Below, piece after piece: positions 1 to 64,000 of a DNA stretch of 64,000 nucleotides. A program made the translations under genes and the position numbers. Location: the NCBI RefSeq assembly GCF_001194135.2, contig NC_068991.1:43527018-43591017 (forward strand). Reading direction: 5' to 3'. The notes under the pieces are model-generated. The model saw only the letters and a list, made by a program, of their open reading frames with translations. It was not told where the DNA came from and did not search any database. The stretch's first letter is position 1, and each line of letters opens with the position of its first letter. The stretch is from Octopus bimaculoides. Taxonomy: Eukaryota.

Positions 1-172
1 ATCATCATCATCATCGTTGTTGTTTAACGTCCGCTTTCCATGCTAGCATGGGTTGGACGACTGACTGAGGATTGGTGGACCAGGAGGCGACGCCAGGCTC
101 CAATCTGATTTGGCAGAGTCTCTACAGCTGGATTCCCTTCCTAACACCAACCACTCCGAGAGTGTAGTGGGT
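1..172 (-). mobile_element. SINE family C fragment with RTE-like 3' tail ending in (GAT)n
   Basis: Matches copies at 5893-6245 and 6932-7250 (shared GGTTGGACGA...CTCCAATCTGATTTGGCAGAG...CAGCTGGAT(G/T)CCCTTCCTAAC). Orientation inferred from the (ATC)n/(GAT)n tail. Confidence 0.8.
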
Positions 173-784
173 GCTCTCTCTCTCTCTCTCTCTTTCTATA
201 TATATATATATATATATAATATACACGCACTCTTAACATCTTGTACACAAGTGTATGTGTGTGTTTCAATACTGGTTGTGTGTACATGTGTATATATATA
301 TTGTGAGCAAGTGTTCAGCTGAGCTGATGAAACTCAAATGGAGAATCCCTGTATGTGTTTGCATGTATGTATGCACGTCTGTATGCATGCAAGTATACAT
401 GTATCTTTTGCTGGTGTACATCCATAAAGAAAGAAGCATAAGAGTCAAGACAGTGCTTTTCGAATGAAGTTCACTGAGTTACAAACACCACCTCGATACT
501 CTTACCACTTAAAATGCAGTGAACTAGTGATTGGATGGTTAGAAATCTGTAAACAATGATGCTATTATTCCCTGGTTGTGATATAAAATATGTGTGTTTC
601 TTTTATCTTTTAACTGCTTCAGTCATTTGAACTGCAACCATGTTGGGATACTGTTTGGAAGGGTTTAGTCAAACAAACCAACTTTGCCAAATCATTAAGT
701 TACAGGAGTGAAGACAAACCGGGACTAGTTGCACAAGCAAATACATGTGCACGAGCGCGCACACACACACACACACTCATACAA

Positions 785-915
785 CATGTTTACCAAATCC
801 ATTCACAAGGCTTTGTCCACCCAGGATTATAGTAGACAAAACTTGCCCTAAGTGCTATGCAATGGGATTGAACCCAGATCCATGTGGTTGGGAAGCAAAC
901 TTACCACACAGCTAC
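785..915 (-). mobile_element. SINE family A head fragment
   Basis: Reverse complement resembles the head at 2326-2480 (ACCACATGG...GGGTTCAATCCC...CTACTATA...GGATTTGGTA). Confidence 0.7.
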
Positions 916-1714
916 ATATATCATGAGTTACAAGTACCATAGGTAATGCAGCCCATAAGATGAAATCTATACTCCACTCAGATGGCTTTCTAGAAGCTAC
1001 TGCTTTAAGAAGGTGGCATTAATTAATGCTGGCAATGGCACATTTTTTACAGTATAAATCATAATTGAGAACATTGAGTCTTGCAAAATATATGCACTCA
1101 AGAACCATGGAGAAATGGTGTATTGCAGATATGGCCTGGTCATATTTGCATTGATGATTTGAATGATAATGAGAATAATATTATGATGATAATAAAGTGG
1201 CTGAAATTGCAATTTATTTTCCATTTTTAAATCCCAGAATTCATGCAGTTACTTCTTTTTTTGTCTGTCTGTCTATCTGTCTGCCTCTCTCTCTCTCAGT
1301 ACACACACACACACATACATATCTATCTGTCTGTCTGTCTCTCTATCTATCTAGCTTGCTAGCTATCGATCTAGATATATCTTAAACTGATTCTCAGTTA
1401 TTCTCAATTCTTCAATTTATTGACCCTATGCAGGATTTTCTGAATTTCTGGGCTAAGGTTTAGGAGTTGGGGAAAGCAAGAGTAAATTATCATCTTAAAT
1501 TCCCATAAGTACAATCAGAACAGCCTGCATGATTTTACAATATCCATTTACTGAATTCAATATCTCTGAAATTCAATATTTCTGGATTGCATCGATTGAA
1601 TATCAACTGTCCCAGAAGCAATAAGTAGCAAACAAAGAAATTAACTCATTTCATTTTGAATGAAATTTCAGCTGGCAGAGATTTTTTTTTTAGTTTCCAT
1701 TGCTTTGTTGTTGT

Positions 1715-2150
1715 TTGTGTTGTGATTGCTGATGCTGCTGTTGTTGTTGTTCTTATGATTGTGATTGCCACTGCTTCTGTTGTTGTGGTTGTTGTTGCTA
1801 CTGTTGTTATTGTTGTTGTTGATGATGTTAATGATGATGGTGGTGGTGGTGGTGGAGATGAGGAAGAGGAGGAGGAGGAAGATGTTGGTGTTTCTGGTAG
1901 TTGGGTGACAGCAGTGGTGGTGGTGGTGGTGGTAGTAATGGTCGTGGAGAAGGTATAGATAGCTGTAGAAGTGGTAAATATGGTGTTGATGGCAGTGGTG
2001 GTGATAGTGAAGATACAGATGGGAGTGAAGCTATCGTTATATCCACCAAAACCACCACCAATACACAGATAGTGGTGGCCATTGTTGTTGTTGTTATTGG
2101 GGTGGGGTGGCACTGGTCATAGCAGAGGTCACCATCATGATAGTGATGAT
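1715..2150. repeat. Compound trinucleotide low-complexity tract (GTT/GAT/GGT/GAG)
   Basis: Runs of gttgtt, gatgat, ggtggt and gaggag. Explains the poly-T/V/P ORFs in the track. Confidence 0.9.
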
Positions 2151-2325
2151 GATATCTTTGCTGCTCTGCTCCATCATCCAGTTATAGTAAACAATCTCTC
2201 ACCCAGAAAAAAACAAGTTATTTACTTTCATTTATCATCTTTTCCTTATTTCTTTTATTGTTACCAATTCGAATGTCATTCTCTCTTGTGTTCTTATTTG
2301 ATCAATGAATTTATAAACAATAAAC

Positions 2326-2745
2326 GTAGGAGTGGCTGTGTGGTAAGTAGCTTGCTTACCAACCACATGGTCCTGGGTTCAGTCCCACTGCATAGCACTT
2401 TGGGCAAGTGTCTTCTACTATAGCCTCGGGCCAACCAAAGCCTTGTGAATGGATTTGGTAGATGGAAACTGAAAGAAGCCCGTCGTATATATGTATGTAT
2501 ATATATATATGTATGTGTGTGTGTGTGTATATGTTTGTGTGTCTGTGTTTGTCCCCACAACATCGCTTGACAACTGATGCTGGTGTGTTTACGTCCCCGT
2601 AACTTAGCAGTTCAGCAAAACAGATCGATAGAATAAGCACTAGGCTTACAAAGAATAAGTCTTGGGGTCGATTTGCTCGACTAAAAGCGGTGCCCCAGCA
2701 TGGCCACAGTCAAATGACTGAAACAAGTAAAAGAGTAAAAGAATA
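2326..2745 (+). mobile_element. SINE family A, near full length (tRNA-like head, internal TA/TG microsatellite, TAAAAGA tail)
   Basis: Head GGCTGTGTGGTAAGTAGCTTGC...GGGTTCAGTCCC, internal (AT)/(GT)n, 3' GACTGAAACAAGTAAAAGAGTAAAAG. Related fragments at 2855-3010, 9312-9665, 34100-34230, 37850-38190, 47230-47340 (-) and 50592-50770 (-). Confidence 0.8.
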
Positions 2746-3422
2746 ATAATTTTTTTCCTTTTCTTTGCTTTTTCCATTCCCTTAAGTTTTATTTTACTGT
2801 TATCCTATTACAATTATATGTGCACATACATAGACATAGGCATAGCACAGCGCAGAAATAGTTGTGTTGCTGAGAAGTTTACTTCCCAACTACATGGTTT
2901 TGCATTCAATCCTACTGCATGATCCCTTTGGAAAATGTCTTCTCGTATAACCCTATAGCCCTTGGCTGGTGAGCAGATTTGATTGGTGGAAACCCATCAT
3001 GTGTATGTATGTATACAAATGTGTGTGTGTGTGATATAATGTGTGTGTGTATATATATCTATCATATATATGTATGTATGTATCCATCAGTACACCATCA
3101 CAAATTGAGAATAGGTTCATGTCTTGGTTTCATTTCACACCAATCCTTTTCCCCATTTACTTTCCCTGTCCACAGTATTCTTTTAATTTCTGTTGTGAAT
3201 TTGTCCTTTTCTGCATTTCGTTTTGTCTTCTAGGGTCACCAGTAATTCACGTACCACATTCCACATTACATTTTTTATTTCTCCTGCTGATCTTAATGAC
3301 GCAGTAACTGTATCGTTGAATGGCTCACAGTGTTTTGGTATCAGTATGGACGACCCATCCACATGCCCTAGTTTTTTCGACTGTAAATATTCCAGTTCTA
3401 TATTTAAGAGATGAGGAATTAT

Positions 3423-3822
3423 GTACATTATTTACATTATTTACATTTGACGGATATTTGTCCTCATCTTGTTTGTTGTTAACGCAATGTTTCAGCTGAT
3501 ATACCCTCCAGCTTTCATCAGGTGTCTTGGGGAAATTTCGAATCTGGGTTCTCATTCCTAAGGTATATGGCGTAGTGGTTAAGGGTGCGGGCTACTAACC
3601 CCAAGATTCCAAGTTCGATTTCAGGCAGCGACCGGAATAATAATAATAATAATAACAACAACAACAACAACAACATCGAAAAATATCTTAGGAATGAGAA
3701 CCCAGGTTCGAAATTTCCCCAAGACACCTGATGAAGGCTGGAGGGTATATCAGCCGAAACGTGTTAACAACAAACAAGATTAGGACAAATATCTGTCAAA
3801 TGTAAATAATGTAAATAATGTA
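3423..3822 (+). mobile_element. tRNA-headed element with ~140-bp inverted arms, each carrying a degenerate minimal hammerhead motif
   Basis: Arms 3423-3565 and 3683-3822 are reverse complements. Centre has A-box TGGCGTAGTGG (3568), B-box GTTCGATT (3613) and (AAT)n(AAC)n. CTGATGA-stem-GAAA motifs at 3724-3764 (+) and 3482-3525 (-). Confidence 0.75.
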
Positions 3823-4232
3823 AATATTCCATTTTGTAATCATAATTCAATAATGTAGTGCCCCATTGCTGTAGTCTATTCCCTATGTGCATTGGTATTC
3901 CTTTTTTAGAACTGTATATTGACAGTATTGGACGATAATCCAATTGTAGACAGGAACTCCTTCCATGAATAAATCTATAGAATTTTTTCACACCAAATCA
4001 TTAACAAATCATTTAGCAGGGCTCTTACATTGTGTATATTGCGAATATAAATTTGATAGTAATTTACTAAACCCAAGAATGCTTTAGCATAGTCACATTA
4101 TTTGGCATGGGCATATTTTTTGTTGCAGTTGCTCTGACTGGATGCAGCTTCTGTCTGTTTTTATCTATTACCTGACCCAAGTATTAAATTTTTTTCAGAA
4201 AGAACTCGCATTGTGGTGGTGGTGGTGGTGAA

Positions 4233-4263
<31 letters not shown>

Positions 4264-4660
4264 CTGCTGCTGCTGCTGGTGGTGATGGTGGTGGTGGTGA
4301 TAATGATGACACATACAAACACACACCCATACATCTTCATATCCACATCCATACCTATGATTCATACAACACATTTTATTTTATGTTTATTTGTCTAATA
4401 ATTTTCTACAATCTATGAAACATGTAGAACTGTAATATAACATTTGTTTCTGTTTTACCCTTACAGTGAAATCATGAAATGGTCATCCAGGATGAAGGAT
4501 GAAAACTGCTATTTTGTTTCTTCAGACTTGTTGAAATAAGCTTAACTATGAGGGTCAAATGAAGCAACAATGCTCCTTCAAAGCTTTTTTCTTCATAACA
4601 CATATAGAAATCATGATTTTATTATTATGACGATATTAAAGGTGGTGAGCTGGCAGAATC

Positions 4661-4845
4661 ATTAGTCAATGCCATCAACACCAATAATTGACAGGTACTT
4701 TATTTATCAACCCTTGAATGATGAAAGGTAAAGTTGATCTCAATGGTATTTGAACTCAGAACATTATGAGTTGGATGAAAGGTATTTTTTTCAATGTTCC
4801 AATGATTCTGCAAGCTTAATGCTTTCATAATAATGGTTTCAAATT
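4661..4845 (-). repeat. Near-perfect inverted copy of 5414-5598
   Basis: Manual alignment of the reverse complement gives about 185 bp with about 3 mismatches. Confidence 0.9.
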
Positions 4846-5892
4846 CCGCTGAGGTCGACTTTGCCTTTCATCCTTTCGGTGTCAATTAAATAAGTACCAG
4901 TTACGCACTAGAGTCAATATAATCGACTTAATCCATTTGTCTGTCCTTGTTTGTCCCCTCTGTGTGTAGCCCCTTGTAGGCAGTAAAGAAATAAGAATCA
5001 TTAGCATGTTGGGCAAAATGCTTAGTGACATTTTGTCCATCTGTATGTTCTGGATTCAAATGCTGCTGAGGTTGACTTTGCCTTTCATCCCTTTTGGGAT
5101 TTATAAAATAAGTACCAGTTGGGCACTTGGGTCGCTGTAATCAACTTAACCCCACCCCCAAACTTGCTGGCCTTGTGCCAAAATTTGAAACCATTATTAT
5201 GAAGAGATTAATGTGGCAAGCTGGCAGAATCATTAGCACACCAGACAAAATGCAGCTAGGCATTTTATTCATCTTTATGTTCTGAGTTAAAATTCTGCCA
5301 AGGTCAACTTTGCCTTTCATTTTTTCAGGATTAATAAAATAAGTACCAGTCAAGTACTGGGGTTGATGAAATTGACTTACCTCTCCCCTCAAAACCTGCT
5401 GGTCTTGCGCCAAAATTTGAAACCATTATTATGAAAGCATTAAGCTTGCAGAATCATTGGAACATTGAAAAAAATACCTTTCATCCAACTCATAATGTTC
5501 TGAGTTCAAATACCATTGAGATCAACTTTACTTTTCATCATTCAAGGGTTGATAAATAAAGTACCTGTCAATTATTGGTATTGATGGTATTGACTAATCA
5601 TCTTTCTTCAAAATTTCTGGCCTTGTGCCAGAATTAGAAACCATTATTATTATCATTATCATTATTAAGGCAGTGAGCTGACAGAAACATTAGTACTCCT
5701 GGCAAAATGCTTAGTGGCATTTCATCAGTCTTTATGCTCTGAGTTCAAATTCATTCAAGGTCGACTTTGTCTTTTATCCTTTTGAGGTTGATAAAATAAG
5801 CAGTCAAACACTGGGGTCAATATAACTGACTGGTCCTCTCTCCTTAAGTTTCAAGCCTTGTGCCTATGATAGAAAGGATTATTATTATTATT

Positions 5893-6245
5893 CGCCTTTC
5901 TGGCACTTGTGCCCGTGACATGTGTAAGGATTTTCGAGCGAGATCGTTGCCAGTAAGTACCCCTAGACTGGTCTTGTGCGGGTGGCACATAAAATACACC
6001 ATTTCGAGCGTGGCCATTGCCAGTACCGCCTGACTGGCCTTCGTGCGGGTGACACGTAAAAGCACCTACTACACTCTCTGAGTGGTTGGCGTTAGGAAGG
6101 GCATCCAGCTGTAGAAACTCTGCCAAATCAGATTGGAGCCTGGTGTTGCCATCCGGTTTCACCAGTCCTCAGTCAAATCGTCCAACCCATGCTAGCATGG
6201 AAAGCGGACTTTAAACGATGATGATCATCATCATCATCATTATCA
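5893..6245 (+). mobile_element. SINE family C copy
   Basis: GGTTGGCGTTAGGAAGGGCATCCAGCTGTAGAAAC...CCAACCCATGCTAGCATGGAAAGCGGAC followed by a GAT/ATC tail. Confidence 0.85.
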
Positions 6246-6931
6246 TTAAAGCAGTGAGCTATCAGAACCATTAGCACACCAGGTGAAATACTTAGCAGTA
6301 TTTCATCCATCTTTACAGTCTGAGTCCAAATTCCACTGAGGTCAACTTTGCCTATTATCCTTTCAGTGTTAATGAAATAAGCACCAGTCGAGCACTGGAG
6401 TTGATGTAATGAACTAGCTCCCTTCTCCAAAATTTCAGGCCTTATGCCTATATTAGAATTGATTGTTGTTGTTGTTATTGTTGTTGTTGTTGTTGTTGTT
6501 GCTGTTATTATTGTTATTGGATTGGTAGAACTATTTGATTAAATCTGAAAACAAGACTCGTGAATTTATTGTTAAAAAGTATTGATACTTATGTAGTCAA
6601 GATGCATAACTTAAATATTCTTTCCTTGTTACCCAATCCTAATATAATGTAAATTTACTTTTGTGTCCATTGAAAATAATGTATTTGCACAGTAGCTTGT
6701 GTAATGGCATAAGGTAAAAGTAGAAGCTGTACAAAATGAAATGTTTCATGCCTGTTTAAAAATCCCAGTTTGCCTTAATGGGGATGGTTGGCATTGCAGT
6801 GTCTTTAATATAGTAGCTATAGTCTCATTCATTCAACTGACCATATTTATGAAAAACATAATAGTTAAGCTCAATTACTGCATGATGAATTTTAATGTAG
6901 TGAAATGGAAAAATAAAGAAGTGGTAAGACT

Positions 6932-7250
6932 ATCATCATCATCGTTTAACGTCTGCTTTCCATGCTAGCATGGGTTGGACGATTTGACTGAGGGCTGGTG
7001 AACCAGATGGCCACACCAGGCTCCAATCTGATTTGGCAGAGTTTCTACAGCTGGATGCCCTTCCTAACGTAAACCACTCCGAGAGTGTAGTGGGTGCTTT
7101 TACGTGCCACCAGCACGAAGGCCAGTCAGGTGGTACTGGCAACGGCCACGCTCAAAATGGTGTATTTTACGTGCCACCTGCACAGGAGCCAGTCCAGCGG
7201 TACTGGCAACTATCTCACTCGAATGTCTGTTCACGTGCCAGGAAGGCGAC
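6932..7250 (-). mobile_element. SINE family C copy, inverted relative to 5893-6245
   Basis: Roughly 90% identical by eye to the reverse complement of 5930-6220. Confidence 0.85.
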
Positions 7251-9154
7251 GTTGGTATCAATTAAAATATTATAATTGTGAAGTTTGTTTGCCTCTTTAT
7301 GAATGCTATTTCAATATAATTATTGCAGTTGGTTTAGTTTAAAGAGTATTGGATCTCAGAAGTATTCCAAATATTGGATTAACCTTAAACATCCAGTTGT
7401 TCATATAAGTTCAATGCAGTGTAGTACTGTTGTATATAATGCAATGTGTGGCTCATGACATTTGCTACCTTACTATTAGATTAATCTAGCACTGACTGTT
7501 TGATGGGTTTGCTTTGGCAAAATACGTTCTGACAATGATATAAAGTTGGTAATGAAGGCAGGAGAGTCCAAACATAAAGCTGATAAACATAAAGCAGACA
7601 CATCAGATTTATTTAACAATGATTGTAATGCAAGCAGCTGCATTGGTTACAGCTACAACAGTAGATTCTGCAAATCAAAACAAAACAAAAAAAGCAATAA
7701 CAACCACAATAACAAAAATATTAACAATAATTAAAAGAAGGGCAATAGTACCAGTAGTTACAGCAACAAAAGCAACATAAACAACAACTACAACAATAGT
7801 TGCAGAAACAACTGCAATTAGCAGCAAAAACAACAGTAGCAACAACAGTGATTATAAAAAGAAATTCAACATTTCAGCCATTCAAGATAAGACAGACATG
7901 AATTTAAGCCTAATGTCTTCTCAAAAAGATAATGGCAATGATACTGCAAATTAGCAATTTGAGTAGCAAAAAGAAAAACAAAAATTCTAGAATGGTGGCA
8001 TATTTCTAACTTTCCAAAAAATCAAAATATATCGCCTTCACTCTAAAGTGAAAGTTGAAAAGATATTCAAGAATTAACTTAACCATAACAGACAACATAA
8101 TGAAGGAAACCTTATTATATAATAAAGAGTTCATGAAAGCTATACTTAAGGGCAAATCACCAAATATAGATATTTTCTTGATGATCATAGTAATTTAATT
8201 AAAAAAATTTTTTAATCTTTCATTTATTTATTTATTTGGATTTTACTCATCTAGAGTTTACCCACTTCAGTGTTCAGTGCCGGGCCCAATGTTGTACCAA
8301 TCAACATGTCACTCCATCTGATATTGAAAGCCTATTACTACTAGCCAAATACAAAGGCCAGTGAGGAGGCCAGTGTCAGGAGAAAAAATTTGAACATCAC
8401 ACCACAAAGAACTGGAACGGATGCAGCAAAATTTCTCCTCCAGCATTGTAACATTTCCAATTCACAATTCAATTTATTGTCCCTGAAAATATGACAGGAA
8501 TCAATAAAGGAAGTACAGAGAGCTGCATAAATGAACATAAGTTGTGTTGACATACATCTACCATTTTGGCACTCAGTTCTCTTCATTACTTTCTCCTGCA
8601 ACTCTAAATGGAAAGAAATTCATATAGAGAGCTTTCCATGAAATCATGCCTGTGAATACATTTACAGGCACGATTTCACAGCTCAAAATTTGATTAAAAT
8701 TCCACTTCAAATTGAGGAAAATAATAGATTTGATTACATAGTGCCAAATATATGAAGTTGTCATGTCTCATTTACATACCACAGACTGATTAAAAAGGAG
8801 ATTGCTACACACACACACACACACACACACAACTATAAAACATCCTATACAATGTTCTAACTACTTTGATTATTCACTGATTCTCAGTCATAGCTTTCAT
8901 AAAAGAATTCAATGACACAAAAATTTCCACTCAATCTACATGTATTTCTCATAATAACTCCAAAAGAGAAGAGTTCAAGATTGAAAATTTACAGTCATGA
9001 AACATTTTTCATTAAAATTTTCACAATTCTCAAAGTTGTTTATGTATATATAGTAGCCTTCTACCTGGCTGGCTTCTGTCAAACCATCCAACCCAAGCCA
9101 GCATGGAAGGCAAATGCTAAATGATGATACTGATGATGCTGATGACAATGATGA

Positions 9155-9285
<131 letters not shown>

Positions 9286-11449
9286 AAGCATGTTTTGTAT
9301 TTATCAGGCATGGATGTGTACTTAGGAAGCTTGCTTTGCAACCATATGGTTCACTCCCACTGCATGGCACACTGAGCAAGTGTCTTGTCGCCATAAGCTA
9401 ACCAATGCCATGTGAGTGAATATTGTAAGATAGAATCTGCTCTGCGTATGTGTCATTGTGTTTGCATTTATCCCTCCACTATCACTTGACAACTGGTATT
9501 GGCTTGTTTAGATTCCTATGACTTAAAGGTTTGGCAAAAGATATTAATAGAATAAGTACCAGACTTTAAAAATTTCTACTAAAGTCAATTTTTTGACTAA
9601 ACCCTTCAAGGCATACTCTAGCAAGGCTCCAGTCCAATGACTGAAATCAATAAAAGATAAAATATAAAGGGTATATAAGGTGGTAAATTAACTGAGCTGT
9701 GAGAGCACCAAATAAATTGCCTTGTGATAATTGTTTCAGTTCTCTACTCTCTTTTAGTTCAGATACTCCTGAATTCAACATTTTTTTTCATCCTTTCAGG
9801 GTCAATAAATACAGTACGGGTCCTGCTTAGGGCCGATTTTTTTCTTCCTCTTTCTCTGTCTGTTTGTCTCTCTGGAAGTAATCAGCTGTCTAAAAAAAAA
9901 AAATAGTATACCCATGAGAAAGAAGAAAAAGAAATGTTTCCCATTTCTTATATACATGTGTGTGAGCAGGCAAGGAATATGTGTGGGAGCTAGCTTTTAA
10001 AAAAGAGAGAAGTGCTCTTTTTTTATATACATCCTTACTACATGCACACACTACTTGTTAAAATATGTTGGCTGATTTTAAAGATATTTTTGATCCTTCT
10101 TGAAACATGTGGTACCAATTATTTATTACATCTGTTTCTTTCTCCTTTAGCAGTTTTTTCCATTTTTAAATGAACCTCTTTGCATACATTTTCATATCAG
10201 CTATCACACAAATTAGATACTCTGTGCTCACATGTGCAAATAATTTGCATCTTTCGTTCTACATTGCAATTTATTTCAATTCAAAATTTGCATTTTTAAA
10301 AATTCTCTTGAATTTACAATTGCTTTATTTTTCAATGATGCTTCCACCTATAATTCCTCCAAAATGTTCTCTGCTGTTAAATGCAATCATGTTCTGAGGG
10401 CAGCAGAAACATGAATAGTGACAATGAAGAATGGAAGCCAATATTGCCCAGAATGTAGCTCACAAAAGACTTGAGACTGACAGAGAATGTGAGGTTCACC
10501 TCGAACAGAATCCTACTAAACAGATTGCAAATAGGCCATTAAGGATGCTTGATGAACAACAGACTTTCCATAAAGAGAAAGCTACCAAACAAGTTGCACA
10601 TTGACAACTGGAGACATCTAGTGGATGAAGGGCTTAACTGGAAGACAATTCTACTTGAAAAGCATTGAATGCTATGAAACCCCACAATAGTGCCAGGCTG
10701 GCAGAAAGCTATAAAAAAAAAACAAGACAAATAGCGGCCAGATCACAAGACATACACTCATGAACTGTGGAAAAGGTTACCTTCAGCAATGATCTTGGGC
10801 ATGACTATGGTTCTGAAAAAATAATTCCATTTGACACCATGTCTAAAGTTTGAGACAAATGCAGAGTCAAGAAATGCTGATACAATCAAAAAATTAATCT
10901 ACCTGTCCTTGCTAATCTACCAAAGACACTAAAGCAGATCCTGAATGACAGCTTCTTATTGCTGTTATTGATGTATCTACACATTTTGCTTGCATCCAAA
11001 TGACTTCCTTTGTGTTACATTTGAATTCATCAAAAAGAACTGATGACAGAGTTTTATATCCATTTACAAATGCAATTAATAACGATGTATCAAGAGGAGA
11101 GCTTTGTGAATCATACATTTTCCCTTCAAGTTTGACTAGCAGTTCTAGTACTTACAAAAATGAACATGGTTTGTGATGACATATGTTCACTAAGACCTCT
11201 TCATTACTTTCACCTACTTCAAATGGAAAGAAGTTCAAGTAGGAGACCTTTACAAGCTTCATTTAACTACTTAAAATTCGATAAAAATTCCACTTAAAGA
11301 AAGATGATGGATTTGATTACAAAGTGCCAAATATCTGAACCTGTTATATGTCATATGCATAACATTGAAGATTAGAATAGGAGATTGCCAGACACATGCA
11401 TGCATGTACTTGCACACACACACATACATATGCACACACACACACATAT

Positions 11450-11484
<35 letters not shown>

Positions 11485-11619
11485 AACAAGAAAACACATA
11501 TACATATGTGCAAACATCAAACATATACATATTGATCTAGTTAAATAAAATTCATTTCTGTTTAATTGATACCACATCACCAAAACTTCTAGATCCTGAC
11601 AGAAACAGAGAGTATTCTT

Positions 11620-12100
11620 ATATTTTTAAAATCTAGGTGGTTTATGGTACCTATGTTGCTCTCAACAGGAGTTCACTTTCCATGAATGATAACAAGCAGT
11701 AAGCTGTTTCTAAGACAATTTGTCACAAAAACCCAAACAGTTGAAGATGACCATTCATTTTACAGAAAATAACAACTAAACAATGGAGTTTAGTTGAACA
11801 TCAACAAATTGACTACTGGTAGATAGTTTCCCATCACTCACTCCTGATGAACACTTTGCACACATCAATGTTAAGTTCTGCCATTCAATAAAGTTCATTA
11901 AAGATGTCTGAAAATATATCAGCAAGGGTCCTTGTGCTTCAGTAGTTACTGTTTTGCTGAAAAACATCTGTAACAAAGTTATCTAATTCCACTATACATC
12001 ACCAGCAATGAGACTTTGGTGCATTTTTGCATTTCCCAATAAGAAGTTGAGTTGCATCCATTCTGTAATCAACAGCTTGCTGTCTACTTCAAAAATGGCA
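11620..12100 (-). mobile_element. Possible hAT-type transposase fossil
   Basis: Stop-riddled minus-strand frames give DV*WN*ITLLQM (cf. hAT DVxTRWNS) and TLADIFSDIFNEL (cf. LADIFxxLNEL). Weak. Confidence 0.3.
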
Positions 12101-13236
12101 ACAAGTTTTCTTCACTTTATCAACTACTACTTAGCAAGTACAACTTTCAAAGGACACAATGCTTAAATCTTTTTTCAAGCTGTGTCAACATACTGTGATC
12201 TCATTAAAAAAATATTGCTGTACTATCAGGTTCCTTCCTACTATATATAAAATAACGGGCAGTGGAGATGAAAAAAGTAAGGTGCTTTTATTGAGGGTCA
12301 ATTTGTCAAGATTTGACAATACCATCTGAAGAGTATACTCTACACTCCAACCAATATGAATGCCTTTATTTATTTATTTTCTTGAGGAACTTCTCTAAGA
12401 AGTATGAAGTCCAAGTTTATTTCAAGATTTTTGAACAGTCAATGGTAAAGTTTGCAGCATCTGCAAAGAAGTAGGTTTAGACTAGGATTGCTGTAGAATG
12501 ATACTCTGTGAGCTGTAACATTGCAAGAAGCTCCTGTATCTCAAACAGCTAAGATACTTTTTGGTATGTTGTTAACCATCCAATCTACTTCAGTTTAAGC
12601 TTGACTATTTTGATGACTTTGCTAAAAAGATGTCACACATAAATTTTAGCTATACTCTTGTATAGAAATAGGGTACACAGAAGAAATCTATAATGCAGTC
12701 CTTATTGACATTGAAAATAAGCTCAAAGATTTAAATTGCCAAGAACATTTTGAAATATGGCCTCCTTCAACCAAGCTCTAAACTGCTTTTTTCTTTTCTT
12801 TTTTTTTATAATTTCATTTACCATGTTTTATAATTATGATTAAACTGCCTGGCACTTTTTCTCTGTCTCTGTATGTATTTATACCTTCCTCTTCTTTTTC
12901 TCTTTCTTGACAAATAAATTCTTAATGCTTTTGCTAAGATCAAATGAAAATCCCACAAAACTATGTCAGTGTATATAACCCAGGTCAGCTATTGAAATAC
13001 TATACAAAATATGGAACAAACAAATCCTTCTAACATGTATGTGGGGTGGTGGGGAATATACTGTGCAAGTATTATGATTTTCATTATTGTTATTTTTTTC
13101 TTTGCATGTATTTATTTTTATATTTATTTGTTTTTCGTATTTTTATCTTTGTAGCTTGTTTCTTACTTTCTGCTTCTTTGTTAGTAGGGCAAATAAAAAT
13201 TCGAGAAACTTGTCTACAAAATACATACCATACATA

Positions 13237-13300
<64 letters not shown>

Positions 13301-13559
13301 TGCGTGTGTGTGTGTGTGTGTGTCCCCACTGAAATTAGCAACTGAATCACCTTCAAATTTCACCATACCATCTTAAAAAACAAAATAGTAGACACTGTAC
13401 TATCTTTAAAAAAAATAAGAACTTAATGGGCAATGGACATGGTGGGAATCCCTTTGATTAAACTTCCATTCAATCAGGATTGATCTGCTTGAATGGAAGC
13501 ATGATCTAAGCAACAACAAAATCACAAAATGATATCCTACAGAATATCACAGAATATTG

Positions 13560-13950
13560 GAAAACATCTTACTTTCAACTTCATTCTGAATTATTCACAC
13601 CTGATATCTAGCTTCTTTTTTAACAGCACAATATTGTTCCATGTTCCCCAATTTCATCCAGTCTTTCCAGTCTATTTCTTAAATTTTATAACTTGATCGA
13701 CTGTCCCATTCCACCACCATATCTCCTTCTGTCTGACTAGAATCTTGCTCCAACTAGATTTAGTCTGCTGTTGCTCTCATAAAAAAATTTCAGTTGTTCT
13801 CTATGTTATAGATCTCTATCTCTTCCTCAGCATAAGTGCCATCTAGAGCTTCTCTGAACCTATGCCTGACAGAGACATCTTTCAGCTCCCAAACTTCCAT
13901 TTTCAAGATTATCTTGTGTCACTGCGAATTAGGTCCAACTAGTTCTTACT
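13560..13950 (-). mobile_element. RTE-clade LINE ORF2 fossil
   Basis: Minus-strand peptides LKMEVWELKDVSVRHRFREAL and QKEIWWWNGTVDQVIK match the RTE inter-domain motifs WxLK and ETWWWN. Confidence 0.65.
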
Positions 13951-13966
13951 ACAGGAGATATAGATC

Positions 13967-14003
<37 letters not shown>

Positions 14004-14756
14004 CATATATACATGTGTAGCAGTGATTCAGAACCAAACCACTAGGTAGCTGGTCAGACATCACAATCAAACCACAATAGTTTCACATGATCAATCTATT
14101 AAGCAATCAATCAATCTCAAGCCATAAAATGATTCAATCTTCCAGAATCTTCTACTTGAGCCCTATAAAAGTGCAGTTTTGGGCAGTAATTGCAGAATGT
14201 TGATGCAGCTATGCATTATGTTTCTATTCTTGATACATCCAGCCAATTAAGACAGATAGCCAACAGTAGACAGGAAATTTCATGCCCATGAATTTAGCGC
14301 AGTTATTTTCTAGATGTGACGGGCCAACCACAATTGCTGTATCAGTAAGCTTGTAAACTCCAAGAAGTATGTCTCTCCCACTATGTTATTATTACTGACA
14401 GTATTTTCAAAAGACCAACACAGTTAAAACTCTGTTTGTAATAATAAAACCTGTTAATTGCCCATGGATGTTATCAGTTATTTCTTCACAGAGTCCAAGA
14501 AATATATTTTCATTCAGCATTTCTACCAGTCATCATCTCAGACCAGCCAACAACAAAAACAACACAACCCACAACACAAGATTTTCAGTATTTAAAAGCA
14601 AGAGTATAATAGCAAAAATAAAGGTAATATGGGGATGATTAATAAATCTCTTAGTTGGTATAATCATCCCAAAGAATGAAAAAATATGCCAAATTTGAAC
14701 AGGACATATCTCCCTTGCAAAATACAAAAGACAGAGATATACAGGGAGTAAAGGGC

Positions 14757-14985
14757 AGGCAAGCTGGCAGAATCGTTAGCACTCCAAGCAAAATGCTTAG
14801 CAGTATTTCATCTGCTGTTACATTCTGAGTTCAAATTCTGCCAAGGTCGATTTTGCCTTTCATCCTTTTGGGGTCAATTAAATAAGTACCAGTTATGCAC
14901 TGGAGTTGATGTAATCAACTTAATCCCTTTGTCTGTCCTTATTTGTCCCTTCTATGTTTAACCCCCTGTGGGCAATAAAGAAATA
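14757..14985 (+). mobile_element. SINE family B copy with TGTCCCTTCTATGT...TAAAGAAAT tail
   Basis: Complete head, core and tail, matching the 4641-4995 type. Confidence 0.85.
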
Positions 14986-16344
14986 GATATACATAGAGTA
15001 GTGCAAAGAGAGAAAAGTGAAAAGGGCACAGAAAGAGAGAGGGGACAAAAAGAATGAGACGAGGNNNNNNNNNNAGGAGAACAGAATGAGAGAGAAGGAA
15101 ACAGAAAGAGAGAAAAGAAGAGACAGGAAAGGAGATGGGCATAAAGAGAGAGGAGGGTAAAAAGCGAGGGCATTTATATACAATTTCCAGCATTTAATGA
15201 ATGAGGGCTTAATTGTAAAAATAAAGATAACATGTCACAACAATTAAACACTTAGCTGATACAGGCATACATAAATATCTCTGAGAATTGGAGAAATATG
15301 CAATACTCATGAGTCTTCAAATTTGAACATAACATACCTTTCTTCTGAAATGAATTTTCACAGAGGAAGCTGTAAAGAGAGAAAGATGGGTGAGAGATGT
15401 GAAGTGATATAGGGAGCAAAGACAGTAAGAGAAATGTAGAATGTTACAGAGAGAAAGGGGGAGAGAGAAGGAGAGGATGCAGGGTGATACAGAGAGAGAC
15501 AGACGGACAGACAGACAAAGGTAATACATAAAGAACCACCAAAATTTAAGCATGGCAGATCTCCTTGTAAAATAAATTTTCAGAGAGGAAGTGATTGCTA
15601 GAAAGAGAAAAAGAAAGAAAAAATACTACACAGAGAAAAATGTAGATAGATAGAGAGAGAAGGTGGAAGAGGGACAGTATACATATACAATTTGCAACAT
15701 TTAAGGGCAAGGGCTTAACAGCAAAAATAAATATGGAATATAGAGATAATAATTAATTGTTTAGTTGATGCAAGCATATTTTGGCCCATTCTTAGAACCA
15801 GCCACTTCACAGTGGTTGGCCTGGAGAACTGGGCCAACCCTTTTACAGTGTGTACTGAATGTTTTTATTGCACCACTGGCACCAGGGAGATTATCCCATC
15901 AGAAAGGGATTAAAGATACATATGAGTACCTTTGTGGCCTGTATCAGTTGTTATTCAGAGTTACTGACCTCCTAAATAGTTAACCTGCAATGTTTGACAT
16001 CCTTTCTACAGTTGAATGCTGCTCCTGTTGCCAACAACTTTACAAAGTGTACCATGTGTATTTTATTGTGCAACAGACACCAGAGAGGTTGTTGTATGCA
16101 AGGGGAACAAAGCAGGTCTTGTCTGCTCTAAATTAGTTCTTATTTAGAATTTAAATGCATAGTCAGTCAATGAGCATTTCAAGAACCCCATTTTGGTCAT
16201 ATGTAGATGTCCTTAGCTATCAAGTGTGAGATATTGAGATGGTATGAAGCACCTTGCCTTAAAGAATGTTTCTATTCTGCAGGTAGGAGTATGGAAGGAG
16301 GAGTTATAACAGTAGTATGTTGTCAATTCAGTCCTCTATACTTC

Positions 16345-17155
16345 TCTTCTAGGTAGCCTTGTGATCATGTGACTGTCACTGTTATTACAATCTGAATTCA
16401 AATCTCATTGAAGCCAGCTTTACCTCTCACCCTTTCAAGGTTGATAAAATAAAGTACCTGTTCAAGTACTGAAGTTGATTTACTCTTCTAACCTACATCA
16501 CTAAATTGCTGGTCTTGTACCTAAATGAGAAACAATTATTTCAATATTAGAGTGATTGGCTGGGCAGTGGATTAGCAGTGTCATTAGAGCACTCAACAAA
16601 ATGCCTTGCAGTGTCTATTCTGACCTTTTACATACTAAACGCGAATACTAAAAAGATCAACATTTGCATTTCATCTGTCTATTATCAATAAAAGAAAGTT
16701 AGATCAAATAAGTACTGGGGTCAACATAATCGATTTTTTTCCACTCGCCACAAACTTCTGACTTTGTCTAATTTAGAAACAATTATTAGAGTGATAAATC
16801 ATCATAAAGTGCCTGACTTAATACTATATCACATTTAGTAATACTGTACCTTAGAACATATCCATAGATTTTAGCCAGCACTGTACGTAACAGACAGATA
16901 TAAACATCATGTCTTTATATCAATATTTTCATGTCAATGTAAGGCGGCGAGCTGGCAGAGTCGTTAGCATGCTGGGCAAAATGTTTAGAGGCATTATGTC
17001 CATCTTTATGTTCGGAGTTCAAATGCTGGGGTTGGCTTTGCCTTTCATCCTTTCAGGGTCAATAAAATAAGTACCAGTTGATCACTGAGATCATTGTAAT
17101 CAGCTTGCCTCCAACCCCAAACTTGCTGGCCTTGTACCAAAATTTGAAATCAATA
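16345..17155 (+). mobile_element. Cluster of about 3 decayed SINE family B copies
   Basis: Core motifs at about 16430, 16670 and 17030. Best-preserved copy is 16940-17155. Confidence 0.7.
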
Positions 17156-17656
17156 TTTTCATGTCATTACTCGTAACTTTTTTAAGTGTTAAGCCCATTG
17201 GTGTTGAATTTGATTTTCATGTGGGGTGTAGTAGTTGTGGATTTAATAGGATTTAATAGTTATATGTTGCAAGGGGTTAAAATTTAATAGGGAAAAAGAT
17301 AATTTCATTTTATAATGACAAGGATATGAAAGGCTAAGTTGATCAAAGCATGATCTGAACTGCCACTCTGTAGATTCTGAATGGTGCAGCCAACAAGTAT
17401 CGGTAACAATCCTCTTACTTACTTCTCTGTCAACTCAATAAAAAAACTTAGAAAATATGGCACTGTTTATTTAAGAACAGCTGTCCAAAATGTTTATGTA
17501 AATCACAGTAATTTTAGATCAAGCAATTTATCCAAACAGGTGCCAATATTCATTGAACAGTCGAACTGTTTATTGTGAATAAAATCTGCCTAATTCATAT
17601 TTCATTTCTACTTCATTTCAGTTTCTTGGAATATAACTCAGATGTGAGTGCGGAAT

Positions 17657-17704
<48 letters not shown>

Positions 17705-18149
17705 TACTCTTCCCCACATATATATACATATATATGTATATACATGTAAGCATGTATGCATGTATGTATGTATGTATGTATGTATTTATGTATAGCTTAT
17801 TGCTCAGGGGATGTTTATATTTTCTAGAATTACTCATTTCAAAGTTCAACTCTATCAGAGTTATACTTACAAATAGTATGAAATCTTATGGGTGAAGTTT
17901 AAATACTTGATACTCATTCTCCAATCACATACATTTTATTTATTTATTTATCTGTCTGTCTGTCTGTGAGTGGGGCAAAGGGAAGAGAGGGCGGAAGCAT
18001 TCAACTTGGAAGTTATTGGCCATGTCTAAAAACATGATAGTTCTGAAAAAACACCTCCACATTTGCTACCCACTTTGCATTCAACTCTACAATACATACA
18101 CTAGTTAAATCTCCTCCGAAACTTTTCCTTTCCACTTCATCAGGCTCAA

Positions 18150-18900
18150 TACTGAAAGCATCATCTGTCATTTCAAACCACCAAAGCCACTGACCCTAAT
18201 AATGTTTTCAAACCATGCAACCAAGAGCTTGACTAAATTCTCTCTCTCTCTCATCTATCTATCTCGAGCTATCCTAATGTTTTGAAGTGTGTGGTGTATC
18301 CTATTCCCCAAAAGAATAAACCCTCTGACTCCACCAACTATTGTTGTATTGCTCTCATTTCCAACATTTGAAAGGTGATGGAAATAGTCATTAATAACCA
18401 TCTTGTCCAATACTTTGAATCCCTCTTTCTCTTAATGTCCACCAGTATGGCTTTCATAAAATCAAACCCTCCTGTATCACTCACCAGGAGGTCCTCAGCT
18501 GAGAAAAATTTGGTGAAAACAGTGTTTATTGCACGTCAGTAAAGCATTTGACCATATCTGACCCATGAATCTTCAAACTAAACTTCCTGTTTATGGGCTT
18601 CCTCTATCTCTCAGTTCTTGATCAGAAGCTTCCTGTCAGATCACAGCACCATAACATGTGCTGATGGAACTCTCTCTCTCTTCAATCTACACTTAGTCAA
18701 CTCTAGTGTGCTTCAAGGTTGTTTCGAAATCCACATCAATCTTCATATTCATCTATAAATTACATACCCATACCATTACATCTACCTACACCCACCCTAT
18801 GCAAATGACACTAGTCTTTATTCTTCCTTAATCTTCCATGCTTGGGCATCATCCACATGTGTCTAGACACTCAATGTCAAACTTACACTAACACCATGAA
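18150..18900 (+). mobile_element. CR1/L2-like LINE reverse transcriptase fossil, continuing at about 20240-20430
   Basis: Peptides PIPQKNKPSDSTNYCCIALISNI*KVMEIVINNHL, HQYGF, KAFDHI (18541), SVLQG (~18705) and YANDT (~18798) occur in RT order. LGLTI and RKYLSPQQL lie near 20265-20385. Confidence 0.75.
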
Positions 18901-19009
18901 CAGAGACCATAAAAATATTCTCTAATGAGGCTGTTCCAATCTTCTCTTTTTCAACAGCACAAAAACACAATTACTACATTTAAAAATAAAAAGTAATTGC
19001 TCCCTATCT

Positions 19010-19730
19010 TCAGGGCTAGTCCTACAATGTTCATCCCTTTCCTCCAGTCCTACAACATGTGTCCCCTTCTCCCAGGCCTACAATCTACTCGCTTTCTTGC
19101 AGCTCTTAAATGTGCTGCCTCTTCTCCCAGTCCTACAACAGGAGCTTTCTTCTCCCAGCCTTACAACATGAGCCCTCTTCTCCCAGCCCTATGACATGAG
19201 ACCTCTTCTCCCAGCCCTATGACATGAGCCCTCTTATCCCAGCCCTTCAATATGAGCTTTCTTCTCCCAGCCCTACAATGTGAGCCCTCTTCTCCAAGCC
19301 CTAAAATGTGAGCCCTCTTCTCCAAGCCCTAAAATATGAGCCCTCTTCTCCAAGCCCTAAAATGTGAGCCCTCTTCTCCAAGCCCTAAAATGTGAGCCCT
19401 CTTCTCCCNNNNNNNNNNNNCAATGTGAGCCCTCTTCTCCAAGCCCTAAAATGTGAGCCCTCTTCTCCAAGCCCTAAAATATGAGCCCTCTTCTCCAAGC
19501 CCTAAAATGTGAGCCCTCTTCTCCAAGCCCTAAAATGTGAGCCCTCTTCTCCCAGCCCTACAATGTAAGCCCTTTTCTCCCACCCCTACAACATGTGCCT
19601 TCTTCTCCCAACCCTACAACATGAGTCCTCTTCTCCCAACCCTACAATGTGAACTTTCTTCTCCCAGCTCTACAATGAGCTCTTTCTTCCAGCCCTACAA
19701 CATGAGCCCTCTTTTCCTAGCCTTACAGTA
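19010..19730. repeat. 28-bp minisatellite (CCCTAAAATGTGAGCCCTCTTCTCCAAG) with degenerate flanks
   Basis: CTCCAAG recurs at 19292, 19320 and 19348 (period 28). Internal N gap at 19409-19420. Confidence 0.9.
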
Positions 19731-21434
19731 TACACCTGCTTCTCTCAACCCTATAATTCACTTGCCTTTGCAGTATTCCCCTTTCTCCCAGTCTTGCATT
19801 GTGTGCTCCCTTTAAGAATTTTTTCTTCAAATTCCTCCAGTCATCACTCTTTTTTTAGGTCAGCTGAAAAATGCAGTCAAAAAATTTTAATTAACTTGCA
19901 AACCAGAAATCTGTTGTTTTATGATTATACATATCACTGAATAAATCTGTTATCTGGCAAAATTTTAAATGTCTCATTCCAAATTATTCGACAAGTCATA
20001 ACATCACATGATCCTTTCATCTTCCCAACTCTATCCCACATTTTCATCTCTACCAGGGTTCACTTCATCTGTTCTTTTACTGAGATTTCATGTTTTTACC
20101 TGAATTACAAAGTTTTGTTTAACTTGTTCAGAATTTGTGTGGTACCTCCAGATTTTAGCACAATAAATAATCACCTAATTTTCCTAGGGTGTAGTGCCAG
20201 CCCTGCCCATCCCTAACTAAGCATTAACATGTAAATAGAACCCTCAGTGTCACTACAAATGCTAGGCCTCACCATCATTGAGGATCTCTCTTGATGAATG
20301 CACATCTATAACATAGCAAAGACCTGCCTTCCAACTCAGAGTCAGAAAATACTTAAGTCCCCAACAACTACCAAGCCTTTACAAAGCTCATACATTACAA
20401 AATTGGCATGAGTTCAAGGGATAAGCTTGCAGATGTGATTCTGATATTAATGTAAAGTACATGCTACTTGTTGATCTGGACTGTCGTATGGAGATTCTTT
20501 AAGTCTATCTTAACCACAAAACCTTAATTTATATGTTCTTTTGTCAAAGTAATAATATATTGCTAATTTTTTTTTTTTTTTTATAGGGAAAATTATGATC
20601 AACTTGTTCCAAATTACTTGTGCTAACAAATAAATCCTCCTTATCATTGCTATCATCATCAAAACTACTATCACTATCAATATCTTTATCATAAAGTGAA
20701 TTTGCCAAGTCATTATGCCACAGTTGATACTTTAAGCATTGCAGACTCTTTTCAAATCTCTCTTGGTTTGGTTGTAGTTTTCATTCTTCTAGGATCAGAG
20801 AAATTGAAAACAGTAATATAAGGGACTCCATTCAATCTATTAAAAAAAAAACACTTGTACTTAAAGGAATGATTAGTAGTTACATATGATCATAAAGTCA
20901 GTGATTTGTTGCCCTCGTCAGTATAACAACCAATATAGCTTTTGTAGCCGCTTTAAAATGTACAAGTGCATATGTTTCGAAGACAAAATATAGTTCTTCA
21001 ACGAAATAATGAAGACTCCTTTGCGTAGTAATAGCAAAATGCGATAGCCTTAACTCAACCAGTCAACCATAGCTAAAACGCAGAAATAATCGATCCAGAA
21101 TGGTTTTATTCTGACAATATTTTTCACATTACTATATCTGCTTCGACTGCCTCGTGACTGGCGAAAATTTGGAAAGAAGACATTAATTTTCTCATAAGTG
21201 AGAAGATGATTCATATCTATACTGGTTCGCCGCCTAATGTATCACATGGCTAGCCGTGCAATAAAACTAGAACATCGGGAAGTCTGAACATTTGTATATA
21301 AATAAAGACGATTCACAAAATTTTACACTTTAATACCAATAATAAATCAAAATTAATCGAATAGTTTCTTTTTCTCTTCATCTATAACACATATATATGA
21401 ATATAGTTAAAAGATTCTATTAATGTATAGATAT

Positions 21435-21501
21435 TGACGTCTGCTTCCATTCTCTGGAATTCCTATCTCTCTACGCATGCGTACTTGCTAAAGAACTTCC
21501 G
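21435..21501 (+). promoter_or_regulatory. Candidate promoter motifs upstream of the ARL14EP-like gene
   Basis: TGACGTC (CRE-like, 21435), perfect palindrome TACGCATGCGTA (NRF1-like, 21472-21483) and ACTTCCG (ETS-like, 21495) in a locally CpG-richer region. Confidence 0.45.
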
Positions 21502-22329
21502 TTGGCAAATTTGGAATATTGAATTAGGTAGAGCGATTTACTTGAGTTTATTTTATCTTTCGTTTTTATATTTATTTTTATCAACAGAATCATTGCTTAG
21601 TATTTCTTGAATTTTGTGAATTAGAACAGGAGTTTTTGTTTAACATGATTAGTTAATATGCTTTGTTGTTCAGCGCCATTTTCAAAGTCTCGCTTAGCAG
21701 CATGCATTCTGAGCGATCAAAACAAAATGAGTGGAACTTACAATTTTGCCAAATGTTTACTACTGACAAATTTATGTCTACTCACTGGTCTAGAAAATTG
21801 TTTCGGATTCATTCATTAATTCATTCATTTAATGCAAACCAACCATAACAATCGTTGATACTTGGGGTCTTTTTTATCCCCTGTGTGTGTGTATTTTTTT
21901 AAAAAATAAATATTAAACGAATATAGATGATTCTGTGTAAATCACAAGCGAAAGAATTATAATGCTCCTACTGTCTTACTTGCGTGTATTTAAACGCCAG
22001 AACAATAGAGGAGCCATCGACTTGCAAAGAGTAGCTCAGAAGCAATGAATGAATACTTAGAGACAACAGATGAAGCGACTAAAATGAGATCGAACTGAAA
22101 AATTGAATCTGTAACCAAGTAATGTTGATGAAACAAAGGAATTAGCCTCGGAACTTTTTCCATTCTTTGATTTTTCAGTCATTCTTCTATTAACAATGGA
22201 ATCACTGCTAATATCACTTTTAAATAGGCTTTTAGCCTCCTCGGTTAGATTGCGAAAAGCTTGCAAAGAAGAAAACTGTAAAATGGAACAGACAAAGTAA
22301 CTATAAGACGAAGACACTCAGTTTCTGAA

Positions 22330-22746
22330 ATGCTTGAAGACGAAGGACAAAAAACAACGATGGATAAGACCAATAACATATCCAAAAGTTCGAATGATCA
22401 TAGTGTTCCTGTTTCCCCGAAATCTGATCACTCCAATAGTAATGATATTGACAAACAGTGCCAGACAGAAGAGAACACTTTAAGTGTGTCCTCAGACAGT
22501 TCGATCGCGAGTGTTAAAGTAACCCCTCCGAAAAAAACCGGTCGCCAGCTTACAAAAGTGCAAGAAATGGACAGAGAATTAACTGGGTGGATAAATGGTA
22601 TTCATGCCGACGGTAAACTCAACGAGCTGACTCGTGAAATGATCATTGAAAAGGGCCGGCTTATTGCCAAAATGAAAAAGATCTTGGATTTTGCTGGAAC
22701 AACGAATTGGTACACAAGATTTTTAAGGCGGAATTTCTCCGAGACT
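22330..22746 (+). CDS. ARL14EP: Coding exon 1 of HTH(CENP-B/Tc5)-ARL14EP fusion gene
   Basis: ATG at 22330 after an in-frame stop at 22279. EMDRELTGWI...TREMIIEKGRLIAK...FAGTTNWYTRFLRRN fits the HTH_Tnp_Tc5 pattern. Canonical donor ACT|GTAAGT at 22746/22747, phase 0. Confidence 0.8.
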
Positions 22747-25700
22747 GTAAGTATCATCTTTCTAGATTGTTTTTCATATACTTCAGAAGAATCACTTATT
22801 TAAAATTCATTCATCTGCTCCGTTTTATTTATTCTTTTCTTCCATATCTCGATGGCTGTAAGATCGCTTTGTCATGACAATTTTAAAGTTTATTAGAATT
22901 CTTTATATGCTTGTACTTAAATTTAAGACAAAATGTGTTGGCTGTTACATAGGAGTAGAGAAAGAACGAGAAAAACCATAGAAGTTATCATTGAGCTGAG
23001 ATCAAACATTTTCATCAGCCACTTTTGCCAGTTACATGTAAATACACATCTTGTTAACACATTGGACTAAATATCTTTCTAAATGATAATTAAGTTATTG
23101 TTAACATATTTAAATCTAATAAGCTAAAAAATAAATTTAATTAAGAAATACTTAAGCATGGAAGCAAAGGTGATAGCTCAAGTAGGGGAGACAAATCTAG
23201 ACAGGTTTCGCGTTATTACACCTCCTCTGCAAAGCATAAACTTTGCCATATTTTCCACAATAGTGATGAGAACCACTAAACAGACATGAAAAGATTTTTT
23301 TTTTTTACTCAGATATGTCAGAAAGCAATAGTTTGAAGTTGGTGTTAATGTGTTGACACTAACTTCATAAGTTAGTGTTACTGCAGTGAGCATCAAAAGT
23401 CTAATGAGAAATATTTTACTCGTAGTGGGAAGGAAAAGACAACATTAGCTCCATTACTGATACTATTTTAATCATTTCAGTAAGCACAAGACAACTGTTA
23501 GATATTTTTTTTCTGCCCATGTTTACACAAACCAAAATATCAAAGTAATTAACATCAGTTATATTCACATATAGTTCTAAAACTTCTTTATTCTCTATTT
23601 CTAGACATATGTTAAAATAAAAAGATTTTTTCCATTCATTTTAACTATGTAGTAATAATAAATCAGTGATCAAATCTTTATATATTTAGCTATCATATGT
23701 ACCATCTGTTTAACTGACAGTAGATTATATATAGAGACTACAGTAAAATAGGAAACAAATAAAACTACTGTATATATTTTAGTAACACACTCTCAACATA
23801 TGTTCTCTGTTCATGATGATCTCTCAACCATATCTTGACACCTTCAGTGATGTGTCCTTTAAATTCAAATGAACACAGGAAAGAACTTTTTTTTAACCTC
23901 CATTTTTATTTTCCTATTTTTAATAATCCATATTCATTTTTCCATACACAATTTATGTTGGATGGTTTTGCAAAATTTGATGGCATGAGGCATTACACAA
24001 CAAAGAGTAGTAGTGATGAAGTAGGAGGACATATCTAAGAATTTTGAGTACAACTTGAGATGACTGAATAGTGAGACACATTAAAAGATGCATCTTTTAA
24101 TGCATTCTCACACTTGTCTTCAGTTCTTCAGACAGCTTTTTAATGAACTAATTCTGTCTGTGATAAAGGTCAATGAAATATAATGCAAGTCTTTGGCAAT
24201 GGGTTGATAGAATTGTTAGAGCAAAAGGAAAAATGCTTTGTTGTGTTTGTCCCAGCTCTTTGCTCTTAGTACCCAGGTAGATGTGTCAAATTTGTATCCC
24301 ACTGACAAGATAGTGTTTTGTTTTTAAAAAAAATCTGTAGAAAGAGAACTTGAAACTACATTTCTATTTTTACATGAAAACTCCATGACATCAGATAGTG
24401 CTTGTTGTGGAAGTCACTTGATGTTGTTCACAATGTGATGTCATAGAAAAGAAAGGTTGGTCTAACACACCACCCAGTTTAACACAATTACTGGTTTAGA
24501 GTGTTTAACAGCTTAACACTGTCATGGGTTTTGACTCCCATTTTACTCCACATCTATGTTTTTGATGGAACCATTCTGGTTTGATATGTGATCTGGATCC
24601 TATTAGGATAGGTTTAGCAATTCATCTTTTGATGCAGAGCAGCATGTCATTACCTGGATATTACAGTAGGAAAACTCGTAACTATGAGGTTAAAATTATC
24701 AAAAAATTTGTTTAAAGAAATTGTTTTGTTGCTATTAGATTTTCCTGATGCCATGTAAAAACTCTGGTGATGGTGCCATGTAAAAAACACCCTGTATACT
24801 CTGTAAAGTGTTTGACATTAGGAAGGACATCTAGCTGTAGAAATGAAGCCAAAACAAATTATGAAACCTGGTACAGCCCCTGTCCCTGCTAGTTCCTATC
24901 AAGCCATCCTAACCATGCCAGCAAGGAAAACACATGTTAAATGTTGATGATGATATTGGGGTTGATGTAATCAATTATTAGTTTTTACTCTAAATTTGTT
25001 GCTTTCTGTTAATGTGACCAAAACATAATTATTATTTTCATGGACCTCTGAAGTTTGCTAGAGGGAATGTATAACTCCAGTTTTCAGTCTGCTCAGCAGG
25101 TGTGTTTTCTCATGGACATAATGCAATCTCTGCAAGCCAGTAAATAAAAACACTTGTCTATTTATAATAATATTGTTGTTATTTAGCTCTAGATCAGTTT
25201 TGATTCAACAGGCCTATGATCAAAGTCATTCCAACCATGATCGTCCATTGTTTTTGTATTCCTAAAACTAGATGTTTCCATCATTTTGTAAGAGGAAATA
25301 TAGTTGTTATTTGTAACAGGTTGAGTAACCTTTTTGGCTCATTACAATACTGTTGTTTATAGCAGTGAATTATGCCACCTTGTTGTATCCACTTGCTTTA
25401 TTTTTTTATCTAAATTTCTTTCTGCCACTCCTAAATTCTTAACTTTTATAAAAACATCTGCAACATAAGCTAATGAGAGTGTCACTGTTTGGTTACTTGA
25501 CATAGTAGGCAAATCGCCCTCAAATCACCACACTCTGTCATCTTAAGTAAGGAAGGGAGACATTAAATAATCTTGTCCTACACACCACTAAAAAGAGTGG
25601 GTGGCCATGACTAGAATGCTATTGACCATAGGCCTGCTTAATCAAAATTGATTTGAATCTAAACAACAACACCTGCAACAGTTAAGTTTTTGAATAGGAG

Positions 25701-27646
25701 CAACCAGTTGAATCATGGATGTAAATGCATGCCTTTTTTGAGATGCAAGGTATTGTGCATGTAGGAAATGATTTTCAGTGGAAACTTCAAAGAAAAAATA
25801 AATTGCTGTTGAAAGGGGGAAAAAAACCCTTTAAAGAGTTATTTGCTGTTGTGGGTGGTCATATTGATGGCAGAGGCGGGTGAGCATCAATGAAGATGGT
25901 TATGGTGAATGGTGTTTGTAAATAGTTAAGTGTTGGTAGTGGATATGGTTGTTGTTCTTTGGTGATGTTAACACAAAATAGCAATTAGAGCTGCAAGTAG
26001 TTATGTAGGTAATAACCATGAAAATATGATTGTTTGATGTAGCTGGAACTTATTAGAGTGATAATATCTCTGAAGGCTAGAAGCAATAGATATTAAACAT
26101 GTAATCTCTCTCTCTCTCTCTCTCTCTCATATGTGGTGTTAATATAATGGATATGTGGCTAGAGTGCACTAAATGACAGACTGTAATTTGTAAAGATAAT
26201 ATAGATTAAAAAAGAAATTGATTTAAAATAAAGCGCTTTAATAAGTTTAGAGAAAATATATAATTTTCAGTTTTTAAGTAAGATCTTTTTATCAAATAAT
26301 TTATCCTGGAGTTTTCTTAAATGTTTTAATTGGGATTATTTGGTACATCTTTAAGATTAATAATTTTACTATACTGCATTCACCCCATTAATTTCAGCAC
26401 ACTAACTTTAAAAGCAAATATTGCATATGCGTGTATTAGGAACAGCTTCTCATTTAGATATGTGCTATTCAAAACAAACTTGTTTTAGTTTTTATTGCTG
26501 CTTTTTTTTAATAACTGTACTTGTATGACCACTTACTACTTGTATGCATGTATAGGAATTTTTAGTGGTTAAAAGAATGTATATTGATACCAATTTATTG
26601 TTCCTTGTTCCTACATTTATGATTAAGAATGGAGCAGTCATTTCACCTGGGTCATTACCTAAACTATGTTGGATAGTAAAATTGAGAATAAAATTATTTC
26701 TAAATCTTTTAACTTCCTAGAGAAGACATGCAGGACAATTCACATATCTATAAAGGTGGAGGGTGTGTTAGACTTTTCTTCATAAAAGTAATATTGCACA
26801 AAGCAATTAATAGGATTAAATGGATCATTAATGTCTGAAATAGACATTTTAATAATTTAGTAGAGGAATAATATGCAAATAAATTTTAACAACAGACACA
26901 ACATCTATTAAAAATAAAAAAGAATCACACAAAGTAAATATATAGCAGCTAAGCAATTGAATAGCTGAATAGATCATTGAAAAGCCTTTTAAGTTGAACA
27001 GGATACAATATGCATTACACTTAATCATAAAGTAATATCAAAAGCTGGAACATTAGAAATCTCCCATCAACAACAAACAGCAAACCTGTTAATAAACTAT
27101 AAATGGCTTGTCTTCCAGAACAAAAGACAAGTTGCTCAATACAGCAAACCCAGTTGGTAAAATAAAGGCTGTAGGTTCAATCTCTGAAAAACAAGAGAAT
27201 ACCAACTGATACATTCAGTCAGCAATACATCGAAGATGAGAAAAGTAGTTTGAGAAACAAACATTTATAAATCTAATTGTGACAGTAAAACACTATATGA
27301 AAACACAAGCATCTTATTTAAAATATCACTACTACCACTACAAAAAAAGAAAAGAAAAAAAAAACAAAAAGGAATAGAAGTTAGTTATAGAATCAGTATC
27401 TTAATAGCAGTATGTAACTCAAAACGTAACGCTTATATAATACACAATTATAACTGAGACTTTTATACTGGTCAAAAATTCAAAAGCCTGAAGATGGCTA
27501 GTCAGACACATAAAGAGTATTTCCATGGGTCTCCTAAACATGACAAAAAAAATGTAATACCAACTGCCAGTACAGAAGTTCTCATCCAGAAGGTAACACA
27601 GAAGTGTTAAAATGGATCTTTGAACAACAACAACATTATTATTATT

Positions 27647-27708
<62 letters not shown>

Positions 27709-27739
27709 TATTATTATCATTATTATTATACTTCCAGTT

Positions 27740-30700
27740 AGAAGGCTAGAACATTGGTGGAAGCTTGACAGGTATTTTTGTTATCAAAACTACTGTCTTC
27801 ATTGATATTATTGTTTAAAAGGGAGTATAAGACAATAGGCTTTGTCCCCAGAAAAAAAGAACTAAATAACATTTGGGCCTTGTGCCCAGATATTGGTATT
27901 TGCGAAATGTTTACACGTTTGCAAGTGAAAAGTGGCGTGGAGGGGTGTAACTTTCTAATCCAAAACAAACCAGTTTGTGACAGCAGGAAAAGTCATGAAA
28001 ATGTAATTTTCACTGACACTAGTAATAATTTCGAGGACAAAATTGATAACGAATCCAAAAGCACCACAGAATCTATGGACAGCGATAAAATTAACTGCAA
28101 AGAACAAAGAAGTATTACGACAGAGAAAAGCAACACAATGGAGAACACACAATCACTCGATAGTCGAATAGACAACAAAATTGTAACTGCCTACTCCTCC
28201 AACAGAAATAATGTGGAAAATACCATGATAACTGATATCAACACAGAAAATAACAACTCCAACAACATGGAACAGAGAAGCTTAACAAAAAACAATAACA
28301 AAACGAATAACGACAACAAAAACATTGATGAGAACACAACCAATGCCAATTTCAACACCAGCAACAAAGAGGCAGGTGTATTTGGAAGTAACAATAGTAG
28401 TAACAACGTGAACTATTCCACCACCACCATCAACAGGGAGAGCAGAATAAGTACATTTACAGCAGCAGCTGCGAAATGCCAACAAAAGTACTATGAGATA
28501 GACATCTTCAACAAAAAAGCGATGTCAGCCCTGGCCCACAAACTCATAAAAAGAGAAAAAAACCCAGGCAACCCTCGCAATCCCAGCCAAAATGGAGGTA
28601 GAAATTGAGAAGAGGACAGTAAAGTATAGGTGCGTCTCGGCAGAGATGGCACTGAGATCAATCAGAGAGGATGTTGAATTCATTCAAAGAGACTGAAGTT
28701 TTGGTACCGTTTTGGTCCTTTTTAAAACAGAAGAGCTGGCCATGAAGCATTCGGTGGGAGCCTGTAAAAGTAACCAGCTTATAATGTACATGGGCAGAAG
28801 AACAATAAAAGTTTGAGTCCACGGAATAAACACCAGGTATCAACATATGGTGGCTCATGGGATGCGCGATTGCAGAGGGCAGCGACACTCTCCTCCTAGA
28901 AGTCCAACGGATGCAAAAAGAAGACTGGGTTGGGATGGATAAAAACACAAGACTTGGAGAACATCCCAGACCATGTCTGCCTCAAGGACGGGACGAAATT
29001 ACCCTTGATCACTGAGGGCAGAAAGCCTCATTGCTTTGCTTGTGGTGAAGCAATACACCTACAAGCACACTGTCCTCAGCGAAAAGGTACAAGTGTCTGT
29101 AGACTTGCGTTGACACCAATACCAGGGCTGGGAAAACAAAAATACAGCACCAGCTGTAGACCACCAACAACAGGGAAAGCAGCAAAAATAGCAATAATGG
29201 TGGCAGCAGTGGGAGGCATAGCAACAACACCAGCAGGAAAACTGTTGGAGAGGTCAACCACGAAAACCAACTCCTTGCAACCAAGCTCAACAACCCCACC
29301 TCTCACGAACAAACATGCAGAAAAAGATACACATAAAACACAAATTCACTTCCACACAGAGAGGAGGAGGTTGCAACATACACTGGTTCTACCACATTAA
29401 AAAGTGATGATGAGGGGAAACAGAGTAAATCCAAAAAACTGAAAAGAAGTCACAGAGGTGAGACATCTTGTCCTGCACCAAAACAAGATAACAAAGAAAC
29501 TACACATACACCCACAACAAATGCAGACACTCAGACAACTCCCGCAGCACCACAAACACCAAAACTCCCACTGCAGACAGAAAAGAATCCCAAAAGGAAA
29601 CTCACACTACAAATGCAACAAGAACAGCAAAAAGCAATGACGCAGGCAGCTAACTTTATGTTAGTAAGGAGGGCCAACAAAAAACTGATAGCCCTCTTAT
29701 CAGGAAGGAAGTACATTGAAAAAGATGGGGGGAAATCTTGGACTAGCACATGCAATGTGTCAAAGGATTTAATGATGGTGAGGATGGATTTGGACACTTA
29801 CCAAACAATGAGGGATGCCTTTCCAGACAATGTAGGGATCCTTCAAGTAAAGGTCAATGGAAGGCTTCTACAAGGGTTCCCAAAGGAGCCCAATGAAGAA
29901 ATGGAGGTAGGACCACCTGATCTCCAATGGCACCAAGATGGTAAGTAACACTCCTCATCTTTCTTGCCTTCCTTTTAGGCCAATTTGGCTGTGCTAAGAG
30001 TAGGCTGCATAAATGCACATGGCCTGGTGTCGTCCTGGAAGCAAGGTCGCTTGCTCAATGACTTCAGGTGGCTGAATTTGGATATAATAGCCATCAGTGA
30101 GACCAGGATCGCAGACACATGCACCTTAGCATCCATTTTTGACGATTTTGAGATCTTTGCATCTCTTAGTCGACCAGGGATGGGGGTGGGGTGACAGTGA
30201 TGTTCAGAAAAGGTCAGGATTTTGAGATATAGTTGGTCTTCCTGGACCCAGAAGGTTAGTCAGTGGTCCTGGATATGAATGATAATAAAGGCAGTACTTT
30301 TAGACTGGTTGCTATGTATGCTCCAACTGGATCGGGCAGCCGGATTTCTTCAGACATTTGGAGGTCTTTCTAGTGTTATTGGGCGACTAGAACGCCATCT
30401 TGGATGCATGTGTAGATTGGGTGGGGCTAGCAGATAGAAAAGTGGAGTGTGCAAGCCTGCTCAGTCGTTTCCAACTGGCTGACAGGTTGAGACTGGATTA
30501 CCTGAATGCCCCAGTGTGGACATGGGCAACAGCATCAGGTCATCCAGATCTTATCTCGATAGGATATTTTATTGGCCAGCAGATAGGGATAGCATAGGTT
30601 GCCCACAATTCGAACTCATCAGCTATACAGACCACAAGTTTGTGAACTGTACGGTTGACCTAGATAGGCTTCATAAGCAGGCTCCTGGATACTGGAAGCT

Positions 30701-33470
30701 GAATGCATCCTTCCCGGCGCATCGAGCTTTCGGAGAACAACTTAGCAAGTTGACAGGTGCAGTCAACAACCGATGGTGGGTAGCCCCCAAATGAGAGATT
30801 AGAGTAGAAGCTGTAAAATTTAGCAGAGAACTAGTGATACAGAAGACTAGAGTAGAGGGAGACCTAGTTAGGAAATTAGAAGAGGCACTCAGTAGAGGCA
30901 TAGCAACCAACGTGCTGACAGCGAGATTGGTTCTGAACAAATTCTTCCACACCAAGTATGGAGGTTGCATTGTCAGAGCTAGGGCACGTGTTCTAAAACA
31001 GGAGGGAACAAAAGCCGTTTGATGGGCTCGGGTGGCCGAGGCGCAACATGGTAATAAAACTACAATTCGGTCTTTAGGGGAGGGGTCAGGACAGGCACAT
31101 GCTACATGGGTCCAAGCAGATTTGTGTGGAATTTCAGCGGCACTTTGCTGAACTGTACAGGGCACATGGTGGTCTGGAGGTGGTGATGAACCTCACTTCT
31201 TACCTTGATGGTCTGCTGTGGCTTTCAGCCAGGGATGTGGAGTTCTGCCAAATGCTGATAACAGTTGAAGATATATATGACGCGTTGGCTAGTTGCACAA
31301 GGGGGGAAATCTCCAGGATTGGATGGTCTGTCCTTCAAGCTTTATATTCATATGTCAGGCTTGTTCAGTGAGCTTTTGCAGAGTGTTTTCTGCAACTGGC
31401 AGCAGAACAGGAAAATCCCCAGATCTGTGAGCCATGATGTGGTGGCGCTTCTGAGAAAGGATCTGAACAAGGAGTACATTGTTGATAACTGTAGACCTGT
31501 AACTCTGCTAAATGCAGATTACAAAATTTTGGCCAAGGTGTTAGCAAAGAGGTTGGCGCTTGCCGTAGACAGACTGGTGGGTGATGAACAGACTTGCACT
31601 ATCCTCATCCAATCTATCCACGACAATCTCTACTTCATGCGATACATCATAGAGAGGGTTGGTAAAGAACCTGGCATGGGTGGGGCCCTGATCAATTTGG
31701 ATCAATCGAAAGCTTTCAATAGGATTGACCATCAGTATTTGGAGGATGTCCTTAAGGTAGCTGGTTTCGGTCCTGTTTTCAGAGGTTGGATCACTGCAAT
31801 ATACAGCGACATCTGTTCGTTGGTCAAAGTAAATAGCTACCTGTCGGAATCGTTTAGCATCGCACGTTCAGTCCATCGAGGATGCCCACTCTCATCTTTT
31901 CTCTATGTACTGGTATTGAAGCCATTACTACAGAAGCTGAATGTTTTGAGGGGCATCCCAAGTGAACTAAGATGTGGAAGGTTTGTGTCGGCATATGTGG
32001 ACGAAGTCACAATGATAGTGTCGGACGTCTCGGAAATTGAGATGGTTGGCACTACCCTAAGGGAATACGAAGTGGTGACAGGAGCAATGATTATCCAGAA
32101 GTCAGTGGGTCTGCAGCTTGGCCCCTGGAGAGGCAGGTCCTTGCCAACCAACAGCTTTGTGGTGCGCTGGACGGAAGGACTGGTTAAGTTGCTCAGGATC
32201 TGGTTAAGTTGCTCAGGATCTGGTTAAGTTGCTCAGGATCTGGTTCAGTCTGGACCTCCAAGTGGACAAGAACTGGGGTGAGATGACAAACAGGGTGGCT
32301 AGTCTCATCTAGAAATGGGCCGCGAGGAAGCTGTCCTTGAAAGGTCAGGTGGATGTGGCGAATGCGTACATTGCATCCATCATGTACTACCGCCTGACTG
32401 TTGTCTCTTGCCTCACTTCATGGCTGAACAGGCTAGTGTGCTTGCTCTTCTGCTTCCTGTGGAAGGGACAGGTACCGCTTGTCAGACAGTCCATTTGCTG
32501 TCAGTACTCATTGCGTGGAGGACTGGGCATGCCATGGCTGATGATGCACAGACATGCACTGAGGCTGCAACATCTCCGGTAATACCTTAACGGTAAGCAA
32601 GTATGGTTACTGTTTGTTGAATGCGCTTTTCCATAGCTCATCTCCTTGATGTGTCTACAGTTCTGGATCAGGCATAGACCAAGGCAGGGTGCTTGGCACC
32701 TAGAGTGTCTCCAAGTGCTCACAGCCCTTGGCCAGTCAGGCAGTGTGGTCGGTGGAAGTTCCACCTTGAAGTTCTATAGAGGATTAGTGGCAGACAAGAG
32801 TGATGACATTCTCAGAGAGGTTCTGGCGTCGGGAGGGATCAACTGGCTGGTCTCTTCCAAAGCACTTTCGGGCTGGGGCCTGTGGATAACTTTCAGAAAT
32901 CCCTGGCTTGGAAGTGCTACTGGGGGGCTCTGCCAGTTCGCAATAAGCTCTACAGGCACAGGTGTGCAGTCAGACGGGCTTGTCTGAGATGCACGCGGAA
33001 TAATGAAACTGTTCTGCATGCTCTCATACAATGTCCACACATTGCTGCTTGGTGGAGCTTTGTTGAACAGTTATTCTCACGTATAGGATGGATCCAGCTA
33101 TCGTCCAACTCCATTGTGAAGATCACCCTGCCTCCTTCCTTTGGCTGGGAAGGACAAGCAGCTTTTCTCTATTTGGTGGCTATGGCAAAAGTGGTTGTGT
33201 GGTGGACATGATTGAAAGGGTTGAAGATGGTACCTTCCTCTTCGGCAAAGGCCTCATTGACTTTTTCAGGTTCCACCTGAAAAGGAAAGTGAGGCTGGAG
33301 AAGGAGGTGCTGTCACCCAGTAAGTTTGTTGAAAGGTGGGTGAATGTGACAAGAATGGTCCATGTGAATGGGCCTACTCTGTGTGCCTGTAGGCCAGATG
33401 GAATGAGGAAGAGAGGGGTGCCTACCTTAGGTGCCTTTGGTGTTAAGGGGTCGAAAGTGTGTGAAAGTAT
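27740..33470 (+). mobile_element. Tx1/L1-clade non-LTR retrotransposon, near full length but inactivated (intron 1 of the host gene)
   Basis: ORF1 with zinc knuckle CFACGEAIHLQAHC (~29035); APE endonuclease LRVGCINAHG...IAISET (29985); RT KSPGLDG, RPVTLLNADYKILAK, VHRGCPLS, YVDE (31265-32227); zf-RVT CLRC...ETVLHALIQC (~32980). Multiple stops and frameshifts. Confidence 0.92.
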
Positions 33471-36400
33471 TATTATTATTCAAAATGAAACCTAACACTA
33501 ATAAGATATTGTGATAAAACAAATTGAATTTGGATGGTAGCAGTGTTTTCAGACAAGACATACAGTTAAGCATATCCCTTCCTGGATATGTCTTAATATC
33601 ATGAAATTGTCATGTTCATTGCTTTCTTATACAAAGTTTTGAGGGATAAGATACTTAGGTTCTAAACAGAATTCTGATATTTGTATCTTAACTAAAGGTC
33701 CTAGCAATATAAGCAAGATGAAAAATAAAATCAGGAGAGTTAGGAGTTCAAAAGTGGATTATGACTTAGCATGATAGCAGTAACCATTCTACTTTCTAAA
33801 ACTGACTGTGATGCCATTTTGTTTTGGCATATATACATTTCCCAAGGATACTAACATTGTAAATGAAATGAGACACTTTTTTTTATTATATTGCAGACTC
33901 ACTTAACCAAATGTAACTACTGCACTTCAGCAACTGTACCTTATCTGAAAAATTTTAAAACTACACCATTTTAACTGTGTGTCAAGCTAAATTTTCAACA
34001 TGAAGAATGAATGTTACCAGACCATGCTTCCAAGTTCAAAAAGTAAAAATTAATAAATTAGTTCTGTACAGAGGAAGGTGTGACTGTATGGGTAAGAAAT
34101 TCTCTTCCCAACCTGATTTAGGGATTCAGTCCCACTCTTTAGCATTTTGGGTGTCTTCTACTATAGCTCCTGGTTGGCCAAAGCCCCCAAAGCCTTATGA
34201 GTGTATTTGGTAGACAGAAACTGAAAGAGAACTGTCATATATACATATCTATAAAATGTGTGCGTGTCTGTTTACATTTTGCTCACTTCTATGAAAGTTG
34301 TTACATATGTGCAATGTTGTTGTCAGTTCTCTTGTCAGCACATCATCTGCTTGCTTTACTCTTTTGAAGCCATGTGGAATAAAAGATCCCTTGCTTGAAA
34401 AACAGGTAAGGATTAGTAACAGGAAGGACATTTGACTGTAAAGCAGTGCCTCAAAAACAAATTCATCTAACCCATGCATGCATAGACAAATGGATGTAAA
34501 AACGAATGATAAAAATAAATGAACAATTCAAATTAAACAATATTAATCAATGTCCTCTCTCTGTTTTTAGTACTAATGCTACTATAATTCTCTCTATGCA
34601 GCTCTATCTAAATACTGCCTGTGTCCCTAGCTTTCTTCAATCATCCTTACTGTAGCCATAGGGGATGTAATAGTTACTATATGGAGTATTTTCTTCTAGA
34701 GGGATTGATCAGTGAAGTTAACCCAAACAGGATTTGAACTCAAAGGAACAAAGGTAGTTACTGCAAGGTTCAATGCTTTCCCATATCTACTTACCACTCT
34801 TCTATGTAGGTGCAATGTCAACTCCAGTAAATAATGATTTGTTCGTATTTTATGAATATGAATCATTTGACTCGCACTGAATTTGAACTTAAAAGTAGAG
34901 ATGACATCGGCAGAAGAATAATAGCTAAGTTAGTGTGAGCTTTATTTCAGGCTTTCTGAACCTCATCAGTAAAGTGTAAATTTCTCTATACTTGTTAAAG
35001 TAGCGATAAGACAATTACTAAATAGATGTACAATATTATACTTGTATTCATTTGTTTTACATCCCTATTCCATGCTAGCATGGGTTAGACATGTTCAGCA
35101 TCCAACAGTTGGATGCTATTTCTGTTGTTAACCTTTGCCTGTTTTTCAAGTAAAGGATCTCTTATTTCACATATCTTTGAAGGTGTGAAGTGAGTGGGAA
35201 ATTTGTTGTCAGTAGAAGTAACAGCAGCAACACTGCTTGTAGCAAGTATCATTTATAAAGCACAAATATAAACAAACACACACGCACACACATATAATGT
35301 TTCTGTCTACCAAATTCACTCAAGACTTTGGTTTGTCTGGGTACAAAACACTTATCCAAGGTGCTGCACTGTGGGACTGAACATGAAACCATATGGTTGT
35401 GAAGCTAATTTCTAAGCCATACAGCTATGCCAACACTTTGAGAGAAAATTAGCACTTTTATTCAGGAACACCATCAGTATTAAAAATAGTTAAGTTAATG
35501 ATCACTGCTTTGACAAGTTTATGCTTTGCTGAGCAGGTATAATAAGACCAAAGCATGTCTAGGGTTGTCTCCTGTACATAGTAGAATAATATACTATAAG
35601 ATAGTATATAATTATTATTATTGGTGGTGGTGGTAGCATCAATAATGATAACTGTCAAGAATTGCCATGGGGGTAGTAAGCTCCTGGCAAACTATATGAT
35701 GCGAGTCAGCTTTGATTCTTGTCTTAGGTATTGCACCTATTCTACTAATACTTATGAGAAAAGGCACAAACATCACAACTACAATCCTTTCACTCTGTAC
35801 AACAATAGTGCTGATCTTTTATCACAAACACATAAACATCAGGCAGTTAACTTAATGCGGAATAAATATTTTATCTTTTATAGTTGTAGTGGCATAAAAT
35901 CTTGTAGTTTATTTAAATCATTAAACAGTATAAAAATAGGAAGGTAATCGAAGTCGCCTAACAATGCCAAGTTGGAGAAAAATGATCTGTTCAATATTTC
36001 ATTATCATCATTATTTTAATGCCCACTTTTCCATGTTTGGATGGATCAGATAGAATTTGTTGAAGTAAATTTTGTACTACTGGATGCCCTCCTTGTCACC
36101 AACTTTCACTTGTTCCCAAATAAGATATTTTCTCTATGGTTAGACGTGTTATACGAAAGATTAGAAACAAATAAGTTTTTATGATAGTGTTGCTTGTTGA
36201 CAACTATTGTGCAATGTCTAGACAAGGAGATACTAGCACTCCTACACACACACACACACACTGTCTGCTGGATCTACTCACAAAATTTTGGTAAGCTTTT
36301 TGCTAAGACACTTACCAAAGGTGCCATGTTGTAGAACAGAACCTGAATCACATGGTTAAGAAACAAACTTCTTTACCACAAATTTAATATTCTAGCTTCT

Positions 36401-36973
36401 TTTTCTTTAAAAAAACAAAAGACCCTAATCACTAACTAGAAGTTTTTCATTGGGAGCTAAAGTGTTTACAATACTACACATGTCAAAGAGGCACAAAGAT
36501 GAGTAGATAGCAATATTAATACAATAAACTATTAATAAATAGTCAAGATGATGGTGACTGTTAATCAGTGATTAATCTTTTAGGCAAGTCTGTCATATTT
36601 CTGAGCTCTAATGAATATAAGAAATGTGTAAAATGTTGCAGCCTATGTAAAACATGTTGCATTTTTTGCTATCTTTTATAGTTGAGGTAGCATAAGATTT
36701 TGTTTATTTCAATAGAGCATGCTATAAACTCTAAAGTGCTTAGTTGTTTGCCACTGTGTGCCCAAGGTGCCATACAGTGGGGCTGAACGAGCTTCTTATC
36801 CATACTGCCATGACTATTTTTTTTTTACACCAAAATTATATATATATANNNNNNNNNNNNNNNNNNNNNNNNNNNNNNNNNNNNNNNNNNNNNNNNNNNN
36901 NNNNNNNNNNNNNNNNNNNTACACACATACATACAGACGAGAAATTATTGTTATGTTGTATTCTTTTAAATAG

Positions 36974-37095
36974 GATGTTGGCAAGCATTTGAAAATGCTT
37001 TCTCCTATCAATTCTGTCAAATTTATGGAAGATTTTGATCCAGAAAAAAGTAGCAGGGAAATGCGTAAAATGAACCGAAGAATTTATCGAGAGAA
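36974..37095 (+). CDS. ARL14EP: Coding exon 2 of HTH-ARL14EP fusion gene
   Basis: Acceptor TTCTTTTAAATAG| and donor GAGAA|GTACGT. 122 nt, phase 0 in, phase 2 out. DVGKHLKMLSPINSVKFMEDFDPEKSSREMRKMNRR resembles the ARL14EP F.PE...RE.R..R motif. Confidence 0.88.
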
Positions 37096-39059
37096 GTACG
37101 TTTTCTGTATTTTCCATTCTTGAATGTATTTCATTTCTCAATATTGTGGCCTATAATTAAATTTGTTTTTGTGACTTTATTTCTGTAGAATAGACTGACT
37201 ATAATTTAGTGATGTATCTATAACTTTATATATTGGTATTATGTTGTGTTGAAGTTGACCAATGAAAATCTCACATTATCATTCTTGTTTTAAGATTTTA
37301 ATTTAAATATGAGCACTTGGAGGCACACAGTCTTATGTGGGTTGATATTAAAAGGGCTAAACAGTTTTTGTTCAGTTTGAGTTTTAGGAAACATCTTTGT
37401 TGTGGCCTTTGTAGTGTCACTGTAACTTGGTGGGAGTTTAAGAAGGATGCTTTTAGTTTTTTTAACATCCCACAAACTTCTGTTAGCATTTCTTTGTGTT
37501 TATTTTTTTTTATGGTCTGACAGCATATTTTAAAAATAGAGAAAACAAAACACTCTTTAATACAAATAACATCTTTTCCTTTCTATCCATATTCATTACC
37601 AGAAAATGTTGCTGTGTGGTGGGACTTATCCTAGCTTTTATAACATTGAAGAGTTGAGAGACATACCTCTCGTTTTAGGACTCTTGAGGGCTAAGACTCT
37701 TACCAAGTAGGATGTTAATGAAGATTATCTGGTACCCAGGGAGATGTAAACTGAAAAGTGTATTGTCCAAATACATATAAAATCTCAATATTAAATATTA
37801 AGTGTATAAATATCTGAAATAAATTATTGTTAGTAGGTTTCAATTTTTTTCATGTGGTAAGAAGTTTGCTTTTGCACCATATAGTTCTGGGTTCAGTCCC
37901 ACTGCATAGCCCCTTGGGCCAAGTCCCTTCAACTCTAACCCTGGGCCAACCAAAGTCTTGTAAGTGAATTTGATAGACAGAAATAAAAGAAGCTTTTCAT
38001 GTGTGTCCCCCCACGTCATCATTTGACAACCAGTGTTGATTTATTTTTGTCCTTATAGCTTGGTAGTTCTACAAACGAGATTAGAATAAGTTCCAGGTTT
38101 TAAAAACAAAGTATTGGGTCAACTCATTCAAAGTGGAGCCTCCACATGGCCACAGTAGAATGATTGAAACAAGTAAAAGATAGAAGAGATTAACCTTGTA
38201 TTTAGAGATGAAATTTTTTTTATTTTTTACTTATATGATGTTCCATTCAGGGTGATTGCTTGTCATCTTGGGAGTGCAAATTAGTACCAGACTGAATTTG
38301 AAGCAAACCATTTGAAATATGATGAAGATGTGAATATTAAAATTGCTTTCATATCTAAAGATAAGGTTAATATTGTGTGTATAATATAATGTATATACAA
38401 AAGTGAAACAACACTAGCTGTAATATTTTGTTTCAGTGAAACTGCTTAAAGAGATTTATGTGTTAAAAATATAGGGCTTTGTTCAGAATGTTAGTGGATC
38501 ACCAGATTCACTGTTTCAACCTGATTTGATCTCCTCAGTAACAGATACTACAGATGTTCTGAGCCAATCCAAAAATGCTTGTTCTGTTATAGAAATTTAC
38601 AAGCAAAGCATTTACTGATTTGTGCAAAAGCTGGCCAGGCTAGAACTAAATTAATATATGCACTTGAAACAGTTACAGGTTCAAATGTCTGTGTGTATAA
38701 CATTTATAATGTTTATACAAATGTGGAACAGAACTAGCTATATTATTTTATCTTAGAGAATTATTTTAAAATTTATAAACCTATTCTATGAAATAAGTTG
38801 ATATATTCTATCTAATAAGTACGTTGTTCTTTTAAACATTTGAGATATAAATAGATAATTGGTAAGTAGCTTATCTGATATTTTTACCTTCTGAAATCAA
38901 GTATACACTAAAATTCGGTTAAAGAAATCCGAGATTAGGTTGCAAACAATATGATACAGAGTAATAGGATATTACGTATAACCTTTCAGTTATACACCTT
39001 GTCTACTGTGTACTCTTGAAACAGTAATCTTTGCCTATACACACACACACGCACACATA

Positions 39060-39929
39060 CAGGATGCGTTGAATATATTATCTAAATTACGCTAAAATGA
39101 AAATAACTCTGACATCTCATTTTAACATATATTTACCAAAATTACATAAAAATATCTTGAGATACTATAGAGTAAATTTATTCAATAAAATCACCATTGA
39201 CTTCAACCACAGCCTCCAGACGATTTCGGAATCTCCTGCAACTCTTTTGGACAGTCTCCTTGTTTAAGTTGGTGAATACTGCTATAATCCTTGCCTTCAG
39301 TTCATCTTTGGTGTTACAAGGAGTTTTCTTGGTTTTTCTCTCAACTGTGCCCCACACATAATAATCAAAGGAGTTGCTGTCTGGGGAGTTAGGTGGCCAG
39401 ATGTTAAGAGTGGTGTGGTCGCTGGAATTGTCTGACAGCCATGACTGGGTTCTTCTGTTTGTATGGCATAGTGCAGAGTCCTGTTGCCAGACATAGGGTC
39501 TTCCAGCAGCCACCCTCTTGACCCAGGGCAGCACTACCTCCTCCAGGTGCTTGATGTAGGCCTCTGTATTGAGTCTGAGGCTATGTGGGAAGATGAATGA
39601 GGGCATAACGCCACCATCACTAGTGATCACTTCAAACTCCATGATGTTGGCTACATGTTTGATTTTTATCACTCTTGGTACATGTTTTGGGGACACGGCA
39701 AGCCAAAGGTTGTTTTGTGTATTCACCATCTGTTCGTACTGGAGCTTCCAGTGTGAATGCCCAGCAGTACAGCATGTCGTTTACAAATTTCTGGCAGAGT
39801 GAATTGTGTCTGTTTTCTCACAGACAGTGCACAACTGGCCCTACCATACTGTGTAGTTGACAAAATCAAAAACAAGCAATGCATAGAATTAAAAATATAA
39901 AATGGCGACAATTTACCCATCGCACCCTG
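39060..39929 (-). mobile_element. Internally deleted Tc1/mariner DD37D (maT-type) transposon
   Basis: QQDSALCH...WPPNSPDSNSFDYYVW with 37 residues between the two Ds. Degenerate TIRs CAGGATGCG (39060) and CGCACCCTG (39921-39929), TA on both flanks. N-terminal region and first D deleted. Confidence 0.88.
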
Positions 39930-40165
39930 TATTTATGCATATACATAAATACATACATACACACACATATATACTTACATATATTCATATACATATATAT
40001 ATAAAGAGAGAGAGTGCAATACAACAAATATGTTTGAATATATTGTAATTTTATTCATCTCAAGTTTCAATTACCAAAATATATTTCTGTAAAATATTTT
40101 TCTTGAAAGCTAATCAAATTTGATTTGAAATAACTTTTTTATTATTTTTTCATTTTTAATATCAG

Positions 40166-40388
40166 CATGAAAACCAACCAAATGTATGACGAAACTGGTC
40201 GACTTCTTGACAACAGCAAAGATGTTTGTGATTGTTTGGATGAGGACTGTCCAGGATGCCATTTTCCATGTAACAAATGTGGTTCTGAAAAGTGTGGCAC
40301 TGAGTGTCGATGTAATCGGAAGTGGGTATATGAAGTTGTGGAAATTGAAGGCTCAAACCTAGTGATTAGAAATGTTTCTGTAGCATAA
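40166..40388 (+). CDS. ARL14EP: Terminal coding exon encoding the ARF7EP_C cysteine-rich domain
   Basis: Acceptor TTTTAATATCAG|. YDETGRLLDNSKDVCDCLDEDCPGCHFPCNKCGSEKCGTECRCNRKWVYEVVEIEG matches the ARL14EP signature CDCL..DC.GC...C..C.S.KCG.ECRC.RKW. Stop TAA at 40388; AATAAA at about 40524. Confidence 0.95.
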
Positions 40389-42197
40389 AATCTTCATCTA
40401 GTGAATTCGGGGAGAATAGTCCATTCAAATTTTCTCCTGCACACAAAGATTGTCAATTTGCCTTTCATATCCTTTACTTTTTGTTCTACTTCTGCTTTAC
40501 ATATCACATAATCTGCCACATATAATAAAAACTCATTACATTTTCTTCCATTTCATTGCAAACCAATGACCATTGATCAACTAACATCAATCAACATCCG
40601 CCCTGAACTTCATTTCATTTCACATTACAATATGGACTAATGTTGTTATACTTGCCAGTATTGTCATTGTTGTTGTTGCTGTTAGTTAGCTACAGTTATG
40701 TGTGATAGAGAAGATTCATGGCAATAAAAGAACCAACTGATTAATTAAGTTAGTATGGGACAAATTCAACGTGTCAGGTATGCAGTTCTATTGTCCCTTG
40801 TTCCTAGTAAATTACAAGTAACTATGGTAACTATTTTATGACCCTGCCATACATACAGAAGAAGAAACAGCTTATTCAATTGTAGCAAGATATGAACTTA
40901 CCAGAAAGTTTCTAAACAGCTTATTAGTTTACATTATTATAATCACAACTTTAAATTCTGTGAGTTGGATTGTTTGATATTGTTACTGTGGTTTGTTTGC
41001 TACCATACCTTCCTCTTCATAACAGTATTGGTAAAATGAGAAATTTTTACGCTTTTTAATTTTTTTTTTATTTTACAATGATAGCACCACTACCTCAGTC
41101 ATATTTCGATCTGTGCCACTCAATTTTACATTTTATTTATTTATTTTCATTTTATCAAATTTTGAAGTGCATTGTTATGGTATGTGTGACAATTGTTCAT
41201 CTTTCCAAAAAGTACCTGTGGGAAAAGTTCAGAGCTCCACAATACCCTGATTGAAAATCACGAGATAAGATATTTAATGGAATAATATTGTCTGATAAAT
41301 AGTATTGTAAATGCTTTCAAATGTAACACTAAATACCTTTGTTTTGTCATTTATCTTCAAACTAGTTGACTGAATTGGTAAGGCGTTAAATTTATAACAT
41401 CATACTATAAAATGATTCAGTTTTCTGGGAGGCTAGAGTTAATAGGAAAAGAACCAGTAATATGTGGCAGTATGGTACTAAAGCAAATATTTTCTGAATC
41501 CCTCAGTTCAATTGGGCTTGCGTTTAAATCAAGTTGCTAGAATATGAAGCAGATGAGAAATATAAATAACACTATTGGATAAAATTCTGAGCTATGACAA
41601 ATAGCTCTATTCATGGAAATATTTTAGCTCAACACTGCATAGCCAATGAAACACTCATTAATTTGATTATACTGATGCTACTTATAGAATTGGGTAGCTA
41701 AATTGAGACAATTTTCAAAATGTTATATCTGTATAAGTACCTTAGCATATATCAAGTCTAAGATATTAATTTAATGCTTTAAATAATAGATTATGATAGA
41801 ATTGTAGAATCACTGCAACAAAATACTATTGGTGAAATGAGCTGCACCTGATGTAGCTCTCATTCATCATTACCAATAACAGATTCTGTAAAAGCAACAG
41901 TTTAACATACTCTAGCTAAGCTAAGACTACATGAGATGTTCTCCATTCATTTGATGATACCTGTTGCAATCACAAATATGCCAACACCATTCCTTTTGGT
42001 TGATTTAAAGTAAAGCCATCACCAGCTTAACCAAGCTTGCTAAAAATCATGGTGTGGGTAGGAAGACAATAGCTAGGATTGTTAATAATTACTTAGGTAT
42101 AAAGTCATATATTTGTAGATGGCAAAGTATTCTCACAGCCTAATCTAAAGCTATTAAGGCTTAGATGGCCCCAAAATTTCTCAGCTATCTAATGTAA

Positions 42198-42600
42198 ATG
42201 ATGGGAAAGTTAGAATCTGTTAATGAAAAGACTTTTATTGTTGACCACATCATCAATTGTCACAACTGCATGGTTATTGCATTCAAACCTTCCAATGTTC
42301 CTGCTGTCATGCAAAGTAAGAATCCAACCTTGATTATGATGTTTGAAGCTCTTGCAAAGGACAGACATGTAGTTCAACCTCATGTCAGCAAAGTAGGTTT
42401 TAACAACACAGCTGGGTATTGAAACATCCTTGATAAATTTCTGATGCCATGGATTATTAAACATTATGATTCAAATGAGATTAACACCAGCACTGGGTTC
42501 AAAATTATTTCAAGATGAAACTTCCACTGTTTATTCCTAAAGAAATTGAACCTTCTAACTCATCAAATCTGAATCCATTTGACTTTTGGATCTGATGGGG
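42198..42600 (+). mobile_element. Second maT-like mariner transposase fragment
   Basis: NEKTFIVD...VPAVMQSKNPTLIMMF aligns to the 39178 element; SNSSNLNPFDFW near 42550-42590. Confidence 0.6.
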
Positions 42601-45378
42601 AAGAGATATCATTAACACATTAACTGCCATTGCCTGTTACTGGAACTTACTGGCAATGCCACGTATTTTATGCAGTCACACTGCATACTGTTTAATTACA
42701 AGGAAATGTATTTTTTTGCATTTTTACAATATTTCATAATTAAACTTTAATATTTAGCTTGCATGTTATTTAAATACCTGTGAAACAATGTCAATATACA
42801 GAAAATATTTTCTCAAATTATGAAGATGTACCACCAGTGATGCATATGGCAGTTGTGTGAAGTTTGCAATGAACTATCAGTGGTACCTATGGCAGTTAAT
42901 GTTTTAAGGACAAGTCCAATATAACACCTCTTTATGCTGAAGTCTGCTTTTACAAGGCGTTCAGGTTTTTAAATGTGGATCAAACAAAGAGACTTCTGCA
43001 TCCATTTCCAATCAGTTATAACTGTTAATGGTGGATTTAGTAATATCTTGTCTTATATTATGACAAACATACAAAGTTTCATGCTTTAATCTTTTCATTT
43101 ATCTTAGTTACAGGCTTTGAAACCTCTCAAGATAAAGTCTTGCTTCAGCTGCCCAATCCTCTGTATTACCCTAGAGGTAGATGGACTCAGACATTGAAAG
43201 CTGTTTTGATTATTTCAGTGCTGGTCACAGGATATGAATTACTGATTTCTTAGTTGTCCAGTGCCCTATCACCTAAGCTATTTGTTTTATTGATTATGCA
43301 TAAATGAAAAGCAAAATATATCTTATGTAGGATTTAAATGGCCTTTACCATTGAAGTGTCGTACCATCTAATTTGGTTCATTGCTTCTAAACTATTGTCT
43401 TGTTAATATATAAATTTTGTCCTTGTGCATATCCTTGTCCATCTCTTTCCATATATACAGCTATACATTTGGAAATAATTTAGTAGTACAAACTTAGTCT
43501 ATGATGCTTCTGTTTTCAAATTAGTGTATGTAAAAGCTGAAGTAACTGAATTCTCATCACTGTTTTTATGGCAAACATTCAACTCTCACATCATCAGCAT
43601 ACACTAACAGTGACTTTGTAACTGCTGCATTTTATATACAAATCATGAGACTTGTTTCAGTCTTCATTCCTACCTCTAAGTCTTGTATGAAGTATTAATA
43701 AACATAAACCCAATCTTTTTCATATCTCAGTTTTGTCTTAAGGATTTCATAAATTTGACTTACCAGCATTTTGGAAATATATGTAAAATCTGTTTCATTG
43801 ATGTGGATGAGAGAAAGAATAAGAAATATTCCTGTTAATCTCTTCAAAATAAAATAGTTTCACTTGAGAATATAAATTGCTGGGTGGGAGTGCAGGGAGC
43901 TAACAACTTCCTGTTGAGGCAAATGTCACAGTCTTCTTTATAATCACTATGATGTTGATTCATTTTGATTAGGCCTAAGTCAGATTTTTACAAGAGAAAA
44001 CTAGTGGATGGAATCAGCATCAGTATCATACAGGTATTGTCATGGTCTTTATAGATTGGAAAGGAAAATCATTTTGCCATGGATTGGCTGCAGAAGCTTG
44101 AAGAATCAAAGTTGATTCTATAAGCTGTCTAAACTATCTGTGATAAATTATTCTTCCAACAATAATAGCTCGTAAGACCTATGAAGAGTCCATGGTTTAT
44201 AATGTTAAAGATTTCAATTATGTTTTTAACTTTATTCTATACTTATTAAAGGCATAACACTCAAATCCGTTGCAACAAGTGGAATAATAAATATAATCAG
44301 CTCTAACTTAAACTCAAGGTTAAACATTTTACAGGAAGTATGTACTTGGTTTAATCAAATGTTAGCATTAACTTTATTTGTTTTTCCTTGGAAGGATGAA
44401 AGAGAAGGTCAATTCCAGTAAGATTTGAACTTGCAATGTAAAGGGATGTAATTAACACTGTAAGGCATTTAATCCAACATTGTTAGGTTTTTATTATGCT
44501 GTGGCTTTAATATTTATAATAGTAATAATAGGGATAAGATTCCAGTTTGCAGAATTTTATTCGCAATTGTAACCATTTTACTCCTGTCCTTTAAAATTTG
44601 AAAACATCACCATTTCATGTTCACCTTCCATACTTTCTCCAGACCAAATCATTAAAAAGAAACTGCTTTATTTAATGTGTTCCAACTCCTTTTGTTTTGA
44701 GACAAAAGGGTATGATTTGAAGCTGATTTTGCTGCTATTTCCATGTATTTATTATTACTATTATTTTTAATGACTTGGTTTGGAGGAAGTGATGTGCTCA
44801 TGATCATTGAAAGCTCTCTATTTGACATGGAAAATAACTGATAAAGAAAAAGTCTCAATTTCGAACAATTCTCTTGTTGAATCAAAATCTCCCTCTCTCC
44901 CTTTTTCTTTTTAAGCCATATGTGTCTGTATTTTAGAAGTGCAATGAAGATGAATTTTTTTTGTAATCTAAAAATTCTGTAACTTAAGTTTTTTTTCCCT
45001 CTGCTATTTTAAATGCAAAATAAAATTTTCATTGGGTCATCTTTGACATATTTCATAATCAAGAACTTTATGGTGCAACCTTTATTTTGTAAATGATTTT
45101 CCTGGTTTGACTGAACTGATTGTCAAATTTGGTGGTGCTTTGAGATACAAGTAAATTCTTCCCAATTGTTGTTTTGTGTACAATATTCATATTTTAGTCA
45201 GAGGAATGACAAAAAAAACTTAAGTTCAACTCACAAGCCTGCATTTCATGATATCCTGCTGTTTCCATATTTATGGATTGAAGTTACATGCTTTCTCGAG
45301 GAAGTTAAAACTTTGCACTTGATCAACAATTTCATCTTCAAGGCCACTGTCCTGTGGACCATTTGATGAGGTTCACAG

Positions 45379-45575
45379 CGGTGAGCTGGCAGAATCGTTA
45401 GCATGCTGGATGAAATGCTTAGCAGTATTTCGCCTGTTGCTTCCTTCTCAGTTAAAATTCCGTCGAGGTCAACTTTGCCTTTCATCCTTTTGGGGTCAGT
45501 GAAACACGGGTCGATGTAATGACTAGTCCCCTCCTCCAAAATTTCAGGCCTTGTGCTTATAGTAGAAAGGATTTG
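45379..45575 (+). mobile_element. SINE family B copy
   Basis: GGTGAGCTGGCAGAATCGTTAGCA...GAGGTCAACTTTGCCTTTCATCC...GGCCTTGTGC. Confidence 0.8.
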
Positions 45576-47609
45576 GTCTGAGGTTAAAATTAGGAATGAG
45601 TGCTATGGAGGAAATAATTGGCTTCTGGCAGGCTGAGGATTCAACTCCAAGAGCGAAAAGGGAGAGGGATTTGTGCTGATCGTATCATTTGTAGGGTATA
45701 AATATAATGATATAAATACAACTGAGAATCAAGACCAAATACACACAACCTTCTGGGAGGTTTCTTTGCTCTATTTGGTGATTACAACAAATGAAAATAG
45801 TTCTTCACATAAAAAAAAGTTATTGACAAAATCTCATCTTTAAATTATTGACATCATCTGGAACTTTTCTACATCTAAAATTATTACAAAAAAAAAATGA
45901 AAAATATAGGATTAAATTTCATTTTTAGTGTTGTTTGTTTGAAATAAATGTGATTGAGACAGAAAATGCATTACAATATTTAGTTTTATCTTTTAGGTGT
46001 TCAGAGTTCAGTCCCACTACAAGTGACTTTCATTACTTTTAGTATCATTGAATATCAAGTAGTATACTGAGCGAATCCGTTTTATCAACTACAAAAATAA
46101 TTGATCTTACGTCTGTATGAAAATCAATTTTGTGTTGATCCTGCCTGTATTTCTATGATACAGACTTCTTGTTTAAAGTGATCTAAATTATAACCTTCCT
46201 TCAAAATTTCAGGTGAACTTATTCTGCCACATTAAATCCAAATTTCAGATCAAATTTTGTTAATCATCTGCTAAAACAAGCTTTAAAAAAATTACAAAGG
46301 AGAATGGTTCCAAATTTATCGCTTCTCAAAATAATATTAGTCTAAGGGTCGTAATAGATAATTCATGTTATAAGAAAATACTTAATTACCTCCCCTGAAT
46401 TTTTTTTTCCTATTTTGTTGGAATTACTTTCTATTATAAAATTTTCTTGAAACTGGCTCTAGTTCAAAATTAGGGCCGGCACACAATTCTATGGCTTCAA
46501 ACATTGTTGTCCTCAAACAATAGTGTGATATATACCATCTATGTCAAGATTTCAGTTCATCGACCATACATTCTGTAACACTTGTGTCCTAGATACATAA
46601 CAGTAACTACTATTATTTGATAGCTGCGTTAAGATATTGAATATTTTATTTCATATCTATTTTCCAACCAGAAGTGAAAAATGTTCAAAGAAGGATTCAG
46701 TGTTATGTGAGGTTTGATCTAGCTTCAAATACACTATGGCACATAAAATTAAAATCTAGCTTTTCTTCTCTTCAACACCTCAAAATAGGGTCAGAGCATT
46801 GAGAAATCACTTTTTCTTGCTTTAAAAACATTACGATGGAAAGAAAGAAATCTGTAGTGATGGAAAGGACGGCTGTTTTATTTTTATTTTAGTTAAGAAA
46901 GTCCTGAAGTCATTGCTCTCCGATTCTCTAAATATTTCTACCATACATTTGTGTGTCTGCAATTCTTAGGTTTACATATGAACCCTCGTTATACCTTATG
47001 TAATATATGACGTTACTTTTCTCGTAGTTGTGTGGGTCTTTCATCATTCTTAGACATCACCTTCGATAGTTTTAGTCGATTATATTACATTCCGTATTTA
47101 TTTTAGGGATTTCTTATCGAATTGCTAAACCACATTTTAGATTAAAAGGTTACAATTTGCAACATAAAACACAAGGAACTTCTACAGAATTCATTCACAA
47201 GGCATTGTGCAAAGGCCAACTGTCTTCTACTGTAGCTGTAGTCCGAAACTACAGTAGAAAACATTCAACCAAAGTGCTGTGCCCTGGAATCGAACCCAGA
47301 ACAACATAGTTGCGAAGTGAACGTCTTAACCAAATAGCCCTGCTTTGCGTCTTAACGAACCTGCAATTCTTTTGTGAGTGTTTGCAGAAATTTGATTGTG
47401 TGCAATACAAAGTTATGTTCTCATCAATGCAAGTAACCATCAGATTTCTCCCATAAAAAAAAAAATAATAATCTTCGAAACCTTTGGTATATATATTTTT
47501 CCCCCTCTAATTGTAGCAGGCAACTAGTGACTTGGGAAAAAACCCCCAGAAGAATACTTGGTAAATTAGCACAAGCATTCCATGCTAATGCAGTTTCGCA
47601 TCTCTCCTT

Positions 47610-48110
47610 NNNNNNNNNNNNNNNNNNNNNNNNNNNNNNNNNNNNNNNNNNNNNNNNNNNNNNNNNNNNNNNNNNNNNNNNNNNNNNNNNNNNNNNNNNN
47701 NNNNNNNNNNNNNNNNNNNNNNNNNNNNNNNNNNNNNNNNNNNNNNNNNNNNNNNNNNNNNNNNNNNNNNNNNNNNNNNNNNNNNNNNNNNNNNNNNNNN
47801 NNNNNNNNNNNNNNNNNNNNNNNNNNNNNNNNNNNNNNNNNNNNNNNNNNNNNNNNNNNNNNNNNNNNNNNNNNNNNNNNNNNNNNNNNNNNNNNNNNNN
47901 NNNNNNNNNNNNNNNNNNNNNNNNNNNNNNNNNNNNNNNNNNNNNNNNNNNNNNNNNNNNNNNNNNNNNNNNNNNNNNNNNNNNNNNNNNNNNNNNNNNN
48001 NNNNNNNNNNNNNNNNNNNNNNNNNNNNNNNNNNNNNNNNNNNNNNNNNNNNNNNNNNNNNNNNNNNNNNNNNNNNNNNNNNNNNNNNNNNNNNNNNNNN
48101 NNNNNNNNNN
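47610..48110. other. Assembly gap (N). Other gaps at 15065-15074, 19409-19420, 36849-36919 and 58691-59033
   Basis: Runs of n. Confidence 0.99.
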
Positions 48111-48604
48111 TCTCTCATAAAATGGTGTATAATTCACATTAAATTATTTAGGATTACTTAAGGCAAACAAGTGAAACGCTAATTCTTTTCACTTTAATCT
48201 TTCTGTCTATTTAATTTCTATTTGCAATATGTTCGTCAGTTTGCTACGACCTCTGAAGGAAAACAAAATCAAAAATTTAAATGGGGTGAGGGGGTGAAAT
48301 TTTTTTTTTTTTTGCATATTCGTAATCTCCGGTATCTAAAACATAGCAACCCGAAAAAATGCATTTTTCAAGGAGAGGTGCGAAACTGCATCAGACTCCC
48401 CACCCCCGGACTAAGCATTCCATATGTAGTAACCAAAAAAAGTTTATTAAAAAGCATATCCTTAATGAATAGACTAATTTCTGTCAAATGCAAGGCAAAT
48501 AAATTTAAACGAAATATAGAAAACCAGTGAGAGAATAAAAACATCGAACATCACGATTTGGTCAAAGAAGCAATGTAACAGCAAAGCAAACAGCGAAGCC
48601 TTTT

Positions 48605-48860
48605 TTAGAACGCTTCCCCGTGCTGAGATGAATAATTTATGAGGTTGCTGCCTCCCTTGAATTGGATAACTGATCCCCAATTACCATTACGACAGAGCAC
48701 TTAGACCACCGATAGTCGGTAAGGCGAACTATCGTATGAAAGCTGATAGATTCCAGCCCCTGAGATCGTATCGCTAGTTATTCAATCACCAAAATCGAAG
48801 GATCCGAAGCGGCACGCCGGTAACAAAAGTTCACCACACCTGCCCTCATCTGAAATGGAT
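48605..48860 (-). other. Hairpin-rich island with scattered rRNA-like motifs, identity unresolved
   Basis: Minus strand has TTTGGTGA, CTATCAGCTTTC, GGGAGGCAGCA and GATCCTTCGAT, plus hairpins CGATAGT/ACTATCG and AATTGG/CCAATT. Motif spacing does not fit any one rRNA well. Confidence 0.3.
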
Positions 48861-49743
48861 TCACATATCCCTTTGCTCTATCTATTACCACCATTACAAT
48901 TACTACTACTTTTTTTCACAACCGTCACTACTGCTGCTAGTACTACTATCACCACAGTATCACAATAACTTGATTCCGCAGGGATAAAATGCAAGGGATG
49001 ATCAGAATTCGTTGAGGTGTAATTACCATAAAGTTACATTAGCTTGGTACCCTATAGGCTGTTTTAACTTTCTTTAAAATGTATATTCTTAATGAAATTT
49101 TGCAGGCACGTTGTCGATGTACATTACGAAGCTTTTGTCTAAGTTGTACAACGTAAACAAATGTTCGCCGGAATCCCTCAATGCAAAACGGAGTGGACAA
49201 CAAAAACATACTGGAATATCTAAAAAGATTTCCGAACGGTTCACTCAATCGAATTGCTTTCGTTTTGTATCAAGTCATTGTTTACCAACTATTTTGTGTC
49301 GGGACATTCCAGACCCTCGCTCCCAACATTTTCCTATGAAAAGTAACATCGTAATCCAAAAGAAGCACCCAGCCAGATGTAAAATAAGGATTTCATCCTA
49401 CATCCAAATAATCTTAATTTCTATAGACCGAGACCAAGTACCATCGCGATGAAGGGACGTTTGCTTTAACTGCAAACATTACTTACTAACCCGATCCCAA
49501 TAGTTAAATCCGGATATTGGGGCCAAATATGTACCAGAGTTCGAACTCGTGGGGTGGGGTGGGGTGTAAATTAACAACGTCAAAGTATTTTTTCCCCAGT
49601 GATTAGTTCGCCTTTGATACTTAGTAGCTGCTGCAATGTGTCAAAAATCACAACTGAAGAATCAGAATAATACATGAAAACGCTTATAAATTAACACGAA
49701 GCACAGTTATCGACTCGAGAGATGACTTATGACATATTTTGTA

Positions 49744-49759
49744 GGCCCTGAAAAGGGCC
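49744..49759 (-). promoter_or_regulatory. Histone 3' stem-loop (H2B)
   Basis: GGCCCTTTTCAGGGCC on the minus strand, 34 nt after the H2B stop. Confidence 0.95.
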
Positions 49760-49793
49760 GTTGCTTTCACCTAAAACAGGCATTAGTAACTTT

Positions 49794-50170
49794 CTACTTG
49801 CTGCTTGTGTATTTGGTAACAGCCTTGGTACCTTCAGAAACAGCGTGTTTGGCTAATTCACCAGGAAGGAGAAGACGGACAGCAGTCTGTACTTCACGGC
49901 TACTGATGGTCGAGCGTTTGTTGTAGTGTGCCAAGCGGCTAGACTCAGAAGCTATTCTTTCGAACAGATCGTTGACGAAACTATTCATGATAGACATAGC
50001 TTTACTGGAGATACCAGTGTCGGGGTGAACTTGTTTCAACACTTTGTAAATGTAGATAGAATAGCTTTCCTTTCTCTTTCTCTTTTTTTTTTCTTATCCC
50101 CAGAACGTGCAGGTTTAGCCTTAGCGGCTTTCTTTGCTCCTTTTGACGGTGCTGCTGCTGTAGGTGGCAT
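49794..50170 (-). CDS. H2B: Replication-dependent histone H2B with a frameshift in an A10 run (50083-50092); assembly error or recent pseudogene
   Basis: [27 protein letters not shown], then a shift, then [23 protein letters not shown]...TKYTSSK. TATA at 50196-50204 and CCAAT at 50260-50264 upstream; stem-loop downstream. Confidence 0.92.
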
Positions 50171-51621
50171 CCTTAGTAGTTAGAATCAGACAATTCTATT
50201 TATAGTTGACAGGTAGGCTCACCAGCTCGTTTTCTGGAAGTCATTTTAGCTCTAATGTCATTGGTGGAAATCGATTGCCTAGAAAACCACGTCACCGCAC
50301 GCTGCTTTATCTTCATGTAAGCAGCCACCTACAGTATCTGGAGCCTATTTAAAGGAAGATAATGGCAATTGATACCTTTGCGTGAGCTCGTCCCATGCAG
50401 TAGAAACAGGAAACCTACGCATCAAGACTGTTCATCCTGTGTTGACAAATGTAACAAAGATAATAAAAATGGTAAATATAAACTATATGAATAATATATA
50501 CGATAAATTTAACTTAGTGAAAAACTGGCCGCAGCACTCGACACGAATTCCCAGCTAATGTGATTCGATTAAACTTAATTCATATGTAATCTTTATCTTT
50601 TACTTCCTTCGGTCATGACACTGTAGCCATGCTGGGGCACTGCCTTGAAAAATTTTAGCCGAACGAATCGCCCCCAGTACTTTTTATTTTTAAGCCTAGT
50701 ACTTATGTCGTTATAGCCACGGGGACGTAAACATACCAACACCGGTTGTCAAGCGGTAGTGGGGAAACACATGGTGGTGAGGAGGCCTGATTTCTCGTTA
50801 TTTTCTCCCCTGTTTGAAATCATTGCATCATTATTTTGTACTGTGGCATCCTCTTTAGGATTATAGTTGAAGTTGAGAGAGTCCGAAACAGTCAGTGGCA
50901 GGTCCTCTTTTCTCAAGAAATTTTTCTTCATGTTGGATAAAAAAAGTCAAAATTGAAGAATTTGGGGAGGGGGAACAATGCCGATTTTTGGCAAAAAATT
51001 TTTTTTAATAAATTTGGGAGAAAATAGGTGGGGGCGGAAGATTTTCCTTCTTTTCTGTCAATTTTTCCCCCAGTTTGATCATTTTCAAAATGTCTAAAAT
51101 GGGGTAAAATGAGTAATCTAATTTCAATTTCTTCTCTTTAGCTACATGAATCTTGAAAGTTGTTTTGACGGTGATTAAAACACGCGGACAATATAAATTT
51201 TGTATCGATAAACAGCGTACCGCTAACCCACATGGACATTTTTTACCGAGTCGACTGTTTCCTCAATTAGTGGGCTTGCACACTTACTCACACGTCTACA
51301 AAATGAGATTTGAAGTTTCTAAAAAACATTGTGCCCAATTTTATTTTTTTACAGTAGATTACAATATAGTAAAAGTCGGGACACACTTATGGGGCTACGT
51401 TAGATGCTCGATATTATAACTTACCCTTCACAACACTCGATGTCGGTCGGTACTTTACAAATATGTAAAATATAACTCCCAAGCACGATTCCTTAACCGT
51501 GTGGCATCACGATCCAAAAGACAGAACCGACTAAATTCTTTCAAAGAAATAAAGCGGGTAAGGTAAAACGTAACATAAATACATATAGTTTGTTGAGAAA
51601 ATTTAACGTTATAGAGTGGGT

Positions 51622-51637
51622 GGCCCTAAAAAGGGCC
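51622..51637 (-). promoter_or_regulatory. Histone 3' stem-loop (H4 remnant)
   Basis: GGCCCTTTTTAGGGCC followed by ACCCA on the minus strand. Confidence 0.95.
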
Positions 51638-51667
51638 GTTATTCAGTATACAGTTGAAATTAAAGGT

Positions 51668-51803
51668 TTAACTTCCAAAACCAAAGTTCTTGTCATTTAA
51701 AAGAATAGACAACATCCATAAGCAATGACAGTCTTCTTTTGGCGTACTCAGCTTAAATAACCATGCCGCAGATAACAACATTCTCAATAAATACATTCAA
51801 TAC
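51668..51803 (-). pseudogene. H4: Histone H4 pseudogene, C-terminal half only
   Basis: VLNVFIENV..., AEYAKR, MDVVYSFK*Q and GFGS* correspond to VLKVFLENVI...HAKRKTVTAMDVVYALKRQ...GFGG. Stops and indels present; about 54 N-terminal codons absent. Confidence 0.88.
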
Positions 51804-51999
51804 GGACGTAGCAGAAAGCAATAATGAACATAAATCACGTGACTTTCAACAATTTTGATTGGCCGTTCCGCAACAACACCAAATTCTTTGCGGGAAATTT
51901 GCTTGAGTGTTATCGTACATTACAGTACTACCAATAAATAAAGTAGGAGGGATGAGTTATGTCGCCGCTTCAGACCCCGTTTTTAAGTACGTGTCTTGA

Positions 52000-54900
52000 T
52001 TGCTTTCATCGTAAGGTTAGTTGTTACATTGCTTTGCTGTTATTGCTATAATTGTGTTGGTTGTTTTCCCGTAATTGTAACGTTGTTGAAATTTTTACAT
52101 ATATTGTGAATTGTGATCCTCCCACTTCGGGGGAAGAAATATTGTATGAATTGAATCGAATTGTGTTTTCATTAGTGGGAAACTGAACATTATTTTTCTC
52201 CGTTATACGGAATTGTTTTGTTTAAAAAAAAAAAGAAAATATGGCTTCTATGGAAGTACAAAATAATATGAATTTTGCCGTGGCCGTGAACTGATTAATT
52301 TAAAGATTGAAGAAATTCAAGCCTTTTACGGGATGATCTCCGAAAAGGATGGCGAAGCTAAAATCACACCACCCAGCGAATTGCAGATCAAAATAAAGGA
52401 AAAAACAATAATATATAAAACATATAATGCAGAAACCGAGAGATTTGAACACTTGGAGGGGGGAACTATAGAGAAGTGTCTTGGCACTACAATTAGAAAA
52501 ATTAAATATCTAACAAGAGGGACAAAATTTGCCACAATAGAAGCCTGGTTCGAGTCGACAGAGCGGGCGAAAGAATATTCGGCTCGGACTCTGCAAAGTG
52601 GCAAAATACTATTACTCCCTTTATACCTGGGGAGAAGGACGTCCTGGATAAAAATTAAAAATATCCCCCCCCCCCTCAGGCAGAGGTAGGCTGGATCCTG
52701 GCTACCCTGCTTTGCAAGAGAGAAGACAAAATTAAAATAATCCAGATAACCAGAGATGGACCACAAAATTGGCGGGGTCAGACCCTCGTGATTCTGGCCC
52801 AGGCCACGAGCAACGACCTTGAAGACTTACCAGAAATAATAGTCATGAAAGATATGAACATCCCCATACACGTAGAAGGCAGGAAACCAAGATACTTTAA
52901 GTGTGGTAAGAAAGGCCACATAAAGGAGAACTGCCCAGGAAATAAAAAAGTAAACCAGCCTACCTCTGCCCCCTCCTCCAAGGAAGATGACCCCAAGAGG
53001 GAACATCAGCATTAAAAAAAAAAAACCCAAAGCAAAAGAGGTTGTACCCGCAGCTAGAACCAATACAGAAACCAAAGAAGGTGCACTCCCGGCCACGGAG
53101 GCCGTAGCAAAGAATGCAACCACCAAAGAGGGTGAACTCCCGGCCAAGGAGGCTGTTACCAGGAGTTCACCCCATCAAGAAGTGGCGCCTACAAGAGGGA
53201 CCACCTCGTACGAGTACATTACAGATAGCGAGGAGGAAAAACAGGAACCTACAGACGGTTATAAAGTTTGTTCAAGGAAAAGACCCAAAAAAACCGACTC
53301 CCCGAATAAGGAGCAGGATAGCGTGGGCTCAACAGATAGAAAAGGAAACTCTTGCCTCATCGATCTGCTGAAGCGTTTCAGGCTGGCAGATCGATACAGA
53401 CTTGACCACCCCAGTGTGGACCTGGGCAAGAAGTGACGGAATGGTCAGGTCTTACATAGACAGGATAGTGGTAAGCATTAGAGATAGACACAGTTTCAGT
53501 TGTCCACAATTTACATACGTACCCTACACAGATTAGTGACGTATAGGGTGATTATAGATAAGATACATAGACAGGGATCTGGCTACTGGAAGCTGAACAA
53601 GACTTTATTGAATTGCGAGGTTTACCGTAGCTAGATTAAGGAGTTAGTGAAGAGGGCACTTACCGGCGCTGTTATCAACAACCGGTGGTGGGGTGCCCTC
53701 AAAAAAGCCCTTCGATTTGAGTCAATTACATTTAGCAGTTAAGTCTAGAATAGAAAGGGATTTAGTTAAGGCATTGAGAACGGGCTCTGCATCACAAGTG
53801 TTGGCGGCGAGATCGGCACTGGACCGATACCTCAATGCCAAACATGAAGGATGCAGAGTCCGGGCTAGGACATGTGCAATGGGACGTGAAGGTATCAATA
53901 TTGCTAGATGGGCTCGCTCGGAAGAAACCTGTCGTGGCATCAATGCTACGATCGGGTCTTTGACAGATGAGTCCGGACAAGAGATCCAAGGACAAGAGGA
54001 GAAGTGTAAAGCCTTTCACAAGCACTTTTCCACATTGTTCGGGAGGGATGGGATGTTGGACTATGGGGATGCCTTACGGCATTTTCTGAACGGTAGCCCG
54101 CGTCTTTCGACATGTGACGCTGAGCACTGCGAAGGACCAATCACAGCCAAGGAAATCAGAGAGGTGCTGTCCGAGAGCCCCGGGGACAAGTCGCCGGGTC
54201 TGGATGGTCTTCCCTACGAATTTTACAGTAGCATACCAGACTTGTTCGGGGACATACTGGCCAGTGTGTATACGAATTAGCAGCAGAACAGGAGGATTCC
54301 CAAAGCTGTGAGCTGAGGAGTAGTGACACTGTTCAGGAAAGACCCAAGCAAGGGGAATAACATTAATAACTTTAGGCCCATAACTCTGTTAAACACAGAG
54401 TTAAAGATTTTGGCCAAGGTGTTACCCAAGAGAGTGAGGCTTGCCGTGGGCGATCTGGTGGGAGAGGCACAGACATGTGCCATCCAAGGAAGGACGATAC
54501 ATGACAACCTTCACCTCATTCGCTACACCATAGAGCGGATGGGTAAAGTTCCTGGTAAAGGTGAGGCCAGTCTAAGGCAGTCAATAGGATTGACCATCGG
54601 TATCTGGCGTGGTTGGACTGGGCCCGACTTTTCGTGGCTAGATCGAAGCCTTGTATAGCAACATTGAATCAGTTGTCTGGGTGAACGGGTTCTTCTCGAA
54701 TCCATTCGCGATCGAGTGTTCAGTTCGCCAGGGATGCCCCCTGTCCCCGCTCCTGTATGTATTGACTCTTGAGAGATTGGGGAATGTGGGAGGAGACCCG
54801 CATGATCTATGTTACGGTAGAGGAGCGACGGCATATGTGGATGATGTCACCGTCATCGTGTCTGATGAAGGGCAGCTACCTCATGTAGAAGACTCCATCA

Positions 54901-56326
54901 AAGGATACGAAGCAGTTGTAGGGGCAAAAATTAACCAGGATAAATCAGTCGGCTTGCAATTCAGCACTTGACGTGGTAAGTCGATGCCTCCCAACAGCGT
55001 CGTTGGATGCTGGATGGAGGGCCCGGTTAAATTGCTCGGAGTCTGGTTTGGGCCAGATTTCCAGATGGAGAAAACCTGGAGCAAGGTGACGGCCATAACC
55101 CAGACCTGGTCTGGGAGGACGTTATCCTTGCTAAGGAGGGCCAAGGTTGTACAGGTGTTTATAGCATCTGTAATAACCTACCACCTAACCATTGTGCCTT
55201 GTCCCGGTGTGTGGCTGACTAAATTGGAACGGATCCTTTTCCGCTTTTTGTGGAAAAGGAAAACACCACTTGTGAGGTGCTCCATCAGCTGCCAGAAACC
55301 GCAAGGATGCCGTGGCTGATGATGCGCTGAGGCTGAGAGATCTCTGGCACTACCTGGATGATGAACAGGTGTGGTCACCGCATGCCAAGCTCCTTTTCCC
55401 ACAATTGACATCCCTTGGGGACGTAGGCACATGAATCAAGTAGGAGACCTAGAATGGCAGAGGGAGTGTAGACAAGCACTCTGTTCTCCCAGGCGAGCAG
55501 TACCGGCAACGGGGCTACCACTGCAGATTTTTATAGAGGGTCGCGAGGGTTAGACGACGTCCTAGGGGAGGCTTTGGGCTTCGATGAGGAACAGCAACTA
55601 GCCTGTTCAGAAAGACATTCGGGCCAAGGTATCTGGATAATTTCCAGAAATCCCTGGCTTGGTTGTGCTACCCATCAGCCTTGCCGGTTCAAGAGAGGTT
55701 GTTGAGACATGGGTTTGGCACCTCCCTATGCCCGAGGTGCAGGTGCGTCAGTGAAACTGTCACGCACGCCTTCATGCATTTTGAGGAGCTGAAGCAATTG
55801 ATAATCTATGGCTCTCGACTGAGTCCATGATTAAGGTCGTACCGCCTTCCTCCTTTAATAAGGAAAGGAAGGCATCTTTTCTCTGCGTAGTTGCCATACT
55901 GAGAGTGTGGATGACTCGTGTAAAAGTAATTGAGATAGGCAACTTTATCTCCGGACACGGCTTGATAAGTTATTTTAACTACCACCTGACAAGAAAGATC
56001 TGTCTGGAGAAAAGAAAGATACATCTGCCTCAAAGAGTGTTCCAGAAAAGATGGATAACTGTAGTAAGGAAGCTGAGAGTGAATGGGGTCGTGCTAGTGT
56101 AACCGGTCAAGGCGAAAAACTAAGGAAAAAAAAGAACGAAAAACTAAGGAAAAAACCGGCGGGTTAAATAAAAACCCAAGAACTCTATTTTAATCATTTA
56201 ATTTTTATTTCCGATTTATCGTATCGATTTATTCAATTTTTACCATGATTGTAACCCCAGCCCTGTGTAAAGACTGACTTTTGTTCTGTCCCTTCTATGT
56301 ATGCCCCTTTAGGCAAGTAAAGAAAT
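52000..56326 (+). mobile_element. Second Tx1/L1-clade LINE (divergent subfamily) with an internal deletion
   Basis: ORF1 EGRKPRYFKCGKKGHIKENCP; APE remnant LLKRFRLADRYRLDHP; RT DKSPGLDGLP, FRPITLLNTELKILAK, VRQGCPLSP, YVDDV; C-terminal CPRC...ETVTHAFMH. The 5' boundary is approximate. Confidence 0.92.
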
Positions 56327-56389
56327 TCCGCCATGTGCGCCTATTGTTTGTTGTTGGCATCAACCAGAATTATCAGCCACTGAAGACAT

Positions 56390-56792
56390 TTGCAAAAGCA
56401 AACGGCTCGTAAATCTACCGGAGGAAAAGTTCCTCGTAAACAACTTTCCACTAGGACAGCCTGGAAGAGTGCCCTAGCAACAGGTGGTGTTAAAAAAACC
56501 TCATCGTTACAGCCAGGTACTGTAGCTCTCCGTGAGATCAGCCATTACCAAAAATCTACAGAACTTCTCATCAGGAAGCTTCCCATCCAGTGTCTTGTAC
56601 GTGAGATCGCTCCGGATTTCAAGACAGATTTTCATTTACTGAGCTCTGCCGTGGGGGCTCTTCAAGAAGCTAGTGAGGCTTATTTAGTCGGTCTTTTTGA
56701 AGATACCAATCTGTGTGCCATCCACACCAAGCAAGTGACCATCATGCCTAAAGATATCCAACTCATCCGCTGTATTCGTGATGAAAGTTTAA
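56390..56792 (+). pseudogene. H3: Histone H3 pseudogene (no ATG, many substitutions, compensating indels)
   Basis: [17 protein letters not shown]...[24 protein letters not shown]. Decayed stem-loop GGCCGTTTTCAGGACC at 56819-56834. Confidence 0.92.
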
Positions 56793-57002
56793 GTGGCAGG
56801 AGTTTCTGCTTCTACAATGGCCGTTTTCAGGACCCCAGTATTTTCGCTGGAAATATCTTCTACCTGTTATTGATGTAACGATAAAGTTTTTATTTTTAAG
56901 TCGAGGGTCACCAATTGTAACGATGATAATTTGTGTAGTTACCAATTGTAATGAGTAAGATTGATTAGGTACACAATAATATGAAATGTCAGAGTTAGCA
57001 GT

Positions 57003-57583
57003 TGTGACGATAAAAATTTGTTGTTATAACGACATGTTGCAGGATGTGAAAGATGAACAATACATGGAGTTTTAAGAAAGTATTTATTTACCGTTACGTT
57101 ACAATACTTTGCCTCGACGGGCAGGTTATGATAGATCCAAAAGCATGCGAAGTAAAGTTTGTGTTTGTGTCCTCTTCATTGTTTAGTAGTAATTACAGAG
57201 AGAGATAGAATGATGTTGTAAGAGAACAGAATTAGAGCTAGTGAGAGTTGTAGGGTGTGGGACATTGTCTCACAGTTGCTGACAGTAAACTTCATTTCTC
57301 CCTCTGGCTAAGGTTCTAGCTGGTCAACCAGACTTCCTTCTCATTGAGTCGTCACCATGTGACTGAACTCGTTGAGTCATCACCAACTGATTTTTGCTTG
57401 AGGTCTTCTTGCTTTTATAACTATCCAGATGGATAGACATATCATTGAGAACAATAGATTTAGTTGGTGGTCTTGTTATCTCTATTCTATTCTAGCTTTT
57501 GGTGAAGTAGAAAGGGTCAAGTGGTAAAGACGTTATTTCGGCCTAGCTAAAGGCAATCTTGAAAATGTAAAACTACTGTCACA
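57003..57583 (-). mobile_element. Possible solo LTR
   Basis: Terminal inverted TGTGAC/GTCACA. On the minus strand a TATA-like TTATAAAAG (~57415) is followed about 330 bp later by AATAAA (~57083). No target-site duplication found. Confidence 0.4.
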
Positions 57584-58368
57584 GAAAAACCATTGTTCCA
57601 CCGTGGGAAAAGTTCTGTTGCAGTGTTAATTTAAATTTGGCTATGGTGGATCGAATCCACTTCATGCATGCAAGATCCACTACATTGATTTGAGTAGGGT
57701 GTTACCGTTTTTAGTTTGTCTTTCGTGATCGTATCTCTGCAAAATGTTTAAATTTTCCAAGCTATCCTGTTCATCTTACCTGACATGTGCAATGATTATA
57801 AGCGACTGTTAAAAAGGTATGGACGTATATAATTGAACATTGTAATCTACATTAAAAAACATTTTAAAACTCCCCATACACCCAATTTAATCATAGTTTC
57901 AAAAGATTGACAGTCCGAATCTGCTGTTTGATCCGGAATTTTCAAGGTGTCCTTAGAAATCTCTGGAGCATCTTTTAAAATTTTTTCCTCTCTTCGGATT
58001 GATTTTAGTCGATTTTGTGGACACTATGCACTTAAAAACTATAGGAGAAGCCTTTTCAGTAAAACAAAAAATACTTTCAGACAAAAAGGTATGTGATTTA
58101 AGTGAGATTTGACTTGTTTCTAGCATATCCCATGACCTGTAAGGTGTAGGGTTGATAAGAATTACATTTTCAAAAAAAATTTTTTTAATAGCATAAACTC
58201 GTGCTATTAATGGGGAAAATTCGGCATTCTTTCGTCCTTCTACCAAAAGAATGCCGAAAAACCTTTACTTGTCAGAGTAATGTTTACAAGTACACCAGCA
58301 TGCAAAAATCAACCTTTTTTTTTTCATTTATTTTCAGTGGATTTCTGTTTTCACTGACGGAGATTCCG

Positions 58369-60340
58369 AATATTGAAAAAGCATGGAAGAGATACCTCGA
58401 CGATTGCTTTATAATCTGGACAAAATCTCAAAACACTGCGGAAGAATTCAACACCCTCCTGAACAACCTACACCCATCCATCCAATTTACAAAGAAGATG
58501 AGCAGTACCAAATTACCATTTCTAGATATAATGGTAGTTAAAAAGAACACCGCCATTACCACAGATATATATTATAAACACACAGATACACACCAATACC
58601 TGAATTTTAAATCGTGCCATCCACCCCATACAAAACACAACATCCCATACTGCTTAGCCAGGAGAATCTGTACCATTGTAGAGGATCTAGNNNNNNNNNN
58701 NNNNNNNNNNNNNNNNNNNNNNNNNNNNNNNNNNNNNNNNNNNNNNNNNNNNNNNNNNNNNNNNNNNNNNNNNNNNNNNNNNNNNNNNNNNNNNNNNNNN
58801 NNNNNNNNNNNNNNNNNNNNNNNNNNNNNNNNNNNNNNNNNNNNNNNNNNNNNNNNNNNNNNNNNNNNNNNNNNNNNNNNNNNNNNNNNNNNNNNNNNNN
58901 NNNNNNNNNNNNNNNNNNNNNNNNNNNNNNNNNNNNNNNNNNNNNNNNNNNNNNNNNNNNNNNNNNNNNNNNNNNNNNNNNNNNNNNNNNNNNNNNNNNN
59001 NNNNNNNNNNNNNNNNNNNNNNNNNNNNNNNNNAATATTGAAAAAGCATGGAAGAGATACCTCGACGATTGCTTTATAATCTGGACAAAATCTCAAAACA
59101 CTGCGGAAGAATTCAACACCCTCCTGAACAACCTACACCCATCCATCCAATTTACAAAGAAGATGAGCAGTACCAAATTACCATTTCTAGATATAATGGT
59201 AGTTAAAAAGAACACCGCCATTACCACAGATATATATTATAAACACACAGATACACACCAATACCTGAATTTTAAATCGTGCCATCCACCCCATACAAAA
59301 CACAACATCCCATACTGCTTAGCCAGGAGAATCTGTACCATTGTAGAGGATCTAGAGACCAGAAATCAGTGCGTGATGGAACTGAAAGAATTTCTGCTGA
59401 AGCAAAAGTACCCGTCACTACTCATAGAAAATGGTATTCAGCGGGCTTCGAAAATACCCATACAACAACTGAGGACACCGCAAAGAAGAGAAAAACAAGA
59501 AAAAATCATACCATTTATAGTGACACACAATCCATGCCACCAGAATATCTTCAATATCGCTAAAGCGAACTTACCAATCCTTGCACAGTAAGGAATTGAG
59601 AAATATTACAGATCAAAGTATAACTCTCAGTTAGAGACAACCTAAAAACTTGAAAAAGCTATTAACAAAGACAAGGTTTGACCTCAGCAACAAAAATCAA
59701 ACATTCACTGTGTCCAAATGCAATGATAGCCGATGCGATACATGCCAATAAATTCTTACCGGCCCATATATGAACACAAAAACGGAAAATATTCACCAAT
59801 GCGAACACGAACTGCAAAAGTAGAAATCTAATCTACTGCATCAAATGCCCTAATTGTGAAGAACTGTATGTTGGCCAGACAGGTAATGCACTATCGGAAT
59901 GCTCACGTATGCATCGACAGCAGATTAAAAACCCAGATGTCCGCCAAATACCACTGAGTAACCATCTGGCAACATGTGGTCGTGAAACTTTTATGATATT
60001 TCCATTCCATAAACTTTACAACCTGAATGAAATTGAGAGAAAACGCAAAGAGAAGGACTTTATTAAGAAATTCAAACTCACTCTTAACAAACAATGATTA
60101 AATTAATTTTACTTGGGGTTTAAAAATCTTATTCCTATAACTAAAACACAAAAAAATCTCTCAAATGTCATCATTTCTAAAAATAAACTTAGCATCATCT
60201 CTAAAAATAGCCAAACACCTACTACTGCTGTCCAAAGGAATATGTATAAAAGACAAAAGAACAGCCAGTCTACTATAGTGCATCTGTCAGATGGGACCTT
60301 GATGACTGCCATGAAGCAGGAAAGTATACTAGTCCTTATA
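58369..60340 (+). mobile_element. 5'-truncated Penelope-like element (RT C-terminus plus GIY-YIG endonuclease), disrupted
   Basis: WKRYLDDCFIIW, YYKHTDTHQYL, RQPKNLKKLL, CNDSRCDTC and NLIYCIKCPNCEELYVGQT. Stop at 59589 and frameshifts. 58369-58690 is repeated after the gap. Confidence 0.92.
60294..60335 (+). ncRNA. Degenerate minimal type I hammerhead ribozyme motif in the Penelope 3' region
   Basis: GGAC-CTTGATGA-CTGC(CATGAA)GCAG-GAAA-GTATACT-A-GTCC. Stem I GGAC/GTCC, stem II CTGC/GCAG, palindromic AGTATACT helix III. One extra T in the core. Confidence 0.55.
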
Positions 60341-61419
60341 TATTTAATACTCAATATTTCATATATTCAATAAGACATTCAATACTTCATTTCATTTTAT
60401 TATTTATATTATATATTCCATATTCTATATCCCACATTAATTTTATAAGAATATAAATAAAACATAAAAAAACAGACATAGTTTGGCGTAGCCTGACCTT
60501 TCTTTCTTGGTTCGACTACCATCTGTGCAACATCTATATTCCTCCCCATGCCTGTCATCTCTTATGTCCCTGCCATTAGGCTTCACTTCCACACATGCCA
60601 GCTTAATTTAATTTGTCCTTAGTCGAAAGACACCTGTTGTTAATGTGTTGTTATTTTCATTTGTATTTGTGTACCATTTCTCCGTTTTTTTGTTTTTTTT
60701 TCCGTCCTTGTTTTCGTATGCATTCGCTGCTTTCTTCCAGGGAATCTAGTGCTCTTAGCTTAGTTTTTCCTTGGGGCTGGCCAGATTGGAGCAATCTCGA
60801 CTATAACCAGCCAAAATTGCAAAGATAATCTGTAATTCGACTGAGGAAAGAAAACTTCGAATGGCCCGTCCTTGTTTTTTCTTGTCCCATTTTTGTATCA
60901 TCTGTCTGGATGTTTTGTTGTCCCCTTTTTTGTGTCATCTGACATTCGGGAAATAGATTCAATTGGAAATCGCTATAAGCAAACAGAAACAGAGCTAGCT
61001 TAAATGAAAATATACTGTTCATCATGAAGCAGAGTTGTGACTGATATCATCTAGAATTTCGCAGAGCAAAATGGGCAGAAATGAAATAGGCTGTTCATGA
61101 TGTAGTAAGTTGAGAGCAGCTAAAAATTTAGAGCTAGTGGCACAAAATTAGTGTGAAAAGGAAGGAGCTGTCATGCTGCTGCTGGTCCTCCATCTTTCCA
61201 CTAACTGATTAAAATTCCTGCTTCACTTCATGCGCAGCAAACTGCCTCTCATATTCATATGCATCCAACCTTGATTGGCTGGTGAATGCCATAGCACAAC
61301 TGTGCTATGATATGACAACTAAAACAGCTTTCCTGACATGCTACAGTACCCCAGCTCAGACTACAAGTCAATACAAGCAACAGTAATGCAGCAAGAAAAA
61401 ATGCAGAACAAAATGTTTA

Positions 61420-64000
61420 AACAAGGGAAAAACATGAATACATTAGGAAAAGCAATATTACAAATGCAAGAAAAGGCAAATATACAAAAATGAGAAAATG
61501 ACAGGCACTTAGGGCCAGTTCATATATGTACAATCTTGCAAGTCTTCTGGGCCAATGGACACAATGACCACTGTGGGTTATCATTCTGTGTGTTGGCAGA
61601 GGTAGGGGAGATGTGTGGCAGGGTGTATAAGGCTCCGGGGTATGAGCATCTGCATGGGCCCTTTTAAGTCTATCAATAGAGACAGTGTCTCTGGAACCAT
61701 TGCAGTAAGTGGTGAAATGTTTGTTAGAAAGAGAAAGAACATGATAAGGTCCTGAGTAAGGTTGGGTGAGGGGACTTCTCATGGCATCATTTCTGATAAA
61801 AATGTGGGTCCATGAGACCTTGGGACTGCATGTTTTATTGTTTGGTGCCAAGTATTCAACGGCGGAAGGTCTTGAAGATATGTTCAAAGGTGGCTCACAT
61901 AAAGCACAGGATCCTGAGTCAATACATCTACTGGGACAAGCATCTGCCCCAATAAAAGCAATGGAACGCTGTTCAGCAGCTCAACTGGAGAGCATCCGAG
62001 ATCTTCCTTGAACAAAGTTCAAATGCCAAGGAGTACTATGGGGAGGTACTCGATCCAGCATTGATTATCAGGATAAGTATGAAATGCAGCTTTCAACTGT
62101 CAATAAAAATGCTCCCCCATTCCATTGGATGCGGGATGGTAACTTGTAGTATGTATCTGATGAGCACCAATGATATTGGTAAGCTCTGAGAAGAGATGGG
62201 ACTCAAATTGTCTACCATGGTCTGTAGTGATGGTGCTACGGACACCATAATACAATATCCAGCTCAATACCAGGGCTCATGCTACAGCGTAAGCAGAAAT
62301 ATCAATTAGACCAGCAAGTGTAACTATCAATACTAGTAAGGATGTAAGTAAGGCCAGGGTCCAACACAATCGATGTAGATGTGGAGGAAATGTGCATCTG
62401 ATGTGCTGAAGGTGCTGAGGGGCACACAAATGTGTTTATGCACTTTTAACCTTTGACAATGGAGACAAGATTAAGACCAGTCAGTGATGTCATGCCTCAT
62501 GTTTGGTCAGAAGAATCTAGTTGTAACAAGCTTCACTGAGGTTGAGGTTTCAGGATGCAGTAGATTATACAGGGCTTCAAAAACAGCTTGTCTATGGGTC
62601 TCTGGAACAAATGGATGAGGTGAATCTGATGATACATCACACAGGGTCTGGTTGGCATGGGGAAGTATTTGAATTTGCATGTCACAAATTTGGGAGAAGA
62701 TTTCTTAATTGAGTCCAGAGGAAAAAAATATTCAGGTCGATATCTGCAGTGGATGCTAAAGAATTAATCAGCAGATGGGACAATGCATCTGCAGCAGTGT
62801 TTGTGCACTGGAGATGAGTTGAATATCATTGGTGAATGGCAATATAAAGTCAAGGTGTTGAGTCTCGCTTGGTGAGTACTTTTCTGGCTTGGAACTGCTT
62901 CACAGAAAGGTAGATCGGCAACAGTTCATGACTGAACATGCTGTAACGTGTTTCAGCAAGTTTCAGCTTCTGAGAAAAAAAGCAAGAGGTTGCAAGTGTT
63001 GCTGTAAAACAGCACAAATTGCAGTATCTGATGCATCTACCACAAGTGAAAGCTTTGCATCAGAGACAGGGTGTGCAAGGAGAGATGCTTTAGGGACCTC
63101 ATGTTTTACAGTGTCAAAAGCTTTGATTTGAATAGGAGTCAGTGAAATAGTTTCATTCTTCTTGCATTGGTTCTTGTGAAGCTCATTGAATGGAAACAGG
63201 AGTCCAGCACAGTCAGGAATGAATCAATGATAGAAGTTAAGTAAGCCAAGGAAGTGGTGTAACTGATGAAGAGAAGTCAGAGGGGGAATGTCCTCAATAG
63301 CTCGCGCTTTGTCTGGTAGAAGTTGAATGCCATCTTTGTCTATGAATTGACCAAGAAACACATTTAGCCGGGTTAATTCACACTTTATATTGGGTAAGGC
63401 ACTGGAAAAGTAACCTTAAATGACAAGCATGTTCTGCTGAAGCACTGGCAATTAGGAGATCATTGATATAGGCATAGATGAAATCCAGTCCATGAATGAC
63501 TTTGTCTATGAACTGTTGAAATGTGCTGACAGCATTTCGGAGGCCAAATGACAGTCAAGAATCTGAACGAGCCAAATGGGGTTGTTACTGCCATCTTCGG
63601 AATGTCTTCAGGGTGGACATGGATCTGATGGTAAGCCTTTATCAGATCAAGTTTGGAAAACAGTACAGCAACGCAGTGAGGAAGCAAAATCTTGAAGGTG
63701 AGAAATTGGATACCTATCAGGAATAGTGATAGCATCGAGACACTTAAAATCCCCAGTTGGACACAGAGTTCTTGAGAACCATGTGAAGCAGAGAAGCCTA
63801 CTGACTTGTGGAAAGGCAGAGATTCCGAGCTGCAGTATGTAATTAAACTCGGCTTTCGCTACCTTAAACTTTTCCAGAGGCAGATGATGAGGACAGGTAA
63901 ACACTGATGCACCATTCCTTGAGATAAAATGTTCTGTGGAGTGAGCCAGAGTATTCACTTGGAAATTCAAAAATACCTTTTCTGACATGCTACGAACTTG
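61420..64000 (-). mobile_element. Ty3/gypsy LTR retrotransposon pol remnant (RT-RNase H-integrase), decayed
   Basis: [11 protein letters not shown]...TTPFG (RT, ~63600), DASDTAICAVLQQ (RNase H, ~63020), CHPASNG (~62135) and YSGPYHVL...VSIDRLK (integrase, ~61670-61760), in gypsy domain order. Confidence 0.88.

What the first reader, a model, noticed from the sequence alone, without database searches (positions are those of the whole stretch)
22330..40388. Apparent host-transposase fusion: CENP-B/pogo-type HTH spliced to the ARL14EP SETDB1-cofactor domain
Seen in sequence: three exons with canonical splice sites and matching phases (0, then 2) give a 253-aa ORF: ...ELTGWI...EMIIEKGRLIAK...WYTRFLRRNFSET|DVGK...FDPEKSSREMRK...N|MKTNQMYDETG...CDCLDEDCPGC...KCGTECRCNRKW. 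Exon 1 carries an isolated HTH_Tnp_Tc5/CENP-B-like domain with no DDE domain and a clean GTAAGT donor right after it, the pattern expected of exon capture. Established: vertebrate ARL14EP (C11orf46) and C. elegans ARLE-14 associate with the H3K9 methyltransferase SETDB1/MET-2, and I do not recall those proteins having a CENP-B HTH. Inference: this lineage may have a transposon-derived DNA-binding adaptor that targets SETDB1/H3K9me3 to pogo/Tigger-type TIRs or derived sites, analogous to KRAB-transposase fusions but with a different effector.
Basis: partly seen in the sequence, partly recalled or inferred. Interest (0 to 1): 0.9.

Follow-up and report, generated by a model that had tools for sequence, protein, structure and literature searches.

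The report
Octopus SETDB1 cofactor carrying CENP-B-type HTH
This is the annotated Octopus bimaculoides ARL14EP gene, and in cephalopods this partner of the silencing enzyme SETDB1 carries a conserved, selected DNA-binding-type domain of transposon ancestry in its first coding exon, an arrangement that databases flag automatically but that no paper I could find discusses.

Summary
Exons 22330-22746, 36974-37095 and 40166-40388 join in frame to 253 aa. That protein is 100% identical to RefSeq XP_014786963.1 (ARL14 effector protein isoform X1, Octopus bimaculoides). UniProt auto-names the same protein "HTH CENPB-type domain-containing protein".

The N gap is a microsatellite inside intron 1 and does not affect the coding sequence.

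The C-terminal half is a clear ARF7EP_C domain (E 5e-34). It matches the solved human ARL14EP cysteine-rich domain, which binds SETDB1.

The HTH is below Pfam's cut-off (18.6 against 22.2 bits), but three other tests support it:
- A profile of it retrieves true PF03221 proteins.
- Its AlphaFold model matches the CENP-B DNA-binding domain best (rmsd 1.0 Å).
- dN/dS is 0.03.

The same exon structure occurs in O. vulgaris, O. sinensis, Argonauta and a second octopus paralog. Spliced mRNA contigs join the two domains in a relative of that second paralog.

Among about 90 ARF7EP_C proteins scanned, only the cephalopod ones carry the HTH. Oyster and scallop isoforms carry a THAP domain at the same phase-0 junction.

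Direct capture from a transposon, DNA binding and SETDB1 targeting remain inferences. The nearest HTH relatives are mollusc multi-HTH proteins with no transposase catalytic domain.

The parts
22330..22542 (+). Exon 1, first part: start codon and a 71-aa Ser/Asn/Asp-rich tail, predicted disordered
   Evidence: The ORF starts at the first ATG after an in-frame stop. AF2 pLDDT is 25-35 over aa 1-72. The tail is poorly conserved between paralogs. Against O. vulgaris it has 5 nonsynonymous and 3 synonymous changes, dN/dS about 0.4.
22543..22746 (+). Exon 1, second part: basic arm plus a single CENP-B/Tc5-type helix-turn-helix (aa 72-139), ending at a phase-0 GTAAGT donor
   Evidence: Pfam PF03221 scores 18.6-19.6 bits over aa 79-135. 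A profile search retrieves PF03221 proteins. The AF2 model has pLDDT 82 and its top Foldseek hit is 1hlv_A, rmsd 1.0 Å. hhalign to CENP-B residues 78-130 gives E 5e-5. dN/dS is 0.03 against Argonauta.
22747..36973 (+). Intron 1 (14.2 kb), holding a LINE-type retroelement remnant (about 28930-33495) and the assembly gap 36849-36919
   Evidence: RVT_1 E 3.6e-18 at 31265-32227 and zf-RVT E 3.7e-7 at 32882-33211. The gap is a microsatellite with collinear flanks.
36974..37095 (+). Exon 2 (122 nt): N-terminal part of ARF7EP_C (DVGKHLKML...FMEDFDPEKSSREMRKMNRRIYRE)
   Evidence: Pfam ARF7EP_C covers aa 143-240. A homologous 122-nt exon with the same phases is present in scallop, and the boundary lies within two codons in oyster, where intron 2 is short.
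37096..40165 (+). Intron 2 (3.07 kb) with a Tc1/mariner-like DDE fragment on the minus strand at 39178-39729
   Evidence: Weak DDE_3 hit, E 0.0037; ORF listing.
40166..40388 (+). Exon 3: C-terminal part of ARF7EP_C and the stop codon
   Evidence: Matches PDB 8hfp_A 'ARL14 effector protein' at E 1e-23.
40227..40313 (+). Cysteine-rich domain (aa 201-229, CDCLDEDCPGCHFPCNKCGSEKCGTECRC), equivalent to the human C11orf46 CRD 209-237
   Evidence: All Cys residues, G210 (human G218) and R228 (human R236) are invariant across 67 family members. The human CRD and R236 are needed for SETDB1 binding (PMC6739341).

Best explanation
The window carries the Octopus bimaculoides gene for ARL14EP paralog A (RefSeq XP_014786963.1).

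Its two 3' coding exons encode the ancient ARF7EP_C module. The cysteine-rich part of this module is the surface that, in human C11orf46/ARL14EP, binds the non-canonical MBD of SETDB1.

Its 5' coding exon encodes a disordered tail, a basic arm and one CENP-B/Tc5-type helix-turn-helix, which is the second HTH of a pogo-type DNA-binding domain. It has no first HTH and no DDE catalytic domain.

This exon was joined to the ARF7EP_C module at a pre-existing phase-0 intron. That happened before the two octopus paralogs arose and before octopods split from Argonauta and from a more distant relative. It has been kept under strong purifying selection since.

Shown here: the gene model, both domains, the conserved exon structure, the selection, the restriction to cephalopods, and a parallel THAP-ARF7EP_C arrangement in bivalves.

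Inferred: the protein is a nuclear adaptor whose HTH and basic arm contact DNA while its CRD holds SETDB1. This would give the SETDB1 complex a direct DNA anchor and favour H3K9 methylation at bound sites. Whether binding is sequence-specific, or aimed at transposon ends, is unknown.
For: - Identity to the RefSeq protein, and UniProt's 'HTH CENPB-type' name.
- Exon structure conserved in four other loci, including the paralog.
- Spliced mRNA contigs from 118 sequencing-run blocks carry HTH and ARF7EP_C in one ORF for P0003. Unspliced variants break at the same exon 1 boundary.
- ARF7EP_C E 5e-34. Match to solved ARL14EP 8hfp at E 1e-23, with all Cys and the human G218 and R236 equivalents conserved.
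- An HTH profile search of 1.84 billion representatives gave 13 hits. Nine of the 10 non-cephalopod hits I scanned are above-threshold PF03221 proteins.
- AF2 domain model with pLDDT 82. Foldseek's only confident hit is CENP-B bound to DNA (prob 0.99, rmsd 1.0 Å, 57 columns). hhalign gives E 5e-5.
- dN/dS is 0.03 for the HTH and 0.04 for ARF7EP_C against Argonauta, with dS above 1.
- The HTH was found in 4 of 67 ARF7EP_C proteins, all cephalopod. THAP was found in 3, at the same junction in scallop and within two codons of it in oyster.
- Literature: the CRD binds SETDB1 (PMC6739341); the CRD binds the SETDB1 MBD (Structure 2024 32:304, as cited in PMC13108219); ARLE-14 promotes MET-2 association with chromatin (PMC6105299).
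Against: - The Pfam HTH score for this protein is below the curated cut-off. A sequence-profile search of PDB did not find CENP-B. The Foldseek E-value is only 0.75 because the domain is short.
- Only one of the two HTH modules that CENP-B uses to read its box is present.
- No DNA-binding or SETDB1-binding data exist for any cephalopod protein.
- I could not obtain junction-spanning transcripts for this paralog itself. The support is the RefSeq model plus conservation.
- The name 'isoform X1' implies other isoforms exist, and some may lack the HTH, as the short bivalve isoforms lack THAP.
Confidence: 0.6

Rival explanations
1. The architecture is real, but the HTH exon was not captured directly from a mobile pogo/Tigger element. 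It was shuffled from a host gene that already carried domesticated CENP-B-type HTH repeats. Such genes are greatly expanded in molluscs.
For: The best non-cephalopod matches of the HTH profile are DDE-less proteins with tandem BrkDBD/CENP-B_N and HTH_Tnp_Tc5 units from Magallana gigas, Lottia and Saccostrea. None of the 10 hits I scanned with Pfam has a DDE domain. A published survey reports expansion of CENPB-type factors in molluscs, including Octopus (PMC10027918). The HTH lies in the 5' start-codon exon. As I recall, vertebrate transposase captures usually have the transposase in 3' exons.
Against: The HTH starts at about residue 72, the position HTH2 occupies in CENP-B (residues 78-130). 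That would fit an exon that began as a transposase N-terminus whose first HTH has decayed, although the tail length varies from 63 to 135 aa among relatives. With hits this distant (single-stretch E-values of 1e-5 to 1e-11), no donor can be named either way.
Confidence: 0.4
2. The HTH is conserved but does not read a DNA sequence. It serves as a non-specific DNA or chromatin anchor, or as a protein-protein interface. It would replace whatever the variable N-termini of other ARL14EP proteins do, such as the histone H3 binding of the non-CRD part of human C11orf46.
For: Only one HTH is present. N-termini of ARF7EP_C proteins vary greatly across phyla. Human C11orf46 binds H3 independently of its CRD. 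ARLE-14 affects the amount of MET-2 on chromatin but not its location.
Against: The predicted recognition helix (GT(T/A)NW(Y/F)TRFL.RNF) and the preceding basic arm (K/R..RQLT) are nearly invariant across paralogs whose synonymous sites are saturated. Bivalves independently place a THAP domain, a sequence-specific DNA binder, at the same position.
Confidence: 0.3
3. The fusion is an annotation or assembly artefact. Exon 1 would belong to a separate HTH gene, and exon 2 would be spliced from another upstream exon, perhaps one hidden in the gap.
For: I could not retrieve junction-spanning reads for this paralog. Intron 1 is 14 kb long and holds a gap.
Against: The gap is a microsatellite that is only about 19 nt long between the same flanks in two gap-free assemblies. 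The exon order, junctions and phases are identical in four other loci. mRNA contigs join the domains in the sister paralog lineage. Purifying selection is equally strong on both parts.
Confidence: 0.03

Closest known systems
Human ARL14EP/C11orf46 and C. elegans ARLE-14 (SETDB1/MET-2 cofactors)
   Same: Same ARF7EP_C domain. The cysteine-rich segment matches the solved human domain at E 1e-23, with all Cys and the disease residues G218 and R236 conserved. The two-exon structure of the module is shared with other molluscs.
   Different: The N-terminus differs. The cephalopod proteins carry a CENP-B-type HTH there.
CENP-B and other pogo-derived proteins (PF03221, PROSITE HTH CENPB-type)
   Same: The HTH has the fold and sequence pattern of CENP-B DNA-binding domain 2. 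UniProt gives the protein that label.
   Different: There is no first HTH (CENP-B_N/psq type), no DDE-derived domain and no dimerisation domain. The Pfam score is below the cut-off.
Host-transposase fusion genes of vertebrates (Cosby et al., bioRxiv 10.1101/2020.05.07.082677), such as KRAB-transposase fusions, and SETMAR
   Same: A DNA-binding domain of transposase ancestry is joined by splicing to a host chromatin-repression module, and the fusion is conserved under purifying selection.
   Different: The partner is a direct SETDB1-binding domain, not KRAB or SET. The DNA-binding domain is in the first coding exon, at the N-terminus. No donor transposon is identifiable. The lineage is cephalopods.
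THAP-ARF7EP_C isoforms of oysters and scallops (XP_022332714, XP_021360546)
   Same: The same ARF7EP_C exons are preceded, at the same phase-0 junction (within two codons in oyster), by an exon encoding a DNA-binding domain of transposon ancestry.
   Different: The domain is THAP (a zinc finger), not an HTH. It is present in some isoforms only. No THAP trace is found in the octopus loci and no HTH trace in the bivalve loci.

Membership tests
ARL14EP / ARF7EP_C (PF14949) | Pfam model above its curated cut-off | tested here: met
   117.4 bits against a cut-off of 27, E 5.3e-34, aa 143-240.
ARL14EP / ARF7EP_C (PF14949) | Cysteine-rich domain with the conserved Cys pattern and the residues needed for SETDB1 binding in human (G218, R236) | tested here: met
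   CDCLDEDCPGCHFPCNKCGSEKCGTECRC. G210 and R228 are invariant in 67 members. Aligned to 8hfp_A at E 1e-23.
ARL14EP / ARF7EP_C (PF14949) | Physical binding to the SETDB1 MBD | not testable with these tools
   Known for the human protein only (PMC6739341; Structure 2024 32:304, via PMC13108219).
HTH_Tnp_Tc5 / HTH CENPB-type (PF03221) | Pfam model above its curated cut-off | tested here: not met
   18.6 bits for the full protein and 19.6 for exon 1 alone, against 22.2. The best E among the four cephalopod members is 1.1e-5.
HTH_Tnp_Tc5 / HTH CENPB-type (PF03221) | Reciprocal homology: a profile of the domain retrieves accepted family members | tested here: met
   13 hits at E up to 1e-3 among 1.84 billion representatives. 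Nine of the 10 non-cephalopod hits scanned have PF03221 well above threshold. hhalign to CENP-B 78-130 gives E 5e-5.
HTH_Tnp_Tc5 / HTH CENPB-type (PF03221) | Three-helix fold of CENP-B DNA-binding domain 2 | tested here: met
   AF2 pLDDT 82.3. Foldseek's top hit is 1hlv_A, prob 0.99, rmsd 1.0 Å over 57 columns, with the next hit at prob 0.14. The Foldseek E-value itself is 0.75.
HTH_Tnp_Tc5 / HTH CENPB-type (PF03221) | DNA binding | not testable with these tools
   No experimental data. My hand count of the domain sequence gives about 15 basic and 9 acidic residues.
Host-transposase fusion gene | A transposase-family domain and a host domain in one spliced, conserved ORF under purifying selection | tested here: met
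Host-transposase fusion gene | The domain can be traced to a transposon family (nested among DDE-bearing transposases, or flanking element remnants) | tested here: inconclusive
   The closest relatives are DDE-less multi-HTH host-like proteins. No HTH-like sequence occurs elsewhere in the window. No cephalopod transposon library was available.

The most novel reading that the evidence does not exclude
Cephalopod ARL14EP proteins, and convergently the THAP-bearing isoforms in bivalves, are sequence-specific DNA-binding adaptors. They would recruit SETDB1 directly through the CRD-MBD contact. This would be a molluscan counterpart of KRAB-zinc-finger/KAP1 targeting in which the DNA reader is fused straight onto the SETDB1 cofactor. 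Possible targets are pogo-type transposon ends or sites derived from them.
Probability: 0.25. Interest if true: 0.8.

Novelty: new variant of a known kind. Interest (0 to 1): 0.55.

Why it matters
SETDB1 has no sequence-specific DNA reader of its own, and its MBD has lost DNA binding and instead holds ARL14EP. How SETDB1 is aimed at targets outside vertebrates, which use KRAB-ZFP/KAP1, is largely open. A SETDB1 cofactor that has acquired DNA-binding domains of transposon ancestry twice, at the same exon junction (HTH in cephalopods, THAP in bivalves), offers a concrete and testable route for targeting H3K9 methylation in molluscs. It would also extend host-transposase fusion genes to invertebrates and to a new effector. 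The finding is tempered because the gene and both domains are already in public annotation and every functional step is still an inference.

Tried and rejected
- A profile search of the word-indexed protein database with the HTH alignment returned nothing, not even the cephalopod proteins themselves. I treated this as a tool limitation and used the exhaustive search instead.
- A sequence-profile search of PDB with the HTH found no CENP-B.
- The full-length AF2 model was poor (pLDDT 46) and its Foldseek matches were meaningless.
- The spliced window protein could not be submitted to structure prediction or to the contig look-up. I used the 98%-identical O. vulgaris ortholog and the window's exon 1 domain instead.
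- I could not identify the species behind the P0003 mRNA contigs. Its run accessions appear in no paper in the library. It is a relative whose synonymous sites are saturated against Octopus.
- I looked for THAP remnants in the octopus loci and HTH remnants in the bivalve loci and found none.
- I looked for the bivalve neighbour gene (Ank/SOCS-box) in the octopus loci and found none.
- I tested whether the human and Lingula N-termini are related and found no significant similarity.
- Literature searches for ARL14EP together with HTH, THAP, transposase or host-transposase fusion found no description. The supplements of the metazoan survey of transposon-derived transcription factors list neither accession.


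Full report

Yes. The three stretches have the stated boundaries:
- Exon 1 is 22330-22746, ending ...GAGACT|gtaagt.
- Exon 2 is 36974-37095, running from ...aaatag|GATGTT to ...GAGAA|gtacgt.
- Exon 3 is 40166-40388, starting ...atatcag|CATGAA, with the TAA stop at 40386-40388.

Their lengths are 417, 122 and 223 nt, and the phases are 0 and then 2. Joined, they read as one 253-aa ORF.

The joined protein is 100% identical to P0108. This is RefSeq XP_014786963.1, "ARL14 effector protein isoform X1 [Octopus bimaculoides]", and also UniProt A0A0L8FTT9.

**2. The assembly gap**

The gap at 36849-36919 is in intron 1, 54 nt before the exon 2 acceptor. In the gap-free assemblies of O. vulgaris and O. 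sinensis, the two flanks are collinear with the window at about 92% identity. They are separated by only about 19 nt of (TA)n/(TACA)n repeat. The gap is an unresolved microsatellite, and nothing coding depends on it.

**3. Is the splice structure believable?**

The same three coding exons, with junctions at homologous codons and the same phases, occur in four other loci:
- O. vulgaris (L007)
- O. sinensis (L008)
- Argonauta hians (L010)
- a second paralog on another O. sinensis chromosome (P0004, L009)

A protein of the second-paralog type, P0003 (297 aa), is encoded as one uninterrupted ORF on contigs of 1.8-2.0 kb. These come from 118 blocks of public sequencing runs. Contigs that short can only carry the whole ORF if they are spliced mRNA.

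Shorter members of the same cluster read from exon 1 into intron sequence exactly after ...NFSDS. This puts intron 1 at the same position in that species.

I could not retrieve junction-spanning transcripts for the window's own paralog. For it, the evidence is the RefSeq model plus conservation.

**4. The C-terminal module**

Pfam ARF7EP_C scores 117 bits (E 5.3e-34) over aa 143-240, spanning exons 2 and 3. Residues 184-246 match the solved "ARL14 effector protein" chain 8hfp_A at E 1e-23, with every cysteine aligned.

The paper on human C11orf46 places the cysteine-rich domain at residues 209-237. It shows that deleting this domain weakens SETDB1 binding and that R236H abolishes it (PMC6739341). 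The window's C201-C229 is the same 29-residue segment. The equivalents of human G218 and R236 are G210 and R228, and both are invariant in an alignment of 67 family members. It reproduces the paper's coordinates, and its C-terminal part agrees closely with the 8hfp chain.

A 2026 review cites structural work showing that this domain binds the non-canonical MBD of SETDB1 and SETDB2 (PMC13108219).

**5. The N-terminal module**

Pfam HTH_Tnp_Tc5 reaches only 18.6 bits on the full protein and 19.6 on exon 1 alone, against a cut-off of 22.2. On that test alone, membership fails. Four other lines support it.

- **Profile search.** I built a profile from only the four cephalopod HTH segments and searched 1.84 billion representative proteins exhaustively. 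It gave 13 hits at E up to 1e-3. I scanned 10 of the 11 non-cephalopod hits with Pfam, and nine carry PF03221 far above threshold. The named ones are "HTH CENPB-type domain-containing" proteins of Magallana gigas, Lottia gigantea and a snake, plus proteins from Saccostrea and a fish.
- **Predicted fold.** AlphaFold on the 81-residue segment gives pLDDT 82 and pTM 0.69. Foldseek against PDB puts 1hlv_A, CENP-B(1-129) bound to its DNA box, first. That hit has probability 0.99, rmsd 1.0 Å over 57 columns and 28% identity. The next hit has probability 0.14. The Foldseek E-value is only 0.75, as expected for so short a domain.
- **Profile-profile alignment.** hhalign places the segment on CENP-B residues 78-130, the second HTH, at E 5e-5. 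I confirmed the CENP-B fragment I used against 1hlv_A.
- **Database label.** UniProt's automatic naming already calls both O. bimaculoides paralogs "HTH CENPB-type domain-containing protein".

There is no first HTH and no DDE domain. Residues 1-71 are low-complexity and poorly conserved, and AlphaFold predicts them as disordered.

**6. Selection**

From RQLT onward, all five sequences align without indels. Against Argonauta, the 68 HTH codons give dN/dS 0.03 at dS 1.6, and the 114 ARF7EP_C codons give 0.04.

Between the paralogs, synonymous sites are saturated. dN is still only 0.12-0.19 in the HTH.

Against O. vulgaris, the HTH has no amino-acid change. The 71-codon tail has five. The HTH is therefore as constrained as the SETDB1-binding module, and the constraint is specific to the domain.

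**7. Distribution**

Pfam scans of 67 ARF7EP_C proteins from the first search found the HTH in four, all cephalopod, and THAP in three. Nine further long members and the human sequence showed ARF7EP_C only.

A second database search seeded with P0003 added no further HTH-bearing cluster. Squid, cuttlefish and Nautilus proteomes may simply be missing from the database.

P0003 comes from an unidentified species whose synonymous sites are saturated against Octopus. The fusion therefore predates the split of the two paralogs and the divergence from Argonauta and from that lineage.

**8. A parallel case**

In the scallop Mizuhopecten, the THAP exon ends ...LGYE|gtaatt in phase 0. It is followed by a 122-nt exon that starts TVTKQLRML and ends ...AGAGAA|gtaa. 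This is the same exon as the window's 36974-37095.

In the oyster Crassostrea virginica, the THAP exons join at ...TQDE|SKHLRML, within two codons of the same point. The short oyster isoforms of 152-154 aa are too short to include the roughly 165-aa THAP-bearing N-terminus of isoform X1.

The two-exon ARF7EP_C module is therefore old, and the 5' exon is a swappable unit. Two mollusc lineages have independently placed DNA-binding domains of transposon ancestry there. The octopus loci hold no THAP remnant and the bivalve loci hold no HTH.

**9. Origin**

The nearest relatives of the HTH are DDE-less proteins with tandem pogo-type DNA-binding units. One example is a 2283-aa oyster protein with eight HTH_Tnp_Tc5 units and nine BrkDBD units. 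A published survey reports expansions of CENPB-type factors in molluscs, including Octopus (PMC10027918). That survey does not list this gene.

The exon could equally have been shuffled from such a host gene. The HTH also sits in the start-codon exon and splices forward. As I recall, this is the reverse of the usual vertebrate pattern, in which host 5' exons splice into a transposase.

**10. Mechanism**

The shown parts are the two domains, their junction and their constraint. The rest follows from knowledge of the two families.

The CRD should hold SETDB1 through its MBD. The HTH, with its conserved basic arm (K/R..RQLT) and nearly invariant third helix (NW(Y/F)TRFL.RNF), should contact DNA. 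This would give the SETDB1 complex a DNA anchor.

ARLE-14 in C. elegans raises the amount of MET-2 on chromatin without setting its location (PMC6105299). A role as a non-specific anchor is therefore a serious rival to sequence-specific targeting. TIR targeting is speculation.

**11. Novelty**

The gene, the model and both domain labels are already in public databases. I found no paper that notes or interprets an ARL14EP fused to an HTH or a THAP domain.

I rate it a new variant of a known kind: a host gene fused to a DNA-binding domain of transposase ancestry, here with a new effector partner and in a new lineage. Interest is moderate. It would be higher if DNA binding and SETDB1 recruitment were demonstrated.

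Noticed in passing
L011 2297-8870 (Mizuhopecten) and L013 1001-9286 (Crassostrea virginica): Bivalve ARL14EP genes have isoforms in which THAP-domain exons are spliced to the ARF7EP_C exons at the same phase-0 boundary (within two codons in oyster). The oyster isoform X1 has a second, weaker THAP-like stretch. Short oyster isoforms of 152-154 aa are too short to carry the THAP N-terminus.
   Followed up: partly
P0069 (Magallana gigas, 2283 aa), P0072 (Lottia), P0074 (Saccostrea), P0070/P0071/P0077 (unnamed): Large mollusc proteins are built from up to eight or nine tandem pogo-type DNA-binding units (BrkDBD/CENP-B_N plus HTH_Tnp_Tc5) with no DDE domain. They are the closest relatives of the octopus HTH.
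   Followed up: partly
window 28930-33495 (+): A LINE-type retroelement remnant lies inside intron 1. It has a reverse transcriptase ORF (RVT_1, E 3.6e-18) at 31265-32227 and a zf-RVT hit at 32882-33211, and the reading frame is broken into several ORFs.
   Followed up: partly
window 39178-39729 (-): A 183-aa ORF in intron 2 has a weak DDE_3 hit (E 0.0037) and Tc1/mariner-like C-terminal motifs. It is probably a decayed mariner-type transposase fragment. It is unrelated to the HTH exon.
   Followed up: partly
window 56390-56878 (+): An ORF with a strong core-histone hit (E 2.6e-35) resembles histone H3 but carries many substitutions and a divergent tail. It is probably an H3 retrocopy or pseudogene.
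   Followed up: no
window 52987-54280 (+) and 58201-59591 (+): Further retroelement-like ORFs lie downstream of the gene. The segment NIEKAWKRYLDDCFIIWTKSQ... appears on both sides of the gap at 58691-59033, which suggests a duplicated or mis-joined repeat at that gap.
   Followed up: no
L011 1-579 (-) and L013 5254-6321 (-): An Ank_2/SOCS-box gene neighbours the ARL14EP gene in scallop and lies inside its intron in oyster, which is conserved linkage. No counterpart was found in the octopus loci fetched.
   Followed up: yes
P0058 / P0125 / P0126 (Octopus spp., 259 aa): A third octopus ARF7EP_C family member keeps only the cysteine-rich half of the domain behind a long low-complexity N-terminus. 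It has no HTH.
   Followed up: no
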